Origin: Ophelia neglecta
Taxonomy: Eukaryota
Direction: 5' to 3'
Assembly (NCBI GenBank): GCA_965285935.1
Contig: OZ260664.1
Location: forward strand, 25,730,001 to 25,794,000
Length of the DNA: 64,000 nucleotides
In this document: one piece after another, positions 1-64,000 of the stretch
Layout of the letters: every line of letters starts with the position of its first letter
Position numbering within the stretch: the stretch's first letter is position 1
Position numbers and translations under genes: made by a program
Notes under the pieces: model-generated
Told to the model about the DNA's origin: nothing
Databases searched by the model: none
What the model saw: only the letters and a program-made list of their open reading frames with translations

Positions 1-1877
1 GAGGAAAAAGAGATATTATGTTTAATGGACTATGCTAACTTCTTTTCAAGGGTTATAGCTATTCCAATACTCCTGAAAGATAAAGTACTCGCTCGCGGTC
101 ATCTCTTTGGAATCGAAGCTACACCCCCCCCCCCTCCCCCCCTCTGTAAATTTGGCACTGCGGTTATCACAATATATGTGAAAGGGATCATCTTGAATCA
201 TGCTGTATAGATGTAGCGCTTTTTCACAAAATCATCTGTTTCTCCCATTCCTCAGCCAAGTCGCTCCCTCAAACTTTCCTGCTCCCACCCGCGTGCATCA
301 GCCCCGTGTATCAGCCGGTAATGTGAGTGATGATGTGCAGATATCATCGACAACAAACCTACACAACCCGTGTCTTCCCATGTGGGCCAATCATTTGACG
401 TGCCCTGAGGTTTTTAATGCGTCCTAATAGAATGAATAGACTACTTGAGAGAAACACACTGCCATGTCTGTGGATATCCCGCCTGATCACTTGACAAACT
501 AATGGTTTTTAAACAGGACTTGCAGCAAGAAACGCTGTTGATTCTCCAATCAGGCATACTAGGATGAAACCGAGTAAGTTCTATAATGTAAGTGGAGTTT
601 TCCCTACTTTTATACCAATCAGACGCCAATAAGCTTCAAATTTACTATATTATATCAATATTAGGGAATTGTAAAATTACGTGGCATGAATCCAAAGATA
701 CTCGACTGCCATCTACAAAAAAGCCTATTTCACTGCTAGGCTAAAGAACGATTGTGTTGGATATAAAATTGGACAAGCTGTGTCGGATGTCTGCAAAACT
801 CGGTGGAGGATATCATTCAAAATAGCTATGGGGAAGATCAAGTTTGTATCAATCGGATAAATACAAGCTTCTGAACGTCAGATGGCAGTACGTATTGCTT
901 CTTAAACATACGACTTTTCTATCACACCACATAGGCCTATTGACATTTCGTCCAATTTGCCATTTAGAACGTCAATGGGATTATCTTTGCAGCTCCGATG
1001 GGGCACATTAAAATAGCGCTTAAACAATGAATCAGACAATCATGTTAGCGTATGCCTGACAGAGGAAAAGAAATAACACTAAAAGAATGAGGGTATAATT
1101 CCTCAATGAGATTTATTTTAATATGTCCTACTGAACGTTCAAGTGCTAACTAAATCATTGTTCGTGTACTTATCTTATTGTTTATTTTAACGGATTTGAT
1201 TTACTGCGTAGATTCCATATTTTTTTGTAAGGTTGGCCTACTCAGCACAATAGTATTCTTCATGACCAAACTAATTAAACATTGCATATGCCGCGCTGAA
1301 ATCAGATCTTACTGATGTAGCTAGCAGGAATTTATCAATTAGTCAACTTTAAAGAAATTGGTAAGCACTGCTCAACCTGTTGGTTTGAAACAACTCCCTT
1401 TCTTCCCTCATGGACACAAACCATCACAAAAATTGTCGAGCCTATAGGTCCAGCTCCTATTTAGCGTTTGTTGCTCAATACATAGGTATAGAATCAATGG
1501 TTTTAGCATTTGGCTGTCTATTCTGATTACGAAAAATAATAGTACCAGGGTCGTAAAAGTTGCCACGCATTGTTAATTTAAGTTGACTCGTATTCAAACA
1601 TGAAACATCTATGTTTTACAAAATGATATTTGATAACCGTTCTCGACCAAATTATAGGTACGTTGGCTTGGTAACGTAGCAAAAATTGACCTCACGTCAT
1701 ATCACAACAGTATGACGATTGTCGTATCTCGGATTTTATATAATGTGATTTGTACCTGGAGTAGCGGCCCTTGTTGGCCCTGACAAGGAAGCCTATCATG
1801 GCTTGGGGTACAATCGGCCTACACGCGTAATTCAGATATGTTACAGCATTTGGCACCAAGTCTACTGTCTTGAAAGG

Positions 1878-2032
1878 GCGTCAGGCTTTCCGCGAGGGAG
1901 TTAATAGTCACGGAAAACCCTGACTCTTTCGCCAAAAACCTGACTACTTCCCGAAAAATCTGACTCAATTCTAATGACTACCTGTCTCCTTTCGCGGAAA
2001 ACCTGATTCCTTTTACCGAAAAACTGACTCTT
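1878..2032. repeat. Cluster of about 20-bp repeats (cggaaaacctgactc), with one inverted copy; probable TIR-element remnant
   Basis: About five direct copies at 1910-2030 and inverted gtcaggctttccg at about 1880. Confidence 0.55.
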
Positions 2033-5000
2033 GATTCGCCGATATGCAAGTTGTCACTGTCTCTGTTGCCCCACAGTGATAGCGAAAAGTTTTGAGGTAG
2101 ATCCCAAATCCCGGTGAAGCTTTTTCATCCCAAGTTAGAATAAAATGATGCCTTGGCTATGATTAGTGTATTTGCACCGGGTCTTTTGTTGTAACAGTTA
2201 CACTGGCTCTAACATAAACATATATACATATATATATATAAAAGTGTTCCTGGGTTGAGGAAAAGCCAAAGAGGATAATTTATGATAGTTCATTTCGCTG
2301 CGCCTTACTCAGTTCGCAGAAGAGAAGCTCAGCTGGTTTGGTTGGTATTGTCCGATCTTGGGTCGTGTAGGCATACAGTTCCATCAGATACACCACAAAG
2401 GTCAGTTGTCAGGGCAATCGGTGCGACATGGAAGATCGTGGAAAGCTCGCAGCCACTGCCAGCGAAGCGATATTCCCTGACCCAATTTTCTATCCCAATA
2501 TAAAGCATCAATTAGGCAAGTAAAACAATAATATTGATAACAGAAAAACAGTTGTCATTGCTGCCAACCGTTTTCATGATTTTTTTATTACCATTATTTC
2601 TCCTAGCTTATATAGGTCAGACTCTATATTTAATTGCTTAGAATTCGGCCCCTCTTTCACTTCCGGATCTTTTAACATTCATATTGAAATTGTGTGCCCA
2701 ACATCCGACATGCCAGATTCAATATTAAACATGGCAAATTGTGCCAAATTAATCAGACCTAACTACCGATTGAATCATGCCACGGCATATTAACATGAAA
2801 CCAAATGATAGCAAAAAGAGCGAACCCCCTTTAATTATTGATAATATCAATGACAGTTTGGCTGATCTCTATCAAGGAGGTCATTGCTTCACCTGTTAAT
2901 ATATCATTATTCAATGCGTAAAGATTTCAGTTCTTTCAACGCAAGTAATGAACATATCATTTTTGGGTAACTTATATGACTGATAACAACGAACGATTAC
3001 ATAATATTTACTTTCGGTTCAACACGCCTTAGCATGTTTTTTTTGATGAATTCGGCAGGTGTACCACAACATTATCTAACAGGCACGTGGCATGTTGCCT
3101 GCGGAAGGGCGAATAACATGCAATGTTGACTTGCCTCTATCTATTGACATCATAGACTGAAGCTCGCAGATCAACAGACTGTTTACACGATGTATAATGG
3201 CAAGATACATCCACCGATGAAGCTACCGCATCCCTGAAGCTTTGCTCTGCATTGAAAGTTGTTGAAGCAGCAATTGGCACATTACGTAGTGTTAATTTGG
3301 TACTACATTTTTGTATGGGAATTTACATCAACGCGTTACAGATCGAAGATTAGGAATAACAAATTCCGAATGCGTCGAAACCACAACAAATTCTAACAAC
3401 ATAGAATATCTGTTTTCCCCAGCTGTCGAAAGTAAAAATCACCGCATTAGGCCAGACAATGCAATAATTGATGACGGAATGACTGATCAATGTAAAAAAA
3501 GCCGAATTATCATGGAGACATTTGATCTTCTTCTTCACTTAATAAAATTATCGAATCGTGCCAAATTTGAGTTTGGCTTAATATTGATTGTCGAAGTTTT
3601 CACATTACCGAGCTGCCATCTTCGATGATTCAGAAATTAACACATTTCGAAAAGCAAAACGATTGAAATTTAATTCAATTGGCTCAGCCATTATAAAACA
3701 CATACCGTGCAGCAACCGACCTGGGAGTGGGTTCATATATAACAAGATGTTGTTTACAGTTCCCTTTTCATGTTTAGTTAAACGCTTATTAAAATGTCTC
3801 CAAAAATATATGTACTTTTAAGTCCGATGTCCCTTTAACTTAAAGTATATAATGGAGCGGCTCCTTATAAGGAATTATTGCTTATTTCTTTCCATTTTAC
3901 ATTTAATACACTGACATGAGCAATACAACATGAAGCGTTGGGACATAAACTAGGCCTCGCGGGAGAATTTCAAGTCATAAATACTTGACTTTTGACATGA
4001 AATACGAATGCTGGCCAGTTAGGTGTCGACCTCCCGTTCATAGCTGAGGGCAGTCTTCAGTCCGCACACTGTGTTCACACCAGATGATGTGAGAGAGCCA
4101 TGCGGAGAGAATCGCCTCTGCTGCCAAGGGAATCTCGACCCTGGACACAAATTCCATGACGAGGTGTTGAGCGAATAAAAAGACCGTTATCTCGCCTTGG
4201 CATCAAGAACTGCGTTTAGTATAATAAAACTTCAGATATTCTTGTCAGCGAAAGATTGCTTGATTAAATACACAATCATGTTAAAGAAAAACCATCATTT
4301 TAAAATTCGAACACAACCTTTCGGAGGACAGATGGGATGGCATGGAATGACAAACGAGACTGTCCCACGTTCCTACCACATATCCCTACTCCCCTTCCGG
4401 CCTTTCGAAAGAATATGGCTATAGGTTAACACGGCAACGCCTTGGCCCACATAAACTATTTGAACAGAAAAACTTGTTTGACCCGCGAAATATAGTTGTC
4501 GTTTTTCATTTTTATTGGGCGAGGCCTAATCGTCACAAATGACACAATGTCAGTTGTGCACTCACTTAATGATAAATGCTCTGATCTATTAACAACATTC
4601 TGTCTAAGCTTAATACAGGTAGCAAGTTAGCACGGGTAATGGTGAAGCGTGTGTGCTTTAAATTGCTTTAACTGATAACAATTTATTGGTAATCATCTCA
4701 TATCTGCCTGTAATTTTTTTAGTTAAATGAGTCAAATTCACTGCACGTATTTCGAGCAGGGAAAAAAACCCAGCGATGTTGCCGAATTCGGCATTGGCCA
4801 TATTTTCCATTTGGAATCAGAAATAAGTCGGAAAAAATGGATTTTTTCTTACCAATGAACTTATTTATGACACTTGAAGGCAAAATTATTTAAACTCAAT
4901 TGTAAATCGACTTTTCTAGCACTTTTTCGATTCGGCTTTTTATAAATTTAGTTTGTTGACAGTGTGCTTCAAGTACGTTTTTGGTTTTTGATTGATAATT

Positions 5001-5299
5001 CTTCAGCAGATTTAATGCTTATATAATGCTTATGCAGTTGATCTGTTTTCATCTATGTCTATGACCTCGACTTATTTTATACAGACAAACGCTTTTTCAT
5101 GCTTAGGTCGGTGATGTAAATAAAGGTAGAATATGTTCATTAATGAAAGGTATTAGCCCTTTATTAACTGGATACAGTCATACAGATATCTAGTAACACT
5201 GGAACAAGTTAACTGTTCTTGAGGTCAGTTTTCCTCAGTTGAACTATACACCCACGCTGGGGACTTCGTACTAGTATAATGTTATCTCTGTTTGCTAGG

Positions 5300-6460
5300 T
5301 TTCTTGACATCTGTGTAAAGTCTTTCAAATCTTTGACTGTCCATTCTGACTAAAAACACTGGCCGAATTAAGTTCCACCGTGCGACAATCATCAGTTATG
5401 TGTCCTCTTTTGTGCAGTCAACAAAGAGTGTTAATATAAGTTCTGCCGAGGGCTGCTTCAGTTATCTCCCGGTCATCGTGTTGATACCTCATAAGATACT
5501 AACACAATATCAGTTCACGACATGGTGCAGCTGTACACAAGGCGCGCTCGAAAATTGTCTGCCACAGAGCTGCACTTTGACTACGAACCCCACCAAGCGA
5601 GTGATTTCCCGACCCTGGTTGGAGAGGGAAGACGTGGTGGAGCAGAAATTTTCTGCAAGATATTGAGACTCTGGCGCATGAACCTGCCATGGTGCAAGGC
5701 TCCAGGGACATACATCTCGAAGTACTGAAACACCAGTCCTAGCACCCTGTCATACGGGTGCTTAATATGCAACTCTGCGATATGACGTCTACACGCGAAC
5801 CACAATAAGGAGCGTCCCAGCTGTTCCTCAATATGCGCTCAGCGGCGCTCTTATGGATCTCTATATTTGCAGATGTCTACACGCGAACCACAATAAGAAG
5901 CGTCCCAGCTGTTCCTCAATGCGCTCAGCGGCGCTCTTATGTATCTCTATATTTGCAGATGTAGTATCAAACACAGTAGCTATAATGTCATCCTTTGCCT
6001 CCCACAATTCAGCACAGTGCGATGGAGTAGTTGTAGGGACCTGCCTAGTCCAATGCTCAACCACTGCTGCATCGATGAATTGAGGCTTTACTCCCGACAG
6101 TGGCATTCTGGCCACCGCAGCATAGCTGTCTTGGTAGTCGAGGCCTTGTTCTTCAAGGAATTGGGTAATCTTGCATCCTAGCGAAGAACTTTCTTGTTGG
6201 ACTTCAACTTGCTTGTAATATTAAATTCTTCTGCAAATACAGCTTGCAGAGCGTTTCGGTGACGCTCTGTTGTTAGTAGGCTAGCCACTTTCCGTTGCAT
6301 GTTACCACCAGCAGCATCAATGGTGCTTGACATAATTCCTAGTTGATCTGAACTTGTCCAGTGTATAAGACTAGAGGTGTAATGAGTTATTGAACAATGG
6401 TCATCATTTCTAAACACCGTGGTTGTCCCAGTCCGCTTTTTGTAAGGCAACGAATGAACA
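5300..6460 (-). mobile_element. Decayed hAT-superfamily (hATm-like) DDE transposase remnant
   Basis: Minus-strand fragments in the expected order: VLR*DARL (cf. VHWDGK), VFDTTSAN, EEQLGRFLLWFACRRHIAELH (CxxH), PGALHHGRFM, D.EITEAAL. Many stops and frameshifts; TIRs not found; family assignment from recalled motifs. Confidence 0.7.
5787..5962. repeat. About 88-bp tandem duplication inside the transposase remnant
   Basis: gtctacacgcgaaccacaataag...ctatatttgcagat starts at 5787 and 5875. Confidence 0.9.
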
Positions 6461-8002
6461 AAAGCATATTGATGAATTGCGAAGTTACAAAAACCGTTTT
6501 TATTGTATTATCAACTATTTTGCAGTGTAAAAACTTTTTACAATTTTCCTTCAAAGAGTAGACCTTGTGTACGTATTAAAAGCAGCCTTGAAAAACAGTA
6601 GATTTTCGCTAAAATATCTAGCATATGGAACTATGACAAACCTTGCCGAACCTCTTTATTAACGAGAAAACGTTTCAATTGTTTTATTACACCCCCAATC
6701 AGTCTTCTTTGTTCAAGAGTAACCTTTCTTATTGCAAAAAAAAATTTTGCAGATAAAAGATAAGCTATTTTAGGTGAAATTATAAATTTCGGCGTAGGTT
6801 GGCGACCGTTTAAATTCGATTAAGAAATATGAAAAAAAAAGTGTGTCAGAGCTTCAAATAATGTGTTACTTTGAGCCATCCTGTTGGAGGGGGCGGGTGC
6901 TGTTTTTACGCTGCAAATCAAATGGAAATATTTGATTAATTAAGGGGAGATCAAAGTGTTTATTTTCTGATACAAATTGGCATAAAATTAATATCACCTT
7001 GGGAGTGGTTGCTTTAATTTGCGTGGTTTTAATCTAACAGATCGACATATCGACACTTTCTATATCTTATTTGCCTTTTTGCCACAATTTTTACATATTT
7101 AATCAAGATAGTTTGTCAGTTCAGTTAGATATGACAGCTGGTGATGTGACTATGAGGCAAAACTATGTACGAGTGCTTATAGCAGTTTTGACCCAAAACA
7201 TGTTTTGGTTTAATTGCTGGTTCGCAATTCTCTGCTTTAATTCAACGAACCCTAGAGGCTTAATTCATGTGTGGATGCATTCACAAAGAACATATATATG
7301 AATATATGTCAAATATATGAAATGAAAAAAAGGTCTAGTAACTTTTGGAGAGGCTGTGGATTGTGTTTACACAGACACTAATGACCGCTCACTTCCTGTT
7401 TTGTTGTACATAATGGGTCGGTAAAAGGGAAGAAGGCATGTGACTATCAGCACAAGAATTGCTACTAATTTGATATGAAGAGCATGCGCAAATATACTTC
7501 CGTTATGAATTGCAACTCAACTGCTCATTCATTAAGGAATCCGGAATGATGAAAAGCCTATTGTTGTACCGAAGCGGCCATGCACTGCATAAATGAATTT
7601 TGGACAAATATATTTGAATTGAATTGAATTGAATTGAAATATTTTATTCAGTATTACAGCAACATTACAGCAACATTACAGGAGTACAGATAGGAAAAAA
7701 AGGGCCGTAATACTTGGACGCCAGTAATAGCCGGAGCCGTTGGCACTGGCCGCCCTAAAAAATATATATACACAATCGGTTACATAGATAACTACATTTG
7801 AAGATGTTACAATCTTCCTGATAAAGTAACAGAAACTCTAGAATAGACTAGGAGAAGCGGTATCTCCCCGATCAGATACATGAGGATTCTATGTACAGCA
7901 AGGCGAAACAGGGTTTTAATTGCATTGAATTAACGGCAACAGGACATAGTCGAGAAATATACAAGTATTAAATACAATAAACTGTTCTATGTAGTTAAAA
8001 CG

Positions 8003-8170
8003 AGATATTACTTACACTTCTGACACACATAACAGTTTTTAATCGTACATACATCACTTTAACATCCAATAAAATTTTTCTAGACAAGATATTACTTACA
8101 CTTCTGACACACATAACAGTTTTTAATCGAACAAACATCACTGTAGCTTTCAATAAGATTTTTCTTGACA
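8003..8170. repeat. 84-bp tandem duplication of the LINE ORF2 C-terminus
   Basis: agatattacttacacttctgacacacataacagtttttaatcg starts at both 8003 and 8087. Confidence 0.9.
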
Positions 8171-9987
8171 CTGCGTGGGTTTCTTACATCAATTCTAGGA
8201 TTTTCAATTTTAACATTCACCAACATGCGATTTATTTTAAAAGATATACACTGTTTCATAAAATTTGTTCTCCTATTGGATACGTCAATGCGAGTTCTAT
8301 TTCTAGTGTTATATTGATGGCCAGATACCCTGGGTGCCAAACATTTAGCTATATATACTGGACAATCTCCGACCAGTGCCTTATTATACAATCTAATACT
8401 TTGCTTAACAACCATGTCATTGAGCTTGAGAATTCCAAATTTTTTAAAGAGGGGCTCAGTGTGAGCAATATAAGAAGTCCTGTCAATTATTCGCATAGAT
8501 CGCTTTTGTAGCGAGAACAATCTGTTGGAGTTTCGGCCAGTCGAGTCATTGAACCATACTAGCAAACCGTACATGAGATGTGGTTGAATTAGTGCGTAGT
8601 AAATAGTTCTCAGGATATATGTTGGTAATTGATGTTTAAGTTTGTTAAGAATGCCATTTATTTGAGCTATCTTTTTACATTTTGTGTCAGTGTTGCACTT
8701 CCAAGTGAGATGCTGATCGAACCAGATGCCTAAAAATTTATAGTCAGAGACACACTCTATCTGCTTATTGTTCAATACCACCGAAAGTGTACTACAGTAA
8801 GGGGGGAGAGGTTTATTTGCACTACGGAAAATCATATACTTTGTTTTAGAGACATTAAGAGACAACTTGTTTGCATTCATCCAACAATTGACTTTGTCAA
8901 ATTCAATATTCATATTGAAAAATAAATCTAGTATATCAACATTTTTAAATAGCAGGCTGGTATCATCAGCGAAAAGAATGTCTTTGGAAATTTCAGAGGC
9001 TTCACACAGGTCATTCATGTAAATCAGGAACAACAACGGCCCGAGTATCGAGCCCTGATGTACACCACAAATTAATTGAGTCAGCTCTGAGGAATGTTTA
9101 TTATAGTGAACGAATTGTTTGCGATCTGACAAATAGTTTGCAATTAATTTTTTGCAGCTTCCCCTAATGCCGTAATACTCTAATTTGTCTAATAAAATGT
9201 TGTGGTCCAGAGTATCAAAAGCTTTTGACAGGTCAATGAATATCGCTGAAACAAATGATTTGCTGTCAATACCACTGGCGATATAATCAAGCAATTCAAT
9301 AGCCGCCTGTTCAGTGGAGTGTTTGGCTCTGAAACCATACTGAGAAGGATAAAGTAGGTCATATTTTTCGAGAAACTTATAAATCCTATTATAGATCAGC
9401 CTTTCAAACACTTTAGACAAAGCAGGTAAGAGCGAGATGGGCCTGTAATTGGTAAATCTCGAGTCATCCCCACTTTTAAATATTGGCAGTACCTTGGCAA
9501 TTTTAGCTTTATTCGGAAAAATGCCACTCTTCAGCATAGAATTAAAGATGCTGGTCAATACTTGTGCAATAGGTTTAACAGACTGTTTTAGTAATTTTGG
9601 GGTAATGAAATCGAAACCGCAGCTAGTTTTTGGCTTAATTCTATCAACAACTTTTATTATTTCAGTGGGGTTTGTATCAGACATGTAAATACTGTTCACA
9701 GTAGGCTGTTTTAGATAAGAATTAAAGGTACGCGATGACTGTATCTGAGCGGCAATAGAGGATCCGACAGTAGAAAAATAAGTATTGAAGCCATTAGCAA
9801 TTTGAATAGGATTACACAATTTCCTATCATTTTGATCCAAAAAAATGCTCTGCATATTATGGCTAACATGTCCTTTGTTCAGGACTAATCTTATGTTGGC
9901 CCAAGTAAGTTTAATGTCATGTTTTGCGTCTTGAAATCGCTGATTCCAGTGTGCCGCTTTGGCAGCTGTTATCACCTGTTTCAACAA
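8092..9987 (-). CDS. LINE ORF2 reverse transcriptase, partial
   Basis: NYRPISLL, QYGFR, DLSKAFD, GVHQGSILGPLLF (canonical GVPQGS), FADD, KFLG, and C-terminal CSIKNCYVC. The frame stays open upstream to about 10100. Confidence 0.9.
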   Translation of the reverse strand: MLKQVITAAKAAHWNQRFQDAKHDIKLTWANIRLVLNKGHVSHNMQSIFLDQNDRKLCNPIQIANGFNTYFSTVGSSIAAQIQSSRTFNSYLKQPTVNSIYMSDTNPTEIIKVVDRIKPKTSCGFDFITPKLLKQSVKPIAQVLTSIFNSMLKSGIFPNKAKIAKVLPIFKSGDDSRFTNYRPISLLPALSKVFERLIYNRIYKFLEKYDLLYPSQYGFRAKHSTEQAAIELLDYIASGIDSKSFVSAIFIDLSKAFDTLDHNILLDKLEYYGIRGSCKKLIANYLSDRKQFVHYNKHSSELTQLICGVHQGSILGPLLFLIYMNDLCEASEISKDILFADDTSLLFKNVDILDLFFNMNIEFDKVNCWMNANKLSLNVSKTKYMIFRSANKPLPPYCSTLSVVLNNKQIECVSDYKFLGIWFDQHLTWKCNTDTKCKKIAQINGILNKLKHQLPTYILRTIYYALIQPHLMYGLLVWFNDSTGRNSNRLFSLQKRSMRIIDRTSYIAHTEPLFKKFGILKLNDMVVKQSIRLYNKALVGDCPVYIAKCLAPRVSGHQYNTRNRTRIDVSNRRTNFMKQCISFKINRMLVNVKIENPRIDVRNPRSVKKNLIESYSDVCSIKNCYVCQKCK

Positions 9988-10269
9988 AGTTCTGTATTGT
10001 TGATACCTAGTTTCAATTTGCTCATAATTAGGGAGATGTCTGCTCTTTGCACGCTGTCTACCTATTAGATCTCTGGTTTGGATAGATATTAATATATCAA
10101 CAGATCTATCTGCCTAAAAGTTCAGTATGCGAATTGACAGCATCAGTTATAAACAGCACGACCCGTTGTGCTATTTTTGTGTATCAGTTTTTTTTCGAAC
10201 TTCTTTTGAAAACCTTTTAGTACTATTTCTCAAATGAATTCACGCTCTTTTGGCATAGAAGGCGCATCA

Positions 10270-10605
10270 GCTTCATGCAGCTAAAATCATCTGTCTGCTT
10301 CCTTTTGCCAGCCAAAACCATCTATCTATAAATCCTTCTGTTATAGCCAATACCATCTGCCTGCATTCTTCTGCTAGCAAAAACTATATCTATACCTGCA
10401 TTCTTCTGCTAGCAAAAACTGTATCTACCTACATCCTCTGCTAGCAAAAACCATTTGCCTGCATCTTTCTGCTAGCCTATGCCATCTGCCTGCTTTCTGC
10501 TGCCAGCTTAAACCGTATGCCCGCATCTCTCTGCTAGCCAATAGCATCTGCCTGCTTTCTTCTGCCAGCCAGAACCATCTATATCTATCTGCACGCTTCT
10601 ACCAG
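10270..10605. repeat. Degenerate minisatellite, unit about 30-34 bp
   Basis: About ten copies of ccatctgcctgcattcttctgctagc(c/a)aaaaa-like units. Confidence 0.8.
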
Positions 10606-13321
10606 TCAACATTCTTGTGTTCCCAGAATTCTAATTGCTGTCTAATTTTCTTAATTTGTATAGGTTTTATTCGAAATTGCAATATAACAATTATCCTGCA
10701 GTTTGTGAACATTCAATGGATGTATTTGTGAAACTCCAATTGGTCATTAAGGGTGATTTTAAGCAATTTTGTTGATCATTTGACAATGTAAATTATGCAC
10801 ATAATATTATATAGTTGGTTTTGATGAAACCGGCGAAACAAATGAATAAGAGAAAATCACGTAATCCTTTCCCGTGTAACTTTGACATTAATTTTGATGT
10901 GACCTTGGAACTGAGCCAATTCATGCGCCGCCTGTTTATACCACGAAATGACCAAATACTACAAGTATGTTTAAAATATTACGCGTGGAGTGTCGTTAAA
11001 ATTGAGTTTTCATTTGCCACCACCCACCCCTTGCCCTCCCCTTATTGACCGCTCCCTGATGCGTGGTAATAGCTCCTTATCCCGAGGTAATATCCTCCTT
11101 GATTTCATACTCTGAATAACGCAAGTCATGCCAACTTCTGGCGGCGTAAATGCCCCAACTGTTCATCGTTTGGAAATCAGCAGCTGTGGTGGACGATAAA
11201 GTCTAATCAAACAAGCAATTCACTCCTTCCCCTTCTGTCGTAAAGGCCTATCTCAGGCTACAACATCACATTTTCTTCATCTAACTGTCGCCATACTAAG
11301 TCAAGCAGTAACTCGGCTTAAGTCGTCTGGACTTGCCCAACCAAGAAATAAACGACACACCAAATATTGAAGAATGGCTTCACTTACTTTAAAAATAAGA
11401 AAGGTGGGTTATGTTAAAACTTTTGCTCCTAGATGGACCCTGTATCGCTGACATGCCATGCCATGACTTGTAATATCTTACACCGCAGTTAATGTTTATT
11501 CGCAAACTCAATGACGCAGGTGGATGCTGAAAAGCTTGGTTTAGGCTAATGCATAAATAGGCAAAAATGAATAGCGCCGTGTCATGGGAGTCAGCATCGT
11601 ATGTACATGTATATGTCGATGAAGTTATGTATCGGAGATTTCAAGATGTATGTGTATGTTTCGTGCCCACTCATTGTCGATAAGACCGTCTTTAAATTCT
11701 TTGTGTTGTCGGATGGAAGTCTTCAGTCGACAACATGTCTGTTTATGCTCAATAGCTTAGTACCTTAAATTCCTCTTGTAATGTCGAGGAATTTCATTGA
11801 TCACCTTGCCAATCAAACCAACGCTCCCTCTTAAACAGATAAACTATCTTTGGCATGTTACAGTTGCCTAGCCTAATGACAGGTGTGGCAAATTAAGCTT
11901 GACATTTTGTTAGGATATCGATTCAAGGCAAATAAAATCTTCTTCGCGCTGATCAACTGCATTATGGATGAAGGGCGCTGTCATACCAAGTTATAGGATG
12001 ATGTCTATATGACAAACTAACATTTTAATTTTATCTTTTGTTCATGATTCATAAACTCCGTTATAAAAATAATTGCGACAGGATTGGACATAAGACACGC
12101 CTCATGCAAACAAAAATATGGAACTCTCAGGATAAAGAAGGCAATCAAACTATTGGATTGCAAAGCTATGAAACGCTGGGAAAACAGGCATGCATTGGTT
12201 GCAAATCAGTCTGAATATCATAAGCAAATATAGGTCTCAAATGATTGATAGTTGCCGTCAAATGTTTTTGAATGTGTCAGCAGAGACATCATTATGGAAA
12301 CGTTAGTGTTACGTGCACGGTATCCCTTTTTAACTAGAAAAAAAACGAAGGTCGAACCCAAATTATGTTCGCGCTGATGTAGCTACGTTGAAAAGATAGC
12401 AACCTAGTATTTCAACGGCAATCCAGTGCTTTTTTTCGAAAGGTCCTTTCCGTTATACTTTATAGGCATGCTGGCCATGGATTAATAGGAATTTTCAAAG
12501 TGTTTGTTGACGAGTTTGACACTTCCTTTTGTTAAAGTCACATAGATAGGTCTATAACCGACTTTGTGTTCAAATTATAAGTGTTCCAGCATACAGATGT
12601 CTATCTACGTATATTGACCAAAGCACCATGTAGATATTTCGGAAGAGATTGAGGAAATATTTGAACTTTTGTGGTGCCTCTTTGTAAACATGCTCTCAGA
12701 TACATCTCTGGCAACTTCCAATTACTTTGGCTCTTTGCGGACAAACAAGAGCGTCTAGAATGGATGGTAATTTGGCACACTGGCCGACTGTAAGCTCTAT
12801 GTGGGATTTGTCTTAACATCCATGAGTTTTATCATTCTTTCATCTGTTCATTGGATCCCACATTGGGGGAATAATTGTCTGTTTAGCTTGAAGAATTAGT
12901 TATGAGGCTATTTATCGTTACTTGTCCTCACCATACATCATAGGCAAGTCATTTAGGTGAACCTGGCATTCATTTTGTATCAGCCATGAATTACACGCGT
13001 CTTGGCCATATGGATAGACAGAAACAGTGTCGGATTTCGTTGGATCCAGGAAAGATTGCGCCATTATTATACTTGCAATTGCACGTGTCTCTGAGTTTTT
13101 TGCACATGGCCTCCTTGTAAACAATGGCATTTGTGACTAATATTTGTATCATTGTTATTTTTTAAGTTTTGTTTTCTATTTCAGATACATTTCAACATAA
13201 ATGAACTATGGCAATTAATTGTGCAGAAGAATTAGTGTCAATTTGCTCGAACGGTTTTGTTGAGGATATATACTAGCTATATAACAAGACGGTGTCTTCT
13301 CGGAACCCACGATCCAACAAG

Positions 13322-13362
13322 ATGAGATTTTTAACAACGACTACAATAGTGCTGACTATAAG
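13322..13362 (+). CDS. Grd: Grd coding exon 1: start of signal peptide (MRFLTTTTIVLTI-S)
   Basis: ATG at 13322 and donor AG|gtacag at 13362/13363 (phase 2) match the phase of the 19077 exon. Acceptor tttctatttcag at 13184 suggests 5'UTR 13185-13321 lies in the same exon. Short exon, so support rests on phase fit and hydrophobic N-terminus. Confidence 0.65.
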
Positions 13363-15929
13363 GTACAGTTTTAGGGTAATTAACTACCCTATTTCATTCT
13401 ACCATTCATAAATAATTGCTCCAGTTCCAAGAGAACACCTGGATGAATGTGAAATGGAAGACCAACAGTTTTTTCCTTGCCCATCAATTTATTATGTATA
13501 GCTTTTCATTGTGTATGGTGTCCGACGGGCTTCATTTGTCCCGTAATAAAAACTGACGTTTGCAGTTTTTCTTTTCTATGTGTTTTAGTAGCTAGAATAT
13601 AACAAAGTCTGGTCTTTGATTGTGTTTGAACAGTATTCGGAATAGAATATGGCCGCCAGGTGCACGACACCATTTTATTTTTTCGGGCACTAAAAGGAAA
13701 ACGCTTGCACTTTTCTTTATTCTGTTTTGGACAGCTAGAATATGCTATACTATGGTCCTGGACTATTTCTTAGCAACCTCCGAGAATCAGTTGCATTGGC
13801 AACGAAATAAGAACATGGTTGAATCGATACCCGGTTTAACTTCCTTGATATGATGCTGTGACCTTAAATTAATATTGAGTAGGTATAGTAAGGTCATGCG
13901 AATTCAGTATTTTGGTGACGCACAATGCTCTTCAAGAAAAAAACTGACTGGTGATGTCATTGGCAAAAACTCCCGACCTATTAAGTTGCCTTGGCAATGG
14001 AACCCGTATACAACTCTCAGTTTTAGACGGAGTATATTTCACAGGGTTGCCCTGTCTCTTTCTGTATCCCTTAGCACTATCCGACTGTCACACGTTTCAG
14101 AACAGTGTGTAATGAAATCAATTAAACCAACACTATATATATTGAAATATCAACTTCTTTCGTTTATGAGTTGCAAGCTAATAAATAAAGAGAGTCGTAA
14201 TCATCTATCCTTGTGACTTAAATCCTTATTTAATGCGCACATGTGACACATTTTAAGATAGTGATAAGGCATTTCCTAATAAAAAAATGTCATTTTTTAT
14301 TAATTACCTTGTACTCCCGAGTATTAGACCATGCCCTTGATTGAAAAAGGGAGTCATTTAGGGATGTAACAATGAACAAACATTAATCGAGGAAAATCCA
14401 TTTATTTTTTCTATATGCCCAGTTTAATAGCCATAAGCAGGTCAGAACTCGAACAGCCCACTAATCTAAGTCAATGATTGTTAGCCCAGTTTTAGACATG
14501 CAATCAGTACAAGCCTTTTTAGTATTATTGCTTCCAACATTGGCACTAACGGAAAAAATTAGGCACTTCAGTGTAGATTTTATGATGCGATAGCATGACA
14601 CATCTAGAGACAAAATCTGAGCGGAGCAGTCCTAATTGTGGCCAGCATTTTACTCTCCGAGAGGAAGAAGTCATATCTGGGACTAGTATATTGAAGTCCC
14701 AGGTCATATATTATCATTTCGAGGCACTTCAGTGCCCGGCCAAAGTTTGTTGAAATGATCATGCGACGATGTCATTTATCATTTGTGTAGACAAAGTTAT
14801 ATCAGGAAGTGAACTCCGGCAGTCAGATCTTTTCATCTCCTCACACGGCTGGGGCACTAACTCAATTTTTTGTCTTTTCTATAAGATGAGATCCGAGAAT
14901 CCCCATGATTTGAAATAAGAAACCTGGCCATGAAAACCTGCCTTAACGTAATGAGCGCGCTATACGGTACTTTATCATATTGCGTTTATGTATCATTTAC
15001 AAATATTTATACGGATATATACAAAAAGACTGGCTGAAATATAACAGGCCCATAAATAAACGCAAAATGTACTTATACAAATAGATCTATCTCATATAAA
15101 AGGTGCCTGCAATGCATAAATAATTCAATAGCACTTTTTGCGATGGGCTATATTAAATTACTTCTCCGAAGAGATCGATGCTTCTGTGCAATTCAGGGGG
15201 TCGAAGATTAATTCCAAAAACTTTAACTTGCACAATATTACAGTCAGGAAATATCAATTTTTCCAAACTTGAGAAAAGAAACTTCTTTTGAGAAAAGAAA
15301 ACAAAAACACAAGCATTTGTTAGGAATTTTGCTGACTTCATTTAGCCGCGTTTAACCGTAGCTGGAATATGATTGGGACTGGTCAGATTTTATTCTGGGG
15401 GCACTTAGTAAGTCTTTAATCGCGACAATGGAGGGGGGCCTCTCTCATGAGCCGGAATTACACGGGACTAATAATACCCTCCCCACCCCACCCCACCCCA
15501 CCCCCCTCAGCCACAGAAGCAGCCAACCCCATTTCATTCAAGCGACGTGCCCATGAGAACCGCGTCTGTTAAGAACAACTCACACACTCATCAGGAAGCA
15601 TGCGTTTCAGAAGGAAACTGCGCAAAGAACAATCATACTTTAAAGAGCATGTTCCCAAGGAATGAGTATTAAATAACAAAAAGTGGCATGGTTGGGTTCC
15701 GAATGTGTCGCGCTCAACTGGGTCGCTCCAAAGGACGCGGGTTCGGAGGGAATTGTAGTCCAGAGAAAGCCTTTTCAAAAGAAATCTTCCTCCGTGTAGG
15801 GAACGTCAGAACATTTATATTATATAATGCCAACAATGCCTATATTCTCTACGTTATTCCCTCAAACACCAAGAGCAGACTCTTGGCATTAGATATACTA
15901 ACTCGTTCTTCTCTATTAGTTTTGCCTGA

Positions 15930-16405
15930 AATGGTTCTGCAGTCTCTTTATAATGGTGAATTTGTACTGGGTGTCTTTCTCAATTTCAGTTAGGGTTTTG
16001 ATAATGTTGCTCATGATATTTTATCAGAAAGATTATACACTTATGGAATTATGTTACCTGTGGCGTGCCCCATGGCCCTGTTTTGGGAACACTTCTGTTA
16101 TTAATTTACATTAATGATTTGGTCAATGTTTCATCAGTTGTACAACTAATTTTGTTGGCTGATGACACTAATATTTTTGATACCGGAAAAAATGTAGATC
16201 TAATGATAAACACTGTGAATGAATAACTAGAGAAAATTGTTGACTGGTTGAATGCAAATGAGCTCTCATTAAATGTTAAAATGACACATTTCATTGTGTT
16301 TTCTTCTGATAATAGATATGCTAGGTCTCTAAATAATATTCTTATTAATGACTGTGCATTTTACTTAGATAGTAATAAGATGTCATGGTGCGAACACATT
16401 AACCA
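15930..16405 (+). mobile_element. Decayed CR1-group LINE RT fragment
   Basis: Translates to GVFLNFS*GFDNVAHDIL...YGI, CGVPHGPVLG.LL.LIYINDL, LLADDTNIF, WLNANELSLNVKMT with stops and deletions. Confidence 0.85.
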
Positions 16406-19076
16406 CTCAGAATATATTTAATCGTGTTAAGTTACAGAAAGGGAAGGATTGTATCAGCTCGTTTTAGAGCACATGCGGCATCTTTGTATGCAGATCTTTT
16501 TTTTTTTATAATCCGTGGTTGATATGACAATATTTTATTTGTCCAAAAAGTAGAAAGAAAAAACTCTTAACAAAAGTAAAAGTTTGAAGTGTCTGGGGAT
16601 GGGTCAACCTACATCTGTGGAATAGACCTAAAAACATAGGCATTGTCTACCGTATCAGACCCATGCGCAAGCGATATCATAGGCCTAAATTAATATTAAG
16701 TAAAATATAAACCTTCTGAAAGCCCATGGGGCTCCAAGTAATTAAATGAATTAGGCAGCTCTACATCCGATCGAATCTCTCGCATCGATTTAATCGAACA
16801 AGCTTAGCTGCCGGTCGTCATCATGTAGATCGATTAGATTTGCAATTGGTTGTCTGAGTTTAGCCGAATTTACGACAGCTTGGGTCTGATACAACTACTA
16901 GTACCATAGTCAGTAATATAACAATATCTTTATTGACAAGCATTTTGGAGATAAAGAAGGGTTGCAAATAGTTTTCGCGCCCCACGCTAGCCCCCTAGGC
17001 CAAATCAATATTCCCTAAACCCTGGTTTTCTTATAAAAAATTACCCATTAGCTGCCACTGCCTATACCCCCCCCCCCCCCCTGGTTCGCATTAAAAGTTC
17101 CTACCCATTTTAGTTGTCATTAAAAACACCCAAAATAATCTCGCCCCCCCCCCCCCCCCCCACCCCCATTCACAAATTTACCAATCCCAGACCCCATCAC
17201 ACGAGACATTCCTAGCACGAGGCCTGTTTATCAAAAGGCCGCTCTCAACCGCGTCCTGCCAGTGTCATTTAGTCAGCGACAAAGGCGAATGGATAGTAGA
17301 TGTTTAAAAAGGCTTAAATCAATTGTAGACTCACTAGATATGTACGGCAGTTACTTTAATGGTTGTAGCAAAGCCAGATGCATTTTATTTCCAATTAAGC
17401 GGTTTGGTGTTCGCCAATGCGTCACCGAAGTCACATAGGCAGGCCATGTACAGGACCATGTTCCGCAGTAAAATCCTTCATGTACCTGTGAGACTACTGA
17501 TCGCTATGGATTATCTCTATCAGTATACTGACCGATACATGATTGACAAATCTACATTATATATGCCAAGTAATGCATGATAAACTTCTGGATGCATCAA
17601 TGTCAAACCTCAAGATTTCTATGTTAAGCCGATGACCATGTTAAGAAGAGGAATGGCTCGAAAAATTTCACCATTTTTTGGACACGAGGCTAAACCGCCG
17701 CCTATGCGAAACGATTAGTCAATGATACGAATTAAATGTATACGAGACTGTTGAAGCTTAAAAGCAGGCTGCAAGAAACAGAAATTGAGTTGGCAGAAGT
17801 GAAACGGAAATTCTCTTGGTTGAATGTATTTCCTGCAGGAACTAAAAACACCATTAAGTGGCAAAGAGAATTGACTAGATGATACGTAAGGGGTCACGAT
17901 GAAAAGGGACCACAATTTTAATTTTTCCAGCGATCCTCTGAGCAAAAGAAAGAGGTGTAAAGAAGTATGAAAGAAGTTTAACCTTTACGCCTTGTTCAGT
18001 GTTTCTTTTTTACCTGGCAATATCTTTGGCGAAAATGGATTTATACTACCGTCATATGAAGTCAGGAAATATGTGAGTTGGCCTTTATATACTGTCACTG
18101 GAACGTGTGGTAAATAACTGTTCACATCAAGCATGGAATTTATCAAAAAATGATTATTCATTCCACAGTGTTCTGCATAAACTTCGGCATCTAGGCCTAT
18201 ACCAGGCGAACATTAATACTGATTCATTTATCAGATATATCCTCGTAGACCTACTTTTTCATAACGACAAGATGCTGACAAATTCTTTGATCGCTGCAAA
18301 TTATTTTAATACTATTTACAGCTATTGTCATCTTGAAAAATTTCCTTCATTATTATCAAGACACAGAGCAACCGAATTTGGCTTCTTCGTCCATTCATGG
18401 AAGTGTGAAAATGACTTCAGTTTAAAGAGACCCTGGAATCAAAGTTTGGCGCTTATTCAATGTGTTTCAACAATGAAACTAGTTTGATAGCATTGTCTGT
18501 CATTGTCAAGACGGTCCAAAATACATCAAGGTGCATTGGTGGCAAATTGAAACGATCTGCTTGTTCAATTCCATTCAAAAGGAGATGATAAAATGTCTGC
18601 TACGAGGTATCTTGAGCTCCCCTGTTACCCATGGCGCTCGTTTCGCCGGTCGTATAGAGAGTCTGTTTTGTCAGAGTCTCAATTACTACCATGCCTTCGA
18701 CATCTACAGTCATGTGACAATTGTACGAGAAATAACAGTATGTCGTGTGGCATGTGGAAGAACTGTTTGTCGTATGGCAATACCTTTTCGCGAATTGTAC
18801 CAGGTCAGCAAGGTTGTCGCTTGTCATTCCACCACCCATCAGCAGCCGACAGTAGCCGGCAAGGCGGCATCCCTACATAAATCGTCAGAGCCTCAACATC
18901 ACCGCACCATTTAAGACGACGCGCCGAACACTATTCCCATGGGATATGGGGCTTTGACATTTTTCAACGATCGAGGGCAATCCTTATCCTTCGAATTCTA
19001 GCCTTACCATGTGTGAACAATCTTTAGCCTTGTTTATATTGCTTACCTTGCGCTTTTGTTTTTGTTTTAATCATAG

Positions 19077-19201
19077 CCAAATTCTGACATCTGTTGGAAA
19101 TGTGACGGCTCAGGAGAAGAAAGAAATGGCCAAGAACACTACACAACTACTAGACCAGCTGCTTTTGGGCTATGACAAGCGGCTCCGACCCGGCTTTGGA
19201 G
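19077..19201 (+). CDS. Grd: Grd coding exon 2 (SQILTSVGNVTAQEKKEMAKNTTQLLDQLLLGYDKRLRPGFGG)
   Basis: Acceptor ttttaatcatag|, donor G|gtgagt; canonical LD.LL.GYD.RLRP N-terminal helix motif of GABA-A-type subunits. Confidence 0.92.
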
Positions 19202-19596
19202 GTGAGTCGCCTAGCCGAGTCTTCTTAAAACTATCTTAATGTTGGCGGAACTCATCTGCTGCTCAATATTAATAATAATGATACATTGGACTACTTGTAC
19301 TGTTACTGGTGTTTTTCTCCGTTTGGTCGCAGTTTAAAACTAATGATAAACGCGGTATTATGACATCTTTAGTAGCCCATTTTGAAGAGCAGCGTGATAA
19401 ATTTATAGAAAAAAAATACTTATTGTCGCAATGAGACTGATTATCGGTGGGTTGTGATAATTTTCCAATGGGACTCAGGTTTGATAGTCAGCAGTCATGT
19501 ACACTTTATGATTTCTAATTAAGCCTTTTTCACTTTGGTAAGTTTCCGAAACGAAAAAATATGAACAGGTGAAATACTTGGGAGTTCTGTTGCTTA

Positions 19597-19987
19597 GGGA
19601 GCGTTCATTATTTATGGCCGGGGGGGGGGGGGGTGGTAAATTTTTGAAATGAGTACGTCAAAAAAAAATTGCCCCCCCCCCTGGAAATAGGTGGGAAAAA
19701 AATTGCCCCCCCCCCCTCAGAAATAGGTGGAAAAAAATTGCCCCCCCCCCCCCATCAAAGACAGAATTTGGCTAAGTTTTATCAGTTTCACTACACACTT
19801 TTGTACAATATATATTTCTAAATAAAATTGCGCACCCTGTGAATAGACTAAAAAAAAACTGTCCCCCCCCATGGAAATGGGTTGAAAAAAAACCGTCCCC
19901 CCCATGGAAATGGGTTGAAAAAAAACTGTCCCCCCCCCAAATTTACCACCCCCCCCCCCCCCCCGGCCATAAATAATGAACGCTCCC
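19597..19987. mobile_element. MITE, PIF/Harbinger-like
   Basis: About 45-bp TIR GGGAGCGTTCATTATTTATGGCCG(G)nTGGTAAATTT, near perfect; TTA on both sides (19594-19596, 19988-19990); internal repeats of aaaaaattgccccccc and catggaaatgggttgaaaaaa. Confidence 0.88.
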
Positions 19988-20332
19988 TTAGCAAGGCATA
20001 TCTACCGGAGCTATTCATCAGTTATTTTCGGTACTCATATTGTTGCTGCAGGAATCACAGTTAATCATTGAATGTTGATCTTATAGCAATAATTTGTACT
20101 TTGATCAAAGCCAATCAAAATATCTGGTTTTCTTGCACTGAAACCAGTCCCCACAAATATAACATCGGCATAATTGATGCATGCCCATTCTAAAGAAGTA
20201 TACATACCATGATAAACTTAATATCCAGGAAACAGGTAAAGAAGTCCCGAGGTCGAGTAAGTTTGCATCGAAACGACGTATTGGGCCCTATATAAGTTAT
20301 CTGGTTGACATCATTATACTCAGGAATTTCCA

Positions 20333-20418
20333 GGGGGGGGGGGCACTCCATGTGGAGGAATTAAAAATGGGGGGGGGGCACTCCATGTGGAGGAATTGAA
20401 AAGCGGGGGGGGGGGGCA
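20333..20418. repeat. Tandem repeat (G)n-cactccatgtggaggaatt, two copies
   Basis: Seen directly in sequence. Confidence 0.75.
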
Positions 20419-23400
20419 GAAATTACTTACACACGTCAAGTTGTCTTTGTTTAGGGCGCCTGTTGGGGATAGGAGGGGGGGGGGGGGCAGGCTCCCTGCC
20501 TAGAGGCAGAATAAGGAACAATATCAGGGAAAGAGGACAACAGCTAGGATAGTATAAGAGAAAAAGGTGTCCTTGTTTTACTATAGTCACCATGACTTCA
20601 ATTCCGTTACCTCAAGAAATGTGTAAACAATAGTCACCAACATTGAAGGTGTGCGTCAAATGGTGTGATTGACCGATTGTCACATGCTTCATTGACATTC
20701 ATAATTTTTATTTCCTAAGTGGACAAGTAGACACAAATCATCACTAGCAATGCGACAGCAGTGGTCGATACAATATATTATATGCCGAAAGACCTGTAGC
20801 ACTAAAACTTTAGAAGCTAGCCAGGCTTTGGAATTTAAACTTTGTCGTTTTGAACACGCTTGGTATTAGAAAGACTGAAGTTTATGAGTACATTATGATC
20901 TTCGAGGGGACCTATATTCGTCCCCAAGACCTCTTTCCTCTTCTTTCAGGCACGGGGTTAACCAGTCAAACTTTGAGCACAAGTTTCTTTTGCACACCCG
21001 CCTTAAAATTCTATCATCCTGCACGAAAATAATACATGTAAATGCGATTTGTGTCGGCTGTGAAATATTTTTGACAGCCGGTATTCATTTAATTGGCAAC
21101 TTTTCATACACTATCAATACCATCGGCGGTGGGAAATTATAGAAGTTTACACGCCATAATTACACAAGAGTGTAAGATGTAATGAAAAGTCTGGAAGTCT
21201 TCTGATGTATAGCCAGCATATGGAAGGCCAATGAATTTGTAGTGAAAACAATGATTTATTTACGTTGGGAATTGGGTTCTAAACAGATTAAACGTGTAAA
21301 TCGTGTCAGCTTTGATATAATAGGCAAATTGTGCAGTATATTTACAACAAGTTTTAACTCTACGCAAAAATTTGTGTCTAAAATAAAACAAAATGAATAA
21401 ATTGAGAAAAATCCTTCGCATACGTTCTTCCCATGAAATGCAAATCATGGGTAGTTTTCACAGACATTTCTACCTCTTTTCTTAACCAGTATTTGATTGT
21501 CTTTTTATGAAGGAACAGGCTTTAAATAAATTAACTGTTGCTGAGGAGAAATTGTCACGGACTGTAGATTAGTCATATTTTAGGCCTGCTTGTCTAATGG
21601 GTGCTTAGACCTATACATGGTTTGTTGCTTTATCGGCAAAGCTTAAAATAGATGAAATAACATTGTGGCGGATGAATTCTTGTTGCGTTATCAGTCCACT
21701 GCAAGAAGCAAGTAGGTCCAATTCAAATTCCAAGGAAATTAGCTCTATTTCCCGATTTACTGCCTTCTGAACAAATTGAGGAATCTCCAGCGAGAATTGG
21801 CCAGCAATCAATTGCTAAGTCGTCTCAGGTCCTAACGGAATTAAAGGAATCAAATTAGAAGGTGATAGTTTGTCATGTTATGTCTAGTCATTTAGTCTCA
21901 GTTTGTGCCTTCATGTTATGAAACAAGTTCGATATCTTCAATATTTTGAGACAAAAAGCCTTTTTTTCAAAAAGGATATAATTATTAATATAGAATTTAT
22001 TATCGAATCAGAAAACTGCTATATATGGTGCATAATAAAATCGAGCTTAAAACATCAAAAAACCCTATGTGTGTCATGACATCTATGTCAGATCTATAGC
22101 TTATAAATATTAAGAATTATACAAGGGAAAACATTAAACGACTAGACTTAAATGTGACAGAGCCAGTGATTCTTAAACCCTTCGCCAATGAATATCTAAT
22201 GGCGTACTGTTCTAATGGATAGAGACCGGTGGTGGAAAACGACCTCTGCGTGATCAGTGCATGAGTTGAACCCTTGGTACAGCCTACAGCTCTTTGGGGC
22301 ATGGATGAGCGAATCTTCCGTGATGGGTAATAATTAGTTTTTCATTTAGATTTAGTTATATAATATGATGGCCTGACTTACCTAAAACTGATCTTGAATT
22401 GGCTAATCCCTGATTCTTGTAACAGTTCTTATCATGTTCACCTTTGCTACAAAAAAACACATAGGTGATGAAGCCCTCAAGGGGTTTGAACTTATGTGAA
22501 TCGTTACAACTCGTTACTTTTTGTGAAATGCGGAAGGAAAATAACTTAAGTTAATATCTATTGGTTTAATCAAGGTTTATCTAGCGGGAACAACCTTTCT
22601 CCGGGCCGCATAACCATTCAGTTGAACAGAAGCCCAACGCCTGCGTAGGGACTGCACGTGCGGTTTGACATGATCACGTCAGAAAGCGGAAGTCGAGCTT
22701 CCGTGAAGCATGGCAAGAACCAATTTTACCAACATTTGTCATGAAACGAAAACCATATTCTTCGGGAGTAGAAAACCAGTAGAATTTAAAACAAGTAACT
22801 TAACAATGCTATAACGAAAATCAGAGAGGAACTGATGTTTCTATTTAAGTTATATGTGGAAAGTCGCTTAATCAATTGACAAAAGAATCAAGATGCTGGA
22901 ACATGGATTTTTATGCATTAATAAAAGGGATAGTGTTGAAGCTAATTACAGGTTACTTAGTTTATGCCGAGTATACGTTATAGCAGAATGCCATTGCTGC
23001 GGGTTTTTTTTAGTGAAGCTGCATTTTCTTGTATTCATTTTCCTTGTATTCATTTGTGTATTTTGCCTATAGATTTATCTTTCTAGTTCTTTAATCCAGC
23101 GGTTGTGCCATTGTGTTGTTCAAACAAGAAATTCAATGAGGAGGCTGACATGTGTGAAGGGTGCAATTTTTATTAAATGGGCCTAAGTTAAAACTATCTT
23201 TTGTCTACAATTAGACAACAAGTATTTTTCTCGATATGGCGGACCTTGAAGACAATATTGATATTCTCACTTGTCCGTGTATATCTAGCCCCAAGACATT
23301 CATCTGAACCACGAATAAATCTGTTCTTCGTTGTAACTTACTAGTTTCAAAATTGTCTGTCTAGGGAACAGCAATATTCTTCATTTGGCAATTTATGAGG

Positions 23401-26400
23401 CATTGTCCCTTTTCTACACATAGTCTCCTGATTTCACGATAAAGATCATCGATTGCTGTTGCGGTCGAGGGATCAACGTGACTTTATTTGCACTCACCAG
23501 GGCCAACAGCATGTTATCCATGTTGTGAAGACGTCCCATAGTACTTACTGTGCCCAGAACAGGGCCGGTAAGTTGATTTGTGGGGCTTGTAACTGCAATA
23601 AATGCCAATGACATCGGCGGAAACTAAAAGATACTTGCATATTAAAACAAAACAGAATTCTTTAATGTTCACCTAAATCAAACCCATTTCTTTAAAAACG
23701 TGTCTGCTGCATCCCGATAGAGAACTGAAGTCACGCGTTTTTCTTTAGATATTTACTTTAATTATGATAAAGGTGGAAATTTCGTTCCATGAATTTACCA
23801 ACATATCCTTATACCGTTTAACTTTACTGTGCTTTATTTCCGCCTGTACCCGTCTTGTAGGACCAACTGTAGATCAAGGTGTCATTCCAAGAACTTGGAA
23901 TATATATAGTCAGATTTCTTAAACAGGCAAAGCATTAGGCATTGCTTGCTAAATGTACGGCTTTTTCGACTACTATGACAGTGGAGTGAAATGAGATATG
24001 GTCGAGTTATTATACCGATGATGGATGGGTGTCCAAAAATCGTATATCACGGCCAAAAACTTACATTACTTCAGAACCACTTACTAGGCCTATAGCACAT
24101 ACTTTTAGCTTTCCCTTAAAGGTGAACATGATGTGCCCGAACACGAGGAGTGTATAATTTGTAATTGTATGTGTGGGGTACCTTATATAGGTAAAACTCA
24201 CGGGCTTAAACATGCATCTATCAATCCCATCCAATGAGCTATGATCTGTGCATCGACCTAACGTCAACTGTCGAGCCTGCGTCGTGATACTTTACTAAAT
24301 TGGCATAGGCCTACATAGCTTAGAGGCTAGGCCTCGATATTGAACAAAATGATCAAAAACAACATCTTAGTGACCTAATACAGATAGGATTCTAATTTTA
24401 TTCCTTAATGAGTCGTTAGTTAATGATGAACAACTCGACCACTATACGCTCCCTCTGTGCACGAGTAGAAGAAAATTCCAAGGGATATCCAACCTTGTTA
24501 CTAAGCTCATTCAACACTAAAGATTACTCTTAAACATGACAGAAAGGGGCGTATGTACGTTAGAACACTATAGGCATGAAATTGGATTAAGAAGGGGTAT
24601 ATGCCTAAGGCACCTTTGGGAACCCATTGTTTGAAAAAATACTCCATCAAGGTTCGTTTTGCTATCCCTGTGAGTTGCCCAAAATGTGCCATGCATTCTC
24701 CCATATTTTAACTAAAATTTCTATCTAGGCTCTATATGATATCATCCTACAGTTACGTGACCTCATACTATTATAAATGACCCATGGAGCAGTGTTACCG
24801 TTAGAAGCTTTACCAGACTTGATATTGGATCCCAGTCATTGACCTTACATATTACATATTTTGATGTAGGCTTATGGACCCCTAGTCTTCGTATGTAATT
24901 ATGAGTAGGCCTATAACATTAAACGGGTTATAGGTCCCATGCTATTATCTTGGCCAGAGATTAGAGGTCTCACATGCACTTGCATTTCTTGCCTGTTTTT
25001 CGTCATATTTCTATCTATATTAGTCGTTTTTTACCAATTTCATGCCGAAAATCAAAATCAATTCAACTGTTCCAGCTTCCCGTTTAAACATAAAGCCAAA
25101 TAATATATGAAAGTATATGTAAGGTTGGATCAGGCTGCTGTGGTATTAAACTAAATCAATTGTTTTCTTGGCGATAGGCCTATTGCTGACGAAGCAAGGC
25201 CACACCTGTCTTTCAGTAGCCCGTTATTTAGAGGGCTTTATATTTGCCAATACCAATGATCCCTATAAAGGGGTCGCAGGGCAAACAGTAATGATAACTG
25301 CACTCTATTGATAGCAGACTAAGCTGCTGGCATTGAGCCCACGGCTTCCTGGACGGAATAAATATGTTTATTAGAACAATTTCAAGTGTTGCTGACATGA
25401 TTAATTGCTCCTGAAGGCGGCATGGTGGGTCATTTTCTTCTCAAGTCTTCTCAAAACTGATCGGAGAACGAAGTCTTTTCTTTGGTTCTTGTACTGTGTG
25501 GTTCTAATATTACTCGTCTTCATAGCAGTATTCTCTAAAGTTTGTTTTTATAGAACTGTCAGGCAGTCGAGCCCGTTGGTTTAATTATAAAAAAAATGCC
25601 CGAGGTAGGCTCTATAATAAACTTGTTCCTTGGTCTGTACTATAATGGGGGCCGCAACTCGCACAGAGGGCCTGATACATTCAGGAATTCACTTCCCTAG
25701 TAGGTTTATGGGCATATCATAGCCCTGCCATATTCTCCACTGCATGTAAAGAAGCTACATTCTTTAATTCAATGTTCAGACACATTTCCGCCCATGCAGT
25801 CATTATAGAGAACACAAAAATCGGTGCATTTCTTCAGAATTTCACTTATTGTCTCAGTCTCAAAAGCTCATCAATGAAAACCTATTGAAAACAAACTAAA
25901 TTTTCAGTTTTGTGAGCTGAATATTTCACTTTATGGGAATAATGTTACCATGCACTTACAAATATGTGTGTAAATTTTATAAGGTATTTATGGATAGGTT
26001 TTTACTTAGTCTCGACCTCCAATGTTGCGATGCGTTTTGATCTGTTAAACACCAGTTTCTGCATTCACAATTCGACTATTTAACCAGTCTGTTTTCGTCA
26101 ATGGATTTATTTTAATTGAACTTATTCATTACATTGAGCGTTGCTATGTGTCTTCGTTTACCAAATGTACCATGAACACATTTCCTATAGAATTGGAATG
26201 TAGCTTACTCATTCTATGCGGGGAATTACATGGCAAATCTTCTCGGATTAAGAGGACGTATATATGATTATACAGCTCATCAAAAACCGGTGTGAACAGG
26301 GTAGTTTAAGAGGGATTTAGAGGAATCGCTGTGCTTCACGTCTATAAGATGACGCCAAGCGATATAAGAGGGCTTTGGATTTTTTTCATTGATCATATTT

Positions 26401-26765
26401 GCAAAAATTCGCGGAATCTCGCTAGATTTGTAGCAATACAAAGATGAAAGCGAACGGTTTAATATGGGATTGGCCTGTAACAATATAGCTATAGGCTTGT
26501 AGGAATAAATTTCAGCAGGAATACCGCAGAAAGTCTTGGGGTATATTGTGTCACATTTAGTTGCAAAAAGTACACGAGGATGAGAAGAGTTCATCGAGGA
26601 CCTATTGACCTGCATTACCTAAATGTAATATTCTGCCATTTCTGTTATAGATGGAGAAAAAAAAATGCTCATTCGGTTTAGAAACCCCATTAAAATTGAA
26701 TTATTTAAGCTTGTGGATGTTTTAGGTAGTTTTCTACTCAAAGAACGACCTACTTGATATTGCAG

Positions 26766-26833
26766 GGCCCGCCACGGTGGTAGACGTCAATCTTAATATC
26801 AGGAGTATGGGTCCAATCTCTGAGATAGACATG
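26766..26833 (+). CDS. Grd: Grd coding exon 3 (GPATVVDVNLNIRSMGPISEIDM)
   Basis: tgcag| acceptor and |gtgagt donor; 68-nt exon with the SMGPISEIDM motif typical of GABA-A-family genes. Too short for the ORF track. Confidence 0.92.
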
Positions 26834-27900
26834 GTGAGTAAAATGCCCCATTCATGACAGCTTCTTGCATGTAAACTGTGTCATAAGGAAGATTTATGAA
26901 AGCTTTGACAGTTTGTTTCTAGAATGTATAATTTCCCATTTTCCTAGAAAATTAAGGATAAATTGCTGTCGGTGATTCTCGTCAATAAAATGTCAAACTA
27001 TAGGTAGTGGCTGCTCTAGTTTTCTGTGACTGCAAAATGCGGAAATTACTCCTATAAAGCCTATGGTCGAACGGGTAAGGGAGAACAACAGCAAATTTTA
27101 TCAGCGTCATATTGGTCTTCATGAAAAACTATGCCGAGGGTTACACGTCATAATTATGTAGGCCTTAATATGCCTAGTGTAATAGTAACTCCTGGGGCTT
27201 TTCAATACTCTTACATGACAAACCAACTTATCATTATTTTGCATAAATCTTATGTTTTTCTTTACTTTATCGCCAGATGTATCAACGCATTGTAAATGAT
27301 ACCCGTTTTTGTGAGATGTAAATAGGCAGTTCCACATTTCCTCGTGATAACTGGTATCGCACTCATGTTTATCTAACTTAAATATTTATTTATGTCTAAT
27401 CAACGTGCAGCTATTATAAATTTTCTTACATGAGTATAGGAGTAAGTTAAGTTAGTAATTTATCTTCTAAAAATACCACCCATTGCCGTTTTTCGACAAA
27501 CCGTTCCATCATGGACGACTAGAAATTTGTCTAGAATGACAGCTATGGTGTTGTCTTACGATTAGATGGAGCTCGGTTTTACTTTTCCATTTAATCATGA
27601 AATTACTCTGGATGAAGCTTAGTTCTATTTTATGGAGAATCCACTGATTAAAAAGCTAACTCCATAACGCGACTGTGGAATGAAGACTTTTCGAATTATC
27701 ATTTTATTGTCATTAATCAATTGATTAATCACGCTGCTGTAGGCTTAATGCATTAATTTTTTGTCATTCTACCCCAATTTAGTGATTTAATAAATGAGAT
27801 ATATTAAATACGATTCAGCCACGTCTATGACAAAATGAACTGCACAAGATATTCTCCGTTATGTCATGGTCATCAACCAAGTCGATCATCATCGAACTAA

Positions 27901-28980
27901 GGGGGCGGTCATTATTTATCATCGCCGGGGGGGGGGGGGGGGGCTGATTGGGGGAAAGGCATACCTGATATTCTTATGACCCCATCACAGAGTGGTGTGT
28001 TTTTGAGCCCCACCCCATAATATTGTGTTTTGTTTTGATGACCCCCCCCCCCTTCCCTTTCCGGTGACTGTATTTGCAATGGTAGGTTTGTAAATGCAAC
28101 TACATTTTTTAATTAAATATATAAAATAAAATATATTTCTGCTTGCTGTCTCTATCAGAACAGTTTCGGATTGAGACTGTTACGGTGTATTTTTTTCTAC
28201 CTTGCATAATTAGATCCCCGCAATATACGGACAAATGCTCTAGATCCTGTAGTAGTGTACATAAAAAGTAACGTTGACATAGGATTTATTTGTAACTCAC
28301 ATTGAATAAGATTCCTCAACGAAACATTTTTATTATGTGCAAAATTAAATTCCGGCAAACACAGTTTTACTTTACATAATTCAAGAATGATTGTTAACCA
28401 GAAAATATTGTCTGTGTATATCACTAGGAAACACAAATCTTCTTTGCTTTTGAGACTGAAATTCACTGCCTCATACTCTACATGTTCAGATAATAGATGA
28501 GTATATTGTAAATTACTGTCTCATAAAGGTCTATGAGTATTCATGAGCCAAATTATATGGTTTAATGACAGACTGACAGCAACGGTCACCTCAACAATGT
28601 GTGTCAATAACTTCAATCCAATAGACAGTCCGAGTCGAGCTAGAAGAATTGGAGTTCTCGCTAGTCTGAAATTATAACCTCTAAATATTTTAATTTTTAC
28701 GCTGTGTGAATTAAACCCTAATCATGTCACGAATTTGAAATTGATAAATTCAGATAGTGGGAACCAAAAGTAAGTTTTCAAGAAATCTACCACATTCTAC
28801 AACATCTCGCAATTTCGGGTTTTGTGGTTCCCCTATTATGGGTTTATGACCCCCCTCCCAAACCCCCGACCCCGCCCCCAGCATAGTGTATGTTTTTAAG
28901 ACCCCCCTTTCCCAAATCAGTGCCAACCCCTCCACCCCACCCCACCCCCACCCAACGGGCGAGAAATATTGACCACCCCC
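27901..28980. mobile_element. Non-autonomous TIR element, PIF/Harbinger-like
   Basis: Imperfect TIR GGGGGCGGTCATTATTTATC / GAGAAATATTGACCACCCCC; TAA on both sides (27898-27900, 28981-28983); subterminal inverted match gctgattgggggaaagg / cctttcccaaatcag. Confidence 0.75.
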
Positions 28981-29155
28981 TAAGCTTAAAGCATGATTCT
29001 ATATCAATAAAGCGATTAAAACCATCTTTCTTCCAGCGTGATCTCAGTCATTGCCTTTTCCCTATCCAACTCTTATCGATTAGATAGATCTTAATATCGT
29101 GCCTTAAGTATCTGGATAAATCTCATGCATGTATTTTTATTTTATGCTCCTACAG

Positions 29156-29379
29156 GCTTACCAGATGGATTGCTATTTCCGGCAAAGCTGGGTCGACAAG
29201 CGTCTGGGGTTTTCCGGAAGTCCCATGAAGACTATGCCGGTCAGTATCAGCATATTGGACCGAATCTGGAAGCCGGACACCCATTTTTTCAACGGTCGAA
29301 ATTCCTACTTGCACACAGTTACATCGCCGAACAAACTGCTGCGCATCAATCGAGATGGCCGAATTCTGTACTCCATGAG
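29156..29379 (+). CDS. Grd: Grd coding exon 4 (AYQMDCYFRQSW...WKPDTHFFNG...ILYSMR; loops D, A, E)
   Basis: ctacag| acceptor, AG|gtaaca donor; matches ORF 29129..29383. Confidence 0.95.
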
Positions 29380-32300
29380 GTAACATATGCAAGGGACTAT
29401 ATTTTATCTTTTTACTGAATCGTACGTTGTACTTTTCTTGTCAATCATAATATATACTTTGGACATGTTTGAATGTTTACGGTTTAATATTCCAAAGTAA
29501 GGTCTATCCATTGACTACTGACATTTGTAGAAAGCAAACCAACAGTGGGATGAGATGCCCAAGGCAAGAAAGCTCCCAACCCATCCTCTATATATATTTC
29601 GATGCAAAAAAAATTATACCGCTAAAAATCAATTGTCTGACGACTTTGTCATTTTTGGCAGTTTTTACTTTTCAAATGATAGGCTACTTAAATTCGTATT
29701 GTCAAATACCAGGATTAGCAAGATCACTTGTTTCAATTGATTGGATACCTGCCACCCAAATGTACTTTTAACAGCTGTCACTCCAGTCAAAACGACCTTT
29801 CTTTACTTTAAAAAATTTGTTCAAACCGGGTCCCATGTCTTTACTTGTGATAGACCACAGTCATGAATTATTATTATTAGCTAGTCACATGCATGCATGT
29901 TAGTGTATACTGTCTTCATCTAAAAAATTATATTTACGTTTTACGATGTAAACTATGGAATACGTTGAATCATGAGTACTGTAAACTACGACATATATCA
30001 GGTGGGGAATATTGGTGGAAACATCGGCCAAATTGAGTCCCTCCACTGACGGTTCCTGTCAACATGTTCATATTTATGAACTACTCTCAAGGTGCAAACT
30101 ATAAAGGGTCAATCGGTGGAAGTTTTATCAGTCAAAATCAGAGATTTTTCGCAATAAAATGGTTCCTCGAGGATTTCTCTTAAAATCCGATCCAATACAT
30201 TGCCCATTTCACATCCCACGAGGACTTTCACCCGATAAAGTGGAAAAGCCCTTTTCTTGTGTGCATAGTTTGGTCTTCTTTTATTACAGTTTAGTCCTGC
30301 TTGGCATCATTTGTTTGTCTAGTCTGAGTGCATACTCTTAAAAATGTGAAAAAAATCGTAGGTTATTAAGAAAGAAGGACATCATGACCTGGTTTGCCAT
30401 GCTGTTTAGTTATCATCTCATTAAAAGAAACGGCATTATCCATCTGGCTATATCAAGAGGGTCCCTCGTGTTGGGGGTATCTATAGAGTTCTCATGAGGC
30501 GCTTCTGCGAGTGGAATCAGAAACAAATTTCACGGCAGAGTTGCCAGCCAACGACAAAATTAGAGATTACTTCAGCTAGTGGGTTTTTTCTTGATCCGTC
30601 AAACCACCCGTGTTCGGTGGGTGACGGATAGGTTAAATGGATTGAAAAATGGTGATAGGCAAAATACTACTCTCGTCCATAATCTCATTTCGTCAAGTTA
30701 TTCATATGAATGGATTTTTGTAACGTTTACTGAGAATAATTCATTTTAGAAAGGTTGTTAGATCACCATTGTAATAGGTCCAACCAATCTTCATCTCGTG
30801 TAGGCTTATTTGCTGTAATAGGGTTATAGGCTTATCACTGAAGATCTCTTTCTCATTCATACGCGATGATATATAACCTATGAACAGTAAAACGTTCTTT
30901 CGTCATTTCTTCACGATAATTGCCCAATTGATCTGCTAGTACACGAAGGCTCCTTCTAAGATCACCGCATCTAGTTCAAATTTTAGGCGTTCCTTGTATA
31001 CACACAGAGTATATGATATGACCTATTTTATATAATTTGGCAGGTTCGTGGCTGAGTCTTTCGAATTTTCTTATTCCCAAAGGGACCAATTATCTTTTCC
31101 CTGGATCCACCTGTGTGGTATGGACGATGCAAAATAATTGAAGTGGAAAAAATTCTCTGTTTAGAATGACCCCCAACCCCCAACACCAATACAATGCATA
31201 TGGGATTGTTACCCCCCCCCCCCCCCCACCTATCCCCCCCACCCCCCTCCTTCCAAACCCAGCTCCATGCCTTACTGAAACTTAATCCAACTCGGCGATA
31301 GGAGCCCTTAGTTCTCAACATAGGTAGGCTACCATTTTATTAGTTTCATCTCTAGAAACACTTGGATAGTTGCCTTTTCGCGAACAACATACTTACTGTA
31401 CATCTGGTTAAACTCTTGATATATCCCCATAGCCTACCCCCGTTTTGAAAATGTTCCTTTGGCCAGTTCACTATGAGACCTATCATATGACTGCTGAAAG
31501 CAGATAAGTAGCAGAAGCCATGATGGGAAGCCATCAAATTATCATGGACATGGTGCAATTCCTGGTGTTCCTCAGCAGGTGACGTCATAAATCAGGATTA
31601 AGTTCAGAAAATAGGAGAAAGGAAGACCCTTAACATTAGAACAAGTCGGTGTCACTCGGCAGCAGCATCTCTTTCCGCGGGAAATATTATGTTAGAGAAA
31701 TTTGTGACGTCAACAAAATAACCATTAGCCTATACATGTCATTTTCTTCAGGTATTGATATTTCATGAGGAAGCTATGAATATTTCAGAGTGACAGGATG
31801 CGAAAAGCGCAAGCAAGTCTATGGTTGGGGCTGCGGGTTAATGTTAATGTTATGGGAAGGGTTAGAAACAAGTTTAATAGGTCTAGTGCTCTGTTCTAAT
31901 GTCAGGATATTTCTTCCGCAAGGCTCCGCGCTTCCGCTTTCAATCAAAAGCCTTTTCTTCCACAGTGCGCACCCGATCACAACTCACTACGTATGGTTGA
32001 TTACCGCGAATATCACGTATGCCGAAAGTTAAAAACTACGTTAAAAACGTTGGCCCATTCTAATTGTAACACTTGCTATTATATTTTGTTTAATACATTA
32101 AATGTCTACTCGACAATACAATATTAAGAAGACTGCAAAACATTACTTGACCACTATAGGCCTACGTCTTTGGGGGAGGGGGAGGGAGGGGTGGGGCGGG
32201 TTGCAGCGTTCGCAAGAATGTCTATAAGTACCATTTTCTCGGGTTCCTCGCCATTAACGAGAAATTATTAGCCCCATTGAATTTCCCAATAGCGGGTGTG

Positions 32301-34784
32301 GATGACAATGTTTTAGGATAGCGCCATCTGGCGAGAAACGGAAGACCGCGCTGCATGCTGGGATACTTTGGTAGGTTAGAAAATTTGACTGTCATTATCA
32401 CCTGCAGCCACCCTCTTTGGTCGCTGTCTTTAATAATACCAAAACAAAATAATAACATATCATTAATCAATGCTTATATTTAATTGCGTCTGTTTACGAT
32501 GTGGAGATAAAACGAACAAAATGCTGCCTGGCTTAAGTTTTTGGCTTAGAAATAATCAAGTAAACAAAACGAAACCCAAGGATATAGTCCCACTGTGTAG
32601 AAAAATGTATCGACATGGTAAATATCTGTATCCAACTTCTGTCTCCAAACGTGTCGATCGTGAAATAGTACGACAGGCACGTTCAAAAGGCCAATTACTA
32701 TATCAGGGTGGCCCGGCCCTGCCAGTCAATTTACGTTCTCCTCTTTCTACCGGGCCTTAAACGGCGGCTTTAATTAAATTCGGTGAAAAGGCAGTTAATC
32801 CCTGGGTCTGGCCCCGGATATCCCATCCCTGAAATCGCAGTCCGTGTCAAAAGTTCATTGTCTTCACCATCGCTCTTATAGCGTTGCAGACTAATTACGT
32901 TATATCCTTGCTTGGAGTTTCCTTATTTACTGTCGGAGTCGACAATACCTTGCTCTGTGGGTCTGCTACCTTGAATACAGCACTGAAGAAAGTGCTTCAA
33001 TCGCTGCTGAGGGGCCACAAAACTAATATAGGAAGTCCTCCAGCAGAGGTAAAGCGGTTACAAACAGCCATCGGATTCATTATTTTGGTGAACAGTATAC
33101 TTGTCTCTTAATGTTCGCCTCTATTTTTCTTCCTGCATGGTGCTCTCATGCTTTTTATGAAAAACACCCACTGTACTCTATCATATATTGCCTTACAATG
33201 TTAAGACAAGGAAAAATGATGTTGACCAGGGGAACTTTCCCCATGCAACGTGTAAAACGAGAACATGAAGATCATTTGTACAAGTAGGTGCTATTCCAGG
33301 TGGATGTTTACTAGGAACAACTCGTTAATATTATTTCACGATTAAACTACAGTTTATATACGTAACGTAAAAAGGAAAAAATAACGAAGCATCAATGTAT
33401 TTAGATATATAAATTTGGTATCATTAGAAGCCGTTCTGGTCGTCCGCCAATTTATTACACGACTTCAACCGTCTCCTCTTACAGACATAGTAATGAGTAA
33501 TGTCCCACAAGATGGTTTTCTGCTTGTCACTAGAATGTTGTTTTTCTGTTAATGCTGAATTTAGGCATTGAGGTAGTTCTTTCATCTTCTTCACACTGGA
33601 CACTTAACTGTCAACAAATCACCTTTATTGTTTGCCAGCGTCACTTGCCAGGCTTCTTATATGAGATGTGTACCAAATCTAGGAAACATGTTTTACCTGG
33701 TTCACTTTCAAACGTATATGCATCATTTAAAATGATAGCTTTGGATACAGAATTACATGCCTCAAAGAAGAAAGGAACAAATAAAACAATTTTTTTAAAT
33801 ATTTCTCAAATGACTCAAAAATTGCAATAAATGAACATTTTGGATCTACCCGCCTCAAGCGATCATTTTATTGCAAGATTTTATCTCAAAATTAATTAAT
33901 ACAGCAGGGTAGCTCATTCAAGATTTTGAATGTTTTGGTCAATTAATCAACTGCTTAATTGATTTAATCAACATCCATCATTAAACACAGGATCTGTTAA
34001 CAATATGAAAAAGGAAACGCCCATCTAAATTACCTTGTTAAAATTTGAGAAACAACATTCATTATTATTGGACCCAGCTGTAAAGGTTTATAAAAAGAAC
34101 CCAAGCATTCTAACTAGGTCGCCGAGGGACTCTCCAATTCTTACTACTCCGTTGTTCTTTGAGTATAGAATATAGCCATTTAACTGATTATACCCTCTGA
34201 GCTTACTGGCTTTTCTCTATAATTCATATCCACGGAGTTAAAATATTCACAAATATAACAATCCAAGGCAATCCCATTAGATTTACCTCAAAACCCCAAA
34301 AACTAATCTTATGAAAAGAAGGCCAATACTTCAGAGATCTAATTCAGTAAAGGCTATAGGTTTACGTCTGTTTCCTATCCCTTTTATCGATCTTGATAGG
34401 TCTATCTCAGCCACTTAAACTATTTCATTCTGTCGCTAACTCCGACTCGGCAGAAATGGGCTGGGACACTAAATCTACCGAGTCTGTGTTTGGCGGTGAT
34501 ACTCACCTATATCAAATTGTGCCCTCTCACATTCTTTTGAGCGAGCTGAGAAATCGAGTCTGCGGATAAGGCTCTGCGAATTAGTTTCACTGCTGAATGA
34601 CCTCTTGGTCATCAAAAGCATGCAATAGCTGCTCTCAAAGAATGTGTTGTGTCAACAAGGCGTGTGTAATCAATCGACGTCTCAATCGATTACAACGATC
34701 GTATACCCGTTTAATGCAATAAGGACCTGAATAGGATCGTAGGTTACAAGAAGTCTAATTGAGTTGCTCATTTGATCATTTCAG

Positions 34785-34867
34785 GTTGACAATAAAGGCA
34801 AGCTGTCCGATGCATCTTGAGTCGTTTCCAATGGACACGCAGTCTTGTCCACTCCGCTTTGGCAGTC
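34785..34867 (+). CDS. Grd: Grd coding exon 5: Cys-loop ([28 protein letters not shown])
   Basis: tttcag| acceptor, C|gtgagt donor; 83-nt exon carrying the C-x13-C signature. Confidence 0.95.
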
Positions 34868-37800
34868 GTGAGTATGAAATACCATGAATGCCAGAAATAT
34901 ATATTGAATGAAAATTGCCATTGTTTAAATATCCTAAGGCCGTTATGCTGTTACGCACAAAACACGTTTAGTCAATGCACAGTGTTCTTTGCTGTAGAAG
35001 GCCCTGCCAAATAAGAAAGGTATTAAATAATATGTATTCTGTGGCTTAATACCTTAGGAATAGTGTTGCATGCCGTTTAATTTGAAATTATCCCATTCCG
35101 ATACTTGTGAATCGATACCAAAATGAGACGAGTAGATTTACAGGGGAGTAGATCTATCGAAAGTTTTTAAAGACCCTTGCTTTAGAGAAGTTAGTATTTC
35201 AATGGAATAGATCTATATACCGTTTGAATTGATTGATATGATTTTGACCAGTCTGATGTTTGAACGATATACTGATACCAATATTTACGATCCCATACAT
35301 TGGTTTTAAATATTCATTCATACCTAAGTGTGTCTTGTAAAGCCATGTTCGCATTTCATTTGTTCATCCTATTCCAAAATGCCGCTAAAATGATGATGAA
35401 TTCAAGGGAAAATTTTGCCATGTACACAATCTATAATATTTTTTCATCAAGTGTTTCAAACCAAACAGTCACGCTTTTTTGTGACTGAACACACATGCAA
35501 CACAAGTTGTTATATCAGTAACAAGAAGATCCACTTGGCCCCTAGCCATATGATGAGCGGAATATCTATCTCCATCACCGGTAGGGCACCAACTGAGTAA
35601 TGATTTGTTACTCAGATTATGGCCGACGCCAAATCCACTCCTTATTTGTAAGCAGACGTTTATCATTATTTGTAGACCAGGTATAATTGCAGTTGTAAGC
35701 TAAAAGTTGGAGAATACTATTCAGATAAATGTGCCATAGGGGCAAAAGTTATCAAAACGCATTCCGTGTTATCTGCACATGGAAGTCTGTCGCGATATCG
35801 GAGTAACAAAAAGCAAAATCTGAGTAACACAGTCCCTTAATTAATAAGTGCAAGAATAAAAATTGTGGATTCCGATTTAAATAAGGGACTGTCTAGTTCA
35901 AACTACGCAGCCATTGGGATACTTGATATAGCTTACGCTTAACGAGATCTTGCGTCTATACGGGTTGATTAATCTAGCAGCGACATTTGGGAAATATGCC
36001 TAATGTAACTCAGATCCTGCCTTTTGTGTTACCGATGAATTCTGACATACATTTACACCCTGAAAAAAAACCGAGTAAATTTCTATTCATTCTGCCAGAG
36101 TGTCACTATTATCTATACAGTATTGCAATAGCTATAAGCAAACAACAGTAACCATATTTGCTGTGAAAATAATGATTAAATCCTACTTCCCAATAGGAAT
36201 GGACTAGGCGTCAGCCATTTTTTCATATGAGTAACAAATAGTTAGTCAGACGTGTCTTACAAGTGCTCCAAGCACATCTTATGACGGCAGTATTTGTCAA
36301 CTATTTGTCACCAATATGTTTCTTTAAAAAAAACTCTCATAACATTTAAGATGAAACCTTACGTCAACTGACACCTACTGATCTACAATTCATTTTATAG
36401 TCACTCCAAGCAGCCTTAAGTATTTCGTCAGATTCTCAGATAGTTGCTTAATATTGAGGTTTTTCTTCTGCTTTTTGTGTCTGGGAGAGAATATTGGGAA
36501 CAGAATCGACATGTTTCACATCTCCAAAATAGCTGTCTCAGAGTTATGAAACATGCTGGTTGAAGGTTTTCTACTGTCTGAACATGTGTTTGCAATGTCA
36601 ACTTGGTCTTGAAGTCTATTAATATACCAAGAACTGATAAAATTGCCGCAACAGTTTTTGTTATAACTGATTTTCCTGTTCTGAACACCAGGTCCCAGCT
36701 TGCAGTCTCAACATTACTTCAAATATTCATAGTCATGTACCTTTCCTTTTTTCATAAATTGCCTACTGTCCTCTGTGTAGGCGTTGATGTCCAAACTAGG
36801 CCTTGTCTTAGTGTGCTTGGTGTTCGCAGACGAAAATCTGGGCTGGTGTCTGCGCTTTTTGGGCCCATCTGTACCTACTCCACTGTGAAATAGTTACTAG
36901 TTACAATGACACAATTAACAGGCTTGCACATCACTTTCAGATTATACTAGACAAATATATTAAACACATAAGACACCTAGAGAGATAAACACAATGATGG
37001 ATATACTCGCATTTAGAAAGACATGTGTCATCACCCAGACCAGCTTTTATTATAGATTAAATAAACTACAAAACAAAACATGGCTAATTGGTGTTAACCA
37101 ACATTACACACTTTATGAATGCCCATTTCAACGGCCACTGAATAATATGCCATTACGTTAAATTGAAGTCTAATTTGCACATTAGTTATCCGCTCAAGTG
37201 CCTCCCAGGTTAACTGAGTTTAGAAAGAGACAACATTCATTTATCATCAAATTACAAATTGCCTCTGCCTTAAGACTTACACATTGGTAGATACTTTCGA
37301 GAGTAAAGAACTCAACTTTTTGTGCAATCGTGGTAAATGTTGGACTCTAATTTGCATAGAGGGGTTGAAAGAATTGTTATCCATTAAGGATAATTGGGAT
37401 AGGCCATTTTGATGAAATATATACTCCATGAAGACATTACCCCTGCTTGTAGTTTTCATAATGAACAACCGGGTGATAACACTGATGAATGAGGGTGCGA
37501 AAAAAGAGCTCCGATTCCATTGACTTACGAGATTACCTGGGACTCTATATCAATGTTATTTTAAAGTTGACAGTGCCTCACAACATGCGTAAGTAAAACT
37601 GGTTCTAGTTACCGATTTCAAATCCACTTATTCCCATATAAACAGAAAGCGAGAAGACCTGTTTTCGACGATAGTATCCTAGTGTTCGTAAGAATAGTCC
37701 ACATACCGTACTCAGGTAGGGGAGGATTCACCTTTCGTTCTTTGAAAACTGGCTCGTTTTTATGGCTAAGCCTACTACATGGAAAAATGTTGAAGAAATC

Positions 37801-40800
37801 TCATTGCAACAGATTTCTTAATTCTTTGATGAAATAGAACCCCTATCAAGAGAATGGCCCCTCATTTCTGACTATTCTCCATTAATACTTTTCCTTTGTC
37901 TACTGGGTATCCACTCTCGTTTTTTACTCGCTTGTCCCGCCAGAACTGAGTTGATATTTTATGAACCTGCTGCTGATGATTCCTGATTAATAAGGGCCGA
38001 TTAAATGGATTCTTGGTGGCTGATTTAGTTCTTTAGATGTTTGCAAGATGTCCCCTCCGGCCATTTTTCCAAAGGCAAAGACACTGACCTATATGAGGTG
38101 ACAGGCGGGAAAAACCACCTGTAGCTGAATAAATATTCGAAGATCATTCAGTCGCAAGGCGAACTTAGTAAAACGTTAATATGTTTGAGAAGTGTGATCA
38201 ATTGCGTTCACCAGAATAAACCATCATATCTCATTCTGTCGAAGTCACATTTGTCAAATTCAGCAACTTTGCAATTATTGATGTCTTATAACATGTTTTA
38301 TTTTTTATCATTTCTCGATTTTGATTATTTCGAGTAGTTTACGGTCACATGATTTACTAGGAACTACGTTTGTGGTACCTCATACCTCGGTCAATAAGTT
38401 CATTTCCTAGTTTCCTTCATAGGCGTGGCGCCTACGTTTCCGCATGACAAACGAATGTTAGGAAAATCTTAACCCAGTTGTGCAGTCCTTTTTTTTACCA
38501 TCTCTGAACAATACAAAGGAAGCGCAATGACTTAGAGCACGCGGTTAGGATGAAGAAACAAACAAAATATGACAACGTGCGAACAGAATGTATTGTGTGC
38601 TCCTGAGAACAGCAAATAAATGTCCCAGACTGAATGATATTCAAGATTTATCTCTGTGCATTAAATGCATGCCATGGCCTAAAGCCGAGACTTGCTTGGA
38701 ATACCACGTCACTCGCTGTGCTCCTATCGAAAATAAACTCTGCAACACACAAATAACTCACAATGCTCTAGTTTTGTTTCATTTACAGAAACAGTTAACA
38801 TTATTCCTATAATTGATAGTCCGGAGAAACCCGCTTAATCTAAGTTAGCATTTATTTATATATCTCCTTTATTTTGTTGGGAGGCAAATTGAACATACGG
38901 TTTTTGCGTGGGGAGCATGCAAAGAACACAGTTCTGGCGAGTGTAAAAACAGGTTTATATACAGGATCGTGTCTTATTACACAGACAATTAAATTCTGAC
39001 ACCTAAGGTTAATCAACTGCTTAAACGCAATATCTTAGGCAGTAGAATTGGATTGGTTACTGGCAGACTCAGTTAACCGCTAATAGAAAGCCACACCATT
39101 CGCCTTTTAAGGCTTTCGGTTGCTAATAAAATATATGCACATTAAAGTGACAAAAATGAGAATTTTTTCAAGAGCTTTCTAAAAGCAATCATTGATATTA
39201 ACATAGTTCTTTTGTTGGGCTCCGTTAGTTTTGAGTTTAAGTATCTTCACACACAAAAAGTATTTGTACATTAAAATGTGGCATTTAAACAATAGGGTGT
39301 TGCATTTGGCTTATAGTTTGGTGTGGGTTTGATTAGGTCTTTGCCACTGCTTTTTTCTTTGCCACTCGGCGGATACCTATCTTTTTTTCGAGGGGGGAGA
39401 TATATTTTGTCACGGTTAATTTGTATGCATGTACATAATACCTGCCCTCCCCCCCCCCCCCCTCCATCGTTAATTTCCACTCCCTTAGTGTTGGCAAAAA
39501 AAATTTCAAAGCAACCCGCTCTTAAATTCAAACTTTCTCGGCGTTCCTAATGCCTGGTTGGGATGCAAATAAAAATGTGGCATACATGGAACTTACCTAG
39601 TCATTGAAGCAATTGGCGCACATGTATTAGTAATCTTCATGACACAATTTGCATGGTTCTAATACTGACTAGCTTTAATATAATTTAACATTTCATAAAG
39701 CCTTTTTTTACAACTGCAGCAAGCCGGAAAAAGTGGTCTATTCTGCATCCAAAAAGGCCAATATGACTTATGATGGTGAAGATAATAATTCGATTACACA
39801 AAACCTTCATCAAATCGCAATCTATACACATACATATGTACCTGTTGCTGCCATTTCAAACTGGACTATATAACATGCCGGTTCCTGTGCGTTAGTTGGG
39901 TTATTGTCTAAGTTGTTCCACTGGCCATCTATGTTTGCTATTGCCCCGAGGCAGCTCTGTTTACTTTCAGTCTAAAGGGCGACCGGGTTCTTTATAAAAA
40001 TTCCTACCGATATCGCTGGTCAACACATTCTCTGCCCCAGCTGGTAGCCTATCACATCGTCTTGCCTTGGACCCGTGATGGGCTGGTTTACTTGTTACCC
40101 GTGCCCTGCAATGAAATATTTACACACCCACTAATTTAGACCATCTCTATATTGGATCAAGCCTGTTAATAATCCATAGACCATTCCAACCGTGCTTAAA
40201 CCAAATATTATTTTGCATTACCAGCTGAGGGATATAAGTCTTGGGAATTTTAAACCACCACATAATCTAATGGCGGATTTAATTTTCACAAAAGGGAACC
40301 AATGAAAGTCACCCTTACAGCTTTTCTTCTCACTTTATTTGCAAAGTTCATCTCATATCATTGTTTTGTTTCCTCATATACGTCTCAATCAAACTGACGT
40401 GTTGCGTGTCATGTGGAACGCGAATAATCACAGTTTGAATAATAATTTGGGCTCCACTAAACACAGTTAATTGCACCATCATAAAAGATCGATGATTTAA
40501 GATTAAAAGCTAAGTTGATAGGCGTTCAACTCCGATTTTGCCATAACCGAAAGCAGTAAAAGCATCCTGAAAACTCTGCTTTACAACATCAGTCCGGACA
40601 AGACAGCCATTAGTTTATCCTTTTTATTACCGATCCTGACTCTGTCTTTTGCGTTTTACATGTTTGCCTTTTCTCTTCTTGACGAAAACACAAAATTACG
40701 CATAACAAATGGTGCAGTTTATGTGAGCCTTTCTGGGTTGCCTGATCCGGTCGTGGCATTGTGGGGCATTTTGCCATTTTTCTTTTTGGGGTGGAAATAT

Positions 40801-41103
40801 TTAAAGGTTTGCTTTGACAGCACATTGCTTCATATAGAATGCCATCGGCAGCATTTATATTTGAGGAAAAAAGACAACCTCATTCAGAAAAATGGGCCCC
40901 AAAAACAAATAATAAAAATTGGCGAAAATACGGGGGATTGGTCAGATGTTGGGCCTACACCAGAGGGATGGGGAGTTGCGAATTGCGAGGATCCCCCGGC
41001 TAGTGCGCACGGTTAGGCAGGCCTGGTCTTTTGCTTTTAGCCCCCTCCCCCCCCCCCCCCCAAGTTTTTTTTTCTTTCCTTATATCTATTCTGTGATTTT
41101 CAG

Positions 41104-41244
41104 ACGGATACGGAGTGAACGATGTACTGTACATTTGGACATATGGTGATCAAAGCTCGATAAAGATGGCGTCTGACATGACCTTGTCCCAGTTTGACTT
41201 GATAGGTATCCCTGCCGGAAATGAATCCAGCGAAAAGGCTGGAG
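41104..41244 (+). CDS. Grd: Grd coding exon 6 (HGYGVNDVLYIWTYGDQSSIKMASDMTLSQFDLIGIPAGNESSEKAG)
   Basis: ttttcag| acceptor, G|gtagga donor, phase 1-1; LSQFDL motif. Confidence 0.92.
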
Positions 41245-41452
41245 GTAGGAAACATAGCTACATCAAGATATTGTTGCACTTCTCTGATAAATAAGAAGCA
41301 CCAAACAATGGTTTTTATTCAGAACCTCAAATTATGAATTTTTGTAAAATTCAGCACCTGTTTTTTGCTAGTTAAACAAGACACTCCATTACATACACAC
41401 TTACCCTTGTTAATGTCCATTTTATATATATCGCTTGAGATATTCTTTTCAG

Positions 41453-41611
41453 CGGGCCAGATTTACTCAACGTTATTTGCAAGTTTTATACTAAGAAGAC
41501 ACATGGGGTACTTCCTGATCAATGTCTATGTGCCTTCCAGTCTGCTGGTGGTCATCTCTTGGGTGGGCTTCTGGATCAACCGGGAGGCCACAGCTGACAG
41601 AATAGCTCTGG
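41453..41611 (+). CDS. Grd: Grd coding exon 7: loop C end, TM1 and TM2 up to 4' (AGQIYSTLFASFILRRHMGYFLINVYVPSSLLVVISWVGFWINREATADRIALG); last shared exon
   Basis: ttcttttcag| acceptor, G|gtgagt donor; matches ORF 41365..41640. Confidence 0.95.
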
Positions 41612-44600
41612 GTGAGTATACATTGTACACAAGTATATAGGCTCCCCATGTATCCATATTTCAGAGATGTTTAAATAAAGAACCATATTTCTTATATGGC
41701 GTACATTGCTCAATCTCGGGGATAACGTTTAAAAGCTCATTAGGCCCTAGATATAGAGAATTCATGGATTATACATATCTATGATTAGACACAATTCTAA
41801 GTTGAAAGTTCCAGTGAACTCTTATATCGAGATCTATCTGAACAGACGATAGTTGACAATTTAAAACGACACGATGCATTCATTAAAAACAATCAAAGAT
41901 AACAAAATTAGTGCATTGAAGCGTATTAATCCGCACTGGACTAGTAATGGGGTTACGACTCATGAATTTGTCTTCGTCGTGTACCTCTTTGGGCTTTTAA
42001 GGGTGCGTGTTTATTTGCATTCCCTCATAGTAATTATGAGTGCCTGTCTGTCTGTCCTACGCTGTAATTTCGACTAAATTCAATGAGAAGGAGGCTGTTG
42101 GGAGCTCCTTCGATCACAAAATTATGGCCAAGATTCATGTTGCAAATTTATTTAATATTTGTTCGGATTAAGCTTGGTTTTAGTCCTTATAATTGACAGA
42201 TAAAAAATACACGAACAAGATAAAGATTTTACATTTTAAGTTCTTGTTGCCATTGTATATAATCATTTTTCATTCTCTAATCATAAAGAATCCTGGTTGG
42301 GGTAGAAAAAATATATTTTATACTGCATTTAGATTTATTTAACAGCAATTATGCCGATAAATTCTGAGAAATGGTGGTAGTACTGAAGTACAAACCAAAC
42401 AAATATTGTGTTCAACGCGGGGGTTCAGCTAATTCTCCTCAGATAATCTGGCAACAGCTATGACATCATCAGTAGTAATAAAATGGTGATAAAAGTACGT
42501 ATCTGCAGGCTACAGACTTCACAGTTGCTAAATATATTTACTGATTAGCAGGATGTAAATTTGACTGGATGAAAATCTTATCCCGGAAATGTAATGATGT
42601 AAAATAAGCAATTTCATTTCCGGTTAGAACCTTATCTTGGGTTTGTGACGTGTGCTTACATTTTAGTTGTCTCGGCTGATTACATAAATGATCAGAATAA
42701 ATTATTTTCTGTAGAGGTGGAGTGGCCACATTGTTTATTCTATCCATGAATCGAGGAGAACTATTATTCCATTTAACTGCTGATGTATTGTATCCTGTCT
42801 GCCTCCGTTATGTCTTAGGTAAAACATATCAACACATGCCTAATATGTGTGTGTGTACAGTTCTGTAGCCTAAGTAGCCTCTAACCAATAGTGTAGGTTG
42901 GCAAAACGTATGTGTGCTCAGTGGGTGAGTGAATGATGTTGTTCAGAAAAATATGTTTATATTTTTTTTTGTAATTAAAAAAACCCTCTTCATGGAAACA
43001 GCATTATTTCTTCCAAGTCGTGTCGCTCATGCCATTGAAGTTTGTACCAAAAAAGGCGACATAGAAGGCACAGTACATCTGGCTTTAGAATACTTACACA
43101 TAGTTTCCTTCTTATATATTATATGGATATATACTAATGCCAAGGTAATGTTTAGAAATTGATTGAATATCTCTGCAATTGCGTTATGCCTTTTGTACAA
43201 TTGATGACATCCGGCGTGCTGCAATTCACAGTCCATTGGACTCCCTACTCTTCCCATGCATTGGCAAATTTTAGCAGTTTTCGAAATGTCAAATTTTCTT
43301 TAAAAAAAGTCACTATATCGATAAAAAATAAGATTAATTTAGAAGGAGACCAGTTTCAACTGTCAGTGATTTCTCTTAAGTTTTTGGGCTCATTGTCAAT
43401 GAGGGGATGATCTGCCCGTTGCATGCAGTTCACAGGATGAAGGGTCTAAGGTTTGAAAACTTCTCCGTTTCCACGTTGTCTTTAAGCAGATGAGTCGGTT
43501 ATTGATGATTGTGTAATACCTCTGAGATGAGGACTAGCACGCAATGGTGCCGAGTAAGCGGAATAAGGAATCAACTTACATGCCTTGCCAGAAAATAGGA
43601 TGATATCAGTTGGTCCACGCTTATGCATGGTTTGTTAGTGATATATTTTGGCAATTTTTTGTCAGTTATGTAGCTGAAACCGGAAAACTGCTTTAACTGT
43701 CTCGTTGAGGTCCTTCTCCTTTTTTGTGTTATCCTCAATCATTTTTTTGCCTGAGTTTTATATGGGTTTTATCTCTTCATATGCGATCAACGTACACACA
43801 TTTAAGGCGACTGAAAGGGTATTATAGATCAACATGGTTGATACGTAATATTCGCATGCTAGCTTGTTGCTATCGCATATCAGAAATGCTATATAGATAA
43901 ATCTTAATCATATTTAACCTACATCGGGGATTCTTCAAGAGAAAAAACACTTACCAATGTCTTACATGTATTATTAAACCCGAAGGCCTTCCTTGTTCTT
44001 GAAGATTTCTTACCTCTTTAATGGTTTATTCCTGGTTAATAAATTTGCTATGTATGTCGGGCATCCATTGGAGCTGTGTTTAGCCACCAATAAGCGATGC
44101 CTTCGTAACATGTGTACTGATTGCATCATGCTATGGATCGTGCAAAGTCGCCAAGCAATAGAAACCTTCTCTCTGAGATAACTTATAATTGAGAATGAAT
44201 AACATTTGTCTTAATAACATGTTTTCTGAAATAAGCAGAAAGAAATAGTACAATGGTGCTTATTCGATAACGGAATATATTTGAGACTTTTTTGTATTAT
44301 AATTACCTCCATGCTCCACCCAAACGCTAAGAATTATTCAACTGTATAGCCTTTCTTGGTCTGAACCTATATTCCTCAGTCCTAATGCGTGATACTATTC
44401 ACCGGTAAATTCCTTAATCAGTCCTGGCTTCTAGATAGGCCTATAGTGTTTTCCCCACTTGCGATTACAAATTATTACCGGTTGGAAAGAGTTAAAATAC
44501 AGAAAAACATTCCAATTCCGCTTTTCTGTTTTACCACAAAATTCCGGTAGTGAGTTGTCGTAAAGGAAGCGCCAAGAAGAAGTTTCCGAAATGTTGCCAT

Positions 44601-46399
44601 TGCAACCGTAAGCGAATTCAGGCGGTCTTCCCCGCTGGTTCTTTTTAGCTAGGTTGGGCCCAATATTGTTGCAGTCCCGAAATTAGGCACTAAGGAACAG
44701 TTAACACTATTGGACTATATATGGCACAGTTTTCTCACCAGAAAAGACAAAAAATATATTGATTTATCCTGCCATCAAATCACAAAGATGCTAAACCTAC
44801 AAAAATAGCAAAGACGTTTCCCGAACTTCTTCGAGCCTTCTACGGCAGAAGATTTTTGTGAGGTTAGTTATTTTCTAATGACTTCTTTTTAAACTGATGC
44901 CACTTTAATAATTCCTGTGATTAATGCATAAAAATACAGAAGGTTGAAAATTAACCATGTTTCATTCAAAATTCTTCAGTAAAAATTGTAGAAAAAATTT
45001 AAAGTGGTTCCACTTCTACTTTCGAAAGTAGGTGACATCGGATATATATGTTGACTATGTTGACCAAATATATTATTAACATATTACTATACCAGGAATC
45101 ATATATTATTAATATATAACTGTAATGTATGACTAAATTGACCAAGGTATTTTCTATACTAAATCTATAAATCAATTGCTAATGAGCAGTAATTAATTAA
45201 TATGAATTAATAAATAATGTAAATTAAACGATACAACTTATATATATATATATAAAATGTTCTTTATTTTTCAGGAAATAACGAAAATGTACAAAACTAA
45301 GAAATGCAAAAAGAAAGAGAGACCAAGGGAAGAAGTATATAAGAACTCGAAGACAAGAAATTGAATCGAATAAGCGTGCATGAGTAATATGTAAGAAATG
45401 ACAAGTAATATAAAGCATCATTTTAGTGATTTTGGTAAAGATTCGATCGTACATCATCTTATTTTTTCAAATTGTATAAATATTAAAGTTCAGATTAAGA
45501 CTTTCTTGTTGAGGATATGCCATTAATATATTTGTAATCTTGGGATAAATAAACGGTTTTAAGTTTCTACTTTTAGTAATATCTACAATAATATTGAATA
45601 CTGATATTAGTTATCCAGGTACGTTTCGTCGAGATTCTACACAAAGAAACTTAAACATAGATAATGACACAAATGACAGATCATTATCGGTGTACTAAGA
45701 TCATCTATGCGCTTCACAAGAGATTGATTATAATTGGCTATCTATAGCCTAGGCAGTCCCAGAAACAGACCGAGATAACCGTAAAACTATTGAGAAGGAA
45801 AATAAATTGTAATGAAAAAGAACGTTATAATGTTTTTTTAAGGAATATACGTGTAAATGGTGCCGAAAATAGTCCTGGTGTACAAGTAGTGGCGCATCGT
45901 GCATGCACAGGTATTCTTTTATTGAAACTACAAACAAACGCTACTTGGCTTTAAGTCACTCAGTCTCTGCATACGACAGGAGTGCTTTTGTTTTATTTAT
46001 TTGGTCCAGTTATCTAATTATTTGGCAATAGTGACATGGATTAATAATGTTAAGCATAACTGTGATGAAATAGATAGATAAGAAGGTAGTTTTAGTTGGG
46101 TATTTTACATCGCTATTAATACATGCAAGAAGGATGGCAGTGTAGATTGTTTTGTGTAGTTAATGTCTAAGGAATATTGTAGTGTGCTTTCTACCCACAA
46201 ATATATAATAACTTATTGAATTATGGTGTCGGTGCCTATTGTGCATTCTATTTTCTTTAACATGTTTAATGTGGTGCATTTTTATAAATAATTCGTTAAA
46301 ATTATATTCCTTTGCTTTCGACTAACATTTATTGTTTATTGTGTAATGGAATGCGTGTTAGATATAGTGTTAGCTTTCATAGTGCCTTTTTTTCTTTAG

Positions 46400-46632
46400 G
46401 AGTAACCACCGTTCTCACAATGGCTTTTCTGGGCATTGACAACAGAAGAGACTTGCCAAAAGTGCCCTACTCCACTGCTTTGGACTACTTTGTTGGCGCT
46501 TGTTTTGCGTTTGTTCTTGCTAGCATACTTCAGTTCGCCAGCGTTCATTTCTTCACAAAACATGGCAGCGGGGAAGTTTTTCTTGTGTCACCGGAAACAA
46601 CTGACGATGAATGTGAAGACGAGGCTGATAGA
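46400..46632 (+). CDS. Grd: Grd exon 8A: TM2 (T6'), TM2-3 loop and TM3
   Basis: tttttctttag| acceptor, AGA|gtaagt donor, 233 nt, phase 1-0; GVTTVLTMAFLGIDNRRDLPKVPYSTALDYF. Confidence 0.95.
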
Positions 46633-47372
46633 GTAAGTTTTTGTTGGTGTGACATTGTATTATATTACAGTTAAATTTTACATATATGAACACTGCTAAC
46701 GGAATTGGTTAATTATTAGCCTCTCTACAGATAAATAATTATTCCAACCTCCCTAGGTGCCAATATAAACTATTCTGAATAGTGTATTAATATAGTTCTT
46801 CTTAATATACTTCTTCCAAAAAAGTTCAACCGGCCTTCCCCTTCAGTTGGTAGATAGCATCTGTCATCGCGTCAAGCGATCAGCTATAGTCATTCCCTCA
46901 CATACCCCAGAATATTTGATTAATTACTGAAATATTTCCCCCAAAACAAGACGGCTGGCAAAAGCGTTTTCAGTAATGGCATAAAAACGTTTAATCAATC
47001 ACATAGTAACAGATAAAATAAAGACCCGCAAACTTCAGATTGGTCATCCCTACTGATTGTCGAGGAAATCTTAGAATAAAGTTGAATATAAAGTAAAGAT
47101 TAGGCCTAATTGTTATAACATGAGTAATTCCGCGATTATCATGCACCCTGTTACTCTGGTAATACAATTACAAAATTACATAAATGGTCTTTTTTGGCCC
47201 TACACTGCTGTTACCCCGATGATCCTTCAGGATGGGCTTTTTGGGGCGTGGCTATATCATTCGGTTATAGGCCTAAGCACAATTTATACATATTTCTGCA
47301 GCTGTAAAGTATTTGATATATGTCCGTGTGATATAATATGTAATAAGAAATATAAATTTGCTTTAATTATAG

Positions 47373-47753
47373 GAGCGCAAGATATTGATGGAAAGACGCA
47401 GCACGATGCCTATGGCGTCCACATCTTCTTTCAAAAACAGAGTCAGCAAAATGAACGGAGAAAGGACAAAAGTGGGCAGTATCTCGTCTACACAGTATAG
47501 AATGAGGCACGATTACAATATAAAACATCGAGCTTCTTTTTTATCGCAATTGTGGAACTGCTTGAAAGGAAGCTCAAAATATCGTGATTTCAAGTTGTTA
47601 GTGAGTTTTGATGGACTTAATAGTGTTAGTAACATCGATCAGGTAGCAAGGATTCTATTTCCTATAGCATTCTTAACGTTTAACGTTTTCTACTGGTTCA
47701 CCTATTTAGGTAGTTTAGATAGGGAGTCTCTCTCCTCCTTACTTAGTAGATAG
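47373..47753 (+). CDS. Grd: Grd exon 9A: intracellular loop, TM4 and stop
   Basis: taattatag| acceptor, phase 0; ERKILMERRS...NSVSNIDQVARILFPIAFLTFNVFYWFTYL...TAG. Confidence 0.93.
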   Translation, partial: ERKILMERRSTMPMASTSSFKNRVSKMNGERTKVGSISSTQYRMRHDYNIKHRASFLSQLWNCLKGSSKYRDFKLLVSFDGLNSVSNIDQVARILFPIAFLTFNVFYWFTYLGSLDRESLSSLLSR

Positions 47754-48356
47754 TTGTCGACGACTTAAGAAAATGAACATCAGAAACAATTCTAGTCCTC
47801 CATCAGAATGGGATGGTACTTGGGCGTAGGTGGCCTGCCTCCCCCGTCCATCATACTTGTAATAAATGTGATTGTGTACAAACAATTGCCCAATTTGATA
47901 AGGATCTTGCGGGGTGTGTGGAAAGGAGTAGTAGCACTTGACCCTATGCTTGGGCTTTACCAAATGATTTTAATGCGAGAGGAAGCCATCGTCTTAAAAA
48001 AATTGTGTGGGAGTTATTTGCAAGCTAGAATGGGATACTATAGCAAAGTAGGCATATTAAGAATAACAATAGTATAGAAACATTGCTAGTTTGATTAAGA
48101 TGTTGGGTCATTGTAATAAGTAAAAGTAAACACTCTAGACATAATCGGTTTTTTGTAACTTGATTAAATATGTAATGCACTTTAGCACTTTAGCTAATAA
48201 CCCCATGCACTCGCCGTCATCTCAATCTGTGCTTAATAATGTGTCTTAATAACTGTGTTTTCATAGTGACCATGCATCTTTCCATATCCTTCAGGTATGT
48301 AGCTGGTGAATAATATGTGGCCCCTATATTCACATGCATTCGAATGTTACTATTGA

Positions 48357-48362
48357 AATAAA
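48357..48362 (+). terminator. Candidate polyadenylation signal for isoform A (another AATAAA at 47861)
   Basis: AATAAA about 600 nt after the A stop. Motif only; common in AT-rich DNA. Confidence 0.3.
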
Positions 48363-48418
48363 ATACATGTATACGTCATCGAATTTTCATTATTTGTATA
48401 ATGACTTGCTTAGTGCAT

Positions 48419-48475
48419 CTTGACTTGGGGTAACTATATTTTGACTTGGGGGCAACTCCAGTTTGACTTGGGGCA
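48419..48475. repeat. Three copies of ttgacttgggg at about 21-bp spacing
   Basis: Seen directly; resembles a MITE subterminal array. Confidence 0.55.
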
Positions 48476-50765
48476 TGAACGGAAAGAGACTAGTCAGCTT
48501 AGTTGCCCACTTATAAGCAGGTCATTAATATTAATCGCAATTAAACTGGTACCCTTCACATTTGCACCGGCAGATGTCGCTGGTGCCAATGTATCCGGAC
48601 CAATGAGAGCCCTCAGGACAAATTAGGTTATAAAAAAGCGCAAAAAAAGACTACTTGGATAAGTCACCTCTGTCAGCACTAGGTAACTAGACCAAATTAA
48701 CAGCGATGTTTAAAAAATGTCTCAATATGATATCCAAATTCAAATTGCTTAGTGAATCACCGAATTAGTTCGTTTGTGACGAGATTTTAAAACAGTGCCA
48801 TGGGCTCCGGGCATAAATGCTTAAAATCAATGAAGTTTATTGGATGTACAAGTATCCGATATGCCAAATCTGATTTCTCGATTGGGGTTATCTAGTAAGT
48901 TAAGACAGGCCACGTTCCTTTGATTCTGTTAAGAGATCTTTTGGTGTATAAGTGTTTATATTGGTCATATATATATGGTGGACGACATTGAGTGTTTTAT
49001 TCTTCTAATCAAGAAGGAAATAAAGTGGATTCACGTACGCTATTTCAGTGGAGATTTTAATTTTGATAGCCATATCCAAAATTCAAATATATACAATTAA
49101 CCATGATAATCCCCAACAAAATAGTACGGTTCTAACAGCAAAAGTTATAACGAACTAAAATAATAACAGTCAAAGATAAACGAACAATGGGCACTGGGTG
49201 TCAAAGGTGTTACCCCCAAATTGATGATAAGGGCTATTGATCTGAGAACTAGGCTATTTGCAGCAATCCGTTAAATTGGCCTGTTAAAGGCAAATTTCTT
49301 TATTACCTGATATGTGAAGAAAAGAAAGTTTCTCATATAGTTTCTTTGATAGTTTTGTTTTGCTAAGCAGAATTTGACTGAACGTACTATGATTGAATTA
49401 TTGATCAGTTTGGTGGATACATTGGATAATTGACTCTAAATGTCCCCGGTCAACAGCGTTTCCCTGGGATGCCACGAAATCCTTCTATCAGAGTTATAAA
49501 TTTGTGTGTATAGCTTATCATATTATACAAATTTATTTGCATGTGTAGTTGAATAAGATTCAATATAAGTTCCGTTGTTATTTCTAATGTTTACTATGTA
49601 TCGTAGCTCGTCTTCGCCTCCGACTCAAGTTCTTTTATTGGCACGCTACACTAATATAGTATTTTTAAACAGCCGTGATAACATGGTTGTCGTTACCTTG
49701 GGCGTAGGATACACACTGACTTAACCAAGATACCCTATTGGTTGTGTTCAAACCGGTTATTTCTTAATAGAAAAAAATACAACGCAACGTTATATATACA
49801 ATTATGATGTGCATATAAATTTGGTAAGACATAAGAATTGCAAACTTAGAAACAGAAAAAGCTGCAAAACTAATACAAATGATAATAAAAAAAAAATTCA
49901 TAATGGCGCACTGGCAATATGTGGCAAAAGTATTAAAACACTTTTTTTAAAGAGATGTGAATCGTAAAAACAAATGACGTCTTCTTCTCAAACCAAAACC
50001 ATCTTTAGGAAAAATAAATAATGTCGTACACACACAAACACACCAAATCAGCCCTCGCCCTCGCCTTCCTCCTCTCAGCCATGAAAATAACTGCCCCTTA
50101 AAGAATTATATGAAGAAATCTATAAATCTATACATAAAGACAAATGATACGCAAAGTTCACTGAGAAAAGATTGTCTTTGACTAGCTAAATAATGTGCCA
50201 TGCGAGCTGGTTCGAAACTGAATTTTCAATTGCCACATTTACTAGAAAACTATTGTTTTATGCCAATCCATACGACTCAACATTTAATTGAGGATAAAAT
50301 ATGGTGGGACATTTGTAACAAATTTTAAAGTTTGGGACACGTTTCGTCAATAATTTCAATTTTGGATCGCTTCATATATATGCACTTGAGTTAGTCAGTA
50401 ACCACTCTTGTTATTCAACCTCCCCTTGAATATTGACTCACAATCACGGGTCTACGATGTGCTTACATAGATACTGCGACTTCAAAGCAGACCGGGGAAG
50501 CTTCATTGTAGTTTCAGTAAAGACGCCGTATGCAAACCATCCAAATGGGCATAGACACCTGTTAGACAAACAGTATGTTAAGTATTGGTGAAGTAACTCA
50601 TAGTCCACCGTATTGTTTGTATGGTAAAACGGAAGTTTAGGTATGTGCCCATAGAAATGTTTGTTGATCCGCCTGACTCTATATGTAATAAGTTTCTCGT
50701 AGTATTTTAATATTGGTAAGCAAATGTTCGAAATATGAAAGGTTCCACCTTTTATGTATGGTGAA

Positions 50766-50977
50766 TGTCATATAATACTTACCAGGTTATAATATATATA
50801 CTTGCCCTGTACTCCCCTGGGCTGGTGACGTCGCGGTGTCGGATGTCACGTGGGGACGCTCTAGTGTGTGAGCAAGCCGTTAGCCATTCTAGTGACCACC
50901 GGTGATTTGTACCTATCCGAGTTACATGAAAATAAACTCTATTGTTACCTGCCAATGGGCTATCGATCTTCATTACA
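50766..50977 (+). repeat. Outer element 5' LTR
   Basis: Direct repeat of 60212-60423; TG...CA ends; AATAAA at 50931. Confidence 0.97.
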
Positions 50978-50990
50978 TGGTGTCAGAAGT
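50978..50990 (+). promoter_or_regulatory. Primer binding site TGGTGTCAGAAGT (tRNA-Leu type)
   Basis: Immediately follows the 5' LTR; complementary to a tRNA-Leu 3' end ...ACTTCTGACACCA (recalled). Confidence 0.85.
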
Positions 50991-51124
50991 AATCAGGAAC
51001 ATTGTGATCGGATATTTCTTAGTGTGGAGGATCAATCGTACCGGAATTCAGTGTGACTTTGTGACCGCTGTGTTTTTGTGTGTGTGTGTGTGTGTAGCCT
51101 ATACTAGCACACATAACCTACAGG

Positions 51125-52089
51125 ATGGCATTCAAGGCACCAACACCAGACACCTTCAACTTCGTGAAACCGGAGACATGGCCGGAATGGAGGGACAGAT
51201 TCAAGAGATTCAGGACAGCCGCGAAACTGCATAAGGAGGAAGGACACATACAGGTTTCTCAATTAATTTACTGTATGGGGTCACAGGCAGAAACTATATT
51301 TATGACATTCCAATTTGAAGAAGAAGCCCATAAGACTAATTTTGACCAAGTTTTGACTAAGTTTGACAACCATTTTGTCCCCCGCAGAATCCAAATGAAT
51401 GAAAGGGCTAGATTTTTTGCTGAAAATCAGAAACCGGAGGAGAACATTGAAACTTTTGTTAGGCGTCTGTATGAACTTTCTGAATCTTGTGACTTCCCAG
51501 ATAGGGATAACACTATTCGTGACAAGTTAGTTTTAGGAATGACTGACAAGGAGACATCACAGAGATTACAAATGGATGATGATCTTGACCTTAATAAGGC
51601 CCTCACCACGGCAAAGCAGGCGGAATTAGTAAAAACGCAGATGAGGGAGCTACAAAAATTGCAGATAAATTCAGATGTAAATGAAATTAAGAAAAAGAGT
51701 CGACATTTTGGGAAGAGAGACAGTGCTCAGGGAAGAGACAGTGCCCAATATAGACGAAGACCACAGGGTCAACAGGAAGTTGATCATTGTGGGAGATGTG
51801 GCACAAGTCATCAGAGGGGAAAATGCCCAGCCAAAGGTAGGAAATGTTACGGCTGTGGAAATTTCAATCATTTCAAATCCCAATGTAAGTCGAGATCACA
51901 AGGTCAAAGGAGAAGGCTACATGAAGTCACAGAAAATTTACCAGCCAGTGTAACTAACCCTGAGCAGCAGAGCTATGTGCCGGAAGAATTTTTCATTGGT
52001 GACCTGACTCATACAGGAGACAAGGAGCCATGGTATGTTTTACTGGAAGTCTGTAAGACCACAATCAAATTCAAAATTGACTCAGGGGC
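51125..52089 (+). CDS. gag: Outer element gag plus N-terminal part of protease, interrupted at DSG-A
   Basis: ORF 51125..52213 is Gag-like with two zinc knuckles and FKIDSG; residues after 52089 derive from the inner LTR. Confidence 0.9.
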
Positions 52090-52284
52090 TGTCACGATAG
52101 TCCGCATTTTGGTTCATCCGTCTTTTGTAGTGCGCACAGTCATGTTCCGACTTTTGTATCAGTCCCCTGGTGGTTCCGGTTTGTCACTTCCGCCCAAGCT
52201 AAAATACAAATAAACATCTCATAAAATGTTATGAGTTTTATCGTCTCACATCGAAGACTTATTCAACAGAGACTAAACGTTACA
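52090..52284 (+). repeat. Inner element 5' LTR
   Basis: Identical by eye to 56824-57018. Confidence 0.97.
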
Positions 52285-52324
52285 TGGTGTCAGAAGCTGG
52301 AGAAAACTTCATAGATTCTTCAGG

Positions 52325-55300
52325 ATGGCAGTTGCAATCAATCAAAGTGTTCCATTCCCGGAAAAACTCAATTTAACAGGAGACCTGAAAGGTCAGTGGG
52401 AGTATTTTATACAGTCATACAAGAACTATGAGATAGCTTCACGTGTAAAGGAACAACCCATGGAGGTAAGGGTTTCTACTCTGCTGTCATGCTTCGGGAA
52501 GGAGGCATTTAAAGTTTTCAATGCCCTAACATTTGAGGATCCAAACCACAAGAAACAATTTGACAAAATTGTGGATAAAATGGAACTGTATTGTGTGGGA
52601 GAATCCAACGTTATTTATGAGAGATACATCTTCAATCAGCTCACTCAGAAGGGGGAAAGTTTCGATGCATTTCTGACAGAACTGAAAAATCAAGCACAGA
52701 AATGCACTTATGGAACCCTTGAGAATGAACTGATTCGAGACAGAATTGTAGTTGGTGTGAAAGATGATTCTCTTAGAAAGAGACTTCTACAGGAGAAAGC
52801 ACTCACACTAAACCAATCTGTTACAATGGCTAGGGCCTATGAGCAAACATCACAACGACTTCGGGACATGAAGGCTACAGATCAGCAGGTAGATGCTATC
52901 TCAAATAAATCTACAATTAATAACTGTAAATTCTGTGCTGGCTCCCACCTTCCCAGCAGAGAAGCATGCCCAGCATGGCAGAAAGTATGTGCTAACTGTG
53001 GCGTTAAAAACCACTTTAGTAAGTGTTGTAGGCAAGGTAAAGCACACAAAGCACAAATTTCACAGGCTGCCCCCCAGCCAAGAAAATCCACACCCAAGAG
53101 GAAATCCAAATCTGGCCGGCCCATACGTGCACTCGACGAGGAGCTGGAACAGGACATTCTGCACCTCACTGTTGCTTCCCTCAGCAGTCAGTCACAGGTC
53201 AGGGCTGAAATGAAAATACAGAACAGTGCTATAAAATTTACCCTGGACACCGGAGCTTCTGCCAACGTTTTATCACAGAAACAGTACTTTCAAGTAGGCG
53301 GTAGGATGGCTGATCTTGAGCCTTCCTCCATCCTGTTAACTACATACACTGGGGAAAATTTCAAACCTATTGGACAGAAGGTACTTACCGTCACAAATCC
53401 ACAAAATGAGCAGAATTACCGTGTGAGATTCCAGGTAGTAGCCGCTAACCTCAAACCTATACTCGGATCCAGAGCTTGTCAGGCTATGAACTTAGTAACT
53501 TTTAATGTACAAAACATCCAACAAATCAATGAACCTACTGATCCTTTGGTGCGCTTCAAGGACGTGTTTGAAGGTGAGGGATGTCTTCCAGGTCAAGTCT
53601 CACTTACCGTAGATCCCTCTGTCGCGCCATCTCGCCAGCCTCCCCGTAGGGTCCCCATTGCCTTACGTGATCCTGTCAAAGCTGAGATTGACCGTCTGGT
53701 TGACCTCGGTATCATCGAACCAGTTACAGAACCTACTGACTGGGTGTCTGCTATGCTAATTGTCAAGAAGAAAAATGGGAACCTTAGGATCTGCATAGAT
53801 CCACGACCACTGAATGTTGCTTTGAAGAGGAGTCATTATCCATTTCCTCCTGTGGACGAGTTGATGTCTGACTTGAGAAAAGCTAGGGTGTTCACTGTCG
53901 TCGACGCCAAGAACGGTTTTTGGCATGTCAAACTAGACGAGGAGTCTAGCAGGTTGACAACTTTTACCACACCTTGGGGTCGATTTAAGTGGACAAGACT
54001 TTGTTTCGGAATATCGGTCGCCCCCGAACTTTTTCAGAGAAAAATGCACGAGGCCACCGAGGGTCTCTCTGGAGTTCGAGTCATACACGATGACACTATC
54101 ATATGGGGCGAGGGAGACTATGATGACGAGGCTCTCCGCGACCATGAAAAAAATCTAACTGCCTTTCTCGCTCGATGTCAGGAGAGGGGAATCAAGCTGA
54201 ATAAATCTAAGATGGTACTCAGAAGCCCTCAGGTCAAATTCATGGGCCACATTTGGTCCAAATCAGGAGTCTCACCAGACCCATCAATCATCGAAGCCAT
54301 CACCAAGATGCCTCCTCCTACCGACAAGAGCGGTGTACTTCGTCTGTTAGGAATGGTGAAGTACGTTCAGAAGTTTCTGCCAAACTTATCAGCAATTACA
54401 GCTGATATCAGAGAACTTTTACAAGATGACGTTCAGTTTGTTTGGGACAGTGCAGTGCAGGGACAGGCATTTAAAAAAATCAAACAGATCCTGACCAGTG
54501 TACCTGTACTGAAATACTTCAATCCAGAGAAAGAAATTCGACTTCAATGTGATGCCTCAGAGAAGGGCCTGGGAGCAACCTTGCTCCAGGATAATCACCC
54601 AGTGGCATTTGCCTCACGCGCCCTCTCCAAGGCCGAGGTAAATTATGCCCAGATTGAGAAGGAACTCTTAGCTATCGTCTTCGCATGCGAGAGATTTGAA
54701 CCCTTCATTTATGGTCTGCCAGTATCGGTGGAGACAGACCACAAACCCCTCGAGATCATCGCGAGGAAATCTCTTATCACGGCTCCCAAACGCCTCCAAC
54801 GCATGTTACTTCGCCTCCAGAAATACCAGTTGAACATTCAATACAAGAAAGGAGAAGATATGCTCCTAGCTGATCCACTGAGCTGAGCCTATCTCAAGTA
54901 CGATCAGCGTACACCATGTCAAAATGACGACATTTTGTCACTTGAAATAGCTTCAATCCAAATGAAAGACTTTCTCGCCATGTCTGAAGCTAGAATTGAG
55001 TCAGTGAAACAGGAAACGAAGGCTGACCCTGACCTCACATTTCTCACACATGTTGTACTTCAAGGGTGGCCGGACTCGTCGGCAAACTTACCCGAGGAGA
55101 TCAAACCATACTTCCAATTTCGCGAGGAGCTCTCATATCAGGATGGGCTTCTATTCAAAGGAGAGAGACTGATTATTCCAAAGTCGGCTAGGCATGACAT
55201 AATTGCCACTCTCCACGAGGCTCATCAAGGGATACAAGCTGCTCTTAGAAGGGCACGTGAGGTCGTGTACTGGCCAGGTATGCACTCAGACTTGGAAAAT

Positions 55301-56365
55301 CACTTCAAATTGTGCTCTACTTGCTGTTCTATGAACACAGCTCAGCAGAAAGAGCAAATGATCCCTCATGAAATCCCCTCCAGACCTTGGCAAAAGGTTG
55401 GTGTGGACATTTTTGATGCCAAAAACCAGTCTTATCTCGTCTGTACAGATTACTACTCGGACTTTTTTGAGATCGACAATCTGGCAGGTTCTAAAACTGC
55501 ACAAGCTGTGATCAAGAAACTCAAGGCACATTTTGCCAGACACGGCATTCCTTCAGAGGTAGTATCAGATAATGCCCCCTTCGATTCTAGAGAATTCCAT
55601 GAATTCTCCGAAAGATATGATTTCAAGCACACTACCTCATCGCCGCATTATCCTGTCTCCAATGGAAAGGCCGAGAATGCAGTAAAGCAGGCCAAATCTA
55701 TTATTCTCAAGGCCGAGGATCCATATCTAGCCTTGCTTGCCCTCCGTAATACCCCTACGGAAAATATCACTTTGTCACCTGCACAGCGCCTGTTTGGAAG
55801 GAGGACCAGGACAACGTTGCCGACCAAGGCAAATCTGTTGAATCCACTCCAGTCTGCTAGTCTGTCTGTTCCAGGAAAACTGGCAGAAAGGAAGAACAAA
55901 CAGTCGTTCTACTACAATCTCCATGCTAAGGATCTCCCACCACTCAGTCCCGGAGATGTGGTGAGAGTAAAGCCTTACGGGTCAAATAAACTGTGGAAGA
56001 AAGCAATTGTCAATTCACAAGTTGACATTCGCTCATATCAGGTCACTACAGAAGACGGTGCAGTGTATCGTCGTAATCGCAATCATCTGCGATCATCGCC
56101 TGGAGAGAATTTCCAACCAGCACCCTCTCACGACCTAATAAATGAGCCACCGTCCAGTGCTCTCCCACAGCTGGCACCACCCCCGATGTCACCAGTGCCA
56201 GTCGACCAACCCGCAACTAGCACTCCACCCCAGTCTGAGAGTGCACCTGCACCTACACTTCAGCAGACAGAGTCACCTAAATTGGGCAATAACAAACTGC
56301 CCCTTCGTACAAAATCTGGCCGAGCTGTCAGGAGGAATTTCGACCCTAACTTCGTATATCAATAA
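52325..56365 (+). pseudogene. gag-pol: Inner element gag-pol single frame, broken by one in-frame TGA at 54884-54886
   Basis: ORFs 52325..54886 (Gag, LDTGA protease, RT IHDD, RNase H) and 54935..56365 (integrase) share a frame. The stop replaces the conserved Arg of AD.LSR, probably CGA>TGA. Confidence 0.9.
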
Positions 56366-56823
56366 GTTTGCATAATTCATAACTCTGTATAATGTTTAGG
56401 TAAAATTTTAAGTATTAAAATAGTTGACGTTTGGTCTAGAAAGACATTTAAGCCATGCTACCTTGCAGCCATACAGCTGAAGACATTTAATTTTTCCATA
56501 TTAACTTTCAAAGACACTGAAATAGACTGTCAGATATATATTTGAATGTTTATTGAGAAAGCAGTTATAGTGCATGATTTAAAGACACTCGAAGGACTTT
56601 TAATTTAAGCCAAAGTTAATTCAGTAACAGTTCTTGGTATTTGAACAAGTTTAGCATTAATTAGTATAAGGTGTTTTACAATTCATCTTTGTATACTCTA
56701 AAATTTTTAAAGGTTCTAGATTCAAACCTATATGTTTTAAGTACAGGCTATCTACAGTGTTTGATATTGATTGTTAAACATATAATTAGTATGTATCTTT
56801 AAATGTCTTCTGAGAAGGGAGGA

Positions 56824-57018
56824 TGTCACGATAGTCCGCATTTTGGTTCATCCGTCTTTTGTAGTGCGCACAGTCATGTTCCGACTTTTGTATCAGTCCC
56901 CTGGTGGTTCCGGTTTGTCACTTCCGCCCAAGCTAAAATACAAATAAACATCTCATAAAATGTTATGAGTTTTATCGTCTCACATCGAAGACTTATTCAA
57001 CAGAGACTAAACGTTACA
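56824..57018 (+). repeat. Inner element 3' LTR
   Basis: Identical by eye to 52090-52284. Confidence 0.97.
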
Positions 57019-57023
57019 GGGGC

Positions 57024-60018
57024 TGATGTTAATTTAATATCCAATGACATGTATGAGAAAATGGAAGAACCACCCACCTTAACCCATAGTGACAATGAAC
57101 TACGAGGCCCAGGAAATAGTATTCAATGTGCTGGATACTTTATAACAGAAGTAGTTCACAAAGGAGAGAAATACCCATTTAAAGTCTATGTAAGTCCTGC
57201 AGTCAGTTCATCCTTGCTGAGTAGAGAATCAGCTGTGCGTATGGGTATGATTATCAGAGTGGAAGAAATAGTGGCAGAATACAGTGACTGTTATGGAAGC
57301 AGTGGACTTGTTAAATGCACTCCTGCTAAAATTAAACTAAAGGATGGGGCAGTGCCTTACAGTATACCTTGTCCATACAGAGTACCATTTCCATTACTGA
57401 AAGAGGTGAAGGTAGAACTGGATAGGATGATCAAAGATGACATTATAGAGGAGGTCAGTGAGCCTACTGAGTGGTGTGCATCAATGGTACCGGTGCTAAA
57501 GAAATCTGGACAGGTTCGAATTTGTGTGGATCTCAGGAAATTAAATACAGCTGTTGAGCGGGAAAAACTTATCATGCCAACATTAGAAGATATCAGTCCA
57601 AAGCTTGCCGGCTCAACTATATTTTCTACTCTCGATGCCAGCTGTGGGTTTTGGCAAATTCCACTTGAGGAGGCTAGCTCTCGCCTCACAACTTTTATTA
57701 CACCTTTTGGCAGATTTTGTTTTAAGAGAGTTCCATTTGGGCTCAGCTCAAGTCCAGAAATTTTCCAAAAGAAGATGGGAGAAATTTTTGATAATCTAGA
57801 AGGTGTGGAAGTTATCATGGATGATGTGCTAATCCATGGAGCTGGTGAACAAGACCATGATAGACATTATAGTGCAGCAATGCAGCGCGTTCGAGAATTA
57901 GGCCTCAAGTTGAACGCCAAGAAATGTCGGTATAAGAGAACTGAAATTCCATATTTTGGTCACGTTATGACTGAAAATGGAGTCAAAGCCGATCCGGTGA
58001 AGGTGGAAGCTATTATGAAACTCGATCCACCGAGGGATGTCGGCGAGTTAAGGCGTGTCCTGGGAATGGGTGCCGCTTTGCTAAATTTTATGGAAGGAGC
58101 GGCAACAGAACTAGCACCTCTGACAGATTTGCTACAGCAAGACAAAGGATGGCATTGGGGAGCGGATCAACAAAGGGCGTTTAACAGATTCAAGCACCTT
58201 GTTACAAATGCTCCAGTTTTAGCTTTTTATAGTCATGACAGGGAAACTGTGGTCACAGCTGATGCGAGCAGCTATGGACTCGGGGCTTCTATTCTTCAGG
58301 TCCATGGGGATCAGCTGAAACCTATAGCTTTTGCCTCAAAGAAGTTATCCCCAGCAGAGAAAATCTACGCGCAAATAGAGAAGGAACTTTTGGCAAGCGT
58401 GTGGGCATGTGAAAAGTTTGAGAGGTATCTAGTTGGTCTTCAGTCCTTCAGACTACAGACTGACCATAAGCCGTTGATTCCACTTATAAACAAACAGGAC
58501 CTCAACAAAGCACCGCTACGTTGTCAGAGATTTTTAATGCGTTTGATGCGCTACAATCCAGTCGCAGAATATGTACCAGGAAAGGACCTGGTCATAGCAG
58601 ATACCCTATCAAGAAGCCCGACTGGAAGTGAGAAAGAAACCAGCGTGTTGGAAAGTGACACACATCTGTACGTGCACAGTGTCATTTCTACCAAGCCTAT
58701 CACAGGTGAATGGATGTCTAAGCTGAGAAAGGAAACAGATAGTGATGCTGTAATGAAACTAGTAATTCAGATAACAAAAGCAGGGTGGCCAGAGAACTAC
58801 GGTGAAATAAAGGAATCACTGAAGCCTTATTTTGCGGCTAGAAACAGTTTGTCAACAGCAGAAGGACTGCTTATATTTGAGAACAGAATAGTGGTTCCAA
58901 AGGTATTGAGAGCAGAACTTTTGAGAAAACTACATGAGGGACATCAAGGCATCACCAAGTGTGGAGAGAGAGCAAAAACTAGTGTGTGGTGGCCTACAAT
59001 TAACAAAGATATTGCAGAGACTGTGGCTAGCTGTGAGTTTTGCCAAACTCATAGGGCAGCCCAGCGAAAGGAGCCTTTGATTCCAAGCAAATTGCCAGGA
59101 CGACCAACCCAGAAAGTGGCTGCAGATTTATGTGAATACAATGGGAAAAACTATCTGGTTGTTATCGACTACTATTCTAGGGACATAGAATTTCCCTATA
59201 TGGCCAACATCACGAGCACAAATCTGATAAGCAAATTCAAATATATCTTTGCTCGCTGGGGCTATCCGGAGGAATTATTCACGGATAATGGTGGACAGTT
59301 CACTTCTATTGAGTTCGAAAATTTTTGTGATTTATATGGTATTAGACATGTGACCTCGAGTCCGCATTTTCCCCAGTCAAATGGAATGGCGGAGCGTGGA
59401 GTTCAGGAGGTAAAGAAAATACTGAGCCAGCCAGATCCCTTACATGCATGGCTCGTATATCGCACAACACCAGGACCACTGGGGTGGAGCCCTAGTCAGC
59501 TCAACATGGGACGTCAGCTGAATAACACTCTACCAACGCTGCAGCGCAACTTAGCACCAAAATGGCCGAGTAGGCAAGCTGTTCAGCGTGCAGACAAACG
59601 ATATAACTTCACATATAAACAGTCGTATGATCGTCGCCATGGAGTGAGAATACTCCCAAGTGTCAAACCCGGAAACATGGTCAGAGTCCGAATAGACTCT
59701 GATAAAGTTTGGTCCAACCCTGTACCAATAACATCAACTCACAGCACACCCAGATCATTCGTGGTACAAACACCACAAGGAGGTGAGCTGCGGAGAAATA
59801 GGCGCCATCTACAAATGCTTCCAATTCCAAAACCTGGAGAGCCGCCACCATTGCCGCCATTACCTGTACCAAACCCACCTACGACTCAAACGGTTGCTAC
59901 ACATGACACCGGTGGAACATCACCGCAGCACCCGTCAGGTTTGGTCGGTCCAATACCAGGTACTCCAGTTGTAACCAAAAGTGGACGCGTAGTCAGACCG
60001 CCACTGAGATATCAATGA
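57024..60018 (+). CDS. pol: Outer element remainder of pol (PR C-part, RT, RNase H, integrase)
   Basis: RICVDLR, IMDD, ADASSYGLG, TDHKPL, integrase HHCC and D,D,E region, C-terminal TKSGR. Joining 51125-52089 to 57024-60018 gives one 3960-nt open frame (1319 aa). Confidence 0.93.
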
Positions 60019-60211
60019 CAGTTAATTTATATAAAGTGTATTTTAAAATTGGTGTAATTTCTATTTTTAAATGGCAGTGAAACATTACGGACTTCTGGTG
60101 TATCTGAAACAGAGACATTTGTAAATTCATTTTAAAGTAAATCATTTAAGTAAGGTTCAAAGATATTGGACATTTTAAAGTTTAATTTGTTTAAATACTT
60201 GGAAAGGAGGA

Positions 60212-60423
60212 TGTCATATAATACTTACCAGGTTATAATATATATACTTGCCCTGTACTCCCCTGGGCTGGTGACGTCGCGGTGTCGGATGTCACGTGGG
60301 GACGCTCTAGTGTGTGAGCAAGCCGTTAGCCATTCTAGTGACCACCGGTGATTTGTACCTATCCGAGTTACATGAAAATAAACCCTATTGTTACCTGCCA
60401 ATGGGCTATCGATCTTCATTACA
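60212..60423 (+). repeat. Outer element 3' LTR
   Basis: Direct repeat of 50766-50977, preceded by PPT and followed by TSD GTGAA. Confidence 0.97.
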
Positions 60424-60430
60424 GTGAATA

Positions 60431-60586
60431 CAGTGGAACCCCTGATGAAAGACCACCTAAAAATGGTCAAAATAGCCTTTTTTGCAAAACGGTTTGCTAA
60501 ACCGGCCATATATTGCAACCCCTGATGAAAGACCATCCCTCTTATAAGAGCACTTATTAGGTGGCCTCTCATGAGGGGTTCCGCTG
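60431..60586. mobile_element. 156-bp MITE, Tc1/mariner (pogo/Tigger-like)
   Basis: TIR CAGTGGAACCCCTGATGAAAGACCACC / GGTGGCCTCTCATGAGGGGTTCCGCTG with TA on both sides; internal extra copy of cccctgatgaaagacca. Confidence 0.85.
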
Positions 60587-60737
60587 TAGCTGTAATGTGG
60601 CCAAGTTATTATTGTAAATATTGCATGTTGTGGAATGACTACATTAATGAAAAACGTTCAAGGAAAATAAATAAGCACATAGGCCTAAATGATAATTAAG
60701 TGTGATATGATTTCAATGTATTTTACATCTTTTGAAG

Positions 60738-60970
60738 GTGTTATGACCGTCCTTACGATGGCTTTTCTTGGCATTGAAAACAGGAGAGACTTGCCAAAAG
60801 TGGCATACTCCACTGCTTTGGATTACTTTGTTGGAGCTTGCTTTGCCTTCGTTCTTGCTACGATCCTTCAGTTCGCCGGCGTGCATTTCTTTACCAAACA
60901 TGGCAGTGGGGAAGTGTTTCTTGTTTCTCCAGAAACGACCGATGATGAGGATGAAGATGAGGCGGATAGG
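60738..60970 (+). CDS. Grd: Grd exon 8B: alternative TM2 (M6'), TM2-3 loop and TM3
   Basis: catcttttgaag| acceptor, AGG|gtaaaa donor; same 233-nt length and phases as exon 8A; GVMTVLTMAFLGIENRRDLPKVAYSTALDYF. Confidence 0.92.
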
Positions 60971-61647
60971 GTAAAATGAGCATTACCATACGCACACTAA
61001 GACAAAATAACAGGAAGAATTCCATAACAGATTTATTAGAAAACAAACACATTTGTCTTTAAATACCTTTTAGACTAAATTAATAAAGTCTGGTTCCTTA
61101 CAAAATTCATGAATGAAATTGGTTGAGTCCTTCTGGCTAATAACCATAGCCTCCCTACATCTATTTCTGCACCACTGGTCTACAAGGAAGAATGCATGTC
61201 ATTTGCTGGATTTCTGTCTTGGCCTAGAATTTATTAGTATGCCTATGGTTGCATTCACACCGGTGTTGCGGTGCAGTAATTAACGCATTTTTGCCGAAAC
61301 GACTTGTGATTTTGCTTTTAAACAGATTATATTAGGCTTTAGGCACTAAAACTCAAAAGACGATGCATTTGCAAATATGTCGATTGTAAAGAAACTGATG
61401 TCAGAATTTAATCGAATTTCCTCAACAAATACCTTTCTGGTGCCTTTAGGCCTATAACTGTTTTATTGCTTTTACGTATTGCAATCACTTTTGAACATGT
61501 TTTGTTCCTATTTCGTAAATAAATTTACTAAGCATTGTGCTCGCGATCCAAATGTGCATAAGTATACTTTATCGTCTTGCTGAGTTAATTTCTTCATATG
61601 TAACCCATTTTTTCATTATACCATTAACTGTTTTATTCCTTACATAG

Positions 61648-62052
61648 GAACGCAAAATCCTTATGGAGCGTCGAAGTAGGATAGCAACTCCTTCTGCCGT
61701 TACTCCTCCACCTACTCCTCTGCCGGGAAATCTGAACGGAGCCATTGCCCTGCTGGCCTGTCGGACCACCACAATGGCGCGCAGAATGAGTTCCCGTTCA
61801 GCCAGGCAATACGAAATGAGTATGATGGACAATGTCAGATCAAGTGATAACTGCTGGTCTAGGTTTTGGAATTGTCTGAGAGGAAACACCAACTATCGGA
61901 ATATGAAATTGCTGGCAAGCCATGGAGGACTGAACAGTGTCAGCGTGGTTGATCGGTTAGCGAGGGTCATGTTTCCTGTATCTTTTGTGGTTTTCAATGT
62001 GCTCTACTGGGCGGTATATCTGGAAGGCCAGTCGCTTGTCACCATGTTGTAA
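61648..62052 (+). CDS. Grd: Grd exon 9B: alternative intracellular loop, TM4 and stop
   Basis: ttccttacatag| acceptor, phase 0; ERKILMERRS...NSVSVVDRLARVMFPVSFVVFNVLYWAVYL...TAA. Confidence 0.92.
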   Translation, partial: ERKILMERRSRIATPSAVTPPPTPLPGNLNGAIALLACRTTTMARRMSSRSARQYEMSMMDNVRSSDNCWSRFWNCLRGNTNYRNMKLLASHGGLNSVSVVDRLARVMFPVSFVVFNVLYWAVYLEGQSLVTML

Positions 62053-62481
62053 CGAAATCTCCTGTTTTCAAAGACATATCAACTCATCAATTGTACCATG
62101 ACTATGCAACGATTCTCTATTTAATTTCAATATTTATTTAAACTAGGCTATAGGTGAAAAGCATGATGAATCAATGACGTACAAGTAGACGTCAATTCTC
62201 ATTATTGTTCTAAGACTTCGGAAATGGCCGATTCATGCACACCATCCTATCGGACTTCTAGGCAGACGACAGCGTGGGACGCCTAGTCTAACGGATTTTC
62301 TTAAACTAATCTCCTGGTGAGACGTAATGAAAATGTGAGGACCTGTTGTGTGATAGTTTCACTACGCCAATGTAATGTGAAAATTTTATCAAATGTTTGT
62401 TTCAGTCCTTTACTGAATAACAAGTGTCCCTTTATGACGCTGACTCTTACAATTACCTGGTTTATTAGAATTAGAATACAA

Positions 62482-62503
62482 AATAAATTGCTTTTACAAT
62501 AAA
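62482..62503 (+). terminator. Candidate polyadenylation signals for isoform B
   Basis: Two AATAAA at 62482 and 62498, followed by T-rich sequence, about 430 nt after the B stop. Confidence 0.35.
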
Positions 62504-63259
62504 GTATGCTCTTTTTGTAGCTTTTATACCATAGCTCAAAAAATGACCTCATGGTTCCATCAACTATATCATTGAGTTACATTGACTTGTTGAGTCCTTT
62601 GTATTCTTTATTGTTTATATTGTTATCTCTTGACTCTAATGAATAAGCAATATTTAATTAGGAAACAGTATCAGCTTGCTTGGAAAAAGTAAGCGACGGC
62701 GAATATTTCGAAACAATTTGATTCGAATGATAAACAAGAAAACATAATTATGAGGAATATATGTGAATATGTGGAAACAAAATATAGCGTGTTTTTAACA
62801 AATAAGCAATGTTGAATAGGGATACCTGAACACATTTGATCTGAGAAGCCAAACATGAAAGAAAGCATAATTTTTCTAAATCAATTTTCCAAATATTGTG
62901 AATTTGTTTCGGATTTGGAAGGCATAATATCTATGAATTACATGCTTCTGCCTTGATTATAGCGGCTGAAATCTTATACTTTATACATACAGCCTCTCTC
63001 TCTCTCGCTCTCCAAATTTAAATTACTCTTGACTTTACTGACTTTTATATCTGGCCATGACCCAAATTTTATACTTTTGCATAATTCAAAGCCAGTAAAC
63101 CAAACAAGCAGAAAGATTCATTTCATTTTTTAGGAAATAAAACAAAAGAAATTTACAATTTTTTACTGAGAAGCTTCTAGCCAAAAATTGGGAGGAAACC
63201 GTTTAAAACTGTCATATTAACGATGTTAATAAAGCTTATAACTCCCTATCAGAAACCTT

Positions 63260-64000
63260 TATAACTGAGCTAGACACCTGTATAACCGATACCAAAGTAA
63301 CATTTAATAAATATAGGCATAAAGAAAAGTCCTGGATGACAACAGGAATACTACGCTCAATACACACGATTAGCAAAGAAGAAACTCAAAGTCCAAACAC
63401 ACCTGGATATGTAGACCTTAGCCAGTATTTCCTCATCTACAGAAACATCCTAGATAACATCATAAAGTCAGCAAAGACACAATATTGGCACACGCACTTT
63501 GAAAAATCCAAACATGATATACAGCTAACCTGGATCAATATGAAAAAAGTCTTGGGAACCAATAATGAAAGGAATGTATAACAGATTTTTTACAATGAAC
63601 AAAATAAAAAAATCTTGGACCCACAGGAAATTGTGGAAAACTTAAACCCCTTTTTTTAATAAATGTAGGAATTCTTAGAGAACAGCAAACCTCACTGGAC
63701 TGGAATTTATTCAAAACATTTTTAAAACCATCATCCATTAATAGTATTTATCTCAATGAAACAGACCCACAAGAAATTATTCAAATAGTAAACAAGCTGA
63801 AGCCAAAAACATCTTATAGTTTTGATGGTATCACCCCTAACCACAGAAGCCAAATAATTCAAACTATTGCATCCCCTCTTGCCTTAAGTTTTAATACTAT
63901 GCTTAAAACAGGATTATTTCCACATAAAATGAAAATTGCCAAAATTCTTCCAATTTATAAGAAAGAGGAACCAAATAGATTTACAAATTACCGGCCAATA
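63260..64000 (+). mobile_element. Decayed CR1/Crack-like LINE ORF2 running off the window end; related to the 7614-10102 element
   Basis: SWMTTGILRSI, KSAKTQYW...KHDIQLTW, KLKPKTS..FDGITP, KIAKILPIYK...FTNYRPI, with frameshifts. Start approximate. Confidence 0.88.

Follow-up and report, generated by a model that had tools for sequence, protein, structure and literature searches.

A GRD-type Cys-loop receptor gene of Ophelia neglecta with two candidate alternative cassettes for its pore and C-terminus

The locus lies within a 64,000-nt window of the Ophelia neglecta genome (GCA_965285935.1, OZ260664.1, 25,730,001-25,794,000, forward strand), the whole stretch of DNA analysed here, whose sequence contains zero N. 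The + strand of the window carries a Cys-loop receptor gene of the GRD type ("GABA receptor alpha-like"), and its exons through 41453-41611 are single-copy:

19009-19201, + strand: first coding exon, beginning of the binding domain preceded by ATG and a hydrophobic, signal-like stretch (tblastn, relatives from Lingula, Lineus and Ridgeia; frame and boundaries)
26766-26833, + strand: binding-domain exon, 68 nt (tblastn; AG/GT and phase)
29156-29379, + strand: binding-domain exon, 224 nt, single copy near the locus in the genome (Pfam Neur_chan_LBD, E 2.7e-13)
34785-34867, + strand: Cys-loop exon, 83 nt, C-x13-C with FPMD (motif scan; Pfam Neur_chan_LBD)
41104-41244, + strand: end of the binding domain, loop C region, 141 nt (tblastn; boundaries)
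41453-41611, + strand: last shared exon ("exon 7" of the initial annotation), pre-TM1, TM1 and the part of TM2 between -5' and the first base of Gly 4' (Pfam Neur_chan_memb 1-29; single copy near the locus)

The first of these exons, in which the ATG at 19009 is the predicted start codon of the gene, is followed by a GT donor in phase 1. The initial annotation had described seven exons before exon 8, each present once. Indeed, full-length relatives matched every upstream exon singly in the window by tblastn, and in a whole-genome search exons 4 and 7 had no further copy near the locus; the number, however, came to six coding exons, counted from the ATG. When both strands of the window were scanned, the C-x13-C with FPMD at 34804-34848 was the sole Cys-loop motif. 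The last shared exon ends with REATADRIALG, in which ATADR (no PAR) occupies -4' to 0', and its donor (G/gtgagt) splits the Gly 4' codon.

A member of the GRD subfamily would be expected to give GABA-gated (cation) channels together with an LCCH3-like partner. The full-length relatives best covering the exons, from Ridgeia, Capitella, Lingula and Lineus, retrieved insect GRD or "alpha-like" proteins with E values of ~1e-120, and the best solved-structure matches were GABA-A alpha subunits. The Pfam and motif analyses gave the parts of a Cys-loop receptor, namely Neur_chan_LBD with C-x13-C and four TM helices, with TM2 lining the pore. By its best hits and by ATADR in place of PAR, the predicted product belongs to the GRD / GABA-A alpha-like subfamily. 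The insect GRDs (Drosophila Grd, Tribolium Tcas_GRD) fall in the same subfamily by best hits and likewise have ATADR replacing PAR; a GRD without the PAR motif before TM2, with Ala-Asp-Arg instead, has been described (PMC2064938). Single-exon trees were unresolved, A and B being mutual nearest rows without support.

Downstream of the last shared exon, the final two exons occur twice, as cassettes A and B:

46400-46632, + strand: exon 8A, TM2 from 4' (Thr at 6'), TM2-TM3 linker KVPY, TM3 and acidic tail (Pfam Neur_chan_memb)
47373-47753, + strand: exon 9A, cytoplasmic loop, TM4 and stop (Pfam Neur_chan_memb)
60738-60970, + strand: exon 8B, Met at 6', linker KVAY, length and phases as in 8A (Pfam Neur_chan_memb)
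61648-62052, + strand: exon 9B, Pro-rich cytoplasmic loop, TM4 and stop (Pfam Neur_chan_memb)

The duplication of exons 8 and 9, the intact splice sites and stop of each cassette, the matching length and phases of exon 8 and a switch point inside TM2 had all been proposed in the initial annotation, and all were borne out. Thus, the four exons have AG acceptors and each matches Neur_chan_memb, 8A and 8B carry GT donors, and stops end 9A and 9B. Both copies of exon 8 measure 233 nt, supply the 2 nt that complete the split Gly codon and end in phase 0, and both cassettes begin at 4'. By phase, the joins 7>8A and 7>8B are in frame, as is 8A>9B, which had also been predicted. The Pfam model is covered at 1-29 by exon 7, at 31-85 by 8A and 8B, The products had been given as 484 and 492 aa; arithmetic on the exon coordinates, the searches having been done exon by exon, yields 493 and 501 codons, and the 8-residue difference between the isoforms holds.

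Exons 8A and 8B are identical at 71/77 amino acids and 85% of nucleotides, and differ at 6' (Thr/Met), at 17' (Asp/Glu) and in the TM2-TM3 linker (Pro/Ala), whereas 9A and 9B share 42% of their amino acids. No other close copy of exon 8 or 9 was found in the genome by the whole-genome search. The acceptor of 8A is strong and T-rich, and that of 8B (…cttttgaag) is weaker, which weighs against the use of cassette B. An AATAAA lies 108 nt behind the stop of 9A, and the first AATAAA behind the stop of 9B is at 430 nt.

We then compared the two cassettes for signs of selection. Between 8A and 8B there are 29 synonymous and 8 non-synonymous differences, with dS of ~1.0, dN of 0.046 and dN/dS of 0.045 (Fisher P 8e-16), while the introns flanking the A and B exons are unalignable, their identity of ~32-35% being at the random level. 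Taken together, the random-level introns and the low dN/dS indicate that the similarity of 8A and 8B is held by selection on the protein, and not by recency or conversion. Gene conversion as the source of the likeness was rejected for the whole exon, since the silent sites differ and the replacement sites do not; an earlier conversion of the exon 8 core is possible. In exon 9, the synonymous sites are saturated between A and B. Rate comparison with four outgroup annelid exons showed neither A nor B to be consistently faster.

Among the indexed sequencing runs, cassette B matched three DNA-like runs of one sample and none on record as RNA. A second haplotype of cassette B was recovered from Logan contigs of these three DNA runs, a comparison that covers cassette B. 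There, 20 of the 21 listed coding differences were synonymous, as against 23% expected (P ~3e-12), in a table that leaves out 7 variants and gives no positions for 10 differences of one X3-only contig. The listed differences comprise 11 in 8B, all synonymous, and 10 in 9B, nine of which are synonymous and one an Arg>Gly change in the loop. The haplotypes differ at roughly 13-19% of synonymous sites with one amino acid among the listed differences, and their exons are without indels, stop or frameshift. The B intron is too diverged between the haplotypes to align at 90% over most of its length; the species is very heterozygous. Both cassettes are under purifying selection, in the long term (A versus B) and recently (B haplotypes).

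These counts bear on a partial use of the cassettes, in which 9B would serve as an alternative last exon after 8A with 8B rare, or A would be decaying with B as the main form. The in-frame 8A>9B join fits such a scheme, as does the placing of all amino-acid change of exon 8 on the A branch, with an 8B end branch of 0 in an unresolved tree. However, the 11 synonymous and 0 non-synonymous differences between the 8B haplotypes argue that 8B is translated, and 8A has far fewer non-synonymous changes than a neutral copy of its age would show, the total being 8 as against an estimated ~50 on one neutral branch. We therefore regard partial use as quite unlikely.

The interval between the cassettes contains the following features, in agreement with its earlier description as about 3 kb of AT-rich DNA, nested LTR elements and a MITE:

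47754-50765, no strand assigned: AT-rich spacer, 3.0 kb, without receptor-like coding matches (tblastn)
50766-60423, + strand: two nested LTR retroelements in sense orientation (LTRs, target-site duplications, ORFs)
60429-60588, no strand assigned: MITE, 160 nt, with 35-nt terminal inverted repeats (hundreds of genome copies)

The LTRs of the outer element are 212 nt long with 3 mismatches, and its target-site duplication is GTGAA; the inner element, at ~52090-57018, has LTRs with 2 mismatches and a GGGGC duplication. Both carry gag-like ORFs together with RT, RNase H and integrase ORFs, and both are young, clean insertions. Since the target-site duplications match in both elements, these were simple insertions into a 3.3-kb spacer that removed nothing. 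The word depth of the MITE is in the thousands. In this haplotype, the sense LTR elements, 9.7 kb in all and with their own termination signals, stand 315 bp before 8B and could reduce read-through to B.

Between A and B, the initial annotation had found neither binding-domain nor TM1 exons, and tblastn indeed detected none in 47754-60737; a further search for separate upstream exons of B found none after 62052 and none nearby on the chromosome. Cassette B might nevertheless be the stranded tail of a once-complete tandem paralogue that lost its 5' exons and yields no productive mRNA, its selection signals being historical. Two full GRD-like genes do stand in tandem in Paralvinella (P0159, P0161, 79% identical), and 8B is closely preceded by a block of young TEs. 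Such a history would, however, need a very recent loss, because the B haplotypes, with their synonymous divergence and single amino-acid change, indicate that both lineages stayed constrained. Furthermore, tblastn detected no remnant of a degraded binding-domain exon in the 3.3 kb that made up the spacer before the insertions, and the clean TE insertions with their target-site duplications involved no deletion. We consider a stranded tail unlikely. Loss of 5' exons of B through a TE-mediated deletion, in particular, is ruled out by the intact target-site duplications of both elements.

The same repeats, a 9.7-kb block plus a high-copy MITE, and the high heterozygosity could in principle have led the assembly to join alleles or distant copies as A and B. 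However, the saturated synonymous sites of exon 9 and the unalignable introns far exceed allelic divergence, and B has two haplotypes of its own. The clean LTR insertions with their duplications also link the A and B flanks as parts of one molecule: GTGAA is present on both sides, for which the chance in a false join is ~1 in 1000, and the window is without N. An assembly artefact is thus highly improbable.

We also looked for the arrangement in other annelids, a check for which the initial annotation had called. None of the five annelid loci compared, which are orthologous or paralogous to the Ophelia gene, showed two cassettes: no second cassette was found within 8-10 kb downstream at Ridgeia L001 and L006, Capitella L002, the ENA contig L003 or Paralvinella L007. 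With a single cassette at all five, the comparison gives no support for conservation of the arrangement across species, and since synonymous sites are saturated against all comparison loci, they yield no date for the duplication. For the closest relative, L004, the contig is 3.7 kb long and stops just past exon 8. The TM2 intron at which the switch occurs is common to the annelid orthologues compared, and this explains why the switch lies inside TM2. An intron at this position is known as a general feature of GABA-A and glycine receptor genes.

A common N-terminus with alternative channel-forming C-termini is known from nematode unc-49 and avr-14 (PMC8841521). In unc-49 of C. elegans and Haemonchus, splicing joins the common N-terminus to any one of several C-terminal copies arranged in tandem, and the isoforms co-assemble (Bamber et al. 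1999, via PMC8841521). Like these genes, the Ophelia locus has one N-terminal exon set and two tandem same-strand cassettes that are in frame, have their own stops and are under purifying selection. In addition, A and B repeat the Thr/Met contrast at pore position 6' of UNC-49B (Thr) and UNC-49C (Met), which underlies picrotoxin resistance (bioRxiv 10.1101/2025.10.30.685166). In contrast to the GRD-like Ophelia gene, with two cassettes, a switch at TM2 4' and a constant TM1 and selectivity filter, unc-49 is RDL-like and has three cassettes, each starting before TM1 with all four TM helices (read-through models P0062, P0136). Its splicing is proven, whereas that of the Ophelia gene is predicted. 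An unc-49 orthologue was accordingly rejected, the gene being GRD-like with cassettes that start at TM2 4': it would work like unc-49 without being a member, and its arrangement would be of independent origin, in a lophotrochozoan lineage.

The other known systems differ as well. The avr-14 gene (GluCl alpha3A/3B) belongs to the glutamate-gated chloride channel subfamily of another phylum, has another switch point and is cDNA-verified. Insect nAChR alpha6 has alternative TM2 exons (PMC2064938), and its tandem duplicated exons 8a/b/c alter pore-lining TM2 residues of a Cys-loop receptor, as here; these exons, however, are internal and mutually exclusive and all lead back to one common 3' end, whereas each Ophelia alternative has its own terminal exon, stop and, presumably, poly(A) site. 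For Tribolium GRD, the reported variants arise by alternative use of splice sites and consist of small insertions in loop C. The initial annotation had thought the arrangement undescribed for GRD; we found no description of alternative pore/C-terminal cassettes for GRD, but the kind is known from unc-49, avr-14 and the alpha6 TM2 exons.

We consider it probable (about 0.7) that the locus provides alternative 3' cassettes of one gene for two channel subunits, as in unc-49 and avr-14. Use of both cassettes is favoured by indirect evidence, namely the selection, the lack of binding-domain exons of B's own and the compatible frames; the splicing itself, its regulation and a functional difference between A and B are inferred. 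Among protein matches to full-length Lingula P0009 and Ridgeia P0171, Ophelia neglecta proteins or annotated isoforms were absent. A protein search with 9B gave no fragment-size match, an outcome made weak by the length window of that search, and a JGI metagenome scan with 9B matched only TM4 of unrelated contigs.

In the proposed mechanism, a single GRD-type (GABA-A alpha-like) gene would have undergone an ancient tandem duplication of its last two exons. The exons common to both forms code for the signal peptide, the complete transmitter-binding domain, TM1 and the cytoplasmic mouth of TM2 with its charge-selectivity region ATADR. From the donor at 41611, splicing would lead to 8A and 9A and to a poly(A) site shortly after; the stronger acceptor and the proximal position of A would make it the default. 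When the A acceptor and the A poly(A) site are bypassed, 41611 would be joined to 8B and then 9B. The two subunits would have the same binding sites and differ in pore lining, gating linker, TM3, cytoplasmic loop and TM4.

With odds that we put slightly better than even, a lophotrochozoan lineage may thus have independently evolved an unc-49-like modular GABA receptor gene with regulated cassette choice, in which the 6' Thr/Met pair converges on UNC-49B/C and one GRD-type gene supplies both heteromer partners or cell-type-specific channels. If both cassettes are spliced, the gene would be an independent, non-nematode case of a Cys-loop receptor gene in which the channel half is exchanged while the ligand-binding domain stays the same, and the first example found in the GRD subfamily; the shared 6' residues would be convergence. 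A constant charge-selectivity filter combined with a changed 6' residue, gating linker, cytoplasmic loop and TM4 would amount to a natural chimera experiment on pharmacology, gating and trafficking. Annotation tends to omit distal cassettes or to read through duplicated exons, as in Hyalella P0075 and collembolan GRD models.

We mapped the upstream part of the receptor gene exon by exon with full-length relatives, setting boundaries and phases by eye, in the 762-Mb genome of the animal that carries the window (C7:25730001-25794000). As a result, six coding exons were found ahead of exon 8, instead of the seven of the initial annotation, whose exon labels we retain:

19009-19201, + strand, coding exon with ATG and a signal-like stretch
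26766-26833, + strand, upstream coding exon
29156-29379, + strand, upstream coding exon
34785-34867, + strand, Cys-loop exon
41104-41244, + strand, upstream coding exon
41453-41611, + strand, last shared exon (exon 7), TM1 and the start of TM2

Downstream of these lie cassette A (exon 8A, 46400-46632; exon 9A, 47373-47753) and cassette B (exon 8B, 60738-60970; exon 9B, 61648-62052). Translated in frame, the four exons gave Cys-loop receptor sequence, namely a TM2-TM3 exon twice and a loop-TM4 exon twice, and Pfam Neur_chan_memb matched all four. AG acceptors are present at all four, GT donors at 8A and 8B, and a stop in both 9A and 9B. Exon 7 carries TM1 and then TM2 up to ...ATADRIALG, breaking off one base into the Gly codon. 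The two bases that complete this codon open both 8A and 8B, so the frame is kept across either junction, as ...IALG/VTTVLTM (A) or ...IALG/VMTVLTM (B). The junctions between exons 8 and 9 are all in phase 0, and an 8A-to-9B splice would likewise keep the frame, as had been anticipated. Arithmetic on the exon coordinates yielded predicted products of 493 and 501 residues, replacing the earlier 484 and 492 and preserving their 8-residue difference.

A scan of both strands detected only one Cys-loop motif in the window, and the search with full-length relatives gave no binding-domain or TM1 match in 47754-60737, where the initial annotation had likewise found none, or after 62052. Genome-wide, including the sequence beyond the window, neither exon 8 nor exon 9 had a close copy apart from those in A and B; no third cassette was found downstream, nor a second exon 4 (an upstream binding-domain exon) or exon 7 close to the locus. 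Splice sites, stops, Pfam matches and genome-wide searches thus confirmed two exon 8/9 cassettes behind a single upstream exon set, and we consider A and B probably to be two functional alternative cassettes of one gene (probability about 0.7, on strong but indirect sequence evidence).

We then compared the two cassettes. Exons 8A and 8B share 92% protein and 85% DNA identity, a likeness that ends at the exon edges, where the flanks fall to random identity (~32-35%). Nei-Gojobori counts gave 29 synonymous and 8 non-synonymous differences (dS ~1.0, dN 0.046), with a dN/dS ratio of 0.045 (Fisher P 8e-16). Between 9A and 9B, silent sites are saturated and protein identity is 42%, and TM4 and the pre-TM4 motif are retained. 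The duplication is accordingly old, and protein-level selection has maintained both copies. Neither cassette was consistently faster against four outgroup annelid exons; in the exon 8 single-exon tree, the A branch takes all the change. Silent divergence is uneven: codons encoding the same residue differ in 32% of cases in the TM2-TM3 core (46402-46587 vs 60740-60925) and in 61-89% in exon 9 and the tail of exon 8. Past gene conversion or silent-site constraint (splicing signals) could account for the low value of the core.

Only three public runs contained the region, all DNA-like and from one sample; their contigs, placed on 60150-62650, show that cassette B is present in two haplotypes. Of 21 listed coding differences, 20 were synonymous (23% expected under random change; P ~3e-12), the other being Arg>Gly in the variable loop; this list leaves out 7 variants, and a low-depth contig of run X3 has 10 differences that are counted without positions. 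No indels separate the haplotypes within the cassette B exons. The B lineages coalesce deeply, with a silent-site divergence of roughly 13-19%, and the predominance of synonymous change across this depth therefore indicates strong purifying selection on both, which makes it untenable that B is a long-dead relic. This haplotype pattern is the strongest evidence that B is kept functional. The intron of the alternative haplotype was mostly below the 90% placement threshold, and the single placed piece differs by ~10%. Over 60587-61824, the haplotypes differ at ~4-5% of exon bases, nearly always silently, and at ~10% or more of intron, with a 24-nt indel at 60661-60686; only one form was present among the contigs over 61825-62650. 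The ratio of the two B forms varied among the three runs of the sample (about 1.3:1, 1:2 and 1:2.3), which would be unexpected of a single diploid.

The interval between the cassettes indeed consisted of about 3 kb of AT-rich DNA, nested LTR elements and a MITE:

47754-50765, AT-rich DNA without receptor matches
50766-60423, + strand, outer LTR retroelement, 212-nt LTRs with 3 mismatches, 5-bp target-site duplication GTGAA
~52090-57018, + strand, inner LTR retroelement inside the outer one, LTRs with 2 mismatches, 5-bp target-site duplication GGGGC
60429-60588, MITE of 160 nt, terminal inverted repeats of 35 nt, hundreds of genome copies

Both LTR elements lie in sense orientation and carry long open gag-like ORFs as well as RT, RNase H and integrase ORFs. 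Their target-site duplications are perfect, indicating recent simple insertions that deleted no DNA, before which the 9A stop and the 8B acceptor were only 3.3 kb apart. Since GTGAA is identical at both sides, it ties the A and B flanks to one molecule, and an assembly artefact is accordingly very improbable. The LTR block lies in what would be the intron and ends 315 bp ahead of exon 8B, and this young, sense-oriented block may lower B usage on this haplotype. That B was stranded recently and is now a relic is unlikely in view of the selection on both B lineages, and partial use of the cassettes is somewhat less likely still. For the MITE, 648 candidate copies were obtained genome-wide at first look, 40 of which were scored and are 85-92% identical; a tandem array at C5:94998219-94999322 is built from its inner 90 nt.

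If A and B are alternative cassettes, the mode would be alternative last-exon usage. The ligand site, TM1 and the pore mouth (-5' to 4') would be set by the shared exons, and cassette choice would alter the following:

TM2 6': Thr in A, Met in B
TM2 17': Asp in A, Glu in B
TM2-TM3 linker: KVPY in A, KVAY in B
TM3: two positions differ between A and B
Cytoplasmic loop, TM4 and tail: separate versions in A and B, with a Pro-rich loop in B

Exons 8A and 9A are proximal, the 8A acceptor is stronger than that of 8B, and AATAAA occurs 108 nt past the 9A stop; use of B would need skipping of the A acceptor and read-through of the A poly(A) site.

Comparison of GRD loci in relatives, as initially proposed, gave a single cassette at five annelid loci (two in Ridgeia, and one each in Capitella, an ENA metagenome contig and Paralvinella), none with a second cassette within 8-10 kb downstream; the intron position in TM2 was common to the annelid orthologues examined. 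Paralvinella palmiformis has two whole GRD-like genes in tandem that are 79% identical (locus L007, protein models P0159/P0161), a duplication that, by these models, is of the whole gene and not of a cassette. The silent-site distance of Ophelia neglecta to the compared annelids is saturated, and A and B are closer to each other; the cassette duplication looks specific to its lineage.

In nematode unc-49, a common N-terminus is spliced to any of three C-terminal copies arranged in tandem, and avr-14 yields two forms with different channel and intracellular regions (PMC8841521). According to a preprint citing Bamber 2003 (bioRxiv 10.1101/2025.10.30.685166), 6' is Met in UNC-49C and Thr in UNC-49B, a difference associated with resistance to picrotoxin; cassettes B and A show this contrast too. 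The present gene is not an unc-49 orthologue and, unlike in unc-49, the switch point would lie inside TM2, because of the intron position common with the annelid orthologues examined. In insects, the TM2 exons of nAChR alpha6 are mutually exclusive (PMC2064938), and the reported Tribolium GRD variants are small insertions in loop C. In the collembolan GRD models P0155 (Folsomia candida) and P0156 (Orchesella cincta), residues ~230-340 contain two successive diverged TM1 exon copies, each ending ...REATADRV(T/S)LG, which look like tandem copies of exon 7, probably used mutually exclusively, that annotation has run together. Similarly, the crustacean Cys-loop model P0075 (Hyalella azteca KAA0198218.1) has the TM2-TM3 exon twice in series at residues ~55-190, likely duplicated alternative pore exons both included by annotation.

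By sequence, the gene is assigned to the GRD / GABA-A alpha-like group; Ala-Asp-Arg replaces Pro-Ala-Arg ahead of TM2, as described for GRD (PMC2064938). A more distant GRD-like paralogue with one exon 8 match lies on the same chromosome (C7:102587428-102593869, - strand), with 84% (exon 4), 76% (exon 7) and 71% (exon 8) identity to the window exons. The Cys-loop repertoire of the genome is very large, with at least 154 Neur_chan_memb matches from 150 scored of 472 candidates, mostly on contigs C7, C2, C8, C12 and C5 and including tandem clusters, and several of its Cys-loop genes have a complete TM region within a single exon.

Follow-up and report, generated by a model that had tools for sequence, protein, structure and literature searches.

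Two homologous exons, here called A and B, lie in the 64,000-nucleotide stretch of Ophelia neglecta DNA that we analysed (the window), and each encodes part of the pore helix M2 followed by M3 of a receptor channel. An earlier note on this DNA had described them as alternative cassettes that exchange Thr for Met at pore residue 6'. The question raised by the locus is whether A and B are alternatives within one receptor gene and, if they are, what a choice between them would change in the channel.

Anatomy of the gene

The features of the locus are collected in Table 1; individual exons, rather than a joined spliced protein, were the unit of all searches, of the family scans and of the tree. 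The ligand-binding domain (LBD) is encoded by one set of exons. Pfam PF02931 (Neur_chan_LBD) matches two of its coding blocks, with E values of 9e-14 on 29156-29380 and 1e-9 on 34783-34875, and the latter block encodes the Cys-loop as C-x13-C. Pfam PF02932 (Neur_chan_memb) is matched piece by piece further downstream: its positions 1-30 fall on the shared M1 exon and 31-85 on exons A and B, while positions 146-233 (module A) and 209-233 (module B) fall on the terminal exons, where each match alone is under the gathering score. With an LBD that carries C-x13-C and a four-helix M1-M4 region, the locus encodes a Cys-loop ligand-gated channel.

Table 1 Features of the receptor locus and of the spacer between its two 3' modules, in window positions.
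Feature	Position	Strand	Description and basis
LBD exons, one set	19042-41282	+	tblastn with Lingula, Haliotis, Ridgeia and Paralvinella proteins; Pfam Neur_chan_LBD
LBD coding blocks, ends approximate	19042-19206, 26756-26845, 29156-29380, 34783-34875, 41100-41282	+	tblastn
Shared M1 exon (M1 and M2 up to 4')	41453-41611	+	ends ...REATADRIAL plus first base of Gly4' codon; donor GTGAGT at 41612; direct reading
Exon A (M2 from 4', M3, loop start)	46400-46632	+	233 nt; strong polypyrimidine acceptor, GTAAGT donor
T6' codon of exon A	46405-46407		ACC
D17' codon of exon A	46438-46440		GAC
Module A terminal exon (M3-M4 loop, M4, TAG stop)	47373-47753	+	phase 0; motif scan, tblastn, Pfam Neur_chan_memb
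Candidate poly(A) signal AATAAA, module A	47861-47866	+	about 110 nt past the stop; motif match only
Ty3/gypsy-type retroelements, two sets of ORFs	51125-56365, 56965-60018	+ (the gene's strand)	RVT_1, RNase H, integrase
Exon B (homologue of exon A)	60738-60970	+	233 nt; acceptor tract weaker than that of A, donor GTAAAA
M6' codon of exon B	60743-60745		ATG
E17' codon of exon B	60776-60778		GAA
Module B terminal exon (proline-rich M3-M4 loop, M4, TAA stop)	61648-62052	+	phase 0; motif scan, tblastn, Pfam
Candidate poly(A) signal AATAAA, module B (first past the stop)	62482-62487	+	about 430 nt downstream; motif match only

The shared M1 exon ends inside M2, and the two possible continuations were read directly. 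Counting M2 from R0', exon A reads, after its AG, GA followed by GTA ACC ACC GTT CTC (G4' V5' T6' T7' V8' L9'), and exon B reads GT followed by GTT ATG ACC GTC CTT (G V M6' T V L); positions 60738-60760 span G4' to M11' of exon B. From V5' on, the translations read V-T-T-V-L-T-M-A-F-L-G-I-D-N-R-R in A and V-M-T-V-L-T-M-A-F-L-G-I-E-N-R-R in B, and run through M3. The Thr in A and the Met in B named in the earlier note are exact, and the step from ACC to ATG is a change of two bases, as it had claimed. Over their length the exons differ at 37 of 231 nucleotides and at 6 of 77 residues (T6'M, D17'E, P to A, S to T, S to G and C to D), with positions 6' and 17' the only differences within M2.

The two homologous exons are bounded by AG and GT, run alike from phase 1 to phase 0 and have a common length that is not divisible by three; inclusion of both would shift the frame. 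These properties would suit a classical mutually exclusive pair, in which A or B is placed before one common downstream exon and the products differ in the 77 cassette residues. Even a splice from exon A to the terminal exon of module B would stay in frame, as both terminal exons are of phase 0. However, each cassette lies about 0.7 kb before its own exon with M4 and a stop, the same pairing is present at locus L001 of a distant species and in Haliotis, and the Haliotis isoforms X1 and X2 remain different through to their C-termini. We regard single-exon switching as improbable, and on this point the earlier description does not hold: each M2-M3 exon has a terminal exon of its own, with M4 and stop. 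The two terminal exons both start E-R-K-I-L-M-E-R-R-S but are only 42% identical overall, and their loop sequences are unrelated. Because every module has its own terminal exon, the differences between the isoforms would extend over the entire M3-M4 loop and M4, and T6'M would be one among many.

In this layout, one 5' coding part stands before two homologous 3' modules in tandem, which have separate stop codons. Tandem duplicates are known in this family, two adjacent Paralvinella gene models among them, and module B could in principle be part of a separate downstream gene with 5' exons or a promoter of its own. Against this, 47753-60738 contains no LBD or M1 coding block, only retroelement ORFs, and the gap of about 1.2 kb at L001 is likewise devoid of such a block; tblastn and motif scanning found no LBD exon between the modules or within 10 kb past the window. 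A separate gene has next to no credence with us. A product begun at exon B would be without LBD and M1, so module B would be useful solely by splicing to the shared exons. The 762-Mb genome holds no other close copies of A or B, the next paralogue being 57% identical.

We conclude that the window probably contains one GRD-like Cys-loop receptor gene of an annelid, with a single LBD/M1 set and two tandem alternative 3' modules. In the proposed scheme, a transcript that leaves the M1 exon at its donor (41612), continues with exon A and closes with the A terminal exon would give a subunit with T6' and D17'. For the other form, module A with its stop and poly(A) site would be skipped and position 41611 spliced about 19 kb onward to 60738, which would yield the same extracellular domain and M1 joined to M6', E17', another intracellular loop and another M4. 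Judged from the sequence, alternative use of both modules in Ophelia neglecta is very likely, and we infer that both mRNAs are made.

The assignment to the GRD branch comes from the residues around M2 and from the nearest relatives. Ala at -2' and Asp at -1' were read directly in the shared M1 exon, and Phe at 13' in both A and B (M11'-A-F13'). A-D at -2'/-1' together with F13' are hallmarks of cation-type GRD (PMC11037462), and A-D in place of P-A serves as a criterion for GRD (PMC11037462, PMC2064938). By match names, the named relatives are 'gamma-aminobutyric acid receptor alpha-like' proteins (Lingula, Haliotis, Lineus and others) and a 'Grd-like' protein (Ixodes), and by exon identity the nearest sequences are those of annelids, with Ridgeia first (81% over one LBD exon), followed by Paralvinella, Dimorphilus and Capitella. 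In fly, bee, mite and louse, GRD/LCCH3 receptors conduct cations when gated by GABA, and picrotoxin and fipronil block them (PMC11037462; PMC2064938). Insect and mite GRD share A-D at -2'/-1' and F13' with the Ophelia neglecta gene, whereas the insect GRD proteins retrieved have T6', unlike the M6' of module B. The splice variation known for GRD concerns loop C, not the pore (PMC2064938). The LCCH3/beta-like partner suggested in the earlier note fits the GRD-like identity given by A-D, F13' and the named relatives. The subunit would be expected to pair with an LCCH3-like partner in a heteromer that is gated by GABA and probably permeable to cations, or else the A and B forms may co-assemble as UNC-49B and UNC-49C do.

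Constraint on module B

Exons A and B have a dN/dS of 0.04 at a dS of about 1. The introns that flank them cannot be aligned, and similarity ends at the exon borders. The low dN/dS and the unalignable introns speak against chance likeness: the duplication is old, and both of its products are under constraint. This bears out the view of A and B as homologous, constrained alternatives behind one upstream M1 exon.

A search for sequencing runs found three DNA-like runs of one sample and no RNA run, and DNA contigs of this sample gave a second haplotype across module B. In exon B, all 11 differences from the window are synonymous and the ATG at 6' is unchanged; in the B terminal exon, 9 of 10 are synonymous. 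Heterozygosity over 60617-62000 is very high, about 5% of exon B sites, and in the coding parts it is confined to synonymous sites save for the one terminal-exon change. Module B retains intact splice sites and two intact reading frames. Exon B is under strong purifying selection.

These observations bear on the possibility that both exons of module B are left over from a partial tandem duplication and unexpressed, in which case the Met codon would be without consequence. The module does stand apart from module A, by 13 kb that include retroelements, and its acceptor is the weaker of the two in pyrimidine tract. A relic is nevertheless difficult to reconcile with so low a dN/dS at this dS, with the synonymous nature of 20 out of the 21 changes between haplotypes across both B exons, with the intact splice sites and frames, and with the retention of M6' and E17' at L001, where synonymous sites are saturated. 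We consider it very improbable.

A duplication introduced by a haplotig or by assembly was also considered and rejected. The dS of about 1, the unalignable introns, the 42% identity of the terminal exons and the presence of the pair in another species all speak against it, as does the separate observation of both haplotypes of B.

The spacer between the modules is 13 kb long here, as against about 1.2 kb at L001, and the retroelement ORF sets account for this length. As the two retroelements lie in the sense strand, they could hinder read-through to B. Just 5' of exon B, a stretch of about 200 bp (60371-60583), which includes a near-repeat of CCCCTGATGAAAGACCA, reaches word depths in the thousands in the DNA contigs, compared with about 15-45 in its flanks, and probably represents a short interspersed repeat of very high copy number.

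Related genes in other species

The same order is found at L001, a locus of a distant species with saturated synonymous sites: an M1 exon is followed by a T6'/D17' module and then by an M6'/E17' module, with terminal exons of their own. The M6' of exon B is accordingly kept in a related species, and several fragments from other genomes that were retrieved with exon B also carry Met at 6'. In a tree of terminal exons, the B exons of the window and of L001 form one clade (support 99/95), which places the duplication before the split of the two species. The A exons of the window and of L001 are nearest neighbours without strong support, and deeper nodes are left open.

A comparison of the two M2-M3 exons at L001 (A, 7343-7573; B, 9983-10213) points to selection on the pore. 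Nucleotides 58-170 are identical between them, and the exons differ at both ends. Within the first 57 nucleotides, which code for M2, they differ at 14 sites, and Thr/Met at 6' and Asp/Glu at 17' are kept. The identity of nucleotides 58-170 indicates a gene-conversion tract over M3 that spared the M2 codons. That the M2 differences apparently survived this conversion is the strongest sign of selection on the pore differences themselves.

A comparable arrangement occurs in abalone. Locus L019 of Haliotis rufescens has a single M1 exon, behind which lie first an L6' module that corresponds to isoform X2 and then a T6' module that corresponds to isoform X1; both modules end in a stop of their own, and X2 was placed by tblastn on the X1 locus. 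The RefSeq models of X1 and X2 are identical up to ...ADRIALG and different from there to the C-terminus. The alpha-like X1/X2 pairs of Haliotis rufescens and Haliotis rubra thus belong to the same subfamily as the Ophelia neglecta gene and share with it the boundary after ...ADRIALG and the two modules, each made of an M2-M3 exon and an M4 terminal exon. They differ from it in having Leu rather than Met at 6' and in the reversed order, with the L6' module first and the T6' module second, and they are known as annotation only. In Haliotis asinina, a single model of 744 residues runs through both modules.

Other genes of the family have a single module. In the nemerteans Lineus and Tubulanus, single-module genes that are orthologues (support 98/97) have T6' and M6', respectively, and three further single-module loci (L002, L016 and L003) have M6'. 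In Ridgeia and Capitella, the loci examined have one module only, with T6', and the two-module arrangement is therefore not general in annelids. Among the full-length relatives retrieved, 97 have Thr at 6', 10 have Met and 8 have Leu, with Met or Leu found in nemertean, bivalve, gastropod, collembolan and amphipod sequences. Protein searches, including one seeded from the M6' pore region of Tubulanus, returned no full-length annelid protein with M6'. Far from being private to one haplotype, M6' stands in both haplotypes, in the B module of the distant species and in many protostome GRD-like subunits. On the sequences compared here, M6' appears neither private nor rare in the GRD-like family, and the two-module layout appears patchy.

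Several further gene models are of note. Two neighbouring models on one contig of Paralvinella palmiformis (P0208 and P0211) are 100% identical through most of the LBD and M1 and diverge from M2 onward, both with T6'; a tandem duplication of very recent date may lie behind them, or the two models may share exons. In the springtails Folsomia candida (X2, P0205) and Orchesella cincta (P0209), the end of M1 and start of M2, R-E-A-T-A-D-R-V-x-L-G, occurs twice per model. The first copy reads on into non-receptor sequence, and the second copy in Orchesella has M6', which suggests springtail GRD genes with duplicated M1/M2 exons. Models of the heterobranch gastropods Aplysia (P0274), Lymnaea (P0276) and Biomphalaria (P0269) have near-identical M4 regions (clade support 100/99) and Thr, Met and Leu at 6', respectively; this variation could reflect rapid turnover or different isoforms sampled by annotation. 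Outside the GRD branch, a model of 504 residues of the P-A-R (anion) type (P0093) contains three tandem M1-M3 copies with Thr, Leu and Thr at 6', and may likewise have arisen by fusion of alternative pore modules of one gene into a single model.

Residue 6' and the probable use of two modules

The closest known system is the nematode gene unc-49, whose transcripts join a common N-terminal part to one of three C-terminal copies that lie in tandem (PMC8841521). The picrotoxin IC50 is 0.9 µM for the UNC-49B homomer and 166 µM for the B/C heteromer (PMC8841521), and the resistance of UNC-49C has been attributed to the M6' that replaces Thr, with L6' in Dirofilaria (bioRxiv 10.1101/2025.10.30.685166). 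The Ophelia neglecta gene resembles unc-49 of C. elegans, Haemonchus contortus and Dirofilaria immitis in its shared N-terminal part, in its tandem C-terminal copies that each have a separate end and in its contrast of T6' with M6' or L6'; the products of the one unc-49 gene co-assemble. In unc-49, the shared part comprises the first portion of the extracellular domain only, whereas in the Ophelia neglecta gene it extends through M1 into M2 (4'), and hence the ligand-binding domains of both products would be identical. Furthermore, unc-49 is RDL-like, with P-A-R before M2, while the Ophelia neglecta gene is GRD-like, with A-D-R, and the two are not orthologues. Since the gene belongs to an annelid, a different phylum, its unc-49-like layout is likely of independent origin.

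The pharmacology that the earlier note had invoked for residue 6' is real. Met at 6' of rat GABA rho2 lowers picrotoxin block (Zhang 1995, as cited in PMC3174224), and so does Phe at 6' of the glycine receptor beta subunit (PMC6130310). In zebrafish glycine receptor beta, a change of 6' alone is without effect on picrotoxin resistance, and residue 17' and M3 residues contribute (PMC6130310). Rat rho2 and glycine receptor beta also have a residue other than Thr at 6', but they are products of separate genes rather than splice alternatives, and they form anion channels. Splicing changes the pore-forming part in the insect nicotinic receptor subunit alpha6, through its alternative exon 8 (M2), and in the nematode glutamate-gated chloride channel gene avr-14, through alternative channel halves. 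Both belong to other receptor classes, and in alpha6 the choice is truly between mutually exclusive single exons. UNC-49C and rat rho2 offer a sound analogy, on which M6' in the B form may weaken picrotoxin-type pore block, alter gating, or both. The further idea in the earlier note, of a switch that protects against dietary or self toxins, finds no support in the present analysis.

The many other differences between the modules leave room for another account, in which both modules are used but the switch serves the intracellular loop and M4, through trafficking, clustering or partner choice, and T6'M is tolerated and pharmacologically minor. The low identity of the terminal exons and their unrelated loops are in keeping with this, as is the insufficiency of 6' alone in zebrafish glycine receptor beta. 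Moreover, residue 6' flips between Thr, Met and Leu among close orthologues (Lineus and Tubulanus; Aplysia, Lymnaea and Biomphalaria), which suggests loose constraint on the position. On the other hand, T6'/M6' and D17'/E17' are kept in two distant species despite gene conversion over M3, the abalone modules differ at 6' too, and the effect of Met is large in unc-49 and rho2. A switch that serves the loop and M4, with little part for the pore, seems to us unlikely on balance, though far from negligible.

Searches of the literature found no papers on pore-changing 3' modules in GRD-like genes of molluscs or annelids; the layout is implicit in the abalone RefSeq isoforms and yet apparently undescribed. 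We put forward, tentatively and as possible rather than probable, a wider proposal: that lophotrochozoan GRD-type, probably cation-permeable, receptors independently evolved the unc-49 solution. One LBD would then be combined with two pores, loops and M4 helices in subunits that are co-assembled or cell-specific and are blocker-resistant or kinetically distinct, the difference at 6' being kept by selection against gene conversion.

For annotation, these genes carry a practical lesson, as gene prediction in the GRD-like family readily yields fused or truncated models; that of 744 residues in Haliotis asinina is an example. If both isoforms are made, the Ophelia neglecta gene would be a second, apparently independent GABA-receptor gene with two pore types and one LBD, and the UNC-49B/C-type switch from T6' to Met or Leu would be present in the little-studied GRD branch, in annelids and molluscs. 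It would offer a natural experiment on the role of residue 6' in a cation-type GABA channel, and it may help explain the odd pharmacology of native invertebrate GABA responses.
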